Assembly (NCBI GenBank): GCA_018065895.1
Contig: JAGHSK010000001.1
Coordinates: 5,834-69,833 of the forward strand
Source of the DNA: Candidatus Cacconaster equi
Lineage (GTDB): Bacteria; Bacteroidota; Bacteroidia; Bacteroidales; UBA932
Direction: 5' to 3'
Length of the DNA: 64,000 nt
The position numbers and the translations under genes are program-made. Under the pieces are notes generated by a model. That model did not search any database. It was not told the origin of the DNA and saw only the letters and a program-made list of their open reading frames with translations. This document shows, piece by piece, positions 1 to 64,000 of the stretch. The number at the start of each line of letters is the position of its first letter. Within the stretch, counting starts at the first letter, position 1.

Positions 1-1
1 G

Positions 2-1873
2 AAAGGTTCGGCCACTGTCGAAATAACCGACAAAAGCGCTACCGGTGTCAGTGCCAACTTCACAAATGAGAAAGGTTCGCTGACCATTCATTTCAAGGCC
101 ACGGACAAATGGACCGCCACTGCCGTGAACGACAGAGCCGACGGGTGGCTCAGTTTCTATCCTACCAGCGGCGAAAAGGGCGAGGTGTCAATGGTGATTA
201 CAGCCAACCAGAATGACGACTATGACGGCAGGACCGCCACAGTGACGCTTACCTGCGGAGATATCAAACGCCAGATCAACATATCGCAGAAACAGAAAGA
301 TGCAATCACCCTCACAAGTTCCAAATTCGAAGTCGGACAGGAAGGCGGCCAGATCAGCATCGAAGTCAAATCGAATGTGAACTATACCTACACGATTGAC
401 GAAACTGCTAAAAGCTGGCTCAAGCCGGCTGCTACGAGAGGCCTGACAACTTCAACGGTTGCGCTTCAAGTGGATCAGAACGAAAACATCGGCAAGAGGG
501 AAGGTGGCATAACTTTCACCGACGGTACACTTTCCGAGAGAGTGACCGTATATCAGGAAGGCTACAGCCCTGAAATAATAGTATCTACAAACAGATTGGA
601 TGTCACTGCAAATGGTGGTGTCATCTCCGTTGACGTGAAGAGTAACCTCGACGTTTCATTCTCGCTTGAAGACGGATGCGATTGGGTTGAGCCTGTAATC
701 ACGAAGTCAATGTCAACGAATACCTACAAGTTCAACGTGAAAGCATATTCTGAGGTAGGCCCGAGAGCCACACAGATTTCCTTCTACAACGATGAATTCA
801 GCCTCACTGAGACGGTAAACATCATTCAGCATCAGGGAAGCATTCCTGAAAAGAAAGACGGCGTTACCCTCATACAGAAAGCCACTGTGGGCAAAGGCGT
901 GAACCTCGTGGTAATGGGAGATATGTTTACTCAGGAAATGATTGACAAAGGTGACTACGAAGCGAAACTCATAGAGGTATCTGACGGATTCTTCGCCCAC
1001 GAGCCATACCATTCACTGAGGAATATGTTCAACGTATATGTAGTGGATGTTCCATCAGAAATGACAAGCCTCGGCCACGGAGCCTTGAGATGCGACTTCG
1101 GTGACGGCACATATACCTTCGGTGATGATGAGATATGCTTCGGCTATGCCAAGAAGGCCATCAAATCGGAGGATCTGACCTTTGCAGTCGTACTCGTCAT
1201 ACTCAACTATGTAAAGCACGCAGGAACCTGCTTCATGTACTACCCTGTCGGAGATGAACAATCATTCGACTATTCTCCAGGCAAGACCATTGCATACTTC
1301 CCTATCGGAAAGAGCAAAACAGCACAGGAAGAGCTTGTAAGCCACGAGGCCGGCGGCCACGGATTCGCCAAGCTCGGCGACGAATACTACTATTCGCAGC
1401 CACCGTACAACGTTGAGATTCCGGCCAGCGATAAAAGCAAAATCATCACGATGTCTGCCTACGGATGGTACAGGAACATCGATTTTACGAATTCTTACAG
1501 TGAAGTCAAGTGGTCGAAATACATATATGACCAGCATCCGCTCTACGATGCCAGATACGAGAGTCAGAAGCTTGGAATCTTCCAGGGAGCCAACGTATAT
1601 ATGCTGGGAGTCTACAGGCCGTCAGACGACAGTATGATGCGTAACAATCATTTGGGATTCAATGCACCAAGTCGTGAAGCCATTTATTACAAAATTCACA
1701 AAGTCGCTTACGGTGACACCTGGCAGTATGACCATGCAAAATTCGTGGAATTCGACCTGTCGCACCCTGACAAGTCAATGAATGCAACCAAGGCGCCATA
1801 TGCCGCAGCCGAATCAAGTGCATACGAAATCCACCTGCCGCCTGTTCTTGTAGGCGAAGTTCCTGCTGAATGA
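2..1873 (+). CDS. Secreted multi-domain protein: BACON-like Ig repeats plus C-terminal peptidase M64 (IgA-protease-like) domain; 5' end cut by window edge
   Basis: The frame is open from nt 2, with no stop before the listed start at 125. Repeated ~85-aa modules (GGQISIEVKSN...REGGITF; GGVISVDVKSN...RATQISF) resemble BACON-type repeats. The C-terminal half has an M64-like layout (VNLVVMGDMFT, FNVYVVDV, HEAGGHGFAKLGDEY). Confidence 0.7.
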   Translation, partial: KGSATVEITDKSATGVSANFTNEKGSLTIHFKATDKWTATAVNDRADGWLSFYPTSGEKGEVSMVITANQNDDYDGRTATVTLTCGDIKRQINISQKQKDAITLTSSKFEVGQEGGQISIEVKSNVNYTYTIDETAKSWLKPAATRGLTTSTVALQVDQNENIGKREGGITFTDGTLSERVTVYQEGYSPEIIVSTNRLDVTANGGVISVDVKSNLDVSFSLEDGCDWVEPVITKSMSTNTYKFNVKAYSEVGPRATQISFYNDEFSLTETVNIIQHQGSIPEKKDGVTLIQKATVGKGVNLVVMGDMFTQEMIDKGDYEAKLIEVSDGFFAHEPYHSLRNMFNVYVVDVPSEMTSLGHGALRCDFGDGTYTFGDDEICFGYAKKAIKSEDLTFAVVLVILNYVKHAGTCFMYYPVGDEQSFDYSPGKTIAYFPIGKSKTAQEELVSHEAGGHGFAKLGDEYYYSQPPYNVEIPASDKSKIITMSAYGWYRNIDFTNSYSEVKWSKYIYDQHPLYDARYESQKLGIFQGANVYMLGVYRPSDDSMMRNNHLGFNAPSREAIYYKIHKVAYGDTWQYDHAKFVEFDLSHPDKSMNATKAPYAAAESSAYEIHLPPVLVGEVPAE

Positions 1874-2580
1874 TAGGTGTATATGATTCGGGAGAGGGTG
1901 GCAAGTCTGTTCTCAAGGAATTGGTCAGACTGATGCCTGAGGAGGATTACATCTACTATGGTGACTCCGCTTACTGCCCTTATGGCCCTAAATCACCGGA
2001 ATTCATAATCAAGAGAGCCTCTGAAATCTCTGAATATCTGATCAGCAGAGGTTGTGAAATAATAGTCGTCGCCTGCAACACTGCCACGGCGGCGGCTATT
2101 TCTTATCTTCGTGCGCACTACCCTGTCCCATTCATCGGAATGGAGCCGGCAGTCAAGCCGGCGGTCCTTCATTCGAAGAGCGGAGTGGTCGGTGTTCTGG
2201 CAACTGAAGGAACATTCAAGGGAAAGCTTTATTCCGACACTCTGGCGCGTTTTTCAGGCAACGTCAAGGTAATTGAGCAAGTTGGAACAGGCCTCGTGGA
2301 AACGGTCGAAAAAGGGGTTTTGGAAGGGCCTGAAGTTGAAGCGCTCATACACAAGTGCATTGACCCGATGATAGCCCAGGGGGCTGATCACATAGTACTG
2401 GGATGCACACATTATCCTTTCCTCCAAAGTGTGATTGAGAAAATCGCAGGTCCGTCCGTAACCGTTGTCAACCCCGCACCTGCTGTAGCCCGCCAAGCGC
2501 AGAGGGTACTGGAAGGGATAAAAAAAACAGAGCCTTCCACAAGGAAAGGCTCCGTCGAATTTATCTATTCGTCGATTTAG
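1870..2580 (+). CDS. murI: Glutamate racemase
   Basis: IGVYDSGEGG N-terminus; catalytic Cys motifs VACNTATA and GCTHYP; ATGA start/stop overlap with the upstream gene. Confidence 0.9.
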   Translation: MIGVYDSGEGGKSVLKELVRLMPEEDYIYYGDSAYCPYGPKSPEFIIKRASEISEYLISRGCEIIVVACNTATAAAISYLRAHYPVPFIGMEPAVKPAVLHSKSGVVGVLATEGTFKGKLYSDTLARFSGNVKVIEQVGTGLVETVEKGVLEGPEVEALIHKCIDPMIAQGADHIVLGCTHYPFLQSVIEKIAGPSVTVVNPAPAVARQAQRVLEGIKKTEPSTRKGSVEFIYSSI

Positions 2581-3923
2581 AGAATACCCTGCTCAAGCAT
2601 AGCCTGTGCAACCTTCATGAAACCAGCGATGTTGGCACCTTTGACATAGTCAATCTTGCCGTCCGGCTGAGTTCCGAACTTGACGCACTGCTCGTGGATT
2701 GAAGCCATGATAGTGTGGAGACGCTCGTCAACTTCCTTGCCTGACCAGCTGATGTGCTCAGCATTCTGAGTCATTTCAAGACCTGAAGTGGCAACACCAC
2801 CTGCGTTTACAGCCTTACCAGGAGCGAAGAGGAATCCCGGTACTGACTGGAAGTAGTGGATAGCGCCTGGCTGGCAACCCATGTTTGAGATCTCGCAGCA
2901 GCACCATGTTCCATTTGCAACGAGCTGTTTTGCATCCTCTTCTGAAAGTTCATTCTGGAATGCGCTTGGAAGAGCGATGTCGCATTTAACTGACCATGAT
3001 TTCTTACCGGCTGTGAAGACTGCCTTGCCTGGGAACTTGGTTGCCATATCCTCAACTTTGTTGCGGTTTGAAGCACGCATTTCGAGCATATAGTCAATCA
3101 TTTCCTTAGTGATACCGTCTTTGATTTCGCAAACGCCGTCAGGACCTGAGATAGCAACTACCTTTGCACCGAGTTCGGTGGCCTTTGTAGCAGCGCCCCA
3201 TGCTACGTTACCGAAGCCTGAGAGAGCGACTGTCTTGCCTTTGATGTCCTTGCCAGCTGTCTCGAGAACATGCTGAGTGAAATAGAGAGCGCCGAAACCG
3301 GTAGCTTCAGGACGGAGGATTGAACCACCCCAAGTCATACCCTTACCGGTAAGAACGCCTGTATGATACTGCTGAGCAAGTTTTGAATACATTCCATTGA
3401 GGAAACCGATTTCACGGCCACCAACACCTACGTCACCTGCAGGAATATCCTTGTCTGGTCCGATAGCGCGCCAGAGTTCAAGCATATAAGCCTGGCAGAA
3501 ACGCATGATTTCATCATTTGATTTTCCTACTGGATCGAAATCTGAACCGCCTTTGCCGCCGCCCATAGGGAGAGTGGTAAGAGCATTCTTGAATGTCTGC
3601 TCGAAGCCGAGGAACTTAAGCATTGAAGGTGTAACAGCCTTGTGGAAACGAAGACCTCCCTTGTAAGGACCGATAGCAGAGTTGAACTGCACGCGGTATG
3701 CAAGGTTTGTCTGAACATTACCCTTATCGTCAACCCAGGTAACGCGGAAGGTATAAATACGCTCCGGTTCTACCATACGCTCAACGATTTTTGCCTTCTC
3801 GAATTCAGGATGCTGGTTGTAAACTTCCTCGATTGAATTGAGAACCTCTTCTACTGCCTGCAAGTACTCGCTTTCACCTGGGTGCTTTGCAGCAAGGTTA
3901 GCCATAATTTCAGCTACTTTCAT
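2577..3923 (-). CDS. gdhA: NAD(P)-specific glutamate dehydrogenase
   Basis: 448 aa; catalytic-Lys region PMGGGKGGSDFDP; dinucleotide fold GFGNVAWGAA. Confidence 0.95.
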   Translation of the reverse strand: MKVAEIMANLAAKHPGESEYLQAVEEVLNSIEEVYNQHPEFEKAKIVERMVEPERIYTFRVTWVDDKGNVQTNLAYRVQFNSAIGPYKGGLRFHKAVTPSMLKFLGFEQTFKNALTTLPMGGGKGGSDFDPVGKSNDEIMRFCQAYMLELWRAIGPDKDIPAGDVGVGGREIGFLNGMYSKLAQQYHTGVLTGKGMTWGGSILRPEATGFGALYFTQHVLETAGKDIKGKTVALSGFGNVAWGAATKATELGAKVVAISGPDGVCEIKDGITKEMIDYMLEMRASNRNKVEDMATKFPGKAVFTAGKKSWSVKCDIALPSAFQNELSEEDAKQLVANGTWCCCEISNMGCQPGAIHYFQSVPGFLFAPGKAVNAGGVATSGLEMTQNAEHISWSGKEVDERLHTIMASIHEQCVKFGTQPDGKIDYVKGANIAGFMKVAQAMLEQGIL

Positions 3924-3969
3924 GATAATTCTTTAATTTATTAGGTTGGTTTATAATGTTTATGTGTTT

Positions 3970-4986
3970 CTATTCCACTTTCCATGTGGCGCCGCTGCGG
4001 AGGAGCTCATCCATACAGGTGATAGGTGATTTCTCCTTAACCTCTGCAAGCTGGTCGCGTACGCGGTCGTCATAAGTCGGCTCATGAACCTCACGAATAA
4101 CGCCAAGGGCTACAGGGAAGTCAGGGTACTTCATATTGATGAGCTGATTCTGGATAGCCGGATCCTCTGCGTGAGCGTCGTGAACGAGGAGTTTGTCAAC
4201 GGTGATGCCGTTCTCCCCTATCCTTACTACCTTCAGCTTGCCGTTCTCGAGGATGAGGCCTTTATCCTTTTCCTTTCCGAAAACCATCGGCTCGCCGTGA
4301 CGGAGAGTGATGGTACGGTCGGCGCGTACTTCGCGGTCGGAAATGGTCATATGGGCTCCGTCATTGAAAATGACGCAGTTGGTAAGCATTTCACATACTG
4401 AACATCCGTCGTGCTTTGCGGCAGAGACGAAAATCTCCTGATTGAGGGCGAGTTCGCTGTCAAGGCTGCGTGCAAAGAATGTTCCGCGAGCACCGAGGAC
4501 AAGGGAACCCGGAGTGAAAGGATTTTCAACCGTTCCGTATGGAGATGTCTTTGTAATCTGACCAAGACGTGATGTTGGAGAATACTGTCCCTTTGTAAGA
4601 CCGTAAATCTGGTTGTTGAAAAGGATTATGTTGATGTCGATGTTTCTGCGGATTGCGTGGATGAAGTGGTTTCCTCCAATTGCAAGGGCATCTCCGTCGC
4701 CACACGCCTGCCAGATGCTCAAGGTAGGGTTAGCCACCTTCATACCGGTGGAAATGGCGGTTGCACGACCGTGAATGCTATGGAATCCGTAGGTGTTCAT
4801 ATAGTATGGAAGACGTGAAGAGCAGCCGATTCCTGATACGAATACCAGGCGCTCCTTCGTATAATGCAGGTCTTCACATACCTGAGGAAGAGCTCTGTGG
4901 ATTGAAGCCAAGACTGCGTGGTCACCGCATCCCGGGCACCAGCGTACTTCCTGATTGCTTTTGAAATCTTGTGGTAAATATGCCAT
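3970..4986 (-). CDS. korB: 2-oxoglutarate/2-oxoacid:ferredoxin oxidoreductase, beta (TPP-binding) subunit
   Basis: WCPGCGDH and GIGCSSR motifs, GDGDALAIGGNH TPP-binding loop; sits 12 nt downstream of the alpha subunit. Confidence 0.9.
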   Translation of the reverse strand: MAYLPQDFKSNQEVRWCPGCGDHAVLASIHRALPQVCEDLHYTKERLVFVSGIGCSSRLPYYMNTYGFHSIHGRATAISTGMKVANPTLSIWQACGDGDALAIGGNHFIHAIRRNIDINIILFNNQIYGLTKGQYSPTSRLGQITKTSPYGTVENPFTPGSLVLGARGTFFARSLDSELALNQEIFVSAAKHDGCSVCEMLTNCVIFNDGAHMTISDREVRADRTITLRHGEPMVFGKEKDKGLILENGKLKVVRIGENGITVDKLLVHDAHAEDPAIQNQLINMKYPDFPVALGVIREVHEPTYDDRVRDQLAEVKEKSPITCMDELLRSGATWKVE

Positions 4987-4993
4987 AACTCTG

Positions 4994-4998
4994 CCTCC
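4994..4998 (-). promoter_or_regulatory. Shine-Dalgarno-like GGAGG for korB
   Basis: Minus strand reads TAA GGAGG CAGAGTT ATG: korA stop, GGAGG, 7-nt spacer, korB start. Confidence 0.45.
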
Positions 4999-6858
4999 TT
5001 ATAGAATGTTCTTTACTGCGTTTACAACCTCTTCAACGATGAACGGCTGGCCCTGAACCTTGTTGCACTGCTCATACTTGAACTGTGGCAGTTTTGCTCT
5101 GAGGTAACCGGCGAACTGGCCGCTGTTGAGCTCGCATACGATAATCTTCTTGTATCTTGCAAAGATCTCCGCAGTGTTTGCAGGCAGAGGGTTGATGAAG
5201 TCGAAATGACAGAGAGCCACACTCCTGCCCTCCTCTGAAAGAGTATTGTAGGCTGAAAGCAGGTGGCCGAAAGTTCCGCCCCATCCCACAATCAGGACAT
5301 CAGCCTTTTCAGGACCGATCACCTTCTGCTGAGGGATATAATTTGCCAGACGCGCAATCTTCTCAGCACGTTCGGCAACCATCTTTTCGTGGTTTTCAGG
5401 ATCTGATGAAATCACACCTGCAGTGTTTTTCTCAAGACCTCCGACTCTGTGTTCCAGACCCGGTGTGCCAGGGAACGCCCACTTGCGGGCAAATGTTTCA
5501 GGATCGCGTTCGAAAGGTTTGAACGGACCTTCGCATTTATTGATGATAGGAGGATTGATTGCAGGATAATCCTTCATTGAAGGAATTTTCCAAGGCTCCG
5601 AACCATTTCCGAGGAAGCCTTCTGAAAGAAGGATGACAGGCATCATATGTTCCATTGCGAATTTGCCGGCATAGAAGGCGGCATCGAAGCAATGGCTTGG
5701 GGAATGTGCTGCAATGACAGCGATAGGACATTCACCATTGCGCCCGTAAAGTGCCTGATTGAGGTCTGTCTGTTCTGTCTTGGTAGGGATACCGGTTGAC
5801 GGACCGCTTCTCTGTACGTCAACGATTACAAGAGGAAGTTCCGTAATCATTGCCAGACCGAGAGCCTCTGACTTGAGGCTCAAACCAGGGCCTGAAGTGG
5901 TGGTTACCGCCATATTCCCGGCATATGCCGCGCCGATTGCCGTGCAGATTCCGGCGATTTCATCCTCTGCCTGAAGTGTCTTCACTCCGAGGTTCTTGTG
6001 TATTGCAAGTTCCTCAAGAATGGCAGTTGCAGGGGTGATAGGATATGAACCGCAGAAAAGCGGACGTCCGCTCTTCTCTGATGCTGCGATCAGGCCCCAG
6101 GCAGTAGCCTGGTTTCCGCTGATATTGCGGTAAAGACCTTTCTCCTGCTTCGCAGGCTTGATTGTATATGTATTGGCAACTGCCTGAATATTGGACGCAT
6201 AATTGAATCCATCGAACAATACCTTCTTGTTCGGAGCAATCAGATCAGGTTTCTTCTTGAACTTCTTCTCGAGATAAGCATAGGTGTATTCAAGAGGACG
6301 ATTGAACATGAAGAAACACATTCCGAGCGTGAACATATTCTTGCACCTTACAATCGACTTCTGGTCCATTCCGCTGTCTTTCAAACTCTCTTTTGTGAGG
6401 GTTGTGATTGGGGAATAGATTATGTTGCGGTCTTCGATGCGCAGTTCAGTAATCGGGTCAAGCGTGGCGTAGCCGGCTCTCTTGATGAGTTCCTCTGTAA
6501 AAGTGTCGGTATCGATGATGATGGTTGCGGTAGCCTTCGCCCATTTTGCATTCGCGCGAAGGGCGGCAGGATTCATTGCGACAAGAACATCCGCATAGTC
6601 GCCAGGAGTGTTGACTTCAACACTGCCGACATGAACCTGAAATCCGGAAACGCCTGAAACTGTTCCGTGAGGAGCGCGGATTTCAGCCGGATAATCAGGA
6701 AAAGTGGATATTTCATTTCCGTAAAGCGCAGAAGCGTCAGCAAACAGAGTACCTGTCAGCTGCATTCCGTCGCCGGAGTCACCACAAAATCTGATTACGA
6801 CATCTTTAGTGTCAATAACGTTATGTTGCATAAGAATGTTTATAGGTTGATGATACAA
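4999..6858 (-). CDS. korA: 2-oxoglutarate/2-oxoacid:ferredoxin oxidoreductase, alpha subunit
   Basis: 619 aa; N-terminal GDSGDGMQLTG; paired with korB. The true start may be the internal ATG at 6831 (MQHNVID...). Confidence 0.9.
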   Translation of the reverse strand: MYHQPINILMQHNVIDTKDVVIRFCGDSGDGMQLTGTLFADASALYGNEISTFPDYPAEIRAPHGTVSGVSGFQVHVGSVEVNTPGDYADVLVAMNPAALRANAKWAKATATIIIDTDTFTEELIKRAGYATLDPITELRIEDRNIIYSPITTLTKESLKDSGMDQKSIVRCKNMFTLGMCFFMFNRPLEYTYAYLEKKFKKKPDLIAPNKKVLFDGFNYASNIQAVANTYTIKPAKQEKGLYRNISGNQATAWGLIAASEKSGRPLFCGSYPITPATAILEELAIHKNLGVKTLQAEDEIAGICTAIGAAYAGNMAVTTTSGPGLSLKSEALGLAMITELPLVIVDVQRSGPSTGIPTKTEQTDLNQALYGRNGECPIAVIAAHSPSHCFDAAFYAGKFAMEHMMPVILLSEGFLGNGSEPWKIPSMKDYPAINPPIINKCEGPFKPFERDPETFARKWAFPGTPGLEHRVGGLEKNTAGVISSDPENHEKMVAERAEKIARLANYIPQQKVIGPEKADVLIVGWGGTFGHLLSAYNTLSEEGRSVALCHFDFINPLPANTAEIFARYKKIIVCELNSGQFAGYLRAKLPQFKYEQCNKVQGQPFIVEEVVNAVKNIL

Positions 6859-6864
6859 TTCAAG

Positions 6865-7422
6865 CTATTTGGTCTCTTCAGGAGTTGCAAACTGTGTAGG
6901 AGCAATTTTTTCTGCCGGGATACCAAGTTCCTTCTTCACGAGCGGAAGAAGATTCATGCTCTTGGCTTCATCAAAATAGATAAGAGCGCCGACTGCAAGG
7001 TCGTAAACATAGGTAAGGTCGTTTGCCTTTGCAATCTTTGTGATGGCATCCTGAGCCTTCTTAACAACCGGAGCCATAAGTTCCTGCTGCATCTGGCCCA
7101 TGTCCTGCTGAGCTGACTGCTGGAACTGCTGGATGCGCTGTATGAGTTCCTGGATGTCTCTCTCCTTTGATTCACGGACTACCGGAGCCCATTCACCCTG
7201 CTTTCTCTGATATTCAGCGAGTTTTGTATTGTACTCATCCTGCATTCCTGAAAGAGTCTCATCGAGGTCCTTTGCATAGGCCTGAATCTTGACAATGGCG
7301 GAATCCCTGTCCGACATCAAGGATACGAGTTCCTGAGTGTTGATGTGACCGCATTTGCCCTGAGCATTGGCAGCTACACCGAAAGCGAAAACACAAATGA
7401 ATAGCAGTAAAATCTTTTTCAT
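6865..7422 (-). CDS. OmpH/Skp-family periplasmic chaperone
   Basis: Signal peptide (MKKILLLFICVFAFGVAANA), Q/E/K-rich coiled coil, 185 aa; second of two tandem copies downstream of bamA. Confidence 0.8.
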   Translation of the reverse strand: MKKILLLFICVFAFGVAANAQGKCGHINTQELVSLMSDRDSAIVKIQAYAKDLDETLSGMQDEYNTKLAEYQRKQGEWAPVVRESKERDIQELIQRIQQFQQSAQQDMGQMQQELMAPVVKKAQDAITKIAKANDLTYVYDLAVGALIYFDEAKSMNLLPLVKKELGIPAEKIAPTQFATPEETK

Positions 7423-7431
7423 GTCAATTTA

Positions 7432-7944
7432 TTATTTTAAAGTATCATATATCTGAAGAACAATTTCCGTGATGTCCTTTGCACCCTCGCTGTAGACAAC
7501 GCTCTGGGCGATTGCCAGATCGACAACCATAGCATATCCTCCTGTCAGGGCGGCCGCCTTGATGGAAGCATCCACCTTTTCCTTTATCGGAAGAAGGAGT
7601 TCATCACTCTTTTTTGACATTATGCCATCTTCTCCGAAGTATATCTTCTCTTTCTCCTGAGTTGATTTTTCGCGCGAGAGAATTTCATTTTCAGCAGCGC
7701 TGCGCTGAGAAGCCGTCAAAGTATACTTCTTCTGCTGATAATCGTTGTAGAGCTTTTCGATCTCATCGACCTCGCTTTGTATCGCGGCTTTATATTTCTC
7801 ATTCAGAGATGCCAGTTCATCCTGAGCCGCCACATAAGCGGGAATGCTCTTGAGCAGTTTCTCAGTGTTGATTGTAACTATTGTCTGGGCTCCGGCCGAA
7901 ATGAACGGAAGTATAAGAAGCAGTGAAACAAAAAACTTTTTCAT
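7432..7944 (-). CDS. OmpH/Skp-family periplasmic chaperone
   Basis: Signal peptide, coiled-coil composition, 170 aa; lies immediately downstream of bamA. Confidence 0.8.
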   Translation of the reverse strand: MKKFFVSLLLILPFISAGAQTIVTINTEKLLKSIPAYVAAQDELASLNEKYKAAIQSEVDEIEKLYNDYQQKKYTLTASQRSAAENEILSREKSTQEKEKIYFGEDGIMSKKSDELLLPIKEKVDASIKAAALTGGYAMVVDLAIAQSVVYSEGAKDITEIVLQIYDTLK

Positions 7945-7955
7945 ATTCGCTGATT

Positions 7956-10499
7956 TTAGAATTGTTGACCGATCAGGAAGTGGAACTGGCTGCGGCTCTT
8001 CTTGTCCGGGTTGTCGAAGCCATAACCCCAGTCGATTCCCAGAAGACCCACGACAGGAAGGAATACCCTGGCGCCGATACCTGCGGAACGTTTGATCTGG
8101 AACGGGTTGAACTCTTTTATGTCCGCCCAGCAGTTACCTCCTTCAAGGAAGAGAAGGGCATAAATGGTGGAACTTGTCTGCATTATGACAGGATACCTCA
8201 ACTCGATGGTGAACTTGTCATACAGGTTACCCATATAGGAACCGTTGCTGCTTATAGGTGTAAGCGAATAGTTTTCATAACCTCTCAATCCGATCACCTC
8301 CTGTCCGTAGGTATTGTAGCCTGACATACCGTCACCACCTACGATAAATCCCTCGAATGGAGAATATCCCCACTTCTTGTTGTAGTAGCCCAGATATCCG
8401 AACTGCATCCTCGTCATCAGCACGAGGTCCCCGATCAGCTTGGTATAGAGAGTGCCCTTGAAGGTCCACTTGTGATATTCAATCCAGTTGTAGTGCTCCT
8501 GTACGCTCATCTTGTTGTAGTCAATATCCCTCCATCCCTTCTTCATCATTGAGAAAGGAGGCGTCAGAGAAACGCTGAACGAGAACTCCGAGCCGGAACG
8601 AGGGTAAATCGACTGGTCAGTCGAGATACGCGACAGGTTGAACGTGTAGTTGATATTGTGGGACAAGCCCGTAGAATAAATGAACTGATATGGCCAATCC
8701 TGAAGTTTATATGACTGCCATCCCAGAGTGTTGTAGAGTACAAAATAATTGTCAGGCCATTTCAGACGCGTACCGATACCGATGCTTGCTCCGAATATCT
8801 CCATATACTGGTCGTCGTTGAGCATCTGATAGTAGTATGAAGTGTACGAGTTGGTCTGTCTTGTGAAATATGCCGAGATGCTCAGTGACGTCGGTTTCTT
8901 TCCGGTAAGCCACGGCTCCAGGAAACTTGCCGAGAGCGCCGTGTAGTATGTACCGTTGGTCTGGAACTTTATGGAAAGGTTCTGGGCGTCTCCCAGAGGA
9001 ACAGGCCTCCAGGCTTCAGCCACGAAGAAGTTGTGGGTGGAGAAGTTGTTGAAACTCAATCCAAGAGTACCCACGAACATACCGTTTCCCCATCCACCGG
9101 AGAGTTCGAGCTGGCTGTTCGGCTTCTCCTTGACGTTATAGGCTATGTCCACCATGTTGGTGTTCGGATTCGGAATGAGGCTCCATCCCTCGGAAGAAGA
9201 TGCATGCTCAGGCTCGAAATGGCCCATTGAGGCAATCTCTCTGATTGAACGCTCGAAATCCGTCTGGCGGAAGAGGTAGCCAGGTCTGGTGAATACAGCC
9301 CTGCGGACAACGTTCTCATTGGTGATGGTATTGCCGTTGATGATGATGTTGTTGAACGTGGCGGGCTTGCCCTCCACCATTCTCATCTCAACGTCCACGG
9401 AGTCGCCGTCAATGTTCATCTCCACCGGAACGATGTTGAAAAAGAGGTATCCGTTGTCGCGATACAGTTTTGATATGGAGATGTCATTCTCCTTCTCCCC
9501 TCCGAAAAGTCTCTTTTCCATCGTAGGGACGTCGTAAACGTCTCCTTTTGATATCTTGAGGATCTCATTCAGACCTTCAGTCGTGTATTCGGAGTTACCG
9601 GTCCAGGTGATGTTTCTGAAATAATATTTCTTTCCCTTGTCAATGTCGAAATGGATATTGAGCTTCCCGTCTTCATCACGGAACAGGGAGTCCTTGACTA
9701 TCTTCGCATCACGATATCCCGCCTCATTGAACGCCTCTACCAGCTTCTCCTTGTCACCGACATACTCGCTCTCAATGAATTTCTTGGAAGAAAAGAGGTT
9801 ATACCACTTTGCATCCTTCGTCTTCTTCATCGAACGGTCAAGTTTGAATTTCGAAAGTTCTCCGTTTCCATCGTAAGTGATGTGATGGACTTTCAGTTTC
9901 TTTCCTTTGTCAACGTTGAAAGTCACGCGAACCGCATTTCTGATGATGGTGTCGTTGGCAATCTCCACATCAACGTTTACATCGGCGAATCCTTTCTCCT
10001 TGTAGAATTTTTTGATGATGTCAATGGAAGAAGACTTTACGTATTCGGAGAGCTGTGATCCCCTTCGCAGGTTGAGACGTTGCTTGATTTCATCCTGATC
10101 GCCTTTCTTTATCCCTTTGTAGCTCCACGAAATGACTCTCGGACGCTCCTGAAGCACAAGTTTGAAGAATGCAGTGTCCCGGGCCGCGGAGAGGGAATCG
10201 ATTACGAGGGATATGTCGGAAACGGCGCCCTGAAGCCAGATTCGCTTGAGAGCTGCGGAAAGATCGGCCCCCGGAACGGTGACTTTCTGTCCTTCGCGCA
10301 AACCGAGAACGGAAACAACCTGTGCTTTGCTCAGATATTTGAGTCCTTCAATCTCCACACCACCGACGACGTACTCCTTGGGATTATTATAGTCAATCTC
10401 TACGTCATTGGCGGACATTGTCTTCTGTTCCTGTGCCATACACGGACTGAACAGCAGAACTGCGAAGAAAAACAACGATATCAGGTATCTTCTCATCAA
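7956..10499 (-). CDS. bamA: Outer membrane protein assembly factor BamA
   Basis: 847 aa; signal peptide; N-terminal POTRA-like repeats; C-terminal beta-barrel ending ...FHFLIGQQF; sits in the conserved uppS-bamA-skp context. Confidence 0.9.
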   Translation of the reverse strand: MMRRYLISLFFFAVLLFSPCMAQEQKTMSANDVEIDYNNPKEYVVGGVEIEGLKYLSKAQVVSVLGLREGQKVTVPGADLSAALKRIWLQGAVSDISLVIDSLSAARDTAFFKLVLQERPRVISWSYKGIKKGDQDEIKQRLNLRRGSQLSEYVKSSSIDIIKKFYKEKGFADVNVDVEIANDTIIRNAVRVTFNVDKGKKLKVHHITYDGNGELSKFKLDRSMKKTKDAKWYNLFSSKKFIESEYVGDKEKLVEAFNEAGYRDAKIVKDSLFRDEDGKLNIHFDIDKGKKYYFRNITWTGNSEYTTEGLNEILKISKGDVYDVPTMEKRLFGGEKENDISISKLYRDNGYLFFNIVPVEMNIDGDSVDVEMRMVEGKPATFNNIIINGNTITNENVVRRAVFTRPGYLFRQTDFERSIREIASMGHFEPEHASSSEGWSLIPNPNTNMVDIAYNVKEKPNSQLELSGGWGNGMFVGTLGLSFNNFSTHNFFVAEAWRPVPLGDAQNLSIKFQTNGTYYTALSASFLEPWLTGKKPTSLSISAYFTRQTNSYTSYYYQMLNDDQYMEIFGASIGIGTRLKWPDNYFVLYNTLGWQSYKLQDWPYQFIYSTGLSHNINYTFNLSRISTDQSIYPRSGSEFSFSVSLTPPFSMMKKGWRDIDYNKMSVQEHYNWIEYHKWTFKGTLYTKLIGDLVLMTRMQFGYLGYYNKKWGYSPFEGFIVGGDGMSGYNTYGQEVIGLRGYENYSLTPISSNGSYMGNLYDKFTIELRYPVIMQTSSTIYALLFLEGGNCWADIKEFNPFQIKRSAGIGARVFLPVVGLLGIDWGYGFDNPDKKSRSQFHFLIGQQF

Positions 10500-10542
10500 A
10501 TCTTGGCTCGAATAGAATTACAAATATAGCAAAAATTTCAAT

Positions 10543-11259
10543 TTATTCAACTTTACCATATCGTCTTTCCCTTTCGTTGAAACTTCGTATGGCAAGCTCG
10601 AAGTCGACTTTGCGAAAATCGGGCCAAAGGACCGGTGTGAAATAAAACTCCGTATAAGCGCACTGCCAGAGCATATAATTGCTCAGGCGCTGTTCCCCGC
10701 TCGTCCTGATCATCAAGTCGGGGTCAGGGATGCCATACGTGCTGAGATATTTTTCGAATCCCCTCTCATCCACATCAACCCTCTTTCCTGCATCGAGCAT
10801 ATCCTCCGCGTAGCGCTTGGCCGCCTGCAGGATATCCCATTTGCCGCTATAGCTGAGCATCACTATCAGATTCAACCCGGTATTGCAGGCAGTCGCCGAC
10901 TCCGTCTTCTCTATTCCCTCCACCACATCTGCCGGCAGGGCAGTCCTGTTGCCGATTACACGAAATTTGACGTTCTGCTTGAGAAAGACAGGAAGTTCAG
11001 CAACCATAGATTTGACCATCAAGGACATAAGCCCGTCAATCTCTGCCTGTGGCCTTCCCCAGTTCTCCTCGGAGAAAGCAAAGAGACTGAGGTATTTTAT
11101 CCCGTGCTCAACTGCATATTCGCAACAGGCCCTCACGCTTTCCACCCCGACATTGTGGCCGAAAAGTCTGACCTTTCCCTGTTTCTTCGCCCATCTTCCA
11201 TTACCGTCCATAATGATTGTCACATGGGTGGGCATCTGCAATTCCTTGTCCTCTTTCAT
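10543..11259 (-). CDS. uppS: Isoprenyl transferase (undecaprenyl-diphosphate synthase)
   Basis: HVTIIMDGNGRWA and IRTSGEQRLSNYMLWQ motifs. The first ATG of the ORF (11295) overlaps nadK by 31 nt, so I prefer the internal ATG at 11259 (MKEDKELQ...). Confidence 0.9.
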   Translation of the reverse strand: MKEDKELQMPTHVTIIMDGNGRWAKKQGKVRLFGHNVGVESVRACCEYAVEHGIKYLSLFAFSEENWGRPQAEIDGLMSLMVKSMVAELPVFLKQNVKFRVIGNRTALPADVVEGIEKTESATACNTGLNLIVMLSYSGKWDILQAAKRYAEDMLDAGKRVDVDERGFEKYLSTYGIPDPDLMIRTSGEQRLSNYMLWQCAYTEFYFTPVLWPDFRKVDFELAIRSFNERERRYGKVE

Positions 11260-11264
11260 TCTGT

Positions 11265-12101
11265 CTATTCGAAATTTCTTTTGTCTTCTCCCCAAAGCAA
11301 TTTGGTCCTCAACGCATTGAAGAATCCGTTTTCGGAAAGTGACACATACCTGAACCCGTATTCACCTTTGGTTATCCTGAAAACGTCCCCTTCCTTCACC
11401 TCCACGGAACGGTTGTCAAGAGTGAGAGAAGCCCGTCCCTCCCTTGACCGGAATCTCAGTTCGAACTGCGAATCCACCGGGGCCACCAACGGGCGCACGT
11501 TCAGGTTGTGAGGAGCAATAGGAGCGATTATCAGGACCTTCGACGACGGTACGACAATCGGCCCCCCGACACTCATACTATAGGCAGTACTGCCTGTAGC
11601 CGTGGCGATTACAATGCCATCAGCCCAATATGGAGGAATAGGCCGCCCATTGATTTTGAGGTCAACCGTAAGCATTCCTGCGCCCTGCCTCTGAATTGTG
11701 ATTTCATTGCCCGCATAAGGATAGAAATCCACCGGCAGTACATCGGAGGATATCTTGAGAATATCTCTCGTCTCCGTCGTGTATCTCCCTTCCAGGAGAT
11801 CTTTCACCCATCCGAGCCTCCCCTCCTCCACCTTTGCGGTGGTAAGAAAGCCAAGTCTGCCGAAATTGATGCCTGCAACTGGAATCTGCCTCTCGCGCAC
11901 GTAAGTCAGAGCCTGAAGGAAGGTCCCGTCACCCCCCAAAGAGAGGAATAGGCCCACATCTTCAGGAAGATCCGACCATGAAGTGAAATCGCGGCCGTGA
12001 ATGCACAACTCTGCACCGCCTGCGGCGAGTTCACGTTCAAGCAGTTCCAATGACGGAATCTGCCATTTGTCCAATTCTCTGAAAAATACTGCGACCTTCA
12101 T
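11265..12101 (-). CDS. nadK: NAD+ kinase
   Basis: GGDGTFL and ATGSTAYSMSVGGP motifs; 278 aa. Confidence 0.9.
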   Translation of the reverse strand: MKVAVFFRELDKWQIPSLELLERELAAGGAELCIHGRDFTSWSDLPEDVGLFLSLGGDGTFLQALTYVRERQIPVAGINFGRLGFLTTAKVEEGRLGWVKDLLEGRYTTETRDILKISSDVLPVDFYPYAGNEITIQRQGAGMLTVDLKINGRPIPPYWADGIVIATATGSTAYSMSVGGPIVVPSSKVLIIAPIAPHNLNVRPLVAPVDSQFELRFRSREGRASLTLDNRSVEVKEGDVFRITKGEYGFRYVSLSENGFFNALRTKLLWGEDKRNFE

Positions 12102-12120
12102 ATCACAACTTCCTGTAATG

Positions 12121-12128
12121 CAAATTTA
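12121..12128 (-). promoter_or_regulatory. -7 promoter box for nadK-uppS-bamA transcription unit
   Basis: Minus-strand TAAATTTG, 19 nt upstream of ATG 12101. Confidence 0.4.
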
Positions 12129-12162
12129 GGAAACTGTTTTGAATAATCTCCCCCAAAAGCAC

Positions 12163-12170
12163 TATATTTG
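12163..12170 (+). promoter_or_regulatory. -7 promoter box for pdxJ (near-leaderless)
   Basis: TATATTTG matches the Bacteroides TAnnTTTG consensus. TTTG (-33-like) lies at 12138..12141, a 21-nt spacer. Only 6 nt separate the box from ATG 12177. Confidence 0.45.
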
Positions 12171-12176
12171 TAAAAT

Positions 12177-12890
12177 ATGACAAAATTATCCGTAAACATC
12201 AACAAGATAGCCACTCTGCGCAATGCCAGAGGCGGCAATATGCCTGACGTACTTAAAGCGGCTGAAGATTGCGAACGTTTTGGCGCACAAGGCATCACCG
12301 TTCATCCCAGACCGGATGAACGGCATATCAGATACAGCGATGTGATCGCACTCAAACCACTGATCACCACCGAATTCAACATCGAAGGCAATCCTATTGA
12401 CAAATTTACGGAGCTGGTTCTCAAGGTCAGACCCACCCAGGTAACCCTCGTTCCGGACGCTGAGAATGCGCTCACTTCCAACGCAGGATGGGACACCAGA
12501 AGAAATCTCAACTTCCTCAGGAAAATATGCAAGGTCTTCAATGACGAGGGCATCCGCACCTCCATATTCGTAGACCCGATAAAGGAGATGGTACAATATG
12601 CGGCCGAGACAGGTTGCAAAAGAATAGAGCTCTATACGGAGGCATACGCAAGAAATTATCACATCAACCGGGAACAAGCCGTGGAGCCATATTTCAAGGC
12701 AGCCCAGGAAGCAGTGAAACTGGGACTCGGCATCAATGCGGGCCACGACCTGAATCTTGACAATCTTGAATATTTCAACAGGACCGTCCCCGGATTGCTT
12801 GAAGTTTCCATAGGACACGCGCTTATCTGCGACGCGCTTTATCTCGGTCTTGAAAAGACGATCAAGGCATACCTCGGAGAGTTGAAATAA
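12177..12890 (+). CDS. pdxJ: Pyridoxine 5'-phosphate synthase
   Basis: [18 protein letters not shown]-terminus, [15 protein letters not shown]; 237 aa. Confidence 0.95.
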
Positions 12891-12896
12891 ATTTAT

Positions 12897-12904
12897 TATA
12901 TTTG
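12897..12904 (+). promoter_or_regulatory. -7 promoter box for ompH-like/LysM genes
   Basis: TATATTTG, 37 nt before ATG 12942. Confidence 0.4.
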
Positions 12905-12941
12905 CATCTTTAACGGAATATCAATTTACAAATCAAATAAA

Positions 12942-13553
12942 ATGAAAAAAACCCCTCTTATCCTAAGCATCGTAGCTGTGGTTGCAGCTGTCGCTGCATT
13001 GGCAATCGCCATCGCATCACCGGCAAAGAACAAAAAAGCCGCAAGCGAAACAACTGTTGAAACCACAGCCCAGGCCGGAGATATCGTTTACCTCCGCATT
13101 GACACACTTGTAGTGCAATACGATATGTACAATGACCTCCGCTCCGCTTTCGAAGCAAAAGCCACAGGCGTTCAGGATGACCTCCAGAAGAAGAGCCGCA
13201 AATTCGACAGCGACGTCAAATCATTCGAGAATCAGATAAACAAGGGCCTTCTCACCCGTTCGGCAGCAGAACAGCAGCAGGCAGCCCTTCAGCAGCGTCA
13301 GCAGGATCTCCAGAATGAAGCCGCACAGAAACAATATGAACTTCAGGAAGAAGAAGCCGTAATGATGAACCAGGTAATGGATGCCATCAAGACATACCTT
13401 GCCGAATACAACAAGGATCATAATTTCGCAGCTATCCTCACCACAAGCGAAGCCACGAATGTTGTCATAATGGGCAGCCCTGCTCTCGACATCACTCAGG
13501 AGATTGTTGAAGGCCTCAACGCAAACTATATCAGAACAAGAAACAACCAGTAA
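12942..13553 (+). CDS. OmpH/Skp-family protein (third paralogue)
   Basis: N-terminal hydrophobic anchor; Q-rich coiled coil (AAEQQQAALQQRQQDLQNEAAQKQ); 203 aa. Confidence 0.7.
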   Translation: MKKTPLILSIVAVVAAVAALAIAIASPAKNKKAASETTVETTAQAGDIVYLRIDTLVVQYDMYNDLRSAFEAKATGVQDDLQKKSRKFDSDVKSFENQINKGLLTRSAAEQQQAALQQRQQDLQNEAAQKQYELQEEEAVMMNQVMDAIKTYLAEYNKDHNFAAILTTSEATNVVIMGSPALDITQEIVEGLNANYIRTRNNQ

Positions 13554-15118
13554 TGCGCAGAAAACTTTTTCTGTCGATGGTTCTGTTGCTGACAGTATGG
13601 ACGTTGTCGGCACAGGATTATGAGGCTCCTGAAGTAAAAATATCTTCGGAGCGCGCCAACATTGCAGGAAAAGTATATTATGTACACAAAGTTGAGCCGA
13701 AGCAGACCATTTTTTCAATCTGCAAGGCATACGGAATAACTCAGGAAGCCCTGCTTGAGGCCAACCCGTCAATGGCGGACGGCCTTAAAGCGGGCTCTTC
13801 CATTCTTGTACCGGAAGCGGTACGGGAAAACGTTCCGGATGCCGTTCAGGAGAAGGTTTCTGACGACAATCCGGAAAAGGGACAGACCAAGTGGTATGAA
13901 AAACTGCTGGGCCTGTTCAACAAATCAAAGAAGAACGAAGAAGAGGAGCCGGCACAACTCATCGTAACAGCAGCGCCCATTTCCCCTATTGTGAGCGTGA
14001 ATGATCAGGACTCTCTTCAGTTACAGGATCAAGTCAGTGAGGAGATCCGGGAGTCGGTGACATTCCGCATTTTCGACAGGACAAGGCCTCTGAGAATATC
14101 GCTGCTCCTTCCATTCAACGCATCAAATGACCCTTCTTCCAACTATTTCGATTTCTACTGCGGAGTTCTGTCTGCTTTGAGAGAATTGAAAGAAGATGGT
14201 TACTGCGTGGAGTTGTCGGTTTTCGACACCAAAGCCTCAAATCCATTGAACGATTCATCTCTCAAGGAGAGCGACCTGATTATCGGGCCTGTGCATGCTT
14301 CCGACATAGGATCGTATGCAGAATTCGCCAAAGAGAATGAAATTCCGATGGTCTCTCCGATGGACAGCAGGTCCGCAACGTTCATTCCGGAGAATCCATA
14401 TTTCTTCCTTGCACCGGCAACTGACTCCATCCAGCTGTGCAATCTTGTAAAGAGTCTCAACGTGTCGTTTGACGACAACGTCTATGTATTCTACAACTCC
14501 ACCTTGAAGGAGAAATCCCTTGTGGACAGAATCACAGCCTCACTTGACTCTGCCGGAATCCCATATCGCCATGAGGCCTACGACATCCTCATGGGCCGAG
14601 AACTTGGTGAAATGCTCGGACACCAGTGGTCAGAAAAGGGTTCCTACAAAATCATCGTGGCTTCATCTGACGCGGCCTTTGCACCTGATGTCGTCAGAAA
14701 CCTGAAACAGATTACAAGGAACAACGTTCCATTGAAGATATACTGCCTGAATGAACTCAGGAGTTTCGAATCATCGATCGATTACGACACGTTCTTCTTG
14801 ACGAACGCTCATTTCTCAGCTCCGTACTGGGTTGACTATTCCAACCAGCAGACACACGACTTCCTTCTCAAATACCGTGCTCTGTTCAACGCCGAACCGA
14901 CAGCATTCTCATTTCAGGGATACGACCTGATGAAATATTGCGTATCGGCAATGTACGACGGAGCCACCGACTTCACACAGACCACTTCACTGCCTTATAT
15001 GCGCGGGCTTCAGGGCAACTTCAGATTCGAGCGTTCTGATAAAAACAGCGGATGGCAGAACACTGCCACCCGCGATATAATCTATTCTCCCGACTTTACC
15101 GTTACATTAACGAGGTAG
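13553..15118 (+). CDS. LysM domain protein with type-1 periplasmic-binding-protein-like domain
   Basis: Signal peptide; LysM-like segment ([30 protein letters not shown]...ILVP) followed by a ~350-aa alpha/beta domain. One-nt start/stop overlap with the upstream ompH-like gene. Confidence 0.6.
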
Positions 15119-15911
15119 GATCGAGATTCTTCTTTTCAATATCCTTGAAATAGTTCACAGTTCCGACTTTCAATTCGACAGTCGCTGCATCGTCGCATAC
15201 GATGATTCCCTTCGGATGCATCTGAAGAACGGAAATCGTCCACATATGATTCACGGAACCCTCGACTGCGTGATACAGGGCACGTGCCTTATTGTGTCCA
15301 TTGGCGAGAATCATTACCTCCTTGGCAGACATTATTGTGGCAACACCTACGGTAAGCGCCGTCTTCGGAACCTTATTGATATCGTTGTCAAAGAAACGCG
15401 AGTTGGCAATGATGGTATCGGTGGTAAGCGATTTCACTCTGGTACGTGAGCTGAGGGAAGAACCCGGTTCGTTGAATGCAATATGACCGTCCGGACCGAT
15501 TCCACCCATGAACAGGTCTATTCCGCCATAAGATGCGATCTTGTCTTCATATTCCCTGCATTCGGCTTCAGGATCAGCGGCATTGCCGTTAAGAATGTTC
15601 ACATTCTCCTTCTTGATGTTGATATGTGAGAAGAAATGGTCCCACATGAACGTATGGTAGCTCTCAGGATGATTCTCCGGAATTCCGATATACTCATCCA
15701 TATTGAATGTCACCACATTCTCAAACGAAACTTTTCCTGTTTCATAAAGGTGAATCAATTCCTTGTAGGTTCCTATTGGAGTGGATCCTGTAGGAAGGCC
15801 CAGAACGAACGGCCTTTCAGCTGTCGGATTAAATTCATTGATTCTTTTTGCAATGTATGCCGCAGCCCACTGCGACATTTTTCCATAGGATTCTTGAATA
15901 ATTAAACGCAT
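15102..15911 (-). CDS. nagB: Glucosamine-6-phosphate deaminase
   Basis: LGLPTGSTP and [16 protein letters not shown] motifs; 269 aa. Confidence 0.95.
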
Positions 15912-15922
15912 ATCTCTGTATG

Positions 15923-17536
15923 TTATTTATTTCCATCCAAAAGGACTCTCGCGTTCGCAAGAGCCGCATCAGTCAGGGTGCTTCCGCTCAACATACGGGC
16001 TATCTCCCTGACTCTTTCCTCCCCTTCAATCCTTCTTATCCTTGTCTGAGGGTTGGTCCCCCCTTCATTTTCCTTATAAACCAGATAATGGGCCGAACCT
16101 TTGCTGGCCACCTGCGGAAGATGCGTGATCGCAAAGACCTGCATCGACTTTCCGGCATCGACAACCATCGCGCCCATCTTGTCGGCAATGCTGCCGGAAA
16201 CGCCCGTATCTATTTCATCGAATATCAGTGTAGGCATACCGGTATATTTCGCCATTTCAGACTTGAGGCACAGCATTATTCTTGAAAGCTCACCTCCGCT
16301 GGCACATTTTGCAAGGTTCTGGAATTCTCCACCGTTGGCATTGAACTCGAAAACAATGTCATCCTTTCCGTCAGGGCCGAACGTCGGCTTTTCATCAATT
16401 CTCACACGGAACTTCGCATAAGGCATCTCCAGCGATTTTATCTTCTTCTCCAAATCCATTGAGAATCGTGGTGCGGCCTCTACTCTTGACTTATGCAGAC
16501 TCAGTGAAGCATCCTCACAGGATTTTTTCAGTGCATCGCATTTGTTGGAGAGTTCCACTCTCTCCGCCTCGCGGTCCGCTCCGTCCCCAAGTTTTTTTGC
16601 CAGGGAGTCCCTGATGTCAATCAATGCTGCGGCATTTTCCACGGAGTGCTTGCGCATCAGGTCATACAGCATTGACATTCTTTGTTCGACGTCAGAAAGC
16701 CTCTGTGGAGAGCATTCTATGGATTCTTCCCTTGATGCAATGTCCCCGCATATATCCTTGAGCTCCAATCTCGACGATTCCAATCTTTCTGCCAATCCTG
16801 CCAGATCGGGCAAAAAATGCGAAAGGCGGGAAAGGACATTTTCCACCTCCTTCAAACTTGATTCCATCGATACTCCGTTGCCTTCGAAAATCTGATTGAC
16901 CTTCGCAAGGCCCTCCCGGATCTGCTCACTGTTCGCCAGGCGGGAATGTTCCATTTCGAGTTCTTCCAATTCTCCAGGCTTCAGGGAAGCGGCTTTCAAC
17001 TGCTCATACTGGAACTCCAGATAGTCACGCTCTCTGGCATCCGATGCCAGCTCCGAATCAAGCCGTTCCAAACGCCCGCAGCATTCAGTGTATTCCGAGT
17101 AAAGGGAATCATAGGCCCTCAGCTCCCCACCAAGTGAGGCGAACCCGTCAAGTGCGGCAAGCTGGAATTTCTTGTCGGAAAGAAGCAACTGCTGATGCTG
17201 GGAATGGATGTCCACCAGGCCACCGGCGGCATCCCGCAACTGGTCAAGCGAAACCGGTTCATCATCAATAAAGGCACGTGAACGTCCGGCAGGATTCACC
17301 ACCCTTCGGACAATCATATCAGTTTCACCGCCGAACTCAGCTTCAACCACGCAATTGTGTGACTTGTCCTTGATGGCGGATGCATCAGCCCTTGCGCCAA
17401 GGAGAAGCGACAGCGCACCGAGCATGACTGATTTGCCTGCTCCTGTCTCCCCCGTAATAATAACAAGGTCACCCGGAAATTCAATATCCAGGTGATCTAT
17501 CAGCGCATAGTTCTCGATGCTGAGCCGTTTGAGCAT
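15923..17536 (-). CDS. recN: DNA repair protein RecN
   Basis: Walker A GETGAGKS, long coiled coil, signature SGGELSR, Walker [10 protein letters not shown]. Confidence 0.9.
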
Positions 17537-17545
17537 TGCAAAAGG

Positions 17546-17860
17546 CTATTTCGCAGCCTTACGATAGATGATTTCACCGTCCTGAAACTCCTTGGTAGCA
17601 ATCAAGGTAGGCTTTGGAAGGCGTTCATAGTATTTGGAAATTTCAATCTGCTCCCTATTCTCGAATGTCTCTTCAAGAGTGTCGGCATAATTTGAGAACT
17701 CCTCAAGTTTCTTGCTCAATTCCTGCTTGATGTCGGCTGCGATCATGTTGGAGCGTTTTGCTATGATCATAACAGTCTCATAAATGTTGCCTGTAGGAGC
17801 AGCGAACTCTGAAAGGTTACGTGTAACGGTGTTGTTCGGAACTTGTTTCTTAATTTCCAT
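17546..17860 (-). CDS. RNA polymerase omega/Rpb6-like subunit
   Basis: 104 aa; NIYETVMIIAKRSNMI resembles the omega core helix; position downstream of bamD is conserved. Confidence 0.55.
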   Translation of the reverse strand: MEIKKQVPNNTVTRNLSEFAAPTGNIYETVMIIAKRSNMIAADIKQELSKKLEEFSNYADTLEETFENREQIEISKYYERLPKPTLIATKEFQDGEIIYRKAAK

Positions 17861-18671
17861 TTTCTGTATCTGTGTTATCTTTCTTTAATATTTTCTGGAC
17901 TTTGTCGTATATCCTGTCAAGTTCCTTGCGGTACTTGGTGTCAGGATACTCGCCTATGATGTTGAGATAGTCGTCAACGAAGACGAGATATCTTTCGTGC
18001 TGTTTCTCGGGGATACTGTTCAAAGCAAGCTTGTATGCCGACATCGCCGTGTAGTACAGCACATCTTCGCGATAGCGGTTGTCAGCATTGTCCCTGAGCA
18101 CATTCTTCAACGCATGATGGGCGGCGAGATAATCCTCCATATGGTAATAGAGGTGTGCGGACTTGTATGCCTTCAACTCCAGTCTGCCCTTCAATTCGTC
18201 GATAAGCGGTTCGATCACATCCCTGTACTGGCTGTCAGGATTTTCCCTGAGGAAAATTTCCATTTCGGAAATAGCCTTGTACGTAGGAAGCGGGTCGAGC
18301 TGGTATCTGTAGGTGCCTCTATAAAGGCAATCTATCCTGAGGTACTTGGCATCCTCTATGAAGGCGCTTACCGGGAAAGTGCTGATGAATTGGGAGAGAT
18401 TTGACTCGGCTGTAATGAAGTCGCCGTAGTTATAGTTGCTCAACGCCCAATAATACTGCACGGTATCATCCTGAGCGGTTCCCTTTGTCATCAACGACAA
18501 AGATTCGAACATTTCGGCCGCCTTGGCGAATTTCTTTGCGTTGAAAAGGTCGAACGCCATTTGATATTTCGCTGACAGATCCGAGCCGTTCATCACCTTG
18601 TGGAACTGCGAAGCGCAAGAGGATGACAGCAAAAGCGCCGCAAGCAATGCAAACAGTATTTTTCCTTTCAT
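17850..18671 (-). CDS. bamD: Outer membrane protein assembly factor BamD (TPR lipoprotein)
   Basis: Lipobox LLSSSC; TPR-like helical repeats; 273 aa. Confidence 0.8.
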   Translation of the reverse strand: MKGKILFALLAALLLSSSCASQFHKVMNGSDLSAKYQMAFDLFNAKKFAKAAEMFESLSLMTKGTAQDDTVQYYWALSNYNYGDFITAESNLSQFISTFPVSAFIEDAKYLRIDCLYRGTYRYQLDPLPTYKAISEMEIFLRENPDSQYRDVIEPLIDELKGRLELKAYKSAHLYYHMEDYLAAHHALKNVLRDNADNRYREDVLYYTAMSAYKLALNSIPEKQHERYLVFVDDYLNIIGEYPDTKYRKELDRIYDKVQKILKKDNTDTENGN

Positions 18672-18679
18672 CTGTTCCT

Positions 18680-19612
18680 TTATTTCTTTGACAATATATA
18701 TCGTTCAGCATCAAGCGCCGCGCGACATCCGCTGCCCGCAGCCGCAATCGCCTGTCTGTACTGCGGATCCTGCACGTCACCGGCTGCAAACACCCCTTCG
18801 ACATTTGTCCTTGAACTCCTGCCGTCAGTTACAATATAGCCGTTCTCATCCGTCTCAACCCACTGTTTGAACATATCGGACATCGGATGATGGCCTATCG
18901 CGAGGAAGAAACCGTCTATCTTCCTGTCGAACGTCTCTCCATCCTTACGGACAAGCCTTACACCGGTCACACCGGTCTGATCACCGAGAACCTCCTGAGT
19001 ATTGCACTCCCAAAGGACTTCGATATTCTCCGTTGCCGCCACACGTGACTGCATCGCCTTTGATGCACGCAATTCGTTTCTGCGTACAATCATATAAACC
19101 TTTCTGCAAAGAGATGCCAGGTAAGTGGCCTCTTCACATGCGGTGTCCCCGCCTCCGACCACTGCAACATCCTTGCCGCGATAGAAGAAACCGTCGCAAG
19201 TGGCGCACGCTGAAACTCCCATTCCGCGAAATTTGCTCTCGCTCGGAAGGCCCAGATATTTCGCCGTGGCACCGGTAGCGATAATGACCGTATCAGCCTC
19301 TATCTCCAAGGAACCATCAGCAACGGCCTTGAACGGTCTTGAGGAAAGGTCAATTTCCGAAATGCACCCCGGGCGCACGTCGGCGCCGAGATTCACAGCC
19401 TGCTGACGCATCGAAGCCATAAGTTCATTGGCATCTATTCCCTCAGGATATCCCGGAAAATTCTCTATGAGTGTCGTGGTCGTGAGCTGTCCTCCAGGCT
19501 GGAGTCCCTCAAACAAAATCGGTGAAAGAGCAGACCTGGATGCATATATGGCGGCGGTATATCCCGCAGGACCACTGCCGATTATCAGACATTTTGTGTG
19601 TAGTGCACTCAT
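18680..19612 (-). CDS. trxB: Thioredoxin-disulfide reductase
   Basis: FAD site GSGPAGYTAA, redox-active CATCDG, NADPH site GGGDTACEEA. Confidence 0.95.
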   Translation of the reverse strand: MSALHTKCLIIGSGPAGYTAAIYASRSALSPILFEGLQPGGQLTTTTLIENFPGYPEGIDANELMASMRQQAVNLGADVRPGCISEIDLSSRPFKAVADGSLEIEADTVIIATGATAKYLGLPSESKFRGMGVSACATCDGFFYRGKDVAVVGGGDTACEEATYLASLCRKVYMIVRRNELRASKAMQSRVAATENIEVLWECNTQEVLGDQTGVTGVRLVRKDGETFDRKIDGFFLAIGHHPMSDMFKQWVETDENGYIVTDGRSSRTNVEGVFAAGDVQDPQYRQAIAAAGSGCRAALDAERYILSKK

Positions 19613-19634
19613 TCAGCTGAAATATTTGAAACTG

Positions 19635-19642
19635 CAAATGTA
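19635..19642 (-). promoter_or_regulatory. -7 promoter box for trxB
   Basis: Minus-strand TACATTTG, 22 nt upstream of ATG 19612 and directly after the stop of the upstream gene. Confidence 0.4.
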
Positions 19643-19643
19643 A

Positions 19644-20609
19644 TCATTTTTTGGAAAACTTGTCAGAGATATAAAATTCCAATCTCTGTTCCCACACAAG
19701 AATAATAGCCATCAGCCACCTGCTCAACAGCAGTATCCACCATACTGCACCTGTTGCGGAAAGCAGGATAAGATCTTCAAGGTTGCTGTGTGATATGCAG
19801 ATATGGCTGTCCAGCAGTTTGACGTCACGTTCTGAAAGCGTATTTCGCGACAGGGAGTCGAGAATAGCCGCAGCGCCATAGCCCAGACCTATCACATTCG
19901 CCACTATCCATAGAAAAACCGTCCCTTCCGGAAGTCCGAATACCTTCATCAAAGGTTTGAACACTTTGGCTATCTTATCTATTATTCCAAATTCCTGAAG
20001 CACACGTTGAAGGACATTCAATGCATAGATGATACATATCATCATCACCACAAGCTTCAGTGTCGAGAGGACCCAGGCGCCTAATTGAGGAAGGAAAGCA
20101 CCCCTCTCTGCGACCGCAGCCGCCGAGGCATCCAAAGTTGCTTCCCCGGGGAGGACAAGGTTAAGGCCCACGCCCAGCACAAAGGCGCTCAGTGTCCTGA
20201 CAGCGACCATTCTCACGCCGCTCACGCCGGTTTTCTTGAGGACAGGCGTTTCAAGGAACATCGAATGGGCCGCCATTACCATCGTACTCAATATGGTAAT
20301 GGCCCTCCAGTCGAGGTCAAGTGACGTCATGACCGCAATTGCGGAATACACGTTGACACAGTAGCCGGACACAAAGGCCAGGGCCGTCGATCCAGGCAAT
20401 CCGAAGATGCTGAATACCGGACTGATAAAATCGGAAATGTACGGCAGTATATTGAAATACTTCAGAAGCATCATCGCGAATGAAACTCCTACCGTAATCT
20501 TGATTATCCAGATACAGGTTTTTGTCGTCGATGGGATTATCTCCCTGACGCATCTCTTGAACCTTTCCTTATTAGTCTCTTCCATAGGGAAATCATTTGA
20601 CAAATTCAC
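19644..20609 (-). CDS. Polytopic membrane protein with nucleoside-recognition (Gate) domains, FeoB-membrane-part-like, no G domain
   Basis: About 8 hydrophobic segments and a two-half architecture resembling the FeoB permease portion. Overlaps the upstream Fur-like gene by 17 nt; the alternative ATG at 20585 would remove the overlap. Confidence 0.6.
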   Translation of the reverse strand: MNLSNDFPMEETNKERFKRCVREIIPSTTKTCIWIIKITVGVSFAMMLLKYFNILPYISDFISPVFSIFGLPGSTALAFVSGYCVNVYSAIAVMTSLDLDWRAITILSTMVMAAHSMFLETPVLKKTGVSGVRMVAVRTLSAFVLGVGLNLVLPGEATLDASAAAVAERGAFLPQLGAWVLSTLKLVVMMICIIYALNVLQRVLQEFGIIDKIAKVFKPLMKVFGLPEGTVFLWIVANVIGLGYGAAAILDSLSRNTLSERDVKLLDSHICISHSNLEDLILLSATGAVWWILLLSRWLMAIILVWEQRLEFYISDKFSKK

Positions 20610-21024
20610 CGGTAAAATGCACGTCCACGTGTTCCAGCTGGAAGTTGTGTGGCTTCTTTGCAGCGAAATAGTCCGAAATTATGTGAATCAGCTCGGAGTC
20701 ATCAAAATCCGTGAGTGTATGGCTCTTGACATCATACAAATGGCAGTGGTCGTAGGTATTGACGTCGAAATACATCTTGCTGTTGATGCTCGGACGCCTT
20801 ACGAGCAATCCCGCATCCGCCAGGCATTTCAGGGTGTTGTAAATGGTGGCCAGCGTATATTTACGGTCGGCTTCCCGATCCATCTTCCCTATCTCCGCCA
20901 TCACCATGTCGGCGCAGGCGTGACCGAGCTTCGTCATAGCTTCAAGGATAAGAAGCCTCTGCGACGTCGCTTTCAGCCCGTGTTGATTCAGCAAAGCCCT
21001 GAAATCACGAATTTTTTTCTCCAT
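20593..21024 (-). CDS. Fur-family transcriptional regulator
   Basis: Winged-helix segment ATSQRLLILEAM...TLATIYNTLKCLADAGLL; His-rich DHCHLYD; 143 aa; no paired CxxC motifs. Confidence 0.7.
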   Translation of the reverse strand: MEKKIRDFRALLNQHGLKATSQRLLILEAMTKLGHACADMVMAEIGKMDREADRKYTLATIYNTLKCLADAGLLVRRPSINSKMYFDVNTYDHCHLYDVKSHTLTDFDDSELIHIISDYFAAKKPHNFQLEHVDVHFTGEFVK

Positions 21025-21027
21025 AGA

Positions 21028-21804
21028 TTATTTTGCACTGCGTCCGGCAATGAGTTGTTCGGCCAGTTCAGGAGCATTGGTAGTGATGAAGTCCACTCCC
21101 ATATCAAGCATTTCAGTTATCTGCTCCTCCTTGTTCACTGTCCACGCATTGCATATCATTCCGAGGGAATGAGCCTCCTCAACCCACTCCGGATGCTTCT
21201 CAAAGACGGTGTAATGGTAATCAATTCCATTGATTCCCATCTCCTTGAGCTCTGCAGGCGCAATTTCGCCTCCAAGGTACTCAACCATCATGGCAGGAAT
21301 CCTGCGGGCCATCTCCTGACAAGCCGTGAGGCTGAAGGATATGAAATCGGTGCGTTCAATAAGGTTGCGCTGCTCAAGCTTCTCAATCAGCAAAGGAATG
21401 GCACGTGCCTCATACGCGGAATCCCCCTCGCTCTTGAGCTCAAACACGAGCTGAAGGTCAGGATATTCGCAAAAGAGGTCAAGATAACTGTCAAGTGTAG
21501 GAATGACCTCCCCGTTGGCCAGGGTGGAGTCCTTTATCGCCTCATAAGTGTTCTCAGCGATAAGGATATCGTGGAAAGTGAAGTCGTGGTTGACTACAAG
21601 AACGTCGTCACTGGTGAGGTTCACATCGAATTCACTGCCATAAAAGCCGTGTTCACCGGCCTGACGGAGTGCTTCCAACGAGTTCTGGGCACTGCCCTCA
21701 ATATCCCAATATCCGCGGTGAGCCACAACCTGCGGGCCTGCCGGCTGTTGCTTACAGGAAATAACCGCCATCAGAACGATGGCCGACAAAAACAATTTTT
21801 TCAT
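21028..21804 (-). CDS. Glycerophosphodiester phosphodiesterase (lipoprotein)
   Basis: VAHRGYW...ENSLEA and FDVNLT motifs. Start set at ATG 21804 (MKKLFLSAIVLMAVISC, lipobox) rather than the ORF-track start at 21870. Confidence 0.8.
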   Translation of the reverse strand: MKKLFLSAIVLMAVISCKQQPAGPQVVAHRGYWDIEGSAQNSLEALRQAGEHGFYGSEFDVNLTSDDVLVVNHDFTFHDILIAENTYEAIKDSTLANGEVIPTLDSYLDLFCEYPDLQLVFELKSEGDSAYEARAIPLLIEKLEQRNLIERTDFISFSLTACQEMARRIPAMMVEYLGGEIAPAELKEMGINGIDYHYTVFEKHPEWVEEAHSLGMICNAWTVNKEEQITEMLDMGVDFITTNAPELAEQLIAGRSAK

Positions 21805-21824
21805 AGCGAAAGGTTTATATGCCA

Positions 21825-21832
21825 CAAAGATA
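21825..21832 (-). promoter_or_regulatory. -7 promoter box for GDPD/Fur-like/Gate-protein unit
   Basis: Minus-strand TATCTTTG, 20 nt upstream of ATG 21804. Confidence 0.4.
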
Positions 21833-21889
21833 GAAAATTTCATAAAATGTTTTTTATCTTTATGGTTCAAACGCCAATATCCTTACAAA

Positions 21890-22549
21890 ATGAAATTTTT
21901 CAAGCTGTTCACTCTTGCAACAATGGTAGCAATCACCTCATCCTGCAACTCAGGAAACGGAAACACCGCATTCTGGAATTCCCTTCTCGACAAATATGCA
22001 AAGAACCCGGAGGTAAACCAGATACTGCTCGTCAAATGCACTCAGGGATATGATGCCGAGGCTTATTTCTATGTAAAGGACGCATCGGGGAAATGGGAGC
22101 TGCAGCGCAGCAGCGACGCCCAACTCGGAAAGAACGGACTTGGAAAACAGGTCGACGGAGACATGAAGACTCCTGAAGGTGAATTCGGAATACGCTGCGC
22201 CTTCGGCATCCTGCCGAACCCCGGCACATCGATAGAATACATAGACGTTACCCCTTCCGTATATGGCTGCAGCGATGACTGCCAATATTACAACCAGATT
22301 ATCGACACATCTGCCGTGCACCACGAATGTCACGGGGAGCATATGATAGAAATTGCCCCGGACTACAACTACGGAATGTCAATAGACTACAACCACGACA
22401 ACACCGCAGGTCTGGGCAATTCAATATTTCTTCACGGAAAGGGCGCATACCCGTACACTGAGGGATGCGTTGCAATCGACGAGGACTTTATGAAAGAAAT
22501 TCTTGTCAAATCTGACAAGAATTTCAAAATATGCATCTACAACAAGTAA
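21890..22549 (+). CDS. L,D-transpeptidase-family (YkuD-like) lipoprotein
   Basis: Start set at ATG 21890 (MKFFKLFTLATMVAITSSC, lipobox); catalytic-type motif FLHGKG...YTEGCVAI. Confidence 0.7.
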   Translation: MKFFKLFTLATMVAITSSCNSGNGNTAFWNSLLDKYAKNPEVNQILLVKCTQGYDAEAYFYVKDASGKWELQRSSDAQLGKNGLGKQVDGDMKTPEGEFGIRCAFGILPNPGTSIEYIDVTPSVYGCSDDCQYYNQIIDTSAVHHECHGEHMIEIAPDYNYGMSIDYNHDNTAGLGNSIFLHGKGAYPYTEGCVAIDEDFMKEILVKSDKNFKICIYNK

Positions 22550-22550
22550 C

Positions 22551-23222
22551 TTATTTTGCAAGAGCGGCCATTGCCTTGGCGAGGTTCTTGCCGTATTGAC
22601 GGAGACGGTCCCTGTCGCCGTATCCGACATTGTTGCCTCTCAAGTAATTGAGGTCGAAAGCGGCAACTACGTTCTGAGTACCGTGCTCATATACGTACAT
22701 TATGCCCTTGGCGATATTGCCACCTGCCTTGACTGATCCGACAGCCACAAAATGTCCCATGTCAAAAAGTGCGAGTTTTATGACAACATCATACTTCTTT
22801 TCAACATTCGCGAACTCGGGAATATCGGATATCTCGGGGATTTCAGGGACTTCGGGATAGAATTCCACCTTAAGCTTCTTGTTCATCTGGACACAGGTGT
22901 TGACCACAAGTTGCATCAGGCACTCCGGCCAGTCCCTTACAAAATCCTCCCCGTGGCTGGCGTTGTAGTCATCAATCGAGCCGAAATCCTTGATGACAGT
23001 CTTGTTGTCTCTGTCGAAATTTACAATATGCGCTTGACTGAAATCGTATGTCAGAGAGCAGGCAATGCCCTTTTCGTTGAAAATAGAAGGACTTCCTGAA
23101 ATCACGCCGACAGCATCAAGTTCTTTTGTTCCTTCATACATGAGGTCAGAATTCTGGGCTGAAACGTTGTGGCTCACCGCAATGGCAGCAAAGACCGCAA
23201 TCATTGAGAAAATTTTCTTCAT
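22551..23222 (-). CDS. Secreted hypothetical protein
   Basis: Signal peptide MKKIFSMIAVFAAIAVSHNVSAQ; no family recognised. The ORF-track N-terminus runs into tRNA-Phe, so the start is set at ATG 23222. Confidence 0.5.
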   Translation of the reverse strand: MKKIFSMIAVFAAIAVSHNVSAQNSDLMYEGTKELDAVGVISGSPSIFNEKGIACSLTYDFSQAHIVNFDRDNKTVIKDFGSIDDYNASHGEDFVRDWPECLMQLVVNTCVQMNKKLKVEFYPEVPEIPEISDIPEFANVEKKYDVVIKLALFDMGHFVAVGSVKAGGNIAKGIMYVYEHGTQNVVAAFDLNYLRGNNVGYGDRDRLRQYGKNLAKAMAALAK

Positions 23223-23282
23223 ATCTGTGTACTTTGACGAACTTATACAAAAAGAGGAGTTGCTTTCGTAACTCCCCTCCAG

Positions 23283-23355
23283 TGGTGCCACCGGGAATTG
23301 AACCAGGGACACAAGGATTTTCAGTCCTTTGCTCTACCAACTGAGCTATGGCACC
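23283..23355 (-). tRNA. tRNA-Phe (anticodon GAA)
   Basis: 73-nt cloverleaf read on the minus strand: acceptor GGTGCCA/TGGCACC, D arm GCTCAGTTGGTAGAGC, anticodon loop CTGAAAA, T loop TTCAATT. There is one U-C mismatch in the T stem and no encoded CCA. Confidence 0.9.
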
Positions 23356-23401
23356 ATTTCATTCCGCCGGACGGCTCAAAGCCGAATTCCAAACGGGAAT
23401 G

Positions 23402-23409
23402 CAAAGGTA
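23402..23409 (-). promoter_or_regulatory. -7 promoter box for tRNA-Phe
   Basis: Minus-strand TACCTTTG, 46 nt upstream of the tRNA 5' end. Confidence 0.35.
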
Positions 23410-23453
23410 TATTTTTATTCTTTATCTGCAAAAAAAAATATTAATTTCGCACG

Positions 23454-25451
23454 ATGACTGACTCAAAAAAATATGTGGAAGTGCTTTTGCCGCTCAAGCT
23501 GGCAGGTACCCTTACCTACTGCGTCCCTCAGGAAGTTGAGGACGACATCCGGCAGGGAACCTGGGTCAGAGTCATATTGAGAGCAAAGCAATATACCGGC
23601 ATAGTTCTGGGCGTCAGCAACTCAGCTCCATCCGACATTCCTGCCGGGAAGATACTGCCTCTGGAGGAAGTCATCGACAGAGCGCCTGTACAGGCTTCAG
23701 AAATAAGGTTCTGGAAGGAACTCTCGGAATACTATATGTGCACTGCCGGAGAGGTCTTCCGCGCGGCATACACCGTTTTCCTGAAAGATGCGCCATCCGC
23801 CAAAAGGCGGAGGAAGAAAGAAGGTAATCGCGAAACGCCGCAAAACGTTCAGTCTGAACTGTCCGAAGCCCAATCGGAAGCTTACGCGGCAATCAAGGAA
23901 GCTTTCAGCCGCGGCAAAAGGGTCCTTCTCCACGGAGTTACCGGTTCCGGCAAGACCGAAATATACACGCATCTTGCCTCGGAGCAACTGAATAAGGGAA
24001 AGCAAGTACTCTATCTCGTGCCGGAAATAGCTGTCTCAAAGCAATTGCAGACAAGGCTGGAAAAGTGTTTCGGAAACAGGCTTCTGACATTTCATTCAAA
24101 AATGACCTCAGCCTCACGGAGAAGTGTCATAGAGGCGCTCTCCGGATCAGGCGGCCCATATATCGTTTTGGGGACCCGCTCCGCAGTCCTGCTGCCTTTC
24201 TCAAATCTCGGTCTGATAGTGGTCGATGAAGAGCACGACCAGTCGTACAAACAGGTCGACCCGGCTCCGCGATACAACGGACGTGATGCAGCAATGATGC
24301 TCTCGGCAATCCACAATTCCTCCATGTTGTTGGGAAGCGCCACTCCTTCATACGAATCACTTTATAATGCGGCCGACGGAAAACTCGTAAAAGTTGACCT
24401 CGCGCAGAAATTTTACAACAACGTACCTCCTGTTGTCAGGATAATAGACACCAACAGGGAAAGAAGACTTCGCAATATGCGCGGAGACTTCTCGGCATCT
24501 CTTCTCAAGGAGATGAAAAACACATTGGAACGCGGCGGCCAGATTCTGGTCTTCCGTTCAAGAAGAGCCTATGCTCCGTTTGTACAGTGTACGGAGTGCG
24601 GGGACGTGCCCAAATGTCCCAGATGCGACGTTACGTTGAGCTATCACAAATACAACAATTCCCTCTCGTGCCATTACTGCGGTTACAGGGAGCCGTTCAC
24701 CACCCGCTGCAAGAGCTGCTCTGAGCCGGCCCTCGCCCTAAGGGGAGCAGGTACGGAAAAAATTGAAGAGGAGCTCCAGGAATTGTTCCCTGACAAGGCC
24801 ATTGCACGTTTCGATTCGGAAACAACTGCAAGCAAAAGCCGCGAGGAGAAGATGATACGCGATTTCGCCGCCCACAGGATCGACATTCTTGTAGGTACTC
24901 AAATGATAACCAAGGGCTTCGACTTCGAAAGGCTCGAACTTGTCGTACTGATGAACGCCGACAGCCTTTTCGCCGTACAGGACTTCAGGAGTGACGAAAG
25001 AGCCGCACAACTCATCACGCAGCTTCTCGGAAGAGCCGGGCGACGCGACACCCCCGGGCGTATCGTAATCCAAACGGCGCAGCCGGAACATCCTGTCTTG
25101 AGCGGAACGCTCTCCGAAGCGGACAAACTCAAGGAACGGGCATTGTTCAGATATCCCCCTTACGTCAGATTGCTCACCATTACGGTGAAGGATAAGAATG
25201 AGGGGAGGCTTTGGAACGCCTGCAGGATGATAGACGATGCGGCACGCAGATGCGGCATAAGCGAAATCTCCGGTCCCGTAGCTCCTGCAATTTCCACGAT
25301 TGACGGGACCAGCATTCGTGAATTCTGGATAAAGTTCGACAAGGCAAAGAGTTCCAAAGGCATAAAAGCCGCCCTTCTCAGGGAGTTATGGAACATAGAA
25401 AAAGAACTCAAAGGCGGCTCAATCATCATTCCGGACGTCGATCCGATATAA
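23454..25451 (+). CDS. priA: Primosomal protein N' (replication restart helicase PriA)
   Basis: Walker A GVTGSGKTE, DEEHD box, Cys-rich zinc region CTECGDVPKCPRCD...CHYCG. Confidence 0.9.
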   Translation: MTDSKKYVEVLLPLKLAGTLTYCVPQEVEDDIRQGTWVRVILRAKQYTGIVLGVSNSAPSDIPAGKILPLEEVIDRAPVQASEIRFWKELSEYYMCTAGEVFRAAYTVFLKDAPSAKRRRKKEGNRETPQNVQSELSEAQSEAYAAIKEAFSRGKRVLLHGVTGSGKTEIYTHLASEQLNKGKQVLYLVPEIAVSKQLQTRLEKCFGNRLLTFHSKMTSASRRSVIEALSGSGGPYIVLGTRSAVLLPFSNLGLIVVDEEHDQSYKQVDPAPRYNGRDAAMMLSAIHNSSMLLGSATPSYESLYNAADGKLVKVDLAQKFYNNVPPVVRIIDTNRERRLRNMRGDFSASLLKEMKNTLERGGQILVFRSRRAYAPFVQCTECGDVPKCPRCDVTLSYHKYNNSLSCHYCGYREPFTTRCKSCSEPALALRGAGTEKIEEELQELFPDKAIARFDSETTASKSREEKMIRDFAAHRIDILVGTQMITKGFDFERLELVVLMNADSLFAVQDFRSDERAAQLITQLLGRAGRRDTPGRIVIQTAQPEHPVLSGTLSEADKLKERALFRYPPYVRLLTITVKDKNEGRLWNACRMIDDAARRCGISEISGPVAPAISTIDGTSIREFWIKFDKAKSSKGIKAALLRELWNIEKELKGGSIIIPDVDPI

Positions 25452-25478
25452 AGGTATCTACAATTGGGAATTATTGCG

Positions 25479-25486
25479 TATTTTTG
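25479..25486 (+). promoter_or_regulatory. -7 promoter box for yfhO operon
   Basis: TATTTTTG, 27 nt before ATG 25514. Confidence 0.4.
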
Positions 25487-25513
25487 TAGAATAATTCGCA
25501 TTTTCGGAGCGCT

Positions 25514-27958
25514 ATGAAGCAATTTATGACAAAATACGGCGGTTATTTTGCAATCGCGGCCCTTTTTTTAATACTGGCATACGTTTATTGCAAACCCGAA
25601 CTTTCCGGAAAGGTACTCCAGTCATCCGATGACATCAATGCCATTTCGGCCGTTCACGAAGCCACGACGCATGACAAGGCCGATGGAGAGTATGGATTCT
25701 GGAACAGTTCAATGTTCAGCGGAATGCCGAATTATCAGATTGGAGGCGGTCATTATAAATCCACCGATCTCATAGCTCCTTTCTCTAACTTCCTGCAGCG
25801 TGGTCCGAAACATCCCGCATGGATTCTGATATTCTATTTCATCAGTTTCTTCATTCTTCTAAGATCTTTCGGAATTGAAAAATGGCTCTCCGCGGTCGGT
25901 GCTGTGGCAGTGGCTCTGTCATCCTATTTCATTGTCATCATTGCCGCAGGCCACGGAGGAAAAACCATAGCAATATCGTACATAACCCTTGTGGCAGCAG
26001 GTTTCTATTTGATTTACCGGAAGAAATACGGCATAGGAGCCATCTTTACGATGTTCTTCACCTGCATAGGATTCAGTATCCATCCGCAGATGGCTTACTA
26101 TCTATTTATGATGATCGGCATCTTCTTCCTTGCTGAATTATGGATTCACCTGAAGGAGAAGAGATACAGGGACCTCATCGTAGCAACAATCATTTTCGCC
26201 GTATCGCTCGGCATAGGATTCGGAACACGCTGCTCCAACGTTTTTGCAAACAAGGAATATGCGGAGCAGACTATGCGCGGCGGCCACTCCGACCTTGTCA
26301 GGGATGGCGATGATGCCTCAAAGGTGAAAAACAACGGTCTCGACATAGAATACGCCACACAGTGGAGCTATGGCCTTGACGAAAGTTTCAGTTTCCTGAT
26401 ACCGGGGTTCAAAGGCGGTTCATCCAATTACAATGCAGGCACCAAATCACAGACATACAAAGAGATAATTTCCCACGGATATCCTCCTCGCACAGCTGCC
26501 GATTTCTGCGCCAATCTCCCGATGTACTGGGGCGACCAGCCGTTCACTGCGGGGAACGTGTATATGGGGGCCATAGTGTGTTTCCTCTTCATTCTCGGGC
26601 TGCTGATTGTCAAAGGCCCTTACAAGTGGGCGCTTCTTGCCGCAACACTTTTCTCCGTAATGCTTGCCTGGGGCAGCAATTTCATGTGGCTGACCGAACT
26701 GTTCTTCAACCACTTTCCTTTATATAACAAATTCAGGGCAGTCTCCTCAATTCTGATAGTCGCTGAAATTTCGATGCCGCTTCTGGGATTTCTGGCAGTC
26801 AAGGAAATCATGGACGGGAAATGCGACAGGCGGCAGATAGAGAAAAACATCCTCATTTCAGGAGGAATCACTGCGGGACTCTGCCTGATATTTGCCATTT
26901 TCGGAAGTTCCATCTACAGCTTCATATCTCCGTCAGACGCAATGTATGCGCAGCAGATGCCTGACTGGCTTTATGCTTCCATAGTGAACGAACGCGCAGC
27001 TCTTTTGAAAAGCGACTCCTGGAGAAGTTTCCTGTTCATTGCAGCAGCGGTCGCTCTGATGTTTGCATACAACCGACAGAAAATCAAGAGCAGATGGATG
27101 GTAGCCGTTCTGGGCGTGCTGGTGATTGCAGACATGTGGCCCGTTGACCGCAGATATTTCAACGACGACAATTTCATCAGTCCGCGTCAGAGCAACAACG
27201 TATATGCAATGCAGCCATACGAGGAGTTGATTTCAAACGATCCTGACCCTCACTTCAGGGTGATGAACCTCTGCACGAATACGTTCAATGACGGAAGAAC
27301 CTCCTACTACCTCAAGTCGGTCGGAGGATACTGCGCGGCCAAACTGAGGAGATATCAGGACCTGATTGACGAGCATCTCTCAAAGATGCATCTGCCTGTT
27401 ATCAGTATGCTCAACGCAAAATACCTGATAGTTCAGGATGAACAGGGACAGCCTGCCGCTCAGGTTAACCCTTATGCAATGGGCAATGCCTGGTTCGTCG
27501 ATTCTCTCGTAATTGCCGATACCCCAAACATTGAAAGTGATGCTCTCAACAACATCGATCTGGCAACAACTGCCGTTGTTGGCAACGATTTCAAGGATTT
27601 TGCGGAAAGTGCCGTTCAAGGACACGACGATCAAGCTCAGGTCACTCTCACGAAATTCACCCCGAGATTCATAGATTACGAGTACTCAGCCTCGAAGGAG
27701 GGTACGATCATATTCTCTGAAATATACTACCCTTACGGATGGAAAGCATCGATAGACGGCCAGCCAGCCGGACATTTCCGGGCAGACTATCTGCTCAGGG
27801 CGATGAACGTTCCGTCAGGAAGCCACAAGATACATTTCGAATTCGACCCTGACAGTGTGCGGACAGGCGACACGATAGCTACCATATGCATTCTTGTAAT
27901 GTATGCCATTATGGTTGCTCTGATTGCCGTCGCAGTTGTCAGACGCAGGAGAAGTTGA
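25514..27958 (+). CDS. YfhO-family polytopic membrane protein (GT-C-like glycosyltransferase candidate)
   Basis: 814 aa. The N-terminal ~500 aa hold many TM segments, followed by a large soluble C-terminal domain and a final TM anchor. This overall architecture is typical of YfhO-family proteins. Confidence 0.7.
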   Translation: MKQFMTKYGGYFAIAALFLILAYVYCKPELSGKVLQSSDDINAISAVHEATTHDKADGEYGFWNSSMFSGMPNYQIGGGHYKSTDLIAPFSNFLQRGPKHPAWILIFYFISFFILLRSFGIEKWLSAVGAVAVALSSYFIVIIAAGHGGKTIAISYITLVAAGFYLIYRKKYGIGAIFTMFFTCIGFSIHPQMAYYLFMMIGIFFLAELWIHLKEKRYRDLIVATIIFAVSLGIGFGTRCSNVFANKEYAEQTMRGGHSDLVRDGDDASKVKNNGLDIEYATQWSYGLDESFSFLIPGFKGGSSNYNAGTKSQTYKEIISHGYPPRTAADFCANLPMYWGDQPFTAGNVYMGAIVCFLFILGLLIVKGPYKWALLAATLFSVMLAWGSNFMWLTELFFNHFPLYNKFRAVSSILIVAEISMPLLGFLAVKEIMDGKCDRRQIEKNILISGGITAGLCLIFAIFGSSIYSFISPSDAMYAQQMPDWLYASIVNERAALLKSDSWRSFLFIAAAVALMFAYNRQKIKSRWMVAVLGVLVIADMWPVDRRYFNDDNFISPRQSNNVYAMQPYEELISNDPDPHFRVMNLCTNTFNDGRTSYYLKSVGGYCAAKLRRYQDLIDEHLSKMHLPVISMLNAKYLIVQDEQGQPAAQVNPYAMGNAWFVDSLVIADTPNIESDALNNIDLATTAVVGNDFKDFAESAVQGHDDQAQVTLTKFTPRFIDYEYSASKEGTIIFSEIYYPYGWKASIDGQPAGHFRADYLLRAMNVPSGSHKIHFEFDPDSVRTGDTIATICILVMYAIMVALIAVAVVRRRRS

Positions 27959-27976
27959 TTCAATACATCAGGTATC

Positions 27977-28753
27977 ATGTCCAAGATTTCAATAATCACT
28001 CCGGTTTACAATGTCAGCGGGTATATTGGCGCCTGCCTGGAGAGTATTGCCGCACAAACTCTAAGCGGAATCGAAGTCGTGCTCGTAGATGATCACGGCA
28101 GTGACGGCAGTGTACATAATGCCAAGGATTTCGCAGAAAAACACCCTGAAATTGAGTGGAAATTCACGAAGACGCCTCTCAACAGCGGTCCCGGAGCGGC
28201 GCGTAACTACGGATTGACCGTGGCGGCAGGCGAGTATATTTGTTTCGTGGACGCAGATGACTGGATTGAACCGACATTCTGCGAAAAGCTGTACAACACG
28301 GCAAAATCCTCCAATGCAGATATGGCATGCTGCGACATATTCTTCGGTGCCCAGGTACGCAGGAACCCTTCCACAAATAACAAGAAGTTCTTCCTGCGTC
28401 ACTTCGTATCATATTTCACCACGTTCATCTACCGGAGAACCTTCCTTAAGGAAAACGGCATCATCTTTCCTGATACTCACAGCGCGGAGGACACCTGCTT
28501 CCTCACCTGCTCACTGATATGCGCCGAAAGGATTGCCTCCGTGCGTGAACCGCTTTACCATTACGTCATCAGGCCATCATCAGTAAGTCAGAAGCCCGAC
28601 AGACAGAGAGCTTCCCAGCGCCTTGCATCATTCGAATATCTGATTGATTTTGCCAAGAAACATGGTCTGTACGAAAAATATCCTTTCGAACTTCAGCTGA
28701 TACGCTTCAAAAAAGGATGGCTGATGTCATTGAAAGACCGCTTCATAGGATGA
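27977..28753 (+). CDS. Family 2 glycosyltransferase (soluble GT-A type)
   Basis: ISIITPVYNVSGYIGACLESI...VVLVDDHGSDGS and the DxD motif FVDADDW; no C-terminal TM helices. Confidence 0.85.
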   Translation: MSKISIITPVYNVSGYIGACLESIAAQTLSGIEVVLVDDHGSDGSVHNAKDFAEKHPEIEWKFTKTPLNSGPGAARNYGLTVAAGEYICFVDADDWIEPTFCEKLYNTAKSSNADMACCDIFFGAQVRRNPSTNNKKFFLRHFVSYFTTFIYRRTFLKENGIIFPDTHSAEDTCFLTCSLICAERIASVREPLYHYVIRPSSVSQKPDRQRASQRLASFEYLIDFAKKHGLYEKYPFELQLIRFKKGWLMSLKDRFIG

Positions 28754-29553
28754 CACCACGCATAAAGATATTCACACGCTCGTTTGACCTGCGCCTCTAT
28801 CGGCTTTCAAAAGGACTATATGAAGGCTTGGAGTGGGAAGGGATGAAAATTCCCTGCGTAAGGCTTACGGACCAGAGCGCAGACGGCTATTTCTTTACGA
28901 TGCTTCGCGATACGGAGTGTGACATCGCCATAAATATTGACGAAGACGCATTCATCACAAATCCGCAGCCTGTAATTGATCTCATAAAAACAGTCATTGA
29001 CGGAGGATATGCCAACGCTGGAGCATCAGACGGCGACAGCGCCACAACAGGCAGGAACAAAATAGTCACGAATCCATTCTTCAATATATTCAATCTCGAC
29101 CTGATACGGAGCAAATTCAACAAATCGCTGATGATACGCGAATTGAACGACGCCGAGCCATACTATCCGTTTTTCAGATGGATGGCATCCGAGTTCAAAA
29201 CATTGTATCTGCCCTGCGTACGCCACAAAGATGGAATCACAACCATTCTGCTCGACGAAAAAGGGAGAGAAATATGCCTCCACACCTGGTTCTCCAGATT
29301 CTATTCGATGCCTTCGTGGATCGTGCGCAAAATCGAACCGACTCAGGGAATGCAGAAGGCGCGCATCGACGCCATAATTCGTGAAGCCTACGAAAAAGCG
29401 GAGTGCGCAATCCCCGAATTCGGTCTATCCGACAAAGCGGCTTTCGCCGCCAACAAAGTTGTCCGTTGGATGATAAAAATCCCTCAGCGCGTATCACGCT
29501 GGCCATACAAGATCAAACGGAAGATTCTCAGGAGCAAAAGCCAGAATCGCTGA
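28750..29553 (+). CDS. Hypothetical protein, possible unclassified glycosyltransferase-like enzyme
   Basis: Start set at ATG 28750, which forms an ATGA overlap with the GT2 stop. Acidic INIDEDAF segment; no family recognised. Confidence 0.45.
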   Translation: MTPRIKIFTRSFDLRLYRLSKGLYEGLEWEGMKIPCVRLTDQSADGYFFTMLRDTECDIAINIDEDAFITNPQPVIDLIKTVIDGGYANAGASDGDSATTGRNKIVTNPFFNIFNLDLIRSKFNKSLMIRELNDAEPYYPFFRWMASEFKTLYLPCVRHKDGITTILLDEKGREICLHTWFSRFYSMPSWIVRKIEPTQGMQKARIDAIIREAYEKAECAIPEFGLSDKAAFAANKVVRWMIKIPQRVSRWPYKIKRKILRSKSQNR

Positions 29554-30577
29554 TAACCTGTTCTATGCGGTTGGCATAGGTATGATTTCTCATCGTTGTT
29601 ACGTGAGCCCTTGATGCCGCTTCCGATTTATCTGAAGCAAGGGCCTCCCGTATCCTTTCAACAAGTTCATCAGCATCTGCGTAAAGTTCCACATCACCGT
29701 CAGGAAAAATGGTTCTGACATAAGGATTGGCATCACAGATCTGATAGGCCCCGCTGCCGCAAATCTCAAAGACGCGAGGATTCGCGCCGTCCTTCTGATC
29801 ATCCCGGTGGATATTCAGCACTATCCTTGCTCTGTTGTAGAAGGCATTCACGGCTGAAGCAGGAACGTTTCCGTTGGTATAGACATCCCTGTGTTCGCGC
29901 AGCAACCACTTCAGAGGATTCTTGTACCACGGCTTGTATTTGCCGATAATGAGAATTCTATTATGAGGAAACTCCTCAACCACCCTCTTGAGCAAAGCCT
30001 GACGATTGGGATAATAATACAGGTCGCCTACAAAAAGAATGTCAATATCCTTTTTCTGAGGCACGGGATAATACAACTCCGTATCGCAAGCCTGCGGCAG
30101 GAACGACGCCTCCATACCGGAGCGATTCAATTCAGCCACATCCCTGCGGTCGAAACTGTACAGACGGTCACAATGCCCTGCTATGTCACGGCACGACGAC
30201 ATCTTTGACAGATTGTCGAAAAGCCAGAGGGCCACTTTTGCTTTTGAGCGGAAATGCTCCAAAGTGTCAGGATGAAGGATGTCTCCATTCATTATAAAGA
30301 CCAAGTCAGGTGCCTCCGTATCGAAAATGGCGACTGCCTTTGCGTTGAAGGATTTTTCGCTTTCATTCCGAAGTTTTTTGCGGCAGGAGCTGCATCCCAG
30401 TTTGTAGCGCACCTTCATTGCTGCCGTATAAGGGTCTATCGGATTGTCGTACCCGATTACAGTACAGTCCCATCCCAGTCCAAGAAATGCCTTCGATACG
30501 GCATTCAGAAAATTGTAATAATTGGGACCTATTACCAGAGCCTTGTGCAGATGTTTCATTTTTCCGGTTGATTCCAT
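29528..30577 (-). CDS. CgeB-like glycosyltransferase-family protein (DUF3880 plus GT1-like C-terminal domain)
   Basis: The C-terminal LNIHRDDQKDGANPRVFEICGSGAYQICD resembles the CgeB/Glyco_trans_1_2 signature. Its 3' end overlaps the convergent gene by 26 nt. Confidence 0.6.
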   Translation of the reverse strand: MESTGKMKHLHKALVIGPNYYNFLNAVSKAFLGLGWDCTVIGYDNPIDPYTAAMKVRYKLGCSSCRKKLRNESEKSFNAKAVAIFDTEAPDLVFIMNGDILHPDTLEHFRSKAKVALWLFDNLSKMSSCRDIAGHCDRLYSFDRRDVAELNRSGMEASFLPQACDTELYYPVPQKKDIDILFVGDLYYYPNRQALLKRVVEEFPHNRILIIGKYKPWYKNPLKWLLREHRDVYTNGNVPASAVNAFYNRARIVLNIHRDDQKDGANPRVFEICGSGAYQICDANPYVRTIFPDGDVELYADADELVERIREALASDKSEAASRAHVTTMRNHTYANRIEQVISDSGFCS

Positions 30578-30581
30578 ACCA

Positions 30582-32129
30582 TCAGGCCCTCCTGCCGAAT
30601 TTTTCTTTAATCACCTTCACTGCGCCGGCTCTTTCCGATCCGGACATACCGAGGAAATATATTGATACCGCAGTCATCACAACAGATGCCGCCGATACCA
30701 CGAAGAAACGCATTGTTCCGTCAGGAAGAGAGATCTCCAGCAACAAAGGGACCAATGCCGACGCCACGGACACTTTCAGAACGGGAGCTATGACTCCAGA
30801 GAGATAGCTGCCAGTCGAAAGGCCCACCGCATTCCGAACATAGAGCACCCGCACGGCCAGAGCCACGAGGCACAATATGATGGTGACATAGTATATGCTT
30901 TCAGGTGCAAAGTGCAGCTTGAAGAGCAGATATCCCACAGGAAGCACCGAAAGGGTAATCAGTCCGGTGGCAACCTGGTAGTTGCGGATATCGCCATGAG
31001 CCTGCATCACCGTATTGAGCGGGCTCTCCAGCACTATTATCAAGGAATTGACGAGAGCCAGACGGGCGAACAGCGTCGTGTGCTCCGGAACATCCTTCAA
31101 CCAGACATCCAGTATGAAAGGCATCTCGAAAAGGAATGGAAGCGCTACGATAAGCATCAAGTAGTATGCGAAACGCGATGTCTGATTGACCAGTTTCAGC
31201 GTCCCCTTCACGTCCCCTGACGAATAGGACTTGAGCAGCTGAGGATAGAATGCCGTGATGAAATTCTCAACAAACTGACGGAGAGTCGCGAACACTTTGT
31301 AGGCCATTCCGCGGGCGGCATTGATTACCGGTCCGAAGAATATGTTGAGCAATATGTTGACTCCCTGATTCTGGCATACGAGAGAGGCGGAGCCGAACAT
31401 ACTCCATCCTGCGAATGAGAAGAGCTTTGCAAACTGCGTCTTTTCGAAATAGAACCTGTAGCGGCACTCCTTGTAGAATATGGTGCAGTATGCCACGTAA
31501 AAGAGCGTCACCACTATGCTGACACACATCATCAGCACTGAATAGAGAATAAGCTTGTCACTGCCGGTCCTGAGCAGCATCAATGCTACGGCCAGGTTGC
31601 CGCACGCCTCGAACACGCTCACGTAGGCGAACACCTTCATCTTCTCGCGGATAGTGACCATCGCCATATAAGGAGTGCGCAGTATCACGAAGACAACCGA
31701 CACTATGCTGCACTGGAACACCCATCTGGCAGCCGCCATCCTGCCGGCAACCTTTATCTTTCTATAGAGCAGCCACAGGCCCACCGTTTCGGAGAGAACC
31801 ACAGCCAGCAGAGCTATTAAAATGAATACGAAGAGACAGAGGTTGAAAGTACGGTGAAGCCCCTCATAGTCCTCCCTGCCAAGTTCGTATGCATAGAACC
31901 TGTTGCAGGCACTGGCCATCGCTCCATTGATAAAGGCCATCATCATCACGATTCCGCCCACTGCATTGTAAATGCCGAAGTCCACCTCCCCCAAAGCATC
32001 CAGAACTATCCTGGATGTGTAGAGGCTGACAAGCATCACCACTGCCATACGCACGTAGAGCAGCATTGCATTCTTCGCTATCCTTCTCTGGTCAATGACT
32101 GTCATACGGGTAAATTTCGATGTTGACAT
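30582..32129 (-). CDS. wzx: Wzx-type oligosaccharide flippase (polysaccharide biosynthesis protein, MOP superfamily)
   Basis: 515 aa; about 12-14 TM segments; N-terminal RIAKNAMLLYVRM motif. The start could be the ATG at 32105. Confidence 0.8.
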   Translation of the reverse strand: MSTSKFTRMTVIDQRRIAKNAMLLYVRMAVVMLVSLYTSRIVLDALGEVDFGIYNAVGGIVMMMAFINGAMASACNRFYAYELGREDYEGLHRTFNLCLFVFILIALLAVVLSETVGLWLLYRKIKVAGRMAAARWVFQCSIVSVVFVILRTPYMAMVTIREKMKVFAYVSVFEACGNLAVALMLLRTGSDKLILYSVLMMCVSIVVTLFYVAYCTIFYKECRYRFYFEKTQFAKLFSFAGWSMFGSASLVCQNQGVNILLNIFFGPVINAARGMAYKVFATLRQFVENFITAFYPQLLKSYSSGDVKGTLKLVNQTSRFAYYLMLIVALPFLFEMPFILDVWLKDVPEHTTLFARLALVNSLIIVLESPLNTVMQAHGDIRNYQVATGLITLSVLPVGYLLFKLHFAPESIYYVTIILCLVALAVRVLYVRNAVGLSTGSYLSGVIAPVLKVSVASALVPLLLEISLPDGTMRFFVVSAASVVMTAVSIYFLGMSGSERAGAVKVIKEKFGRRA

Positions 32130-32907
32130 TGTGCCCTCCGCGCTGTTCCTCAGGCGGGAGTTTCATATAATCGCCGAACAAAGCCTTAAGATATCCATCA
32201 TAGTTGCCCGGAGCGAAGAATCGATGTCCCTCAAAATCAAGCTCGGTCAGAGGGAAGACGTGACTCAGGTAGCGCGGATTGCGGAACCCCACGTAATATC
32301 GGCCTATCATATCGCTGCGCGTAAGATTGGCATATAGCCTGAAAATTCCTGTAAAAGCCCATACGAATGGCCAGAGCAGATATGCGGCAACCTTCGTCCA
32401 GATACGGCGGAAGCGGGAGCTGTACATTGCCTCGCCGTAGTTGTGCATCGTTCTGGTGACCCGTCCATAAAGCAGATATACCAGATGCTGCACCTTCATC
32501 GAAGGAATTCTCTCAAGCAGCACCACATCCAGGAAAAGGCCTCTGTACTTCTGTTTTCTCTCCAAGGGAAGGTCGAAAAGAGAGTATCTGTCCCTTATGC
32601 GCGGCGACATTTCAAAATGGTAAGGATCAGTAGTCCAGTCCTGATATGCGAATCGTTCAGGCAGACATTCCAGCATTGCCTGTTTGAACCGCCTGTAATC
32701 TTTCTTGTTTATGCAGATGTCAAGGTCGTCGTCCCACGGAATAAAACCGCCGTGCCGTACTGCGCCGAGAAGGGTTCCGGCATCCATCCAATAGTCAATC
32801 CCCCGCTCACGGCATATTTTATCGACCTCAACGAGTATGTCGAGCATTCTCAGCTGGGCCTCTCTGAGAACCGAGCCATCGGGATTGTATGGATTGAGCT
32901 CTGTCAT
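32092..32907 (-). CDS. licD: LicD-family phosphotransferase (transfers phospho-alcohol head groups from CDP donors to glycans)
   Basis: LLGAVRHGGFIPWDDDLDI motif; 271 aa. Confidence 0.85.
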   Translation of the reverse strand: MTELNPYNPDGSVLREAQLRMLDILVEVDKICRERGIDYWMDAGTLLGAVRHGGFIPWDDDLDICINKKDYRRFKQAMLECLPERFAYQDWTTDPYHFEMSPRIRDRYSLFDLPLERKQKYRGLFLDVVLLERIPSMKVQHLVYLLYGRVTRTMHNYGEAMYSSRFRRIWTKVAAYLLWPFVWAFTGIFRLYANLTRSDMIGRYYVGFRNPRYLSHVFPLTELDFEGHRFFAPGNYDGYLKALFGDYMKLPPEEQRGGHNVNIEIYPYDSH

Positions 32908-33851
32908 ACCCAGAATTTGGATGTCACATTCTCAAAGTCAGTCTCCCCCACTTCCGCTTCGATCATATCATAGATTCGTGATGCGAAAAGAACATCGTGA
33001 AGGCCGATGCCTATGTTGTAACTCAGGATACGTTGCGAATTGTCCGTGCGCCCCTCACATTTTCCGGCTAGGACATTCCCGATTTCACCGAAAGATCTGA
33101 ACCTGTCGAAATATTTGAAACCGCATACATGCGAACGGTCGTCAGCGAAAACCTTGTCAAAAAAGAGGTCGCAATTCTGAAAGCCCTTTGTATGAACCGG
33201 CACGACAAGAATGCCTTCAGGGAATACCCGGTCATCAGGACAGATAAGACTCCCGGCGTCAGTCACACAACTGAAAAGAACCGTGGATGTTCCTACCAGT
33301 GCCTCAACATTATCCACATATTCGAAACAAACGTTATCGTAGTCTGAGAACCTTTGAGAGAAGAGCTCTGCCTGATCTTTATATCTGAGCAGTCGAACCT
33401 TGTGATTCATATTCCTTTCAGACTCCAGAAGACACAGTAAAGTGGCCCTTGCAGTGTTTCCAAGCCCTATGAACGAGTAGACCTGTTCTCCTGACAAGCG
33501 GAAGGTCTGTGCAGCAAGCGCTGCGACGGCCCCGGTACGCATCATTGTAATCCAGTTTGCATCCATTATTGCAAGCAACCTGCCTGTAAGGGAATCATAA
33601 AGCAGTTCAACCGCATCAATTGACGGCACTGCACCAGCCACTCTGCGAACCTCCTTGACACCGAACCTATGGAATTCATCCGGAAGAAGACAGGGCATTG
33701 TATTGAAGAAATCGTTTCCCTGAGGATGAATGCTGGTTTTTGCGGGCAACACAGAACGATCCTTCATCAGAAAAGACTCCCTAACCCACTCAACGCAAGT
33801 TGCAGGGCCTATCCGAAGTGACTTTATATCATTGAATCCCAGTAATTTCAT
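32904..33851 (-). CDS. Ornithine cyclodeaminase / mu-crystallin-family NAD(P)-dependent enzyme
   Basis: MRTGAVAALAAQ substrate-loop motif and GLGNTARATL dinucleotide fold; 315 aa; 4-nt overlap with licD. Confidence 0.7.
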   Translation of the reverse strand: MKLLGFNDIKSLRIGPATCVEWVRESFLMKDRSVLPAKTSIHPQGNDFFNTMPCLLPDEFHRFGVKEVRRVAGAVPSIDAVELLYDSLTGRLLAIMDANWITMMRTGAVAALAAQTFRLSGEQVYSFIGLGNTARATLLCLLESERNMNHKVRLLRYKDQAELFSQRFSDYDNVCFEYVDNVEALVGTSTVLFSCVTDAGSLICPDDRVFPEGILVVPVHTKGFQNCDLFFDKVFADDRSHVCGFKYFDRFRSFGEIGNVLAGKCEGRTDNSQRILSYNIGIGLHDVLFASRIYDMIEAEVGETDFENVTSKFWV

Positions 33852-35655
33852 ACTCTTTCAACACATTTATCAAACGAGCATTGGCTCCCCTGTCGCGCAC
33901 CGCAATGCGGATAAAGTCCTTTCCACCGAACCCCTTCTTTCCACTACAATCCTTGATAAGGATATCGTGTTCGTTCAGAAGCCTTTCCGTCAATTCTGAC
34001 GAAGAAATCCCAAGAGTCCGACAAAGAAAATAATTTGCCTGACTCGGAATCACCCTCAAAAACGGCACAGTGCTCAGGTCTTCGAAGAAAATGGTTCTCT
34101 CCTGCAGAAATTTTTCGCGTGCATAACGATAATCCACCTCATATTTGTTGAATATCTGCATGAAAAACTCCGCAAAGGAGTTGATGTTCCATATAGGGAC
34201 ATCCGTTTTCAATGAAGCAATCAGGTTCCTGTCAGCAGACGCAAGCAATCCGAGCCTGAGTCCCGGCACTCCGTACGATTTGGAGATACTTTTTATGACC
34301 ACCATCCCGGGATAGCGCTCCAATGATTCATTTTTCAACATTGACTGTGTCAACCCGTCCTGCGCGAAATCCAGGAAAGATTCATCGAGAATCAGCCTGA
34401 TGCCGTTGCTTTTGCACCACTCCGCCACACTCTCCACATCCTCTGTCGGAAGCAGGTTGCCGGACGGGTTGTCAGGATTGACAAGAAGCAGATTTTCGAC
34501 CTTGTGCGATCCGAAATACGATATGATCTCTTCTGCATTGTATCTGAAATCACTGTCAGCAGGAACGAATTCCACCACACGCGAAGAATCCATCCTGTTA
34601 GGATACTCCTCAAATGTAGGGAATACCACGCCGAGTTTTCCTGTGAGTCTGTCGATGAGGCTCTTTATCAATTCCGCAGCGCCGTTGCCTGGCAGAATAT
34701 ACTCTTCCCTGACTCCGAAACACTTGCTTGCAAGGAGACAGTTCATTTTCATTCCGGAAGGATATTGAGTCAGAAGGGTGTCGAAATTGGAGCGTAATTC
34801 ATCCTTCATTCTTGACGAAGGAAAATACGGATTGACGAGATAGCAGAAATCAAGCATCTTCGGGAAACGCCAGTAGCCCCCGTAGCGTTTCTGGTACTTT
34901 TCAAGCCTTTCCCTGCCTTGAGCGAAAATTGAAGAGGCAACGTCTATGTCGGCCTTGTCATCGGATTCGTACCACTTTGCGCCGTCAACAGGCAGAGCCT
35001 TCAAGTCGGAGGTGTTCAGCATACATATCACGCGCAGAACCTGTTCGTAATACTCATTGTTGCCAAGAGCCTTGCAATAGGCATCCAGGAAAGGCACATA
35101 CTTGTGCGTAGAGAATTCGCGGCTGAACTTGTATACATTTACGGTCTTGTAATAGGAATCCGTCTGGGAATATTTGAATGCCTTCTTTGGGATAAAGTTC
35201 ACTATGTTGCTGTCATCGTCAATCTGCACCATCGTCCCATCCATCCAAGTCTGATACTTGGCCACCAGTGCAATGTTCGGGTAAGGATTGCCGACAATCA
35301 TAGGCAGTATCGAATCGTCAAGCATAAGATCCGACTCTATGAGAAGTGTATCGTCTTCAGTCAGCTGCTTCTTGGCAAGGGCAAGCGAATAGATATTGTT
35401 GGTCCTTTCATAGACCGGATTCTCAACATATTCAACCTTCAGTCCCCCAAGGTCAAGAGATTTGATATGTTCAGTGAGATTCTCAGCCTGATAGCCGACC
35501 ACTATGACCACCCTTTTGAGGTTCAGCTCACCCAACTGACGGAGCAATCTGTCAATCATAGGAACGCCATTGACGGGAACCATACATTTGGTGTTGTTCC
35601 TGGTGTACTCACCAAGTCTCCTTCCCATTCCGGCAGCCAGAATAATCGCCTGCAT
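33829..35655 (-). CDS. Bifunctional protein: N-terminal LicC-like cytidylyltransferase fused to a C-terminal CobD/HisC-type class I/II PLP enzyme
   Basis: N-terminal domain: MQAIILAAGMGRRLG, NNIYSL, YYEQVL (LicC-like). C-terminal domain: GNGAAELI, NPDNPSG, DESFLDF, and SISKSYGVPGLRLG carrying the PLP lysine. 608 aa; 23-nt overlap with the downstream OCD-like gene. Confidence 0.75.
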   Translation of the reverse strand: MQAIILAAGMGRRLGEYTRNNTKCMVPVNGVPMIDRLLRQLGELNLKRVVIVVGYQAENLTEHIKSLDLGGLKVEYVENPVYERTNNIYSLALAKKQLTEDDTLLIESDLMLDDSILPMIVGNPYPNIALVAKYQTWMDGTMVQIDDDSNIVNFIPKKAFKYSQTDSYYKTVNVYKFSREFSTHKYVPFLDAYCKALGNNEYYEQVLRVICMLNTSDLKALPVDGAKWYESDDKADIDVASSIFAQGRERLEKYQKRYGGYWRFPKMLDFCYLVNPYFPSSRMKDELRSNFDTLLTQYPSGMKMNCLLASKCFGVREEYILPGNGAAELIKSLIDRLTGKLGVVFPTFEEYPNRMDSSRVVEFVPADSDFRYNAEEIISYFGSHKVENLLLVNPDNPSGNLLPTEDVESVAEWCKSNGIRLILDESFLDFAQDGLTQSMLKNESLERYPGMVVIKSISKSYGVPGLRLGLLASADRNLIASLKTDVPIWNINSFAEFFMQIFNKYEVDYRYAREKFLQERTIFFEDLSTVPFLRVIPSQANYFLCRTLGISSSELTERLLNEHDILIKDCSGKKGFGGKDFIRIAVRDRGANARLINVLKEYEITGIQ

Positions 35656-35713
35656 AATACCTGATTTCTAAAAATAACTTATAAAGTTACAACTATTTAT
35701 CAAAATTCTCAAA

Positions 35714-36835
35714 TCATCGGAGAACCGCATCCGCCATGGCCTTCCAAGAGTACTTTTCCTTCTCGGACTTCAATCCCTGTGAAAAATCCACGGGATTTTC
35801 CGAGAACTCAACCAAAGCGTCAGCGATGGCCTTTACAGATGGTTCGACACAATAACCGGCTTTCCCGTCGGGAACCACTTCCGGCAGCCCTCCCACCCTT
35901 GTAACGAGCATAGGTCTCTCAAAATGATACGCTATCTGCGTTATACCGCTCTGAGTGGCTGACTTGTATGGCTGAACAACCATATCAGCCGCACAAAAAT
36001 GGTATTTCACCATACCGTCAGGCACGAATTCAGTGTTCCATATCAAACGGTCGTTCAAACAAAGCCTGTCCGCCAACTCGTGATATTTCTTCCCATCTCC
36101 GTAGAATTCACCGGCTATGATAAGTTTAAGATCCTTCTGTGCAGAAAGCCGCTCGTCAGCGAATGCCTCCATCAACCAGTCAAGACCCTTATAATCCCGG
36201 ATCAATCCGAAAAAGAGCAGATAACGGCACTTGTCATCAAGCCCCAGCACTCTGCAGGCCTCCCCTTTCGTCACCGTCGCCCCGAAATTATCATACAGCG
36301 GATGTGGGCTGAAAGAGCAGATTTTTTCAGGCGCAAAATCCTTCAAGTCACTTCTGACAGATTCAGACATGGCCACAAAGGAATCCATGGCATCGCAGAA
36401 ATATCGGGCAAATCGTGTATCGCCGGGACGTTTCTCATGCGGAACCAGATTATGCAGCAGTCCCACCATCTTCGTATTTCCTCCACTGCCGGACTTGGCC
36501 ACCCTTGCGACCGTTCCGAAGGCAGGAGCCATATACGGCAGCCAGAAAGCGAAAACGACATAATCAGGATGCATCTTCCTGATTTGTATGCCTGTTCTGA
36601 GCCAATTCAACGGATTTATGGAATTGAGCATTCTGACTATTTTCAGTCCGATAGGAGCGGAAGAAGTGGAATACTGGGTTTGCCCAGGAAAGAGGAATGA
36701 CGGATATTGCAACGTAAAGGTGCAGAGGATAACCTCATGTCCCTGAAGTTGGAACTCCCTTGCCAATCTCTCACTGAAAGCGGCTATCCCACCCCTATAG
36801 GGATGTGCAGGACCGACTATGACAATTTTACTCAT
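35714..36835 (-). CDS. Family 4 (GT-B) glycosyltransferase
   Basis: Start set at ATG 36835 (MSKIVIVGPAHPYRGGIA); C-terminal E-x7-E-type region (QSGITQIAYHFERPMLVTRVGGLPEVV). Confidence 0.85.
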   Translation of the reverse strand: MSKIVIVGPAHPYRGGIAAFSERLAREFQLQGHEVILCTFTLQYPSFLFPGQTQYSTSSAPIGLKIVRMLNSINPLNWLRTGIQIRKMHPDYVVFAFWLPYMAPAFGTVARVAKSGSGGNTKMVGLLHNLVPHEKRPGDTRFARYFCDAMDSFVAMSESVRSDLKDFAPEKICSFSPHPLYDNFGATVTKGEACRVLGLDDKCRYLLFFGLIRDYKGLDWLMEAFADERLSAQKDLKLIIAGEFYGDGKKYHELADRLCLNDRLIWNTEFVPDGMVKYHFCAADMVVQPYKSATQSGITQIAYHFERPMLVTRVGGLPEVVPDGKAGYCVEPSVKAIADALVEFSENPVDFSQGLKSEKEKYSWKAMADAVLR

Positions 36836-36841
36836 AACTTG

Positions 36842-36849
36842 CAAATTTA
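36842..36849 (-). promoter_or_regulatory. -7 promoter box for the GT4-to-cgeB-like glycan operon (near-leaderless)
   Basis: Minus-strand TAAATTTG, only 6 nt upstream of ATG 36835. Confidence 0.45.
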
Positions 36850-36976
36850 CCATTTTTTTAAAAAGGAAATGTATTTTTAAAATCGAAAAAACTTTCAGGT
36901 CATAACCGCACAAAAGCCTTCCCGTGCTTTGAGAATAGCCATACAGGTGCTAATTTAGCAGTATTAACATAAAAAA

Positions 36977-36981
36977 GGAGG
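36977..36981 (+). promoter_or_regulatory. Shine-Dalgarno-like AAGGAGGT for lipoprotein gene
   Basis: AAAAAAGGAGGTAATATG; 4-nt spacer to ATG 36986. Confidence 0.4.
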
Positions 36982-36985
36982 TAAT

Positions 36986-38002
36986 ATGAAAAGATTTGTG
37001 TTGATGGGGATAACCTCCATCGCGATGTCGCTTGTCGCTGCGACCGGTTGCAATTGGGACGATTCCAAGTCCGAAGCCGAAAACGGTGCAAAACTTGTTT
37101 TCGAATTTCTGCAGACAAAAGCACAGGAGACGCCTGTCGATGACTTCACCTTGAAAGTCTGCTCTCTTCAGGGAGACACCTGTTACATCGGGCGTTTCGG
37201 GGACAGACCTCAATCTCTCAACGTAAAGCCAGGTACCTATGAAGTGAGCCTCTACTCGAAGTTCGACTCCCCGGCGTTCGAAGCGCCTCAATATGGTGAC
37301 ATTGTAGAGGTCAACGTTAAAAAAAGAGAGCAGGTTACAGTTAATCTGATATGCAGGCTGATCAATTCGGGGCTCTCGTTCTCATTCAGCGATGCATTCA
37401 GGAAAGAGTACGGGAATTCCACCATACAGCTCTCTCAAGCAGGCGAAGTGCTCGAATATCCCGTTTCCCAAAGAAACGTGGCCTACTTCAATCCGGGAAG
37501 AGTGTTCCTTCTGCTGAACGGAGAAGTTGCCCTTTACAAAGATCTGGAACGCGGAGAATTACGCCATTTGAACCTGGATGCGGTTCACACCTCTTCGGAT
37601 GTGGGCTTTACGGTAAGTATTGACACCGACACACCTGTAACCGACGAAGATTTCACCTTGGAGGAACCCATATTCGGAGCCGATCAAGCCTGCCTGTTCG
37701 ACATCGGCCTGACAGCACGTGTGGAGGGAATAATTGTGGGTGCAGTGAAAAGCAGCAAGTTGATTCCGTCAGGAACGGCCGGCCTGGATGTCACCAGCAA
37801 CATATTCATAGCCACATCAGCAGATGCCGGCAACATAAAGGACGGGATGCCTGTAGAACTTACGAATTCTTTCAAGGGAGAACTGAATCTGGTGGACCAT
37901 CCGGAATTCGCGGGAAAGCGGATTGCCGTAAAAGGAACGATTCTCCCCTATTTTGGCGTAAAAGGGATAAAGAACTTGACGGAATATGAATTTATTTACT
38001 AA
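36986..38002 (+). CDS. Hypothetical lipoprotein
   Basis: Lipobox LVAATGC, beta-rich sequence, and a C-terminal ~90 aa (GMPVELTN...GKRIAVKGTILPYFGVKGIKNLTEYEF) that looks OB-fold-like. GGAGG lies 4 nt before the ATG. Confidence 0.55.
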   Translation: MKRFVLMGITSIAMSLVAATGCNWDDSKSEAENGAKLVFEFLQTKAQETPVDDFTLKVCSLQGDTCYIGRFGDRPQSLNVKPGTYEVSLYSKFDSPAFEAPQYGDIVEVNVKKREQVTVNLICRLINSGLSFSFSDAFRKEYGNSTIQLSQAGEVLEYPVSQRNVAYFNPGRVFLLLNGEVALYKDLERGELRHLNLDAVHTSSDVGFTVSIDTDTPVTDEDFTLEEPIFGADQACLFDIGLTARVEGIIVGAVKSSKLIPSGTAGLDVTSNIFIATSADAGNIKDGMPVELTNSFKGELNLVDHPEFAGKRIAVKGTILPYFGVKGIKNLTEYEFIY

Positions 38003-38027
38003 ACTTGGAAAAGATGACGTAACATCA

Positions 38028-38135
38028 ATGCGAATATGGCACAGCCGGGAGTCACCACTTCTTGTCATCTTCATCGTGGCACCTCTTTTGGGTGGCGCAT
38101 TGGCTGCAGGCGTTTGGAAATGCCTGAGCAAATAA
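38028..38135 (+). pseudogene. 35-codon ORF encoding one TM helix; possible remnant of the last helix of a MIP/aquaporin gene, or a small membrane peptide
   Basis: Translation is MRIWHSRESPLLVIFIVAPLLGGALAAGVWKCLSK. The segment IVAPLLGGALAAGVWK resembles, from memory, the C-terminal helix of AqpZ/GlpF-type channels. It is followed by an intrinsic terminator, and no NPA motif lies upstream. Confidence 0.25.
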
Positions 38136-38156
38136 CAAATCGGGATCGAAACAGGA

Positions 38157-38186
38157 AGAGGCCGGCAAAAACCGACCTCTTTTTTT
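38157..38186 (+). terminator. Rho-independent terminator
   Basis: Stem AGAGGCCGG / CCGACCTCT (8 bp plus one C-A mismatch), 6-nt loop, then a run of T residues. Confidence 0.5.
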
Positions 38187-38219
38187 CATCGCGACCCTGT
38201 GTCAAACCGCCGGAAAAAT

Positions 38220-40187
38220 TCATTTTCTGCCACCGATCCTGTAACTTACGCCCAGAATTATCCGACGATTATACAGGTCATATGCATATTCTGTTGTATT
38301 TGCTCCCGATTGGGATATATCTGTTGTGACATTGTCGAACACGTCGCTGAATTCAAGATGCAGGGTCCAGTTCCCCAATCTTTTAGCAAACTTTATCTGC
38401 CCGAGAAAACAATCACCGTCCATTTCATACCGTCTTTCTATGGCACTGTTGTAGATGAACCGGCCACTGAGCATCCAGTCTCCCTCAAAATTAAAGATTG
38501 GAGTGAGCCCGACATTGAAATAATTGCAATGCTCACGTTCTTTGTTCTTTAACATTGTATTCGAAAAAAAATTCCCGGAAACAGCGAGAGTAAGGATGTT
38601 GTAGGAATATATCACCGACATATTGGCCATGACTATATTGCTGATACCGGTATTTTCATAAGTTGTGTACACACTTGTGAAAGCTTTGTCGCTTTCTTTG
38701 ACGGGATTTTCATATATGACCTGATCCCTCTCCTCAATCAAGCCATCTCCCCTTATATAGCCCCCGTTTACGTTGAATAGGATATTGTGTCCATTCCGTT
38801 GCCAGTCGAACATATATTCAAGCTTGACCGTGTGGAGGTATGCATTGGACAGGTCGGGATTGCCGATTTTCCAACGTTTCGAACTGACATCAAAATACGG
38901 GTCAGGGTAAAGCATTGCTTCTGTAGGCTGGATGGTGTTCCTGACGAGTGACAATTTCAGGGCATGATGGTCCTTCATCCGCCATATCGTATTGATTTCC
39001 CCGATAAAGTCGTGGTTATCAACGTTTTTTACGGTCTTCTCCTTCAGCATATTGAAATCACGGCCATAGTACTGATACCTGAACGTTACGTCGGTTGACC
39101 ACCGGTCGCTCCTTTGCTGGAATGTAAAATATGGAGAGAGGTATGTGGTCCTTCCCTCCAGGATATTGGTCGTCGACCGCTTGTATGAGACGTTCATTCC
39201 GGTTATCATCGACAGCAGTTTTTTGCCATCGCGTATCATCAAAGGGAATGTCATCTTGGCCTGTCCGTCAACTGCATTCTGGCGATTGGCGGAACTGCCG
39301 ATACAAGGTTTGGATTCCATACCGGCGAAAATGGTCAATGTCGAGTTAGGATTGAATTTGTGCGAGTACTCCCCTTTGGCATTGAGCAGTGTCGTCTTGT
39401 TTACTGAAAATGTCGTATCCTTATAATTTTTGATCTGCGCCCAACCTTCTCCGACAATATCCTTGCCGTCAATCTCGAAATGGTTGTTCTGAATCTGAGT
39501 GGTCTTGGAGTTTTCACAGCTTTCAACAAACCACCCCTTGAGAATATCCTTGTCGCTAATGTCGTATTTTACAATCAGATTTGCCGTCTCCTGAAAATAT
39601 TTGCCATCGCTCATCTTCTCACCCTCCCATAAATATTGAGGAGTGGTCTGCCTGAATGTCCTGTAGTCATATGGCCAGAGAGCTTCCAGGTCAGCGTGCC
39701 CGTACAACTGTAATTTCTCTTTCCCGTAATTGATGTCAGCGCTCGGCATCAGGCCCGGCTCAGAAGAGGCGTCAAGGTAAACATCCCCGCTGATGCCTTC
39801 TTCCAACTTTCTGGGAATCAGATTGATTATACCGCTATAAAAACTGTTCTGCTGAGTAGCCACGGAAGAAGTGGAAATCTCTATCTTTTCAATTTGACTC
39901 AACTTGGTCTGAAACAGGAATATGTCGCGCCCCGCTCCAACACTCTTCCCGTCATATTGTATGTCGAAATTGCTGTAAAGCTCGTCTCCGCGGGCTATAC
40001 ACTCAGGAAAGATCTGCAAAAGGTCACTGACATTGACATACCCAGGCAGACCGATCTTGTCAACATATATGATTTTTTTACCCGGAATTATTTCAACACT
40101 CTGGTTCTGGGCGGATGCAGCCACCCCGGTCAACACGATGATACATATTGACGGCAGAAGAAACAAAAATAATTTGACTGATTTCAT
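38220..40187 (-). CDS. Outer-membrane beta-barrel protein, TonB-dependent-receptor-like
   Basis: Signal peptide; plug-like N-terminal segment (VSDLLQIFPECIARG...IEISTSS); alternating beta-strand pattern to the C-terminus; 655 aa. Confidence 0.6.
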   Translation of the reverse strand: MKSVKLFLFLLPSICIIVLTGVAASAQNQSVEIIPGKKIIYVDKIGLPGYVNVSDLLQIFPECIARGDELYSNFDIQYDGKSVGAGRDIFLFQTKLSQIEKIEISTSSVATQQNSFYSGIINLIPRKLEEGISGDVYLDASSEPGLMPSADINYGKEKLQLYGHADLEALWPYDYRTFRQTTPQYLWEGEKMSDGKYFQETANLIVKYDISDKDILKGWFVESCENSKTTQIQNNHFEIDGKDIVGEGWAQIKNYKDTTFSVNKTTLLNAKGEYSHKFNPNSTLTIFAGMESKPCIGSSANRQNAVDGQAKMTFPLMIRDGKKLLSMITGMNVSYKRSTTNILEGRTTYLSPYFTFQQRSDRWSTDVTFRYQYYGRDFNMLKEKTVKNVDNHDFIGEINTIWRMKDHHALKLSLVRNTIQPTEAMLYPDPYFDVSSKRWKIGNPDLSNAYLHTVKLEYMFDWQRNGHNILFNVNGGYIRGDGLIEERDQVIYENPVKESDKAFTSVYTTYENTGISNIVMANMSVIYSYNILTLAVSGNFFSNTMLKNKEREHCNYFNVGLTPIFNFEGDWMLSGRFIYNSAIERRYEMDGDCFLGQIKFAKRLGNWTLHLEFSDVFDNVTTDISQSGANTTEYAYDLYNRRIILGVSYRIGGRK

Positions 40188-40217
40188 GGCAGAAAATCAA
40201 CAGTTCCCATAACAGCA

Positions 40218-40225
40218 CAAATTTA
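40218..40225 (-). promoter_or_regulatory. -7 promoter box for outer-membrane barrel gene
   Basis: Minus-strand TAAATTTG, 30 nt upstream of ATG 40187. Confidence 0.4.
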
Positions 40226-40236
40226 CAAAAATTATG

Positions 40237-40244
40237 TAAGTTTG
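40237..40244 (+). promoter_or_regulatory. -7 promoter box for MATE gene
   Basis: TAAGTTTG, 22 nt before ATG 40267; back-to-back with the divergent box at 40218..40225. Confidence 0.4.
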
Positions 40245-40266
40245 TAGATTATAAAAGGCCTTCACA

Positions 40267-42036
40267 ATGAGTCTTTATAGCAACAAGCTTATTAATCACA
40301 GTCTTTTCTTTGTTCTCATTTCCACCGTGTTCACGGCGGCGGCACCACTCATTGCCGTTTTCGTGGACGGAGTGTTCACCAGCAACCTCCTGGGAAAGGA
40401 TGCCTTCAATGCGATAAACCTTGTACTTCCCATTTCAAACCTGGTTATGGTACTCACCCTGATCTGCAATATGGGAGGCAGTCTCTTCGCCGCAAGGGCG
40501 ATGGCCGTCGGTGACCATGAAACGCAGAACAAGTATTTTACCGCAAGTCTGGTGGCCTCTGTAGCCGTAGCCTGGCTGGCTATCGCCGTAATCGGACTGG
40601 GAATTGACAGAATCTCGACCCGCCTCTGCCCTATCGAGACCGGAGCGGTCTATTTCAAGGACTATCTGAGTGTGATGCTGGTCTATTTCGTTTTCCTTCC
40701 TTTCGCTACGACCTTCAACAATATGGTTCAGATGGAAGGATATCCGAAGCTTGCCACACAGATTGTTATAGCTGCAAACATAGTCAACGTCATCCTTGAT
40801 TATGTATTTATCGTTGTCCTGCATTGGGGCATCAAAGGCGCTGCTTGGGCGACAGTGGCATCCGGTCTGATAAACGTGGTGCTCTATCTGCCGTATTTCG
40901 CCCGAGGGCGGAGCAGCTACAGGCTGAAGAAACTTATGCTGAAGGACGGTCCGATATTCAAGAAGATGTTCATCCATGGTGTTGGGTTCAATATATTCTA
41001 CATCATGACGAATCTTCTTCTCCTTATGACGAACAAACTTATCCTCAGCCGCCTCGGCTCTGACGGAATGCTCATATATGGAGTATGCACTCAAATTCAG
41101 TCACTGACGTTCTGCGTGGTCGTAGGAATGAACATAGGCGGTATCGCGGAGATTACTGCTCTCAGCGGAGAACATGACATAAACGGTGTGAAATACACGT
41201 TCCGCAAGATAACTGCAGCGAATGCGGTGTTCTATCTCCTCCTCCTTCTGCTCATGGCCATTGCTCCGGCGCTCGTAGCGTCCTGCTTCGGCATCAAAGA
41301 CCCGGACATCTTGTCTGAGTGCCGGTTCCCGTTCACCTGCTACTGCATTTATTACCTGTGTTTCGCGATGATTGCCGTACACACCACACTTTCCTATCAG
41401 CTCAACGGTCACGTCGGGGCCAAGGCTTTCTATGTATTCGGTCTTGGCATAGTGGTGTACCTTCTTATGCTGGCATTATCCTTCTTCAGCACCAGACTTA
41501 TGTGGTTGGCATTCCCGGTGGGAGGAATCACCATGCTGATGGCCACTCTCTCATTCGGATACAGGAGATACCTCAAGGACAGGAACCTCACTACTTTCAG
41601 CCTGTTTAACCGATATCCCGACGATGTCAGAGTCAACTGTACGGTAGACTATGCCGGCAAGGACATGCCGGAGATGTTGCGAGCTCTTGAAGTATTCCAA
41701 GATGTGTGCGAACTGAAGAAAGAGACCCGCTACTTCATTGAGATGTGTGCGAGGGAGTTCTGCGACGAAATCACTTCCCGACGGCCACCTCTTTTCAACG
41801 ACGTGTTCAACGTCTCATTCAGCTATCGTGACGATGAATTCGTGATGACCTTCAAGAATCCCGGCGCTCCATTCCAAATGAAACTCGACCCGGAGGAGAT
41901 GAATGTAATCAGGAATACCGACGATATTTCGGTGGAGGATATCCGCAAACTTATCATCAACGGATTACCCGACAGCATTTCCTTCAACTATCAGTTCGGT
42001 CTTAACGTCACACAGTTCCACTGGCGTCTCAACTGA
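40267..42036 (+). CDS. MATE-family transporter with ~155-aa C-terminal cytoplasmic extension
   Basis: About 12 TM segments; GIKGAAWATV MATE-type motif. Residues ~432-589 are soluble and are not part of a normal ~450-aa MATE protein. Confidence 0.7.
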   Translation: MSLYSNKLINHSLFFVLISTVFTAAAPLIAVFVDGVFTSNLLGKDAFNAINLVLPISNLVMVLTLICNMGGSLFAARAMAVGDHETQNKYFTASLVASVAVAWLAIAVIGLGIDRISTRLCPIETGAVYFKDYLSVMLVYFVFLPFATTFNNMVQMEGYPKLATQIVIAANIVNVILDYVFIVVLHWGIKGAAWATVASGLINVVLYLPYFARGRSSYRLKKLMLKDGPIFKKMFIHGVGFNIFYIMTNLLLLMTNKLILSRLGSDGMLIYGVCTQIQSLTFCVVVGMNIGGIAEITALSGEHDINGVKYTFRKITAANAVFYLLLLLLMAIAPALVASCFGIKDPDILSECRFPFTCYCIYYLCFAMIAVHTTLSYQLNGHVGAKAFYVFGLGIVVYLLMLALSFFSTRLMWLAFPVGGITMLMATLSFGYRRYLKDRNLTTFSLFNRYPDDVRVNCTVDYAGKDMPEMLRALEVFQDVCELKKETRYFIEMCAREFCDEITSRRPPLFNDVFNVSFSYRDDEFVMTFKNPGAPFQMKLDPEEMNVIRNTDDISVEDIRKLIINGLPDSISFNYQFGLNVTQFHWRLN

Positions 42037-42113
42037 GATTCGCCCGAGCTCGACCCGAATGAGCGAAGCGAGTGGGAGAGGCAATTGAAGGGAGCAGACA
42101 CAGAGCCTCATTT

Positions 42114-42148
42114 AAAAAAGATAAGTCGCTGATATTCAGCGACTTATC
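42114..42148 (-). terminator. Rho-independent terminator downstream of tRNA-Lys
   Basis: Perfect 13-bp stem GATAAGTCGCTGA / TCAGCGACTTATC with a 3-nt loop, followed on the minus strand by TTTTTT. Confidence 0.65.
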
Positions 42149-42150
42149 TG

Positions 42151-42223
42151 TGATCCGCTTGGGGCTCGAACCCAAGACCCCAGCATTAAAAGTGCTGTGC
42201 TCTACCAACTGAGCTAGCGAATC
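42151..42223 (-). tRNA. tRNA-Lys (anticodon UUU)
   Basis: 73-nt cloverleaf: acceptor GATTCGC/GCGGATC, D arm GCTCAGTTGGTAGAGC, anticodon stem CAGCA/TGCTG with loop CTTTTAA, T arm TTGGGTTCGAGCCCCAA. No encoded CCA. Confidence 0.95.
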
Positions 42224-42247
42224 GACACTTCCCTTAAAAAGGGATTG

Positions 42248-42255
42248 CAAATGTA
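42248..42255 (-). promoter_or_regulatory. -7 promoter box for tRNA-Lys
   Basis: Minus-strand TACATTTG, 24 nt upstream of the tRNA 5' end. Confidence 0.4.
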
Positions 42256-42270
42256 GACATTAATTTATAA

Positions 42271-42307
42271 AAAACAAAAAAAAGTGAGCCGGAATTATCC
42301 GGCTCAC
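42271..42307 (-). terminator. Rho-independent terminator of the nqr operon
   Basis: 9-bp stem GTGAGCCGG / CCGGCTCAC with a 6-nt loop, 13 nt after the nqrF stop, followed on the minus strand by a T-rich run (TTTTTTTTGTTTTT). Confidence 0.6.
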
Positions 42308-42319
42308 AATTTTTCATCC

Positions 42320-43594
42320 CTATGCGCCAAAATTGTCGTAAAGGATATTTTCAGGTTGTACTCCCAGTGAATCGAGCAGATTTACAACTGCACCGACCAT
42401 CATAGGAGGGCCGCACATAAAGTACTTGATATCTTCAGGAGCCTCATGATCCTTGAGATAAGTCTCGTACATCACGTTGTGAACGAAACCTGCCACATAC
42501 TTCACACCAGCTGCATCCGCTGCAGGATCAGGACGGTCGAGGGCAAGATGGAAGTGGAAGTTAGGGAATTCACGCTCGATTTCGGCAAAATCCTCAAGGT
42601 AGAAGGCCTCGACAAGAGCACGCGCACCATAGAAGAAGTGAACGGTCTTTCCGGTCTTGAGAGTCTTGAAGAGTTGCATGATGTGGCTGCGCAAAGGTGC
42701 CATTCCGGCGCCGCCGCCAACAAAGATGTACTCCTGTGAATCAGGATCGTCCTTAGGAAGAAGGAATTCTCCGTAAGGTCCGCTGATCATAACCTTGTCG
42801 CCAGGTTTGCGTGTGAACACATATGAAGATGCGATACCAGGGTTGACAGGAAGAAGCTTCGGTCCGAGTTCTTTCGGAACACTGCGGTCGAACGGCGGTG
42901 TGGCGATGCGGACATTGAGCTTGATGATACCCTTCTCACCAGGATAAGAGGCCATAGAGTATGCTCTGATTGTAGGAACAGGGTTGGAAGAGTGGAGATT
43001 GAAGAATCCGAATTTCTCCCAGTCTTTCCTGTATTCAGGAGCTACGTCGATATCCTTGAAATCAAGTTCGTATGCAGGAATGTCGATCTGGATGTACTCA
43101 CCAGACTTGAATTCGAGGTTCTCGCCCTCCGGAAGCTTCACTGTGAACTCCTTGATGAAGGTGGCCACATTGTCGTTGGAGATAACCTCACATTCGAGTT
43201 TCTTTACGCTCAATACAGAATCAGGAACGTGAATCTTGAGATTGTCCTTGACCTTCACCTGGCATCCGAGACGCCAGTTGTCCATAATCTGCTTGCGTGA
43301 GAAGAATCCGACCTCTGTAGGGAGGATCGATCCGCCGCCCTCGAGAACCTGGCACTTGCACTGTCCGCAGTTGCCCTTTCCACCACAGGCAGAAGGAAGG
43401 AAAATCTTCTGTTCGGCAAGGGTTGAAAGAAGGGATCCGCCCATAGGAGCCTCAACGACCTTCTTACCCTCATTTATGTCGATGGTGACTGTTCCTGAAG
43501 GAGTGAGTTTGATCTTGATGAAAAGAAGCAGCGCAACGAGCAAAAGAGTTACAACTACGATAACTGCGACTGCCGATATAATTGTCATATTCAT
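42320..43594 (-). CDS. nqrF: Na+-translocating NADH:quinone oxidoreductase subunit F
   Basis: N-terminal TM helix; 2Fe-2S ferredoxin motif CGGKGNCGQCKC; FAD/NADH domains (RAYSMAS, GGGAGMAP). Confidence 0.95.
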   Translation of the reverse strand: MNMTIISAVAVIVVVTLLLVALLLFIKIKLTPSGTVTIDINEGKKVVEAPMGGSLLSTLAEQKIFLPSACGGKGNCGQCKCQVLEGGGSILPTEVGFFSRKQIMDNWRLGCQVKVKDNLKIHVPDSVLSVKKLECEVISNDNVATFIKEFTVKLPEGENLEFKSGEYIQIDIPAYELDFKDIDVAPEYRKDWEKFGFFNLHSSNPVPTIRAYSMASYPGEKGIIKLNVRIATPPFDRSVPKELGPKLLPVNPGIASSYVFTRKPGDKVMISGPYGEFLLPKDDPDSQEYIFVGGGAGMAPLRSHIMQLFKTLKTGKTVHFFYGARALVEAFYLEDFAEIEREFPNFHFHLALDRPDPAADAAGVKYVAGFVHNVMYETYLKDHEAPEDIKYFMCGPPMMVGAVVNLLDSLGVQPENILYDNFGA

Positions 43595-43601
43595 ATTACC
43601 G

Positions 43602-43606
43602 CCTCC
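43602..43606 (-). promoter_or_regulatory. Shine-Dalgarno-like GGAGG for nqrF
   Basis: Minus strand reads TAA TGA GGAGG CGGTAAT ATG; 7-nt spacer. Confidence 0.45.
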
Positions 43607-43609
43607 TCA

Positions 43610-44179
43610 TTAAAGTTTGATACCCATGAATGACATGAAAGCAATACCCATCAGGCCTACCACGATAAAAGTGATGCCGATACCCTTGAGCCCCTTTGGA
43701 ACGTGGCAGTAAGCCATTTTCTCGCGGATAGCTGCAAGGGCCACGATAGCCAGATACCAGCCGATACCTGAACCGAGGGCATATACTACCGGCTCGCCGA
43801 AATTGGTGAAGTCTCTCTGCTGCATGAAGAGTGATCCACCGAGGATGGCACAGTTCACGGCAATCAGAGGAAGGTATATGCCGAGTGACGAGTAAAGCGA
43901 AGGAAGGAATTTTTCAACTACCATCTCCACAACCTGAGTGATGGCGGCAATGACTGCGATGAAGATGATGAAACTGAGGAAGCTCAGGTCAACGTCAGCC
44001 AAGGCAGGGCTTATCCAGCTCATTGCGCCAGGTTTGAGGAAATATGTGAAAAGCAGGTAGTTGACAGGAAGAGTGATGAGCAGCACCCCGATCACGGCAA
44101 TTCCCAGACCGTTGGCTGTCTTCACATTTTTGGATACCGCCAGGTATGAACACATACCGAGGAAGTATGCAAAAATCAT
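43610..44179 (-). CDS. nqrE: Na+-translocating NADH:quinone oxidoreductase subunit E (N-terminus anomalous, see findings)
   Basis: [16 protein letters not shown] and [12 protein letters not shown] motifs. The ORF starts at a Met that aligns with an internal Met of other NqrE proteins. Conserved upstream codons continue to 44227 but contain an in-frame TGA. Confidence 0.85.
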
Positions 44180-44241
44180 ATTATCAACGAAAATTCACTT
44201 TACGAATAAGCTTAAATATTCCCTAATCGATAAGAGTTACA

Positions 44242-44865
44242 TTATTTTTCCTGGAGATCTTTATCAATACTTCTGTGGATCCAGATGATGCATCCCAGAA
44301 GAATCAGTGCGAATGGAGGCAGGATTACGAGTCCGTTGTTGACATATCCTGCTGCGTAGAATGAGTCAGGAATAACCTGAAGACCGAAGAGTGTGCCGCT
44401 TCCGAGAAGTTCACGGAAGAAGGCCACGATAATCAGAATCATACCATAACCCACACCGTTTGACAGACCGTCAAGCAAAGAAGGGACAGGGCTGTTGCCG
44501 AGAGCGTATGCCTCGATGCGTCCCATCACGATACAGTTGGTGATGATAAGGCCGATGTAAACGGAAAGCTGTTTGTCGATGGCGTATGTCGCCTCAAAGG
44601 CCTTGAGGAACTGGTCGACAAGGATAACCATAAGAGCCACTACAACCAGCTGCACGATGATGCGCACGCGGTTAGGAATGGTCTTTCTGAGAAGCGAGCA
44701 TACAAAGCTTGACAGGCCGGTAACCACAGTTACCGACAGGGCCATTACGAAAGCGCCCTTGAGCCCTACTGTAACGGCCAGGGAAGAGCAGATACCCAAT
44801 ACAAGGACAGTGATAGGATTGCCTTTGAGTATAGGGTTCAGAATAGTTTCTTTCATATTTGCCAT
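44242..44865 (-). CDS. nqrD: Na+-translocating NADH:quinone oxidoreductase subunit D
   Basis: 207 aa; polytopic; LGICSSLAV and IITNCIVMGR motifs. Confidence 0.95.
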   Translation of the reverse strand: MANMKETILNPILKGNPITVLVLGICSSLAVTVGLKGAFVMALSVTVVTGLSSFVCSLLRKTIPNRVRIIVQLVVVALMVILVDQFLKAFEATYAIDKQLSVYIGLIITNCIVMGRIEAYALGNSPVPSLLDGLSNGVGYGMILIIVAFFRELLGSGTLFGLQVIPDSFYAAGYVNNGLVILPPFALILLGCIIWIHRSIDKDLQEK

Positions 44866-44868
44866 AGC

Positions 44869-45627
44869 TTATTCCTCCACATTTTCAATTGCCACTGCGA
44901 CGGTATCGGCTGCAGCGCTCTGGGCTGCAAGAGCCTGTGCCGCCTTGAGGGCGGATACGTACTGTTTGAGCCAGTTTCCGATGGCATCATTCAAACCGTT
45001 GCTGGTCATTGTGGCACCACTGATGGCATCGACCTTGCTTGTCATGTCGAGACCTTTGGCTGTTCCGTTCTTGACGATTTCGAAAGGCATGTCAGCATCT
45101 TCGAAATCCACCTTCTTGCCTTGGAACAATGCGCGGAATGCCGGGTCATCCTTGATTTTTCCACCAAGCCCCGGAGTCTCCGACTCGTGGTCGAAATATG
45201 CACCTACAATTGTCTGATAATCGGTATCGAAGGCAATGAATCCCCAGACAGGGCCCCATAGACCGGCACCGTAAACCGGAATCACGGAGATGCCGTTCTT
45301 GAACTCGTAATACGGAAGTTCAGCTTCATCGACCGAACCTTCCTTGATCTTATAGTTGAGAGCCTTGAGGGTTGAAGGGGAAACCACCGCCTGTTCATTT
45401 GCAATGTTCTCATTGAAGAACTTGATGGTAGCGGCATTCCCGATCTCCTGCCAATGCTCCTTTTCACCGAACTGTGCAGCCGTAAGGATCTGGCTGATGG
45501 TCTCAGCTTTCTCGTTTGCCTCCTGCATAGGCTTGAGGGACTGCGAAACGAAAGCAAGAACCGCAGCGACAATCACAACAATGACTGTCGTGTACACTAC
45601 TGTATAAACGTTACTGTTTGTATTCAT
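44869..45627 (-). CDS. nqrC: Na+-translocating NADH:quinone oxidoreductase subunit C
   Basis: N-terminal anchor; FMN attachment motif ISGATMTS. Confidence 0.9.
   Translation of the reverse strand: MNTNSNVYTVVYTTVIVVIVAAVLAFVSQSLKPMQEANEKAETISQILTAAQFGEKEHWQEIGNAATIKFFNENIANEQAVVSPSTLKALNYKIKEGSVDEAELPYYEFKNGISVIPVYGAGLWGPVWGFIAFDTDYQTIVGAYFDHESETPGLGGKIKDDPAFRALFQGKKVDFEDADMPFEIVKNGTAKGLDMTSKVDAISGATMTSNGLNDAIGNWLKQYVSALKAAQALAAQSAAADTVAVAIENVEE
44874..44878 (-). promoter_or_regulatory. Shine-Dalgarno-like GGAGG for nqrD
   Basis: Minus strand reads GTGGAGGAATAAGCTATG. The GGAGG lies inside the last nqrC codons, with an 8-nt spacer. Confidence 0.45.
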
Positions 45628-45629
45628 GA

Positions 45630-46775
45630 CTACACCGTTTTAGCTCTTGAAAGTCTCTTCTTGATATTTCTGCTGACAACCAGATGGTCGATCAGAGGTG
45701 CAAACGTGTTCATCAGCAGAATCGCAAGCATCATTCCCTCAGGATAGCCAGGGTTGAACAGACGGATGACTACGGCGAGTACACCGATAAGGAATCCGTA
45801 GATCCATTTACCACATTCTGTCTGAGCTGCAGTCACAGGGTCTGTTGCCATGAATACGCTTCCGAAGAGGAATCCGCCCATAAGCAGATGATAGTATGCA
45901 GGAACGTCCGTTGCTCCGCAGACATTTGCAAGCCAACCCACGAACAGTCCGCCTACAACGCTTGAAAGCATGATCTTCCAGCTGCCGACTCCAGTGTAAA
46001 TGAGAATCAGCGCGCCGATGAGAATGCAGAGTTTGGATGTCTCTCCAACTGAACCAGGTATGAAGCCGAAGAACATGTCAGCGACTGAATACTGAATATT
46101 CTCTACTCCACCGCTCATCTGTGCAAGCGGTGTGGCCGCACTTACGCCGTCAACGATGGTCTCGCCCTTGCGGAGAGAGAACCATATTCCGTCACCGGAC
46201 ATCTGGTTAGGATATGAGAAGAACAGAAAAGCGCGTGCAAGGAGAGCCGGGTTCCAGATGTTCATACCGGTTCCGCCGAACACCTCTTTTCCGATGATCA
46301 CTGCGAATGCAACCGCAACTGCAAGCATCCACAGAGGAATGGATACAGGAACGATGAGAGGAATGATCAGACCTGTGAAGAGGAATCCCTCGTTGACCTC
46401 ATGCCCGTTGATCTGTGCGGAACCGAATTCGATTGCAAGACCCACGATGTAGGTTACGAGATAGAGAGGGAGTATCCTGAGGAAGCCGTATCCCACGATA
46501 GGCCAGAAACCCATATTTCCGCCAACAGCCACATTGTGCTGATAGCCTATGTTGTACATTCCGAAGAGCACCGACGGGAGAAGCGCCACCAATGCGACTG
46601 TGATGACTCTCTTGAGGTCAACGCTGTCGTGGACGTGAGCACCTTTCTTCGACACTGTGTTCGGAACAAAGAGGAAGCTTTCGAATGCCTCGAAAGTCGA
46701 GCCGAGCCAGCTCAACTTACCACCTTTGGAGAAGGTTGGCTTGATTTTATCTGTCAGATTTCTTAATCCGTTCAT
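45630..46775 (-). CDS. nqrB: Na+-translocating NADH:quinone oxidoreductase subunit B
   Basis: 381 aa; polytopic; FMN-attachment region DGVSAATPL; conserved FMATDPVT. Confidence 0.95.
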   Translation of the reverse strand: MNGLRNLTDKIKPTFSKGGKLSWLGSTFEAFESFLFVPNTVSKKGAHVHDSVDLKRVITVALVALLPSVLFGMYNIGYQHNVAVGGNMGFWPIVGYGFLRILPLYLVTYIVGLAIEFGSAQINGHEVNEGFLFTGLIIPLIVPVSIPLWMLAVAVAFAVIIGKEVFGGTGMNIWNPALLARAFLFFSYPNQMSGDGIWFSLRKGETIVDGVSAATPLAQMSGGVENIQYSVADMFFGFIPGSVGETSKLCILIGALILIYTGVGSWKIMLSSVVGGLFVGWLANVCGATDVPAYYHLLMGGFLFGSVFMATDPVTAAQTECGKWIYGFLIGVLAVVIRLFNPGYPEGMMLAILLMNTFAPLIDHLVVSRNIKKRLSRAKTV

Positions 46776-46782
46776 ATTGTCT

Positions 46783-46787
46783 CCTCC
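46783..46787 (-). promoter_or_regulatory. Shine-Dalgarno-like GGAGG for nqrB
   Basis: Minus strand reads TAA GGAGG AGACAAT ATG; 7-nt spacer after the nqrA stop. Confidence 0.45.
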
Positions 46788-48149
46788 TTAAGCCATTTCT
46801 TTAATCATAAGGTCAATGCCCTTGCTTACGATAGACTGGATCTCAATCTTTGAAGGATCTACGAACTCGCACAGAGCGACGTCCTCCTCAATGATCTCAT
46901 AGATTCCAAGTTCCTCCATCTTTTCGATGTTGCCGGCAAGAATGGCCTTGAACAGGTAAACAGGATAGATGTCCATCGGAAGGACCTTGCCATAAGTGTC
47001 TGAAACAACGAATGCGCGAGGACCGCCGTTGAGGTTGGTGTCCATATCATATTTCCTGCTCCGAGGGCACAGCCAGCTCCAATATGAGCGTGAGAAGCTG
47101 AATTTATGAAGACGCAGCGGTTTGCACCATCCGAACATCTCATAATAGTTTCCTTCAGGGACAAGGGACACGAGATTGTCATAGAATCCGAGGAATCCGT
47201 CCGGTCCGACGTTCTCACCTGAAAGAACGTCACCGCTGACAACTCGTACGGTACCCTTTGAATCATCGAAATACTCTGCGATATCCTGCATTGACACGCC
47301 GCAAGGAACCTCCACATATGAAGGATTCTTGGCGGCAGGACCTGCCACTGCAATCATACGGTGGGCGTCATACACACCTTTCAGGAAAAGACGTCCGATA
47401 ACTGCGACGAGGAACATATCCACGGTCCACACATATTCACCCTTGTTGATAGGGCTGATATGGTTGATCTGGACACCCACGTTACCAGCCGGATGAGGAC
47501 CATCAAACTGATGGAGAATCACACCCTCAAGTTTGTGGAAATCGCTTCCAGCATAATTCTTCTGGGATATTGAGAGATGAACTCCCCCGGTCGTGAGTTT
47601 GCCGAGCGCTTTGATTCCAGCCTGTATGGCATCGAAATCCATAGCGAGGGCGAAATCCAGGTCTGCTGCCAGAGGGGCGGTAGGCATTGCTGAAATAAAA
47701 ATTGATTTTGGAGCAACGGCAGGGTTGGCTATGATGCCATAAGGACGTTGCTTGATGCAAGGCCAAACACCGCTCTCAAGAAGAAGTTTCACGATTGCAG
47801 CCCTGTCGAGCTTGTCAATGCTTGGAACCTCGTGATGAACAGCTTCGTTCTGACCATCCGACTTGACTGTCACTGCAAGGAGCTTGCGTTTCTCGCCGCG
47901 GACAACCGCATCTACAGTGCCGCTTACAGGAGAAACGAAAACAACTTCAGGATTGGTCTTGTCAGCGAACAGCGGAGTGCCGGCTTTCACTGAATCGCCC
48001 TCCTTCACCAGAAGACGTGGAACCACGCCTCTGAAGTCGGTAGGCTTGACAGCCACGATACCGGGCTTCACTGTCTTGGTCACCTTGCAAAGGGCCTCTC
48101 CCGAAATAGGGATATCCAGTCCTTTTTTCAGTTTGATGTGATCTGACAT
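46788..48149 (-). CDS. nqrA: Na+-translocating NADH:quinone oxidoreductase subunit A
   Basis: Start set at ATG 48149 (MSDHIKLKKGLDIPISGEA, a typical NqrA N-terminus); first gene of the nqrABCDEF order. Confidence 0.95.
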   Translation of the reverse strand: MSDHIKLKKGLDIPISGEALCKVTKTVKPGIVAVKPTDFRGVVPRLLVKEGDSVKAGTPLFADKTNPEVVFVSPVSGTVDAVVRGEKRKLLAVTVKSDGQNEAVHHEVPSIDKLDRAAIVKLLLESGVWPCIKQRPYGIIANPAVAPKSIFISAMPTAPLAADLDFALAMDFDAIQAGIKALGKLTTGGVHLSISQKNYAGSDFHKLEGVILHQFDGPHPAGNVGVQINHISPINKGEYVWTVDMFLVAVIGRLFLKGVYDAHRMIAVAGPAAKNPSYVEVPCGVSMQDIAEYFDDSKGTVRVVSGDVLSGENVGPDGFLGFYDNLVSLVPEGNYYEMFGWCKPLRLHKFSFSRSYWSWLCPRSRKYDMDTNLNGGPRAFVVSDTYGKVLPMDIYPVYLFKAILAGNIEKMEELGIYEIIEEDVALCEFVDPSKIEIQSIVSKGIDLMIKEMA

Positions 48150-48188
48150 TTTTATGAAGTTATAAATAAATATGTTACGAATAATCAG

Positions 48189-48196
48189 CAAAGATA
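48189..48196 (-). promoter_or_regulatory. -7 promoter box for nqr operon
   Basis: Minus-strand TATCTTTG, 39 nt upstream of ATG 48149. Confidence 0.4.
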
Positions 48197-48243
48197 CCCA
48201 TAAAAAGGCGAAAAAAAAAGGCTTTAAAGTGGATTTTTAAGAG

Positions 48244-48251
48244 TAAATTTG
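48244..48251 (+). promoter_or_regulatory. -7 promoter box for helicase gene (very short leader)
   Basis: TAAATTTG, 8 nt before ATG 48260. Confidence 0.4.
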
Positions 48252-48259
48252 CAGACGAT

Positions 48260-50626
48260 ATGGAGAGAAGCGAAACAGATTTGTTCGAAGGATTGAACAG
48301 TGCCCAGAAAGAGGCCGTAATGAATACGGAGGGGCCTTCCCTGATTGTTGCAGGAGCAGGATCAGGGAAGACGAGAGTGCTCACCTGCAGGGTTGCGCAC
48401 ATCCTCGAAAGCGGGTGCAGGCCAAGCGAAGTGCTTGCCCTGACTTTCACCAACAAAGCGGCCCGGGAGATGAAGGAGAGAATAGCCACGCTCGTCGGAG
48501 AGCGCAAGGCCAGGTGGATCTTTATGGGGACCTTCCACTCGATCTTCATCAGATTTCTCAGGGAGTACGCCGAAAGGATCGGATATCCGCAGCACTTCAC
48601 GATATACGACCAGACAGAATCGCGGAGCATCGTGAAGCAATGTATCAAGGAGCTGAATCTTGACGACAAGACATACAAAGCCAACCAGATTCAAAGCCGG
48701 ATCTCTCTTGCAAAGAACAATCTGATAACGGTGACAGGATATCGCAACAGCCTGGAGCTGACCGAAAGCGACAGGGTGTCCCGCCACCCGCGCACAGTGG
48801 ATATCTACGAACTGTACCAGAAGAAATGCCTCGCCGCAGGAGCGATGGACTTTGATGACATACTGCTCAACATGAACATACTCCTGCGTGACTGTCCCGA
48901 CGCAAGGGATGAGATAGCCGGCAGATTCCGCTACATCATGGTTGACGAGTACCAGGACACTAACCACGCCCAATACATCATCCTCAAGAAACTTGCCGCA
49001 GACCACCGCAATATCTGCGTCGTGGGCGACGATTCCCAGAGTATCTACGGTTTCCGTGGCGCGCGGATCGAGAACATACTGCGTTTTCAGAAGGACTATC
49101 CGGAAGCGAAAACTTTCCGTCTTGAACAGAACTACCGCTCAACTCAAACCATAGTGAATGCCGCCAACAGCCTTATAGCCAAGAATGAACACAGGCTGCA
49201 GAAGGAATGTTACTCGAGAGCGGAAGTCGGAGAGAAGATCAAAGTGATAAAAGCCTTCACCGAAACGGAAGAGGCATATCTGATTGCATCCTCCATCGTT
49301 GACAGGATATTCTCCGACAAGGTGTCGTACGACAACTTCGCAATCCTGTACCGCACCAACGCGCAGTCACGAGCTCTTGAGGAGAGCCTCAGAAAGAAGA
49401 ACCTCCCATACAGGATATACGGCAGTCATTCTTTCTATGAGCGGGCTGAAATCAAGGATATGCTCTCCTACTTCAAACTTGTGGTGAATTCCCTGGATGA
49501 TGAAGCATTCGGAAGAGTCATCAACGTGCCGTCCCGCGGAATTGGAGATACCTCCATGGAGAGGCTTGCCGCCGCAGCTGCGGTGGCAGGATGCTCACTT
49601 TATGAAGCAACATTCCTTCCATCAGAGAAACTTCGCGAGGCAGGGTTGAAAGATGCGGCCATTGCCAAATTCAGAGCATTCTCGGCAATAATTGAGCAAC
49701 TGGCGCAAAAGGCAGCGGTTTCCGACTGCTATGAGCTTGCCGTGGAAACAGGTAACGCTTCAGGATATCTCCAGGCACTCCATTCCGACAACTCGCCGGA
49801 GGGTGTTGCACGCTTTGAAAATGTGGAGGAGCTGTTCAACTCCATCAAGGAGTTCAGCGAGGAAGAGAGTGAGCTGCGCCGGACTCTTGAAGAGGATGGA
49901 CAGGGCAAGGTTGACACTATTGTCACTCTCGGCGATTATCTGGAAAACATATACCTCCTGAGCGAAGCCGAAAAGGATGATGAGCAGGATCCTGACATCG
50001 ACAATTCCAACAAGATAACGCTGATGACGGTCCATGCCTCCAAAGGACTTGAATTCCCATACGTATACATTGCCGGAATGGAGGAGAACCTTTTTCCTTC
50101 TGAAAGCATGAACGACTCTTTGGAAAAAATTGAAGAGGAGCGCCGTCTTTTTTATGTCGCAATCACCAGAGCGCAGAAAGGGGTTGCGGTATCATTCGCC
50201 CAGAACCGGCGGAAATGGGGCAGCGACGAAAGCAACCGCCCGTCGCGATTCCTCAAGGAGATCGACCAGAAGTTCCTCTCCTCTCCTGTTTCGAGTGATG
50301 AGAACCATTATGACGATATGCCTCGGACTCCATTCAAGAAGAGTGATTTCCACACGCCACAGCGCAGCGGCTTTTCGCAGATTCCAGGTCCGGTACAGCG
50401 GGTCCCATCGGCACAGCACGTCACTTCGCCGGGCTTCAAACCATCTGCCATTTCCGACCTTCGTGTAGGACAGAGGGTTGAGCATGACCGTTTCGGTTTC
50501 GGCGAGATTCTGAGCTTTGACGGAGAGGGAGCAAATATGAAGGCCGTGGTAAGGTTTGACAATTCAGGAGAGAAGACGCTTCTCCTGAAATTTGCCAAAC
50601 TTTCCATCGTGGCACGGGGTTTGTAA
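48260..50626 (+). CDS. ATP-dependent DNA helicase, UvrD/PcrA/Rep family
   Basis: Walker A AGAGSGKT, motif II VDEYQDTN, motif VI-type VAITRA, C-terminal Tudor-like tail. Confidence 0.9.
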   Translation: MERSETDLFEGLNSAQKEAVMNTEGPSLIVAGAGSGKTRVLTCRVAHILESGCRPSEVLALTFTNKAAREMKERIATLVGERKARWIFMGTFHSIFIRFLREYAERIGYPQHFTIYDQTESRSIVKQCIKELNLDDKTYKANQIQSRISLAKNNLITVTGYRNSLELTESDRVSRHPRTVDIYELYQKKCLAAGAMDFDDILLNMNILLRDCPDARDEIAGRFRYIMVDEYQDTNHAQYIILKKLAADHRNICVVGDDSQSIYGFRGARIENILRFQKDYPEAKTFRLEQNYRSTQTIVNAANSLIAKNEHRLQKECYSRAEVGEKIKVIKAFTETEEAYLIASSIVDRIFSDKVSYDNFAILYRTNAQSRALEESLRKKNLPYRIYGSHSFYERAEIKDMLSYFKLVVNSLDDEAFGRVINVPSRGIGDTSMERLAAAAAVAGCSLYEATFLPSEKLREAGLKDAAIAKFRAFSAIIEQLAQKAAVSDCYELAVETGNASGYLQALHSDNSPEGVARFENVEELFNSIKEFSEEESELRRTLEEDGQGKVDTIVTLGDYLENIYLLSEAEKDDEQDPDIDNSNKITLMTVHASKGLEFPYVYIAGMEENLFPSESMNDSLEKIEEERRLFYVAITRAQKGVAVSFAQNRRKWGSDESNRPSRFLKEIDQKFLSSPVSSDENHYDDMPRTPFKKSDFHTPQRSGFSQIPGPVQRVPSAQHVTSPGFKPSAISDLRVGQRVEHDRFGFGEILSFDGEGANMKAVVRFDNSGEKTLLLKFAKLSIVARGL

Positions 50627-50729
50627 CATACTTAAACGAAGTTTTTCATAGTTTAAGTTTAAGTTTAGGTTAAGTAGCAGGGATCGGAGGCATAAGCCAC
50701 CAGTCCCTGCGAAACTTTTTAATCAGACG

Positions 50730-51605
50730 CTACAACAGCACGTCAAGATATACCGCAACGGCAAAAATAAGCGAAGCAATGCCATTTGAAGTAAAGAAAG
50801 CGGCATCCAGTCTTCTCAGGTCGGTCGGAGAAACAATCAGGTGCTGATAGGCAAGCATAGCCAGGAAAAGGCCGGCCCCTATCCAGGCGACCGTACCGAG
50901 CCCCGCAGTCGAAACAAACATCGGAACCAGCACGAAATCGAACAGGTGTACTGCAATTGAGATAATCATCGCATTCCTGCGCCCGAATCTTTGCGGTATG
51001 GAATGGAGTCCCTGTGCACGGTCAATCTCTTCATCGGGGAGAGCATAAATGATATCGAAACCACTCGACCAGAAGAAAACAACAGCGGAAAGAAGGCATA
51101 CGGCCGGAGAGAGATGCCCTGTAACGGCAATGTACGCACCGGCAGGCGCGATGCAGAGAGATGCTCCCACACCGAAATGGCAGAGCCATGTAAAACGCTT
51201 CAGATAGCTGTATCCACACAGGAAGAGCAGCGCAACGAAAGAGAGGTAAAAGCACAACTTGTTGATGGTAAGCGCCGTAATCACGAATACCAGGCCATTG
51301 ACAATGCAGAAAACGGCGGCCTCGCGTTCCGTCACTCTTCCGGCAGGGATATCCCTGAGCGCGGTACGCGGATTGAGCGCATCTATCTTTCTGTCTGCGT
51401 AGCGGTTGAAGCCGAGAGAAGTGTTGCGCGCAGCCACCATGCATACAAGAATCTGCAAAAGAAGGATCCACGAAAAGGATACTCCCGGCTCATTCAAAGC
51501 CAGGAGAAAGGCTGTCAAAGCGAACGGCATGGCGAAGATTGTATGGGCAAACTTCACCAGAGAGCCATACTTTTTAACGGAGAGAAGCGCCGAACTTGTT
51601 TTCAA
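50730..51605 (-). CDS. UbiA-family aromatic prenyltransferase (4-hydroxybenzoate polyprenyltransferase-like)
   Basis: About 8-9 TM segments and two Asp-rich regions (NRYADRKIDALN; YALPDEEIDR). The start overlaps the pheT 3' end by 32 nt. Confidence 0.75.
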   Translation of the reverse strand: MKTSSALLSVKKYGSLVKFAHTIFAMPFALTAFLLALNEPGVSFSWILLLQILVCMVAARNTSLGFNRYADRKIDALNPRTALRDIPAGRVTEREAAVFCIVNGLVFVITALTINKLCFYLSFVALLFLCGYSYLKRFTWLCHFGVGASLCIAPAGAYIAVTGHLSPAVCLLSAVVFFWSSGFDIIYALPDEEIDRAQGLHSIPQRFGRRNAMIISIAVHLFDFVLVPMFVSTAGLGTVAWIGAGLFLAMLAYQHLIVSPTDLRRLDAAFFTSNGIASLIFAVAVYLDVLL

Positions 51606-54033
51606 AGGTCTTGAGCAATTTGTTCATAGCCTGTTCCACAGCAGCATCCGTAAGTGTCTTTTCCATATCCTGAAGGACAAAGCTGACAGCATACTGCTTC
51701 TTGCCCTCGCCAATCTTGCTTCCGCGGAATACGTCAAACAGAGTAACCTGCTTTAAAAGACCCTTTTCAGCCTGGAGCGCAGCCTTTCTGATATCTGAGA
51801 AGCTGACGTTTTCATCGAGAAGAAGGGCAAGGTCACGACGAACCTCCGGATATTTAGGCAACTCCTTGTATTTGACTTTGTCCCGTTTAACAAGTTCGAA
51901 GAAGACAGGCCAGTTCACCTCTGCCACATACACTTTCTGCTTTATGTCAAAAGCTTTGAGAAGCTGATTCGAAACAGTTCCGGCAACGGCCAGGCGCTTG
52001 CCCTGAAGCTTGTATTCAAGTCCCTCGGCAAAGAGATCCGAAGGTGCCGAGTCCATCTCCATATCGTAAATATCAGCCCCGAAACGATGCAGCAACAGTT
52101 CAAGATAGCCTTTGAGCTGGAAATAGTTCCCGCAACCCAATTCATTGCGCCAGGCCTTGCTGCCCGGTCCGGTCACAGCCAGACACAAACGCATTTCCTC
52201 GCGGTAGCTCTTCAACTGAGCCTCCGGATTCTCTGTCCCCTCCTTAGGCTGACAGCTGTAGCAGTTGCCGATTTCAAACACCTTCAAATCGTTGATCTGA
52301 TGATTTATATTGCGCGAAACAACCTCAAGTGCATTGAGAATCAATGTCTGGCGCATAACGTTCAGATCGGAGCTCAAAGGATTGACTATTCTTACGCAGT
52401 TCTGCTCAGGGTAAGATTTGAGCTTGCTGTAATAGTCGCTCTTCGTCAGAGAGTTGTTCATAATCTCAACGAATCCCCTGTTGGCAAAGAAGTCGGAAAC
52501 GGTTTTGCGGACTGACTCAGGATCAGGATGCAGTGAAGGGTTGATTGAAACCCTCATGTTGGCCGGCAGTTCCACGTTGTTGTAGCCATATATGCGGAGT
52601 ACTTCCTCGACAACATCGCACTCACGCGTTACGTCCACCCTGTATGAAGGAACAATGACAGTGCATCCTCCGGCAGTTTCATTTTCAATTCCGAATTCAA
52701 GACTTCTGAGGATGTTCTTTATGGTCTCTTCCCCGATGTTCTTTCCTATAAGGGCCTCCATACGTGCGAAATCCAGCTCCACGCGAGCCTCTTCGAACTT
52801 ATGGGGATATGATTCCTGCATTTCACCTACAACCTCTCCGCCGGCAAGTTCCTGAACAAGAAGAGCAGCACGCCTGGCAGCGAGTTCCGTTGCCATCGGG
52901 TCTATTCCGCGCTCATAGCGGAAAGAAGCATCTGTCTTGATGCCATGGCGCTTCGAAGTCTTGCGGACAGTAACAGGATTGAAATAGGCGGCTTCAATGA
53001 AGATTTCAGTGGTGTCATCGCTCACGCCGCTGTCTTCACCGCCGAAAACTCCGGCGATGCACATAGGCTCCTGAGTGTTGCAGATTACAAGATCGTTGGA
53101 ACTGAGAGTGCGCTCAACACCATCCAGTGTCTTGAATTTGCATCCTTCTTCACTTCTGCGTACAACCACCTTGCGGCCTTTTATTTTAGCCGCATCGAAA
53201 GCATGCAGAGGATGTCCCATTTCGTTCAGTACGAAATTGGTGATATCCACTATATTGTTGATCGGACGCTGACCGATGGCCTGGAGCCGTTCCTTCATCC
53301 AGTCAGGTGAAGGGCCCACCTTGACGTTCTTCATCGTAATGCCGATATATCGAGGCGCGAGCTCCGGATCCTTCACCTCAACAGGAATAGCCTCCCCCTT
53401 GCCCTCCTTGAAGGCGGATACGTCCGGAAGAGTCCATTCGCAAGGAATGTTGTTGGTCCTGCAGTAAGCGTAGAGGTCACGGGCCACTCCTATATGGCTG
53501 GCACCGTCCACACGGTTCGGCGTCAGACCTATTTCAAAGATAGTATCAGTTTTAAGATGCAGATAATCCTTTGCAGGAGTTCCAGGGACGGCCGAAGGGT
53601 CAAGAACCATAATTCCGGAATGATCGTTCCCGATTCCGAGTTCATCTTCAGCACATATCATTCCGAGACTTTCAACTCCACGGATTTTCGAACGTTTGAT
53701 TTTGAACTTGGAGCCATCGTCAGTAGGAAGGTCCGTTCCCACTGTGGCCAGAAGCACCTTCTGACCGGCAGCGACATTAGGCGCCCCGCATACCACCTGA
53801 AGCAGTTCCGCCTGTCCCATATTCAACTTCGTTATATGGAGATGGTCGGAGTCAGGGTGTTCCACACATTCCACAACTTCCGCAACAACCACACCTGCAA
53901 GTCCACCGGGAATTTGTTCCGTGGTTTCAACGTGTTCGACTTCAAGACCTGTGGAAGTGAGGATCTTCTCGACCTCTTCCGGAGTCAGGTCAAATTTCAA
54001 ATAATCCTTCAGCCAATTGAATGATACTACCAT
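51574..54033 (-). CDS. pheT: Phenylalanine--tRNA ligase beta subunit
   Basis: 819 aa; MVVSFNWLKDYL N-terminus; tRNA-binding, B3/4, B5 and FDX-ACB domain order. Confidence 0.95.
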   Translation of the reverse strand: MVVSFNWLKDYLKFDLTPEEVEKILTSTGLEVEHVETTEQIPGGLAGVVVAEVVECVEHPDSDHLHITKLNMGQAELLQVVCGAPNVAAGQKVLLATVGTDLPTDDGSKFKIKRSKIRGVESLGMICAEDELGIGNDHSGIMVLDPSAVPGTPAKDYLHLKTDTIFEIGLTPNRVDGASHIGVARDLYAYCRTNNIPCEWTLPDVSAFKEGKGEAIPVEVKDPELAPRYIGITMKNVKVGPSPDWMKERLQAIGQRPINNIVDITNFVLNEMGHPLHAFDAAKIKGRKVVVRRSEEGCKFKTLDGVERTLSSNDLVICNTQEPMCIAGVFGGEDSGVSDDTTEIFIEAAYFNPVTVRKTSKRHGIKTDASFRYERGIDPMATELAARRAALLVQELAGGEVVGEMQESYPHKFEEARVELDFARMEALIGKNIGEETIKNILRSLEFGIENETAGGCTVIVPSYRVDVTRECDVVEEVLRIYGYNNVELPANMRVSINPSLHPDPESVRKTVSDFFANRGFVEIMNNSLTKSDYYSKLKSYPEQNCVRIVNPLSSDLNVMRQTLILNALEVVSRNINHQINDLKVFEIGNCYSCQPKEGTENPEAQLKSYREEMRLCLAVTGPGSKAWRNELGCGNYFQLKGYLELLLHRFGADIYDMEMDSAPSDLFAEGLEYKLQGKRLAVAGTVSNQLLKAFDIKQKVYVAEVNWPVFFELVKRDKVKYKELPKYPEVRRDLALLLDENVSFSDIRKAALQAEKGLLKQVTLFDVFRGSKIGEGKKQYAVSFVLQDMEKTLTDAAVEQAMNKLLKTFENKFGASLR

Positions 54034-54039
54034 TGTATG

Positions 54040-54993
54040 CTATTTAAATAATGATTCAACAAATTCGTGACAATCGAAGATTTTCAGGTCGTCTATTTTC
54101 TCGCCGACTCCGATGAACTTGATCGGAATCTTGAACTGGTCGCTTATGCCTATCACCACTCCACCTTTTGCCGAGCCGTCAAGTTTCGTTACGGCAAGAG
54201 CGGTCACGTCAGTAGCCCTGGTGAACTCGCGCGCCTGAACGAAAGCATTCTGGCCGGTTGACCCGTCAATGACAAGGAGCACCTCATGGGGAGCATCCGG
54301 GACTACCTTCGCCATCACGTTCTTGATCTTTGTAAGCTCGTTCATCAGATTGATCTTGTTGTGAAGTCTGCCTGCGGTATCAATGATAACCACATCCGCC
54401 TCTTTCGCGACAGCGCTCTTGAGTGTATCGTATGCTACAGATGCCGGATCACTGCCCATCTCCTGTCTGACGATGTCCACACCTGAGCGTTCCGCCCACA
54501 CTTCAAGCTGTTCAACAGCTGCAGCACGGAACGTGTCGGCCGCCCCGAGAATCACCTTCTTGCCCTGAGCGTGCAGTTGTGAGGCGATTTTGCCTATTGT
54601 GGTAGTCTTGCCGACACCATTGACCCCAACCACCATTATCACGTACGGTTTCTTCGAAAAATCGTATGGCGCGTGGTTTCTGCCGTCTGCCGCCTTGTCC
54701 AGCAGCTGTTCTATTTCCTCATAGAGGTACGTGTTGATTTCATCAGGATTGAGATATTTGTCCCTGGCCACACGAGCCTCAAGTTTCTCTATGATATTCT
54801 GGGTGGTCTCGATTCCTATGTCGGATGCGATCAACGCCTCCTCTATTGAGTCAAGCACATCTTCATCCACAACGCTCTTACCGGCCACGGCATAAGAAAG
54901 CTTCTCGAATATGGAGCGCTTTGTCTTCTGCAATCCGGCTTCGAGGTCTCCCTGTGGGGAATCATTTTTTTTCAACCAGTTGAACAAGCCCAT
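54040..54993 (-). CDS. ftsY: Signal recognition particle receptor FtsY
   Basis: GTPase motifs GVNGVGKTTTIGK, DTAGR, TKLD. Confidence 0.95.
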   Translation of the reverse strand: MGLFNWLKKNDSPQGDLEAGLQKTKRSIFEKLSYAVAGKSVVDEDVLDSIEEALIASDIGIETTQNIIEKLEARVARDKYLNPDEINTYLYEEIEQLLDKAADGRNHAPYDFSKKPYVIMVVGVNGVGKTTTIGKIASQLHAQGKKVILGAADTFRAAAVEQLEVWAERSGVDIVRQEMGSDPASVAYDTLKSAVAKEADVVIIDTAGRLHNKINLMNELTKIKNVMAKVVPDAPHEVLLVIDGSTGQNAFVQAREFTRATDVTALAVTKLDGSAKGGVVIGISDQFKIPIKFIGVGEKIDDLKIFDCHEFVESLFK

Positions 54994-54995
54994 CT

Positions 54996-55703
54996 CTACA
55001 GCGGTTTATAAAGTTCCCTGATACATCCATCTGCAAGCGCCTCAAGGGATGATATTCCCATCTCCTCCGGCAGCCCCGTTGCCTGATATGCTACCGGGAG
55101 TTCCGTGCAGGCCCCTACTACCGGAAGCTTCTCGATTTCCCATAGCTTTTCAATCGCCGCACGATATCTCTCCCCCGATTCCCTGATTTTTCCCGCTTTC
55201 ACCATATCGGTGATTGCATGGATCTCCTTCTGCATCGCCTCGTCTGGGACAAGGAAGCGGTATCCGCTGTCAGCCGCATGGCGCTGGTATATCCCCGTGT
55301 TCATTGTTCCGAGGGTCGCCGTCAACCAGGCTCCTTTCGGACTGCGCTGCTGGCAGGTGCGGATGGTCTCGTCAATGATATGGATTACAGGTACCGATAT
55401 CTTTCCTTCCGCGAGGAATCTGTCCACAAAGTTGTGTGCAGTGTTGCAGGTAACCGCAAGCCTGTCCGCTCCCCATTTGACAAGGGTCTGGAGACCTTCA
55501 AGCAGATATGGTGACGGATCGGGCCCTTTTCCGAGAAGAAATGTAGTGCGGTCAGGGGTGATCGGATTGGAATAGACAATCATTCGCGGATGCTCCTGAT
55601 CTTTTTCTGCAGGCGCCTTTATGGCCAGCAGTCTTTGAAATTCTGCGGTTGCCGCTGGTCCCATTCCTCCCAGCACGCCCAATGTCAGTCCGTTATTTTT
55701 CAT
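54996..55703 (-). CDS. Aspartate/glutamate racemase-family protein
   Basis: GVLGGMGPAAT N-terminus plus two catalytic-Cys regions (AVTCNTAHNF and VGACTELP). Confidence 0.8.
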   Translation of the reverse strand: MKNNGLTLGVLGGMGPAATAEFQRLLAIKAPAEKDQEHPRMIVYSNPITPDRTTFLLGKGPDPSPYLLEGLQTLVKWGADRLAVTCNTAHNFVDRFLAEGKISVPVIHIIDETIRTCQQRSPKGAWLTATLGTMNTGIYQRHAADSGYRFLVPDEAMQKEIHAITDMVKAGKIRESGERYRAAIEKLWEIEKLPVVGACTELPVAYQATGLPEEMGISSLEALADGCIRELYKPL

Positions 55704-55743
55704 GATATATCAGTATCTCTTGACAGTAAACCATCACATCCTG

Positions 55744-55751
55744 CAAAGGTA
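55744..55751 (-). promoter_or_regulatory. -7 promoter box for racemase-ftsY-pheT unit
   Basis: Minus-strand TACCTTTG, 40 nt upstream of ATG 55703. Confidence 0.4.
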
Positions 55752-55830
55752 ATAAAAAAATGCCACCAATCCTCCCTCAAAATACCCAATTGCACAGGCA
55801 AATAAATGCAGGGAATTCTGGATTTTTCAC

Positions 55831-55838
55831 TACATTTG
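55831..55838 (+). promoter_or_regulatory. -7 promoter box for Dpm1-like GT2 / DMT pair
   Basis: TACATTTG, 18 nt before ATG 55857. Confidence 0.4.
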
Positions 55839-55856
55839 TCAGATAATAGAAGAGGC

Positions 55857-56585
55857 ATGAAGAAACAGGTCGTAATCATTCCAACGTACAACGAGAAGGA
55901 GAATATTGAAAAGATAATCCTCGCTGTAAGAGCGCAGGACATTGATTTCCATATCCTTATCATTGATGACGGCTCACCTGACGGAACAGCCGCCATCGTC
56001 AAGGAGATGCAGAAATCCCTGCCGGACAAACTTTTTCTCATCGAAAGGGCCGGCAAACTCGGACTCGGAACAGCCTACATAACAGGATTCCGATGGGCTC
56101 TTGAAAACGGCTACGACTACATTTTTGAAATGGACGCCGACTTCTCACACAACCCGAACGACCTTCCACGCCTTTACGAGGCCTGTGACAAGCGAGGAGC
56201 AGGACTGGCCATAGGCTCGCGATACTGCAACGGCATAAGCGTCATCAACTGGCCTATCGGACGGGTGATAATGTCCTACTACGCATCGGCATATGTCCGC
56301 ACCGTCCTCAGAATGAAAGTATATGACTGCACTGCAGGATTCAAATGCTACACCAGAGAGCTGCTCGAGGCCATCGACCTCGACCGCATCAGGATGCACG
56401 GCTACGGATTCCGGATTGAAATGAAATACAACGCCTACAAACTGGGATTCAAGATAGAGGAGGTGCCTATCATATTTGAGGACCGGAAAGAGGGCACGTC
56501 AAAGATGTCATCAGGAATATTCGGGGAAGCTTTCTGGGGCGTGATCAAACTCAGGTTCCGCAAGATATCACCACGCAGGAAATGA
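55857..56585 (+). CDS. Polyprenol-phosphate glycosyltransferase, Dpm1/Ppm1-like GT2
   Basis: Start set at ATG 55857 (MKKQVVIIPTYNEKENI). IIDDGSPDGT; DAD in FEMDADFSH; about 240 aa, the soluble Dpm1-type length. Confidence 0.85.
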   Translation: MKKQVVIIPTYNEKENIEKIILAVRAQDIDFHILIIDDGSPDGTAAIVKEMQKSLPDKLFLIERAGKLGLGTAYITGFRWALENGYDYIFEMDADFSHNPNDLPRLYEACDKRGAGLAIGSRYCNGISVINWPIGRVIMSYYASAYVRTVLRMKVYDCTAGFKCYTRELLEAIDLDRIRMHGYGFRIEMKYNAYKLGFKIEEVPIIFEDRKEGTSKMSSGIFGEAFWGVIKLRFRKISPRRK

Positions 56586-57481
56586 AAAAAGGCAGCACTT
56601 TCACTGCATATATTCTCATTTCGGTAGCCATATTCTTCTGGGGGCTGTCCCTCATATGGACCGATATGGTCATCGATATGCAAGTGCCGGTCTTCGTGTT
56701 CACATTCCTCAGAATGTGCATTGCAGGAGTGGTGATGCTCATTGCATCAGGCATCTCCGGGAAACTCCAGAAAATACAGAAAGGCGACCTCAAGTGGTTC
56801 ATTCTGATGGTGTTCAGCGAACCGTTCCTCTACTTCATAGGCGAATCTTTCGGGCTCAAATACACAGGTTCGCCGACACTTGTAGCCACTATCATAGCCA
56901 CCATCCCCGTATTCGTAATGATTCTGGGATATATTTTCTTCAAAGAGAACCTGTCACTCACCAACCGAGCAGGGGTGCTGATAACCCTCACTGGTGTGAT
57001 AATGTTCGTGCTGCTTGGAGGAGAACCCCTTCACGCCGACTACTTCTACGGCCTTGCCATAATAATGGTGGCGATTCTGGGGTCCTGCGGATATTCGCTT
57101 ATCTGCAAGAAGCTGACTTCCAAGTACACGCCATTCACGATCACAACATACCAGTTCGTCTTCGCTATACCGTTCTTTACGGTGACCTTTCTGATATGGG
57201 GTCTTCCGGAGTGGAAACCGGAGTTCCTTTCCTTTCAGGTGCTCCGCCCCATACTGTACCTTGCAGTACTTTGTTCCTGCCTCTGCTTCGGCCTTTATTC
57301 GAATGCCATCGACAAAATCGGTATGACCAAATCATCCATCTTCACCGCCATCATACCGATAGTGTCAGCCGTCTTCGCCTACTTTATGGGACGCGACAGC
57401 TTCACCACCCTACAATTGGCAGGAATGGCCATCACCCTTGTAGGAGTAGTACTGTCACAGTACAAACCCCTTCAGAGATAA
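56582..57481 (+). CDS. DMT-superfamily (EamA-type) transporter
   Basis: 10 predicted TM segments in two EamA-like halves; ATGA overlap with the upstream GT2 stop. Confidence 0.8.
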   Translation: MKKGSTFTAYILISVAIFFWGLSLIWTDMVIDMQVPVFVFTFLRMCIAGVVMLIASGISGKLQKIQKGDLKWFILMVFSEPFLYFIGESFGLKYTGSPTLVATIIATIPVFVMILGYIFFKENLSLTNRAGVLITLTGVIMFVLLGGEPLHADYFYGLAIIMVAILGSCGYSLICKKLTSKYTPFTITTYQFVFAIPFFTVTFLIWGLPEWKPEFLSFQVLRPILYLAVLCSCLCFGLYSNAIDKIGMTKSSIFTAIIPIVSAVFAYFMGRDSFTTLQLAGMAITLVGVVLSQYKPLQR

Positions 57482-59605
57482 TCCTATACGTTTCTTCTGC
57501 AGATCGACACTTACAACCCGGGCCTGAAGCTGCTGGTTGACCTTCAACACCTTTGAAGGGTCACTGACGTATTTGTCAGCCATCTGGGAGACATGTACCA
57601 ACCCGTTTTCGTGTATTCCGATATCCACGAAAGCGCCGAATGCCGTGACATTTGTAACTATTCCCGGGAGAATCATTCCAACCTTGACATCTTCGATCGT
57701 CCTTATGTCAGGCGAGAACTCAAACACCTTTATTGATCCCCGGGGATCTCTTCCCCTCTTGGAAATTTCAGACATAATGTCATTGAGTGTCGGCATACCG
57801 GCATCTTCTGAAACATACCGCTTCAGATCAACTTTCTGACGCACCTCAGACGATTCTATGAATTCAGACAGGGAGACTCCCGCATCGGATGCCATACGCT
57901 CGACAAGAGCATATCTCTCCGGATGTACGGCAGTGTTGTCGAGCAGGTTCGTCGCCCCGGGAATTCTGAGAAAACCGGCACACTGCTCGAAAACCTTATC
58001 TCCAAGACGCTTGACATTCTTCAATTGATTCCTGGAAGAGAAAGGACCGTTCTCGGCGCGGTAATCTGTAATATTCTTGGCAAGTACCTGACCTATTCCT
58101 GAAACATAACTCAGAAGATGGCTCGAGGCTGTATTCAAATTGACGCCCACACTGTTCACGCAACTCTCCACCGTCTCGTCGAGACGGGATTTGAGAAGGG
58201 CTTGATCCACATCGTGCTGATATTGTCCCACGCCGATGCTCTTCGGATCAATCTTGACGAGTTCCGCAAGCGGGTCCATCAGCCTACGGCCAATGGAGAC
58301 AGCGCCTCTGACTGTCACGTCGTACGAAGGAAATTCGGCGCGAGCTGTCTCGGATGCAGAATAAACGGATGCTCCATCCTCTGAAACCGAATAGACCTTC
58401 ACACCTTCCGGAAGTCCTATTTTCTGAATAAAGGACTCTGTTTCCCTGCCTGCAGTGCCGTTTCCTATAGCTATGGCTTCTATCTTATATGCCTCCACCA
58501 TCTGGGAGATCTTCTTCATCGCAGCGATTTTCTCATTTACAGGAGGATGTGGATAGATTGTATCGTTATGCAGCAGATTCCCCTGCGCATCCAGGCACAC
58601 TACCTTGCATCCGGTACGGAAACCTGGATCGATGGCGAGCGTTCTTTTCTGCCCGACAGGTGGAGCCAGAAGCAATTCACGCAGATTCTCTCCGAATACC
58701 CTGATCGCTTCGATATCCGCCCTCTCCTTTGCAGATGAGAGCACCTCATTTTCAATGGATGGATGCAGAAGCCGTTTGTATGAATCTTCGCACGCCATAT
58801 CCATCCGCCTGCGGCAGGCTTCAGAAGGACGTTTCTTCCCGCAGTAAACCTTGCGGGAGATACGCTCCAATGCATGATCCTGCGATACTTCAATCTTCAC
58901 GCTCAGATATCCCTGATCGAATGCCCTAAGGATGGCAAGAAGCCTGTGAGAAGGTATCTTGTCCACTCTCTGCGAAAAATCGAAATAATTTTCATATTTG
59001 AGAGCCTCCTGATCGTCCGTCTTTCCTTTTGCCTGTTTCGAAACTACAGTTCCCCAACGCGAATACAGGTCGCGCAACTCCGAACGTACAGGCTGAAGAT
59101 CCGCGACCATCTCCGCAATGATGTCTCCCGCTCCGGAAAGCGCATCCTCCACGGAAACAACGTCACCTTTGACGAATCGTTCTGCTTCCCGCTCCGGGCT
59201 TTGGCAGGACATATCCCAGATCATCATCGCCAACGGCTCCAGTCCTTTCTCACGAGCCGCTGACGCACGTGTGCGCCGTTTAGGACGATACGGTAAATAC
59301 AAATCCTCAACAGTCTGTGCATCAATCTCATTTTCTATCGCACTGCGGAGCTCTCCTGTAAGCTTTCCCTGTTCATCAATGCTGCTGAGAATAGCCTGCT
59401 TGCGTTTCTCCAGGTCATTGAACTTCAAATACCAGTGTCTGATTTCAGCCACCTGCATTTCGTCAAGCGCTCCTGTCCGCTCCTTTCGGTAACGGCTTAT
59501 GAACGGGACGGTAGCGCCCTCATCCAACAGTGCGATGCAATGTTCCACCTGCCAGGAAGCCACATCAAGCTGCCCGGCAATGTAGTCTGTGTATAACTTA
59601 TTCAT
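57455..59605 (-). CDS. tex: Tex-like RNA-binding transcription accessory protein
   Basis: Start set at ATG 59605 (MNKLYTDYIAGQL). ATVPFISRYRKE motif, YqgF-like and HhH regions, C-terminal S1 domain (GMILPGIVTNVTAFGAFVDIG). Confidence 0.9.
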   Translation of the reverse strand: MNKLYTDYIAGQLDVASWQVEHCIALLDEGATVPFISRYRKERTGALDEMQVAEIRHWYLKFNDLEKRKQAILSSIDEQGKLTGELRSAIENEIDAQTVEDLYLPYRPKRRTRASAAREKGLEPLAMMIWDMSCQSPEREAERFVKGDVVSVEDALSGAGDIIAEMVADLQPVRSELRDLYSRWGTVVSKQAKGKTDDQEALKYENYFDFSQRVDKIPSHRLLAILRAFDQGYLSVKIEVSQDHALERISRKVYCGKKRPSEACRRRMDMACEDSYKRLLHPSIENEVLSSAKERADIEAIRVFGENLRELLLAPPVGQKRTLAIDPGFRTGCKVVCLDAQGNLLHNDTIYPHPPVNEKIAAMKKISQMVEAYKIEAIAIGNGTAGRETESFIQKIGLPEGVKVYSVSEDGASVYSASETARAEFPSYDVTVRGAVSIGRRLMDPLAELVKIDPKSIGVGQYQHDVDQALLKSRLDETVESCVNSVGVNLNTASSHLLSYVSGIGQVLAKNITDYRAENGPFSSRNQLKNVKRLGDKVFEQCAGFLRIPGATNLLDNTAVHPERYALVERMASDAGVSLSEFIESSEVRQKVDLKRYVSEDAGMPTLNDIMSEISKRGRDPRGSIKVFEFSPDIRTIEDVKVGMILPGIVTNVTAFGAFVDIGIHENGLVHVSQMADKYVSDPSKVLKVNQQLQARVVSVDLQKKRIGLSLKGFVL

Positions 59606-61346
59606 GGGAAACTTGTTTAAGCTGTTCTCTGTATGATGAGAAAATCTTGCTCTTCGACACAAAACCTATGTACTTGTTTTCATCATCAACCACCGGAAGA
59701 TTCCATGCATTGGTGGTTTCGAATTTCTTCATCACACTCTCCATCTTCTCATCGGCATATACGAAAGCGGGAGCGCTCTTCATTATGTGATATATCTTGG
59801 TCGTATCGTATTTTGAAGAATCAAACATTATGTCGCGCACGTCGTCAAGTGTAACCACACCCTGAAAGCGGCCCTTGGAATCGAGCACGGGAAATATGTT
59901 GCGATGAGTGAGGGAAATAGTCTTTACGAGGTCTCCGAGTGAGTTCTCCACGTATATCGGGGTGAAGTCGTTCTCAATCATAGAGGATGTCTTGAGCAGC
60001 GTGAGCACCGCCTGGTCGCTGTCGTGAGTCAGCAGGTCACCTTGAGCGGCAATGCGCTTGGTGTAGATGGAATATGGCTCCACGATGCGGATGGTTGCAA
60101 AACTTACCGCAGCCGTCACGATAAGCGGGATAAACAGGTCATATCCCCCGGTTATCTCCGCGATAAGGAAGATAGCCGTCAACGGAGCCTGCATCACGCC
60201 AGCCATCATTCCGGCCATACCGACAAGTGCGAAATTCGCCTCCGGCAATACGGTTATGCCCGTAAGATTTATCAGACGCGCAACCACAAAGCCTGCAAGG
60301 CCTCCGGTCACCAGTGTCGGGCCGAACGTTCCACCCACGCCACCACCGCCGTTGGTAAGAGCGGTCGCATATACCTTGAAGAACATCACCGCAGCGAAGA
60401 ATGCAAGAAACGCCCACTCATTGCTCAAAAGCTTGTCCCCGAATATGCCTCCGGCAACTTCCGAAGCATTGTTGTTGAGCATGGACACCAGTGAATCATA
60501 CCCTTCTCCGTAGAGTGGAGGGAAGAGAAATATCAGTATTCCAAGCAATATGGCGCACAATATCCATCTTATATAAGGCTTGGATATCCTGCGCAGCTTA
60601 TCCTCCAGACGCATGGATGTCCGTATAAAATACAGGGACATACCTCCACAGAATATACCCAGAACGAGATAACCCGGTATGTTGATCATGCGGAACGATT
60701 CTATCGTATTGGAAAACTCCACGGAATTTCCCATCAGAAGATAGGTCACCACGGTGGCTGTTACCGAAGATATCATAATCGGGAGTATCGAGCTCATCGA
60801 AATGTTGAACAGGAGTATTTCCAACGTGAACAGCACTCCCGCCATAGGCGCCTTGAAGATTCCCGCCACAGCCGCGGCAGCACCGCATCCGAGCAGCAAT
60901 GTCATATTCCGGTATGACATTCCCACCTTTCTCGCCACATTTGAGCCGATTGCAGCACCGGTATAGACTATAGGCGCCTCAGCTCCGACGGAACCGCCGA
61001 ATCCGATTGTAAGCGCACTCGCCACAATGGAAGCCCATGTATTGCGTGGATGTATTCTGGATTCATTCCTGGAGACCGCCAGCAGCACTTTTGTCACTCC
61101 GTGGCTGATGTCCTCCTTAGCCAGATATTTGACGAAAAGCAGCGACAGAAGCATTCCGATTCCTGGATATAGCAGGTAAAAGAAGCTGTCGCCCGGGGTT
61201 TCGAACCAGGAGGTAAGACCCTCCCGTATGAGGAATATGAGTTTCTTCAGGATAACGGCAGCCAGACCGCACAACAAACCCACCGCCACTGCCAGAAGCA
61301 GCAGAAGGTTCTTTTCTGAAAGTGTACTGAGGGGTTTAGTCTTCAC
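59598..61346 (-). CDS. ClC-family chloride channel / H+-Cl- antiporter with C-terminal CBS pair
   Basis: Selectivity motifs GSVGAEAP, GIFKAPMAG and GGTFGP; C-terminal CBS-like repeats. Confidence 0.9.
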   Translation of the reverse strand: MKTKPLSTLSEKNLLLLLAVAVGLLCGLAAVILKKLIFLIREGLTSWFETPGDSFFYLLYPGIGMLLSLLFVKYLAKEDISHGVTKVLLAVSRNESRIHPRNTWASIVASALTIGFGGSVGAEAPIVYTGAAIGSNVARKVGMSYRNMTLLLGCGAAAAVAGIFKAPMAGVLFTLEILLFNISMSSILPIMISSVTATVVTYLLMGNSVEFSNTIESFRMINIPGYLVLGIFCGGMSLYFIRTSMRLEDKLRRISKPYIRWILCAILLGILIFLFPPLYGEGYDSLVSMLNNNASEVAGGIFGDKLLSNEWAFLAFFAAVMFFKVYATALTNGGGGVGGTFGPTLVTGGLAGFVVARLINLTGITVLPEANFALVGMAGMMAGVMQAPLTAIFLIAEITGGYDLFIPLIVTAAVSFATIRIVEPYSIYTKRIAAQGDLLTHDSDQAVLTLLKTSSMIENDFTPIYVENSLGDLVKTISLTHRNIFPVLDSKGRFQGVVTLDDVRDIMFDSSKYDTTKIYHIMKSAPAFVYADEKMESVMKKFETTNAWNLPVVDDENKYIGFVSKSKIFSSYREQLKQVSHE

Positions 61347-61749
61347 CGTCCTGTTCGGCGGCCTCGGCAGCGGCTATATCATCGTCGCTTGCAGGGAATG
61401 AGCCTTCCTCCTCTGCACCTTCGACGTCACCGCCATCATCTTCATCCTTGAAGAGCTCGCTCTCCACATCTCCGTAATCATCAACCTTCACTTTTATCTT
61501 GACAAGATAAAGAGCATCAGGTATCTCGAGCGAAACAGCATAAAACGAACTGCCGTCCGGTTTCTCCACCTTGAAAATATCACCCATATAGTCGGCATAG
61601 CCGTGAGGATACTTCTCCCTGAAGGCATCCATCAGTTCGTCTGACATATTTTCATAGCTGATTACAGCTCTCTTCTTTGGAATATTATTTATTGCCATTG
61701 CCTTTTCGTTTTCGGCCACAATAATAGGGCGATTTTTTGATACAAACAA
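61336..61749 (-). CDS. Hypothetical protein with acidic C-terminal tail
   Basis: 137 aa; no family recognised; D/E-rich tail. The start may be the ATG at 61698 (MAINNIPKK). Confidence 0.45.
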   Translation of the reverse strand: MFVSKNRPIIVAENEKAMAINNIPKKRAVISYENMSDELMDAFREKYPHGYADYMGDIFKVEKPDGSSFYAVSLEIPDALYLVKIKVKVDDYGDVESELFKDEDDGGDVEGAEEEGSFPASDDDIAAAEAAEQDGED

Positions 61750-61755
61750 AAAATT

Positions 61756-63273
61756 CTAATGTTTCTTGAAGAAAAATGTTTTCTGCTGCTGTTTTTTTAA
61801 AATATCCCTTTCAACGAACACAGGCTTGCCATTTCTCGGGTCTTTTCCGGTATGGAACATTTCTGTCGAAACCGTCATTGGCGTAGGAGTGAAATCCTGT
61901 ACCTGATCCATATAAAGTCCGTGAAGAGCCTCCTTTCTGCTCAACGCATCCATCTCCCGCATGCCACAGCCCGGATGGCCCGACATGAAATACGGTACGA
62001 GCTGATATTTAAGATTATGTTTCCTGTTTATCTTGTCGAACTCTAACCTCAGCCTCTCGAAAAGCTTGAAACCCGGCTTTGCCATCGCATTCAGAACCTG
62101 GTCTTCAGTATGTTCCGGAGCCACCTTCAGGCGCCCGCTGGTATGGTTGACCACAAGCTCCTCAAAATACCTGCGTCCGTCTTCACTCAGGAAACCATTT
62201 TCGTCGAGGAAAAGGTCATAACGTATGCCGCTGCCTATATAGGCGTGTTTGACTCCCGGGACTTTCAACACCTTTTCGTACAAATTCAGCAGGGCTGTAT
62301 GGTCGTGATTGAGATTCTTGCACCTGTTGGGGAAGAGACAGGAAGTCCTTCGACATTTCTCGCATATTGTACGGTCCAGTCCCCCCATTCTGTACATATT
62401 TGCAGTAGGGGCGCCCAGATCGGTTATTGTACCGCGGAAATCCGGCAGCTTGGTCAAGGCTTCCACCTCCCGGAGGATTGACTCTTCGCTTCGCGACTGG
62501 ATTATTTTGCCCTGATGTGCAGTTATCGCGCAGAAATTACATCCCCCGAAACATCCCCTGTGGGTAGTTATGGAGAACTTTATCATGTCGTAAGCGGGTA
62601 TACGTTTTCCTTTGTATCTGGGATGAGGCAGCCGGGTATAAGGCAGGTCGTATATTCTGTCAAGTTCTTCAGTTGTCAGCGGGGCACCGAAATACTCCTT
62701 TTTGAGAGGTTCCCCATTTTCAATGGCGTGCGCAATCTCGACGACAGGTTTTTCTCCCATACCGGCAATGAGGCAGTCCGCACCGCTCGTTTCAAGAATC
62801 GGAGGCATCATTCTGTTTTCCCAATAGTCGTAGTGGCGTTCTCTCCTGAGAGAGGCCTCGATGCCACCTATAACGACAGGCACATCGGGATAGAGTTTCT
62901 TCAATATGGTGCTGTAAACCGTCACTGCCCGGTCTGGCCGCTGTCCCGCCCTTCCTTCCGGAGTATATGCGTCATCACTGCGCAGACGCTTGGCGGCAGT
63001 GTAATGGTTCACCATCGAATCCATCGACCCGGATGTAACACCGAAAAAGAGGCGTGGAACGCCCAGTTTCCTGAAGTCGCGCAGATCATCTCTCCAGTTT
63101 GGCTGCGGAACCACCGCCACTCTGTAGCCTTCAGCCTCGAGAACTCTTGCAATTACAGCCGCTCCGAAGGCAGGATGGTCGATGTAGGCATCTCCCGTAA
63201 AGAGAATCACGTCGATGCTGTCCCAACCGAGAGCCTCTACCTCTTTTTTTGATGTCGGCAGGAATGGTGTCAT
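61756..63273 (-). CDS. ygiQ: YgiQ-family radical SAM protein (UPF0313)
   Basis: The N-terminal domain (FTGDAYIDHPAFG, GGIEASLRR) and the radical SAM cluster motif RGCFGGCNFC match the E. coli YgiQ layout as I recall it. It is shorter than E. coli YgiQ in the linker region. Confidence 0.8.
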   Translation of the reverse strand: MTPFLPTSKKEVEALGWDSIDVILFTGDAYIDHPAFGAAVIARVLEAEGYRVAVVPQPNWRDDLRDFRKLGVPRLFFGVTSGSMDSMVNHYTAAKRLRSDDAYTPEGRAGQRPDRAVTVYSTILKKLYPDVPVVIGGIEASLRRERHYDYWENRMMPPILETSGADCLIAGMGEKPVVEIAHAIENGEPLKKEYFGAPLTTEELDRIYDLPYTRLPHPRYKGKRIPAYDMIKFSITTHRGCFGGCNFCAITAHQGKIIQSRSEESILREVEALTKLPDFRGTITDLGAPTANMYRMGGLDRTICEKCRRTSCLFPNRCKNLNHDHTALLNLYEKVLKVPGVKHAYIGSGIRYDLFLDENGFLSEDGRRYFEELVVNHTSGRLKVAPEHTEDQVLNAMAKPGFKLFERLRLEFDKINRKHNLKYQLVPYFMSGHPGCGMREMDALSRKEALHGLYMDQVQDFTPTPMTVSTEMFHTGKDPRNGKPVFVERDILKKQQQKTFFFKKH

Positions 63274-63743
63274 AGGAGAGCGAATTTTTCAGTTTCCGAG
63301 AAATCCAAAACGTCACCGCGTCCGCACCTGATGCCGGCCGCCTCTTCCAAACAGATATAATCCCCTATTCTTATGGAAGTGTGTGCGGTGACAAAGGAGA
63401 TTGCCTTTGCGAACTGTGACAGTTCCTCTCCCCCAACCTGACGCAGGTCCGGATTGATGATTGTCGAGCCATCTATATAAGGTGTCATCCGTGGATTTCC
63501 GTCAGTGTCTTTTTCAGAAAAAACACCATAAAGAATCATTCCTGCGCCGCTTCCCTCGATATACCTTTCAGCGAAACGTTCGGCGACAGCCTTTCCGGCT
63601 TTCTTGACTTTTATATATCTGCACTTGAAAGCCTGCACACTTTCGCAATCATCCGGCAGATAGAAATCCTTGCATTCCCGTTCCAAAGTCGTGTCGGGAC
63701 GCGCGGAATAGTTTCCATCCGGAGTGACAACGAATATATTCAT
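63270..63743 (-). CDS. Hypothetical protein (157 aa)
   Basis: Start set at ATG 63743 (MNIFVVTPDG). ATGA overlaps at both ends, with the upstream exonuclease-like gene and with ygiQ. No confident family call. Confidence 0.45.
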   Translation of the reverse strand: MNIFVVTPDGNYSARPDTTLERECKDFYLPDDCESVQAFKCRYIKVKKAGKAVAERFAERYIEGSGAGMILYGVFSEKDTDGNPRMTPYIDGSTIINPDLRQVGGEELSQFAKAISFVTAHTSIRIGDYICLEEAAGIRCGRGDVLDFSETEKFALL

Positions 63744-64000
63744 CAGATACTCCCCAACTTGATTTTTGTGATGACCTGCTTCGTATCGAGCGTAAACTCC
63801 CCATTCATCATCCACTCGTAGTATGAAGGCTCAGTCCTGAATACGTCGGCCACACGGCGGCCCTTATGCTTGCCGAAATTGAAGACCGGCTCATCCTTCT
63901 CATCAAGTATGATTCTGCCGGCATAATCCACAAAGCGGCTCTGGCAGGAATATTTCGAAAGATAGCTGACATCGTTGAGAAGCGGGTCAACCTTGTCAGA
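63743..64000 (-). CDS. 3' part of a putative DnaQ-like 3'-5' exonuclease; 5' end beyond the window
   Basis: The frame is open to nt 64000. The C-terminal motif FNFGKHKGRRVADVFRTEPSYYEWM resembles the conserved tail of bacterial exonuclease-domain proteins. Confidence 0.45.
   Translation of the reverse strand, partial: SDKVDPLLNDVSYLSKYSCQSRFVDYAGRIILDEKDEPVFNFGKHKGRRVADVFRTEPSYYEWMMNGEFTLDTKQVITKIKLGSI

Follow-up and report, generated by a model that had tools for sequence, protein, structure and literature searches.

A glycan locus of nine genes lies within the 64,000-nucleotide stretch of DNA analysed here (hereafter, the window), and includes three overlapping genes on the minus strand. 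These encode a two-domain fusion protein (positions 33829–35655, 608 aa), a protein of the ornithine cyclodeaminase (OCD) family (32904–33851, 315 aa; PF02423, E 7.2e-21) and LicD (32092–32907, 271 aa; PF04991, E 2.6e-33). The host of the module is a Bacteroidales bacterium of the horse gut. The first gene of the minus-strand operon encodes a GT4 glycosyltransferase (35714–36913; Pfam Glyco_trans_1_4, Glycos_transf_1 and Glyco_transf_4), for which public gene calls place the start later (373 aa, approximately position 36835). Also on the minus strand are a Wzx-like flippase of MATE fold (30582–32129; 515 aa in the ORF list, 507 aa in public gene calls), supported by a weak MatE match (E 4e-4), and a glycosyltransferase with profile matches to Glyco_trans_1_2/DUF3880 (WaaS/CpsH family; 29528–30577). 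A divergent arm of three plus-strand genes (25514–29553) encodes a YfhO-like GT-C membrane protein (25514–27958; Pfam YfhO), a GT2 (27977–28753; Pfam Glycos_transf_2) and an unknown protein of 267–278 aa (28717–29553); weak PgfM1/WsfD matches were also returned for this arm. The identical nine-gene locus is carried by four independent assemblies, the divergent arm included, and the arrangement of that arm is partly kept in locus L024.

The fusion and OCD genes overlap by 23 nt ('...EITGIQ*' over 'ATGAAATTACTG'), OCD and licD by 4 nt ('ATGA'), and licD and wzx by 38 nt (14 nt if the gene-caller start is used). Judged from sequence alone, the overlapping stop and start codons probably indicate translational coupling. 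All four Pfam matches (NTP_transf_3, Aminotran_1_2, OCD_Mu_crystall and LicD) exceed their gathering scores, and these are therefore real genes rather than chance open reading frames. An earlier, sequence-only reading had described three overlapping genes with these boundaries and overlaps, had named these four families, and had quoted motifs from the fusion and its neighbours (MQAIILAAGMGRRLG, NNIYSL, YYEQVL, NPDNPSG, DESFLDF, SISKSYGVPGLRLG, MRTGAVAALAAQ, GLGNTARATL and LLGAVRHGGFIPWDDDLD); all of this held, each motif being present in the translations. Its statement that the window lacks PEP mutase and phosphonopyruvate decarboxylase was upheld by tblastn. The claimed absence of licA and licB held for the frames scanned: no choline-kinase/APH-type protein was found by Pfam among the main, largely non-overlapping ORFs of at least 150 aa, a scan that left out about 18 ORFs of lesser length, most of which lie inside annotated genes or overlap them. 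A single generic EamA-family transporter (56582–57481), roughly 21 kb from the module, gave no specific LicB signal.

The N-terminal part of the fusion (approximately residues 1–245; 34921–35655, minus strand) is a LicC/PntC-like cytidylyltransferase domain, matched by Pfam NTP_transf_3 over residues 3–111 (E 1.8e-13) and also by NTP_transferase. The best match among solved structures is pneumococcal LicC (PDB code: 1jyk, E 2e-11), followed by PntC-AEPT (6pd1), and LicC outranks both PntC and the sugar-1-phosphate nucleotidyltransferases. The residues G9-x-G11-R-R13...T22-K23 and the NNIYSL motif are invariant in 53 homologues. The C-terminal part (approximately residues 246–608; 33829–34920, minus strand) is a CobD-like fold-type-I PLP domain, in which Pfam Aminotran_1_2 spans residues 315–597 (E 5.9e-27). 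It scores 176.6 bits against the CobD model TIGR01140 versus 130 bits against the HisC model TIGR01141, the former below its 290-bit equivalog cutoff and HisC matches far below theirs. Compared with solved structures, the highest score is for the SMUL_1544 decarboxylase (6oux, 141 bits), followed by 3ftb, CobD (1lc5, 115 bits) and genuine HisC (approximately 90 bits). Residues N396, D424, K459, R467 and R583 are invariant in the same 53 homologues; we take the first four to be standard PLP contacts, and R583 aligns to Arg337 of CobD.

The sequence-only reading had assigned a LicC-like domain joined to a CobD/HisC-type PLP domain. Both assignments held, with the CobD/SMUL_1544 side favoured over HisC for the latter. 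The domains do not group with genuine HisC (profile and solved-structure scores) or with sugar-1-phosphate nucleotidyltransferases, either of which would have refuted that reading. As the nearest relatives of the PLP domain are the phospho-amino-acid decarboxylases SMUL_1544 and CobD, and not HisC, the domain is predicted from sequence alone to be a phospho-amino-acid decarboxylase, without excluding a transaminase; sequence cannot settle between the two chemistries. Both are represented among characterised capsule enzymes, Cj1436 being a decarboxylase and Cj1437 a transaminase (PMC11800397); their placement in the CobD/HisC-like group is that of the earlier reading and was untested here.

The OCD-family protein reached no NCBIfam equivalog in the profile search, and its identity to characterised members of the family is only about 20%. 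Its AF2 model (pLDDT 89) has as nearest folds P2C reductase, SbnB and archaeal alanine dehydrogenase (AlaDH), each at approximately 20% identity, and the fold comparison does not discriminate among candidate activities. Distinctive of the subfamily are several invariant residues, H220, N226 and K38 among them. More locally, alignment with archaeal AlaDH pairs its Lys65 and Arg108, which we take to be carboxylate binders, with K66 and R105 of the window OCD, and H220 aligns with the histidine of the SbnB 'MDVHKE' motif. Members of the OCD family reduce alpha-imino acids. SbnB acts on an acyclic N-carboxyalkyl secondary amine, and the ligand in its structure (PDB code: 4m54) is N-(1-amino-1-carboxyl-2-ethyl)-glutamate.

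The OCD subfamily is encoded in at least 516 species genomes; Bacteroides salyersiae DSM 18765 (L075) is one cultured carrier. Two sets of 80 loci were compared, the second with the fusion as query; each comprises the 80 best matches of its scan, not the full total, and includes near-duplicate contigs, and the counts are not independent events. A survey of the trio found a fusion homologue directly adjoining OCD in approximately 70 of 80 species-level genome loci, spanning several Bacteroidales families, and LicD within 10 kb of OCD in 52 of the 80. The gap between fusion and OCD is −14 to +23 nt, with one outlier of 324 nt where OCD is disrupted (L152). No recurrent gene families beyond these were seen in the 80 OCD loci, and no kinase or transporter gene recurs across the 160 related loci; homologous flippases adjoin the module in related loci, and the consistent partner of the fusion is LicD or a TagF-like phosphotransferase. 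The linkage of OCD to the fusion is tight and asymmetric, and by comparative genomics OCD is an obligate-looking partner of the fusion, not an incidental one. About six of the 80 OCD loci are 'solo' or in non-glycan contexts. In L067 OCD is flanked by an alanine racemase and an amino-acid permease, and in L012 and L048 it adjoins a predicted DegT-like aminotransferase (N-terminal sequence only), together with a FemAB-like protein in L048.

Two other loci of the OCD set, L035 and L041, place the subfamily after a complete set of genes for 2-aminoethylphosphonate: those for AEP transaminase, phosphonopyruvate decarboxylase and a PEP mutase that bears the EDKxxxxxNS motif. In L041 OCD is preceded by a PntC-AEPT fusion. 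These are the only two of the 160 loci with PEP mutase, and both are without the window-type fusion; homologous loci thus do not always carry licA/licB or PEP mutase, as they would had the sequence-only reading been wrong. From this gene context we infer that a 2-aminoethyl-P(O) amine is likely to be the feature shared by the window pathway and the phosphonate loci, a link that rests on n = 2.

In the 80 fusion loci, the gene just downstream of the fusion is an octopine/opine dehydrogenase in approximately 35, OCD in approximately 20 and neither in 16, and was not assessable in eight. The opine dehydrogenase follows at −4 to +37 nt and is a 337-aa protein of the Octopine_DH family (PF02317, E 6e-34), with a full-length match to Pecten octopine dehydrogenase (OcDH; PDB code: 3c7a, E 8e-32) and retention of residues aligned with OcDH His212, Arg324 and Asp329. 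In sequence clusters, fusions partnered with OCD and with opine dehydrogenase are intermixed. In a close relative (L165), a fusion with 82% amino acid identity to that of the window is followed by an opine-dehydrogenase–LicD fusion protein (P0375), whose LicD half is 89% identical to the window LicD; DNA homology between the two loci is lost solely across the reductase gene (window positions 33947–32893). OCD is exactly replaced by opine dehydrogenase in a natural cassette swap, and the gene slot is interchangeable between OCD and a bona fide opine-dehydrogenase family. P0376 is another opine-dehydrogenase–LicD fusion, and L087 encodes a 946-aa tri-domain protein (NTP-transferase–PLP–opine-dehydrogenase). 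An intact opine dehydrogenase lies beside the disrupted OCD of L152, and a 110-aa opine-dehydrogenase fragment beside an intact OCD in L061. In L047 the fusion and LicD are separated by both reductases, intact and in tandem, and the two may conceivably not be strictly redundant.

The suggestion in the sequence-only reading that OCD performs an additional, possibly new, modification step is strongly supported by this linkage, alternation and exact replacement. That reading proposed no reaction; the opine-type proposal originates in the present analysis. By comparative inference, without biochemistry, the evidence tips modestly towards an NAD(P)-dependent opine-type reductive N-carboxyalkylase acting on the head-group amine.

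The domain identities, gene order, overlaps, reductase interchange and OCD linkage, including that to 2-aminoethylphosphonate genes, are shown by the analysis. On the same kind of inference, again without biochemistry, the three genes probably act together as a module that supplies a surface glycan with its head group. The CobD-like PLP domain would make a primary amino-alcohol phosphate from a phospho-metabolite of central metabolism, most likely by decarboxylating O-phospho-L-serine. The inferred product is, by a narrow preference, ethanolamine phosphate; aminopropanol phosphate, serinol phosphate formed by transamination, and products of other substrates are each unlikely. In the new element of the scheme, the OCD-family enzyme would be an opine-type synthase dependent on NAD(P)H that joins the amine to a 2-oxo acid, pyruvate being the likeliest, and reduces the imine to give an N-(1-carboxyalkyl)amino-alcohol phosphate, of which N-(1-carboxyethyl)ethanolamine phosphate is the likeliest. 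As a free primary amine is required for PLP chemistry, this reductive step would have to come after that of the PLP domain; it could precede or follow cytidylylation. Inferred from their families, the LicC-like domain would use CTP to form the CDP conjugate, and LicD would move the phospho head group onto a lipid-linked glycan assembled by the glycosyltransferases encoded nearby, the decorated glycan then being flipped by Wzx. The course from amino-alcohol phosphate through a CDP form to a LicD-installed decoration, as put forward in the sequence-only reading, is supported by sequence and gene context, with the product unidentified. For the proposal as a whole, in which OCD N-carboxyalkylates the amine and LicD installs the product, we hold a slight leaning in favour, in the absence of biochemistry or a glycan structure.

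The strongest of the rival explanations, itself unlikely, is that OCD tailors the head group by a reaction unlike that of opine dehydrogenase, using a different 2-oxo acid, giving the opposite stereochemistry, or adding a second reduction or cyclisation, such that the two types of locus make distinct decorations. It is favoured by the two intact reductases of L047, by the distinctive invariant residues of the OCD subfamily, and by the background that in OCD-family enzymes the alpha-carbon acted on is typically L-configured, whereas opine dehydrogenases create D-configured centres. Against it, the closely similar LicD in L165 points to a donor of similar kind, fusions partnered with OCD do not separate phylogenetically from those partnered with opine dehydrogenase, and one reductase decays where both occur (L152 and L061). 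Less probable still is that OCD serves as a dehydrogenase of alanine or another amino acid, regenerating the amino donor for a transaminase (e.g. DHAP to serinol phosphate, like Cj1437), with the head-group amine left unmodified. Archaeal AlaDH is an OCD-family member among the nearest structures, the L067 context is suggestive, and aminotransferase-fold enzymes of three kinds adjoin the subfamily, namely the CobD/HisC-like fusion, the class-V AEPT of L035 and L041, and the DegT-like protein. AEPT uses L-alanine/pyruvate, which also favours this view. However, more loci have in this slot an Octopine_DH-family enzyme that bears the catalytic residues of opine dehydrogenases; to our knowledge, members of that family join amines to 2-oxo acids and include no simple amino-acid dehydrogenases. 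The exact swap in L165, the occurrence of opine dehydrogenase fused with LicD and with the PLP enzyme, the proximity of the PLP domain to decarboxylases, for which an amino donor is unnecessary, and a glutamate dehydrogenase already encoded in the window (2577–3923) also argue against it.

It is very unlikely that OCD is a bystander and that the locus makes CDP-ethanolamine, CDP-aminopropanol or CDP-serinol and installs an unmodified phospho-amino-alcohol. Since neither reductase is present in 16 of the approximately 72 assessable fusion loci, some with LicD or TagF-like transferases directly downstream, the fusion and transferase appear self-sufficient there; however, OCD recurs next to the fusion across several families, the overlaps indicate coupling, and the cassette swap and domain fusions connect the reductase step with both the PLP enzyme and LicD. 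All but excluded is a genuine histidinol-phosphate aminotransferase or sugar-1-phosphate nucleotidyltransferase with no phospho head group. It draws on the TIGR01141 match and on weak matches of the N-terminal domain to sugar-1-phosphate nucleotidyltransferase models, and is opposed by the ranking of sub-cutoff HisC matches under CobD and SMUL_1544, by LicC as best N-terminal match, by the architecture shared with PntC-AEPT and by the consistent phosphotransferase partner.

In the literature searched, no genes are assigned to an N-carboxyalkyl amino-alcohol phosphate decoration. The decoration itself has a precedent in the N-[(R)-1-carboxyethyl]ethanolamine phosphate known on Proteus O-antigens (PMC9630907), to which a Proteus gene-cluster survey assigned no genes. 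CDP-ethanolamine serves as the P-ethanolamine donor for Mf1, an enzyme of the LicD family (PMC11982090), which by analogy points to donor flexibility in the family. PntC-AEPT is the sole solved protein sharing the architecture of the fusion. If the preferred reading of an N-carboxyalkylated head group is true, the module would represent an opine-type variation on the Lic and Pnt pathways, encoded by a compact and widely shared gene set.

The three overlapping minus-strand genes described in the sequence-only reading are confirmed exactly, in coordinates and in overlaps, and all motifs quoted there were found in the translations. The fusion of a LicC-like cytidylyltransferase with a CobD-like PLP enzyme (608 aa) occupies positions 33829-35655 and shares 23 nt with the gene for a 315 aa OCD/mu-crystallin-family protein (hereafter, OCD; 32904-33851), which shares a 4-nt ATGA with licD (32092-32907, 271 aa); a wzx-like gene (515 aa) is located at 30582-32129, also on the minus strand. 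Pfam families NTP_transf_3 and Aminotran_1_2 were assigned to the fusion and OCD_Mu_crystall and LicD to its partners, every one above its gathering score. The module is set in a compact nine-gene glycan locus flanked by priA and a DUF4493 lipoprotein gene, with the order YfhO-like GT-C, GT2 and a gene of unknown function, followed on the opposite strand by GT1-like, wzx, licD, OCD, fusion and GT4. An identical nine-gene locus is carried by four independent assemblies. In the public records the proteins come from a MAG of a horse-gut member of the Bacteroidales, 'Candidatus Cacconaster equi', and are named only in general terms ('aminotransferase class I/II-fold PLP-dependent enzyme', 'ornithine cyclodeaminase', 'LicD family protein').

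The absence from the window of licA/licB, PEP mutase (Ppm) and phosphonopyruvate decarboxylase (Ppd), also claimed in that reading, held for the ORFs scanned. No Ppm or Ppd homologue was returned by tblastn anywhere in the 64-kb window, no choline-kinase-type protein was found among the window ORFs scanned, and the sole EamA transporter of the window is 21 kb off and generic; a hidden phosphocholine or phosphonate locus in the window was rejected on these grounds. Linkage of metG and wzx marks the general protein O-glycosylation (lfg) loci of Bacteroidetes, and assignment of the window locus to this type was rejected since its upstream gene is priA, not metG. Among related metagenome loci, a methionyl-tRNA synthetase look-alike, judged by N-terminal sequence only, is found directly upstream of the fusion-reductase-LicD block in L086, L094, L101, L104, L110, L119 and L157, with the exception that in L119 the gene is truncated and not adjacent. 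As a metG-like gene precedes the module in some loci, it is possible that the head group decorates a protein O-glycan in some species.

Several further features of the window and its close relatives were recorded. A GT2 of the polyprenyl-phosphate glycosyltransferase type (PpgS/AglJ/ArnC/PgfS-like) is paired with an EamA transporter at 55806-57481, 28 kb from the YfhO-like protein (25514-27958), which shows weak PgfM1/WsfD matches; together these resemble a lipid-carrier sugar donor and GT-C transferase system of the Pgf/CsbB-YfhO kind. A 548 aa plus-strand ORF without a Pfam match (20407-22053) overlaps a minus-strand glycerophosphodiester phosphodiesterase (GDPD) gene (21028-21870, E 5e-21) and is likely to be, at least in part, a shadow ORF. 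The otherwise identical assembly L161 carries between its outer-membrane beta-barrel and DUF4493 genes an extra 490 aa BACON/DUF285/LRR gene (5928-7400) that is missing from the window (compare 38002-38220), and thus there is strain-level variation beside the glycan locus.

The N-terminal domain of the fusion matches NTP_transf_3 with an E-value of 1.8e-13. In a ranking of PDB entries the best score was for LicC (1jyk, E 2e-11), followed by PntC-AEPT, a cytidylyltransferase fused to a 2-aminoethylphosphonate (AEP) transaminase (6pd1, E 2e-7), and by sugar-1-phosphate enzymes at E 1e-6 or weaker; these alignments cover the first 110-157 residues only. By this ranking the domain meets the test of being nearer to LicC/PntC than to sugar-1-phosphate nucleotidyltransferases, and clustering with the latter, which the sequence-only reading had named as grounds for refutation, was not observed, with LicC ranking first. 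More locally, the motif NNIYSL corresponds to NNFYSL in pneumococcal LicC. The nucleotidyltransferase signature of the LicC/PntC type is GXG(T/S)RX4-8PK (PMC6697681), and the fusion has G9-M-G11-R-R13-(8 residues)-T22-K23, with Arg in place of T/S and Thr in place of Pro; G9, G11, R13, T22 and K23 do not vary among 53 homologues. That this domain activates a phospho-alcohol or phosphonate with CTP is inferred from its family, without an enzyme assay. The structure prediction for the fusion that had been proposed gave an AF2 model of moderate confidence (pLDDT 71.6), which is poor over residues 132-300, a stretch that takes in the head-group side of the LicC-like domain, and falls below a pLDDT of 50 over residues 132-224, the second half of the N-terminal domain.

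The top-scoring model for the C-terminal domain is CobD (TIGR01140) at 176.6 bits, under the equivalog cutoff of 290.55 bits, with HisC at 130 bits. The nearest PDB entries are 6oux (141 bits), then 3ftb and CobD (1lc5, 115 bits), with true HisC structures following at roughly 90 bits. Entry 6oux is titled 'SMUL_1544, a decarboxylase from Sulfurospirillum multivorans' in the fold-search library, and we take the protein, in line with this title, to be a phospho-amino-acid decarboxylase; 3ftb was deposited as a histidinol-phosphate aminotransferase. The earlier placement of the domain in the HisC/CobD group therefore held, with CobD and SMUL_1544 outranking genuine HisC in profile and PDB scores, and from sequence alone we infer a CobD-like subfamily that is not a CobD equivalog. 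The 53 homologues all retain N396, D424, K459, R467 and R583, the last at the phosphate site. We take K459 to be the Schiff-base lysine, D424 to pair with the pyridine nitrogen, and N396 and R467 to contact PLP; R583 aligns with CobD Arg337, and K568 with CobD Arg323. In the Campylobacter capsule pathways Cj1436 decarboxylates phosphoserine and Cj1437 transaminates DHAP (PMC11800397), and because the related Cj1437 is a transaminase the reaction type is not fixed by family membership. The nearest relatives, SMUL_1544 and CobD, are decarboxylases, but decarboxylase and transaminase chemistry cannot be told apart at the sequence level. The fusion is very common (8000 scored matches, hundreds at about 65% identity), and PntC-AEPT, from a phosphonate tailoring pathway, is the sole solved protein found by fold search to share its architecture (PMC6697681).

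The LicD partner scores 116.5 bits against PF04991 (cutoff 22.6) and contains the N-terminal DxD-containing motif LLGAVRHGGFIPWDDDLD, but at 67.7 bits versus a cutoff of 225 it is not an Mf1 equivalog. It is a member of the family with undetermined donor and acceptor, and its transfer role is inferred from that membership. Use of CDP-ethanolamine by a LicD-family enzyme has been shown experimentally (PMC11982090).

The third protein of the module belongs to the OCD/mu-crystallin family (PF02423, 74.9 bits versus a cutoff of 24) and has the Rossmann GxGxxA motif as G129-L-G131-N-T-A. None of the characterised subfamilies searched (true OCD, SbnB, AlaDH, ketimine reductase, BhcD and others) was reached, the best NCBIfam score being 71.6 bits versus 417, and identity to every solved family member is about 15-23%. 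The public name 'ornithine cyclodeaminase' is consequently unsupported, as all NCBIfam equivalog matches fall far under their cutoffs and identity is this low. The AF2 model (pLDDT 89) superposes on 6t3e, 4mp6 and 1omo with a TM-score of about 0.82, and comparison of the fold does not discriminate function, since P2C reductase, SbnB, AlaDH and CRYM are equally good matches (TM about 0.8 at about 20% identity). Enzymes of this family reduce or oxidise C=N bonds beside a carboxylate. Residues K66 and R105 align with Lys65 and Arg108 of an archaeal alanine dehydrogenase, and H220 aligns with the His of the SbnB motif MDVHKE, a position occupied by Asp in most family members. The substrate of SbnB, one of the closest structures, is an acyclic N-carboxyalkyl secondary amine. 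Residues invariant in the subfamily that might form a phosphate-binding site are K30, K38, R70, R135, K158, R167, H220, H241, R274 and H285.

Searches with the OCD subfamily returned 4739 matches, with relatives in at least 516 species genomes. Two sets of related loci were compiled, one of species-level genomes found with OCD and one of metagenomes found with the fusion, each being the best 80 of its scan with near-duplicates included. The survey of trio conservation in Bacteroidales suggested in the sequence-only reading gave a fusion homologue directly beside OCD in about 70 of the 80 genome loci (tblastn), and LicD within 10 kb of OCD in 52; a few loci have a solo OCD. Clustering of all neighbouring ORFs revealed no further recurring family near OCD except generic flippases and glycosyltransferases, with no kinase and no transporter, and hence the substrate of the PLP domain should be a central metabolite.

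Other contexts of the OCD subfamily were seen in individual loci. In L008 (6544-11152) and L013 (5541-12187) the fusion is replaced by a TagD/ECT-like cytidylyltransferase of 413-416 aa, with an unassigned C-terminal region of about 300 aa, and a standalone CobD-like enzyme of 366-368 aa beside OCD; both loci also encode a protein of 383-396 aa with a weak LicD N-terminus and a second CTP_transf_like domain. An OCD-subfamily gene in L048 (8866-12136) lies between a FemAB/GNAT-like protein (Pfam) and a DegT-like sugar aminotransferase predicted from N-terminal sequence only, and in L012 (10001-12630) some 240 nt separate such a gene from a predicted DegT-like aminotransferase gene in convergent orientation. 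Alanopine-type groups occur on Providencia O-antigens, and N-carboxyalkylated amino-sugar or aminoacyl substituents, for example of the alanopine type, are a possible meaning of these two contexts.

The reverse survey of metagenomes with the fusion as query (80 loci, 56-64% identity) showed that the linkage is asymmetric: OCD is present in 16 of the 61 fusion loci with enough flanking DNA. By ORF clustering, the gene immediately downstream of the fusion encodes OCD in about 20 loci and a different, 337 aa family ('MKICICGGG...') in about 35, with neither present in 16 and 8 not assessable. The 337 aa family is an octopine/opine dehydrogenase (opine DH; PF02317, E 6e-34), and it aligns over its full length with Pecten octopine dehydrogenase (3c7a, E 8e-32). 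His212, Arg324 and Asp329 are catalytic in octopine dehydrogenase, and the aligned residues are retained within 'NPLLHP' and 'RYFTEDFPYGL'. Both reductases are closely coupled to the fusion, at -4 to +37 nt from its stop codon for opine DH and -14 to +23 nt for OCD, with a single 324-nt outlier corresponding to a disrupted OCD in locus L152. Fusions with either partner are mixed within sequence clusters, for example 18 with OCD and 21 with opine DH, or 17 and 12.

Sequence intermediates of this alternation can be seen. Clustered at 90% identity, the window's LicD is grouped with two proteins of 602 aa, P0375 and P0376, which are in-frame opine-DH-LicD fusions (Pfam Octopine_DH and LicD) with a LicD half 89% identical to that of the window. 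On contig L165 (148-3766; P0003, P0375, P0376) a fusion 82% identical to the window's is followed by this opine-DH-LicD protein. At the DNA level the fusion gene is 77.8% identical to the window down to position 33947 and licD is 84.7% identical from 32893, so that only 1.05-1.1 kb diverges, comprising the entire reductase gene and roughly the final 118 nt of the gene for the fusion. In this close relative the OCD gene has been replaced by a LicD-fused opine DH. Elsewhere, L087 (6001-8841) encodes a 946 aa tri-domain NTP-transferase-PLP-opine-DH protein with intact motifs, in L152 (6001-9740) the reading frame of OCD is disrupted and the adjacent opine DH is intact, and L061 (8184-11301) has an intact OCD beside a 110 aa C-terminal relic of opine DH. 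On account of these relics and the L165 swap we infer, from sequence and gene context, that OCD and opine DH are functionally interchangeable. In L047 (7069-11754) both genes are intact and in tandem, a warning that the two may possibly not be redundant in every case.

Two variants of the neighbouring functions were noted. The reductase-less loci L136 (7806-9035) and L144 (8043-9326) have a TagF-like CDP-glycerol-type phosphotransferase (Glyphos_transf) after the fusion in place of LicD, which suggests that the CDP donor may be put to a use of a polymeric or teichoic-acid-like kind. An opine-DH homologue of 546 aa (P0284), 80% identical to the partner in locus L089, has additional HAD-phosphatase domains, a possible hint of a phosphate-ester substrate for opine DH.

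OCD was also found in a phosphonate setting. In L035 (6385-10954) and L041 (5736-10960) an OCD 53-57% identical to that of the window directly follows a complete AEP gene set, composed of a CT-fused PEP mutase with the EDKxxxxxNS motif, phosphonopyruvate decarboxylase and AEP transaminase (AEPT), the last being in L041 part of a 611 aa PntC-AEPT fusion. Ppm and Ppd homologues are absent from 158 of the 160 related loci, and the window fails the membership test for a Pnt cluster, namely a PEP mutase with EDKxxxxxNS nearby. The phosphonate-linked set could not be expanded, as no retrieved homologue was more than 66% identical to these two OCDs, and the link rests on two loci. The fusion and AEP contexts share a product with a primary amine two atoms from phosphorus. 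With only two loci in support, it is possible that L035 and L041 make an N-modified AEP head group, none of which is described in the literature searched.

In the reaction of opine dehydrogenases, the imine formed between an amine and a 2-oxo acid such as pyruvate is reduced, which yields an N-(1-carboxyalkyl)amine. We propose that the PLP domain would decarboxylate phosphoserine to ethanolamine phosphate, which OCD would convert with pyruvate and NAD(P)H to N-(1-carboxyethyl)ethanolamine phosphate (Cet-EtnP); the LicC-like domain would then form the CDP conjugate with CTP, and LicD would transfer the head group to the glycan. The order of the reductase and CTP steps could be reversed, but the PLP step must precede that of the reductase because PLP enzymes need a free primary amine. 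The core logic, already put forward in the sequence-only reading as a PLP-made precursor, LicC-like CDP activation and LicD transfer, is supported by inference without biochemistry. The assignment of OCD as an opine-forming dehydrogenase is likewise inferred, with no assay of the reductive condensation itself, and has as its indirect basis the slot alternation, the cassette swap and the domain fusions of the Octopine_DH family. The route is further supported because N-[(R)-1-carboxyethyl]ethanolamine phosphate exists on Proteus mirabilis O-antigens as a phosphodiester substituent of the surface polysaccharide (PMC9630907), and because a LicD-family enzyme uses CDP-ethanolamine. The pathway is without biochemistry or a glycan structure, characterised OCD members are only about 20% identical, and the fusion model is moderately confident.

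An alternative is that OCD acts like an alanine dehydrogenase and regenerates an amino donor. This would explain its association with several aminotransferase-fold enzymes and the context of L067 (8881-12422), where an OCD-subfamily member (52% identical) is flanked by an alanine racemase and an amino-acid permease without a glycan locus, the main context favouring an alanine-related or catabolic role. It is, however, hard to square with the opine-DH alternation, the fusions and the decarboxylase-like PLP domain, and we regard it as unlikely. OCD might instead perform a distinct tailoring reaction, for which L047 with its two intact reductases speaks; set against the relics and the L165 swap this too appears improbable, and it stays open. 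That OCD is merely a bystander of the module is very unlikely: although it is absent from many fusion loci, a fusion homologue is nearly always its direct neighbour in the genome set selected by OCD. Equally remote is the possibility that the fusion is a genuine HisC or sugar nucleotidyltransferase; a nominal histidinol-phosphate aminotransferase is among the nearest structures, and both families are outranked, by CobD-like enzymes and by LicC respectively.

The preferred reading of OCD as an opine-forming dehydrogenase can be extended. Gut and rumen Bacteroidales, in hundreds of species, may place opine-like head groups on capsules and other surface glycans, in the form of N-(1-carboxyalkyl)-2-aminoethyl phosphate and also, for certain lineages, its phosphonate analogue, the unrelated OCD/mu-crystallin and octopine-DH families having been recruited convergently and swapped as cassettes. 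We put this wider proposal forward tentatively, with the balance of evidence falling a little short of favouring it. If true, it would provide the first genetic basis for Cet-EtnP, predict a new phosphonate analogue, reassign a large mis-annotated OCD subfamily, and mean that on the surface of commensals a zwitterionic phosphoethanolamine is turned into a chiral epitope with net negative charge. Host recognition, including that by antibodies and pentraxins, is shaped by phospho head groups of bacterial glycans such as phosphocholine, phosphoethanolamine and aminoethylphosphonate, and these head groups also affect phage adsorption. The module is very common in Bacteroidales: its protein clusters number in the thousands, and the OCD type occurs in at least 516 species. 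In public databases its proteins are nevertheless called no more than 'aminotransferase', 'ornithine cyclodeaminase' or 'octopine dehydrogenase family'. The reductase slot is a clear non-orthologous displacement with visible intermediates. The OCD step can now be given a concrete proposed function, testable directly in the cultured type strain B. salyersiae DSM 18765, which has homologues of the window genes in L075 (8160-11684), and, if right, a variant of the Lic/Pnt head-group pathways is widespread in gut Bacteroidales.

In comparison to known systems, the Proteus substituent is of the same head-group class as that predicted for the window, but in Proteus it is known as a chemical structure only: no biosynthetic genes for Cet-EtnP are assigned in the O-antigen gene-cluster survey or its supplements. 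N-carboxyalkylation of the amine by the reductase would explain the origin of this genetically unassigned compound. In the literature searched, neither OCD-family enzymes nor opine dehydrogenases are connected with LicD, with CDP head groups or with the tailoring of phosphonates.

The proposed reaction, in which an amine, a 2-oxo acid and NAD(P)H give an N-(1-carboxyalkyl)amine, is that of the opine dehydrogenases (octopine DH from Pecten, 3c7a; CENDH, 1bg6), whereas the window OCD has the unrelated OCD/mu-crystallin fold and its proposed substrate is a phospho(no)-amine meant for a glycan rather than a free amino acid for redox balance or metal binding. Staphylopine CntM is an opine dehydrogenase; tauropine dehydrogenase uses taurine, which is isosteric with AEP, and the tauropine/strombine dehydrogenases of sponges are reported to be OCD/mu-crystallin homologues. 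With SbnB/CmnK of L-2,3-diaminopropionate synthesis OCD shares its fold (TM about 0.82), an acyclic N-carboxyalkyl secondary amine, a PLP-enzyme partner and a His at the H220 position, but it is only about 20% identical to SbnB, which runs oxidatively and cleaves the amine. The SbnB partner SbnA is a fold-type-II PLP enzyme that expels phosphate.

CobD, SMUL_1544 and Cj1436 are the closest relatives of the PLP domain in sequence and structure, with the PLP-binding residues and one phosphate-site Arg kept; Cj1436 makes ethanolamine phosphate for the capsule (PMC11800397). The window domain differs in being fused to a cytidylyltransferase, in scoring under the CobD cutoff and in having Lys568 at the position of CobD Arg323. 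The top architectural match by fold search, PntC-AEPT of the Pnt pathway (Treponema denticola Tde1415, 6pd1/6pd2; PMC6697681), similarly has a cytidylyltransferase fused to its substrate-making PLP enzyme, and in L041 the OCD subfamily follows such a fusion. Its PLP domain is, however, a class-V transaminase acting on phosphonoacetaldehyde, whereas that of the window is class-I/II and CobD-like, without a PEP mutase; a reductase partner of PntC-AEPT is not mentioned in the parts of PMC6697681 searched. The Lic phosphocholine pathway (LicA/LicB/LicC/LicD) of Streptococcus pneumoniae and Haemophilus likewise uses LicC-type CDP activation and LicD-family transfer to the glycan. In contrast to that pathway, the window module has no choline kinase or dedicated transporter, its precursor would be made endogenously by the fused PLP enzyme, and an NAD(P)-dependent reductase step is added.
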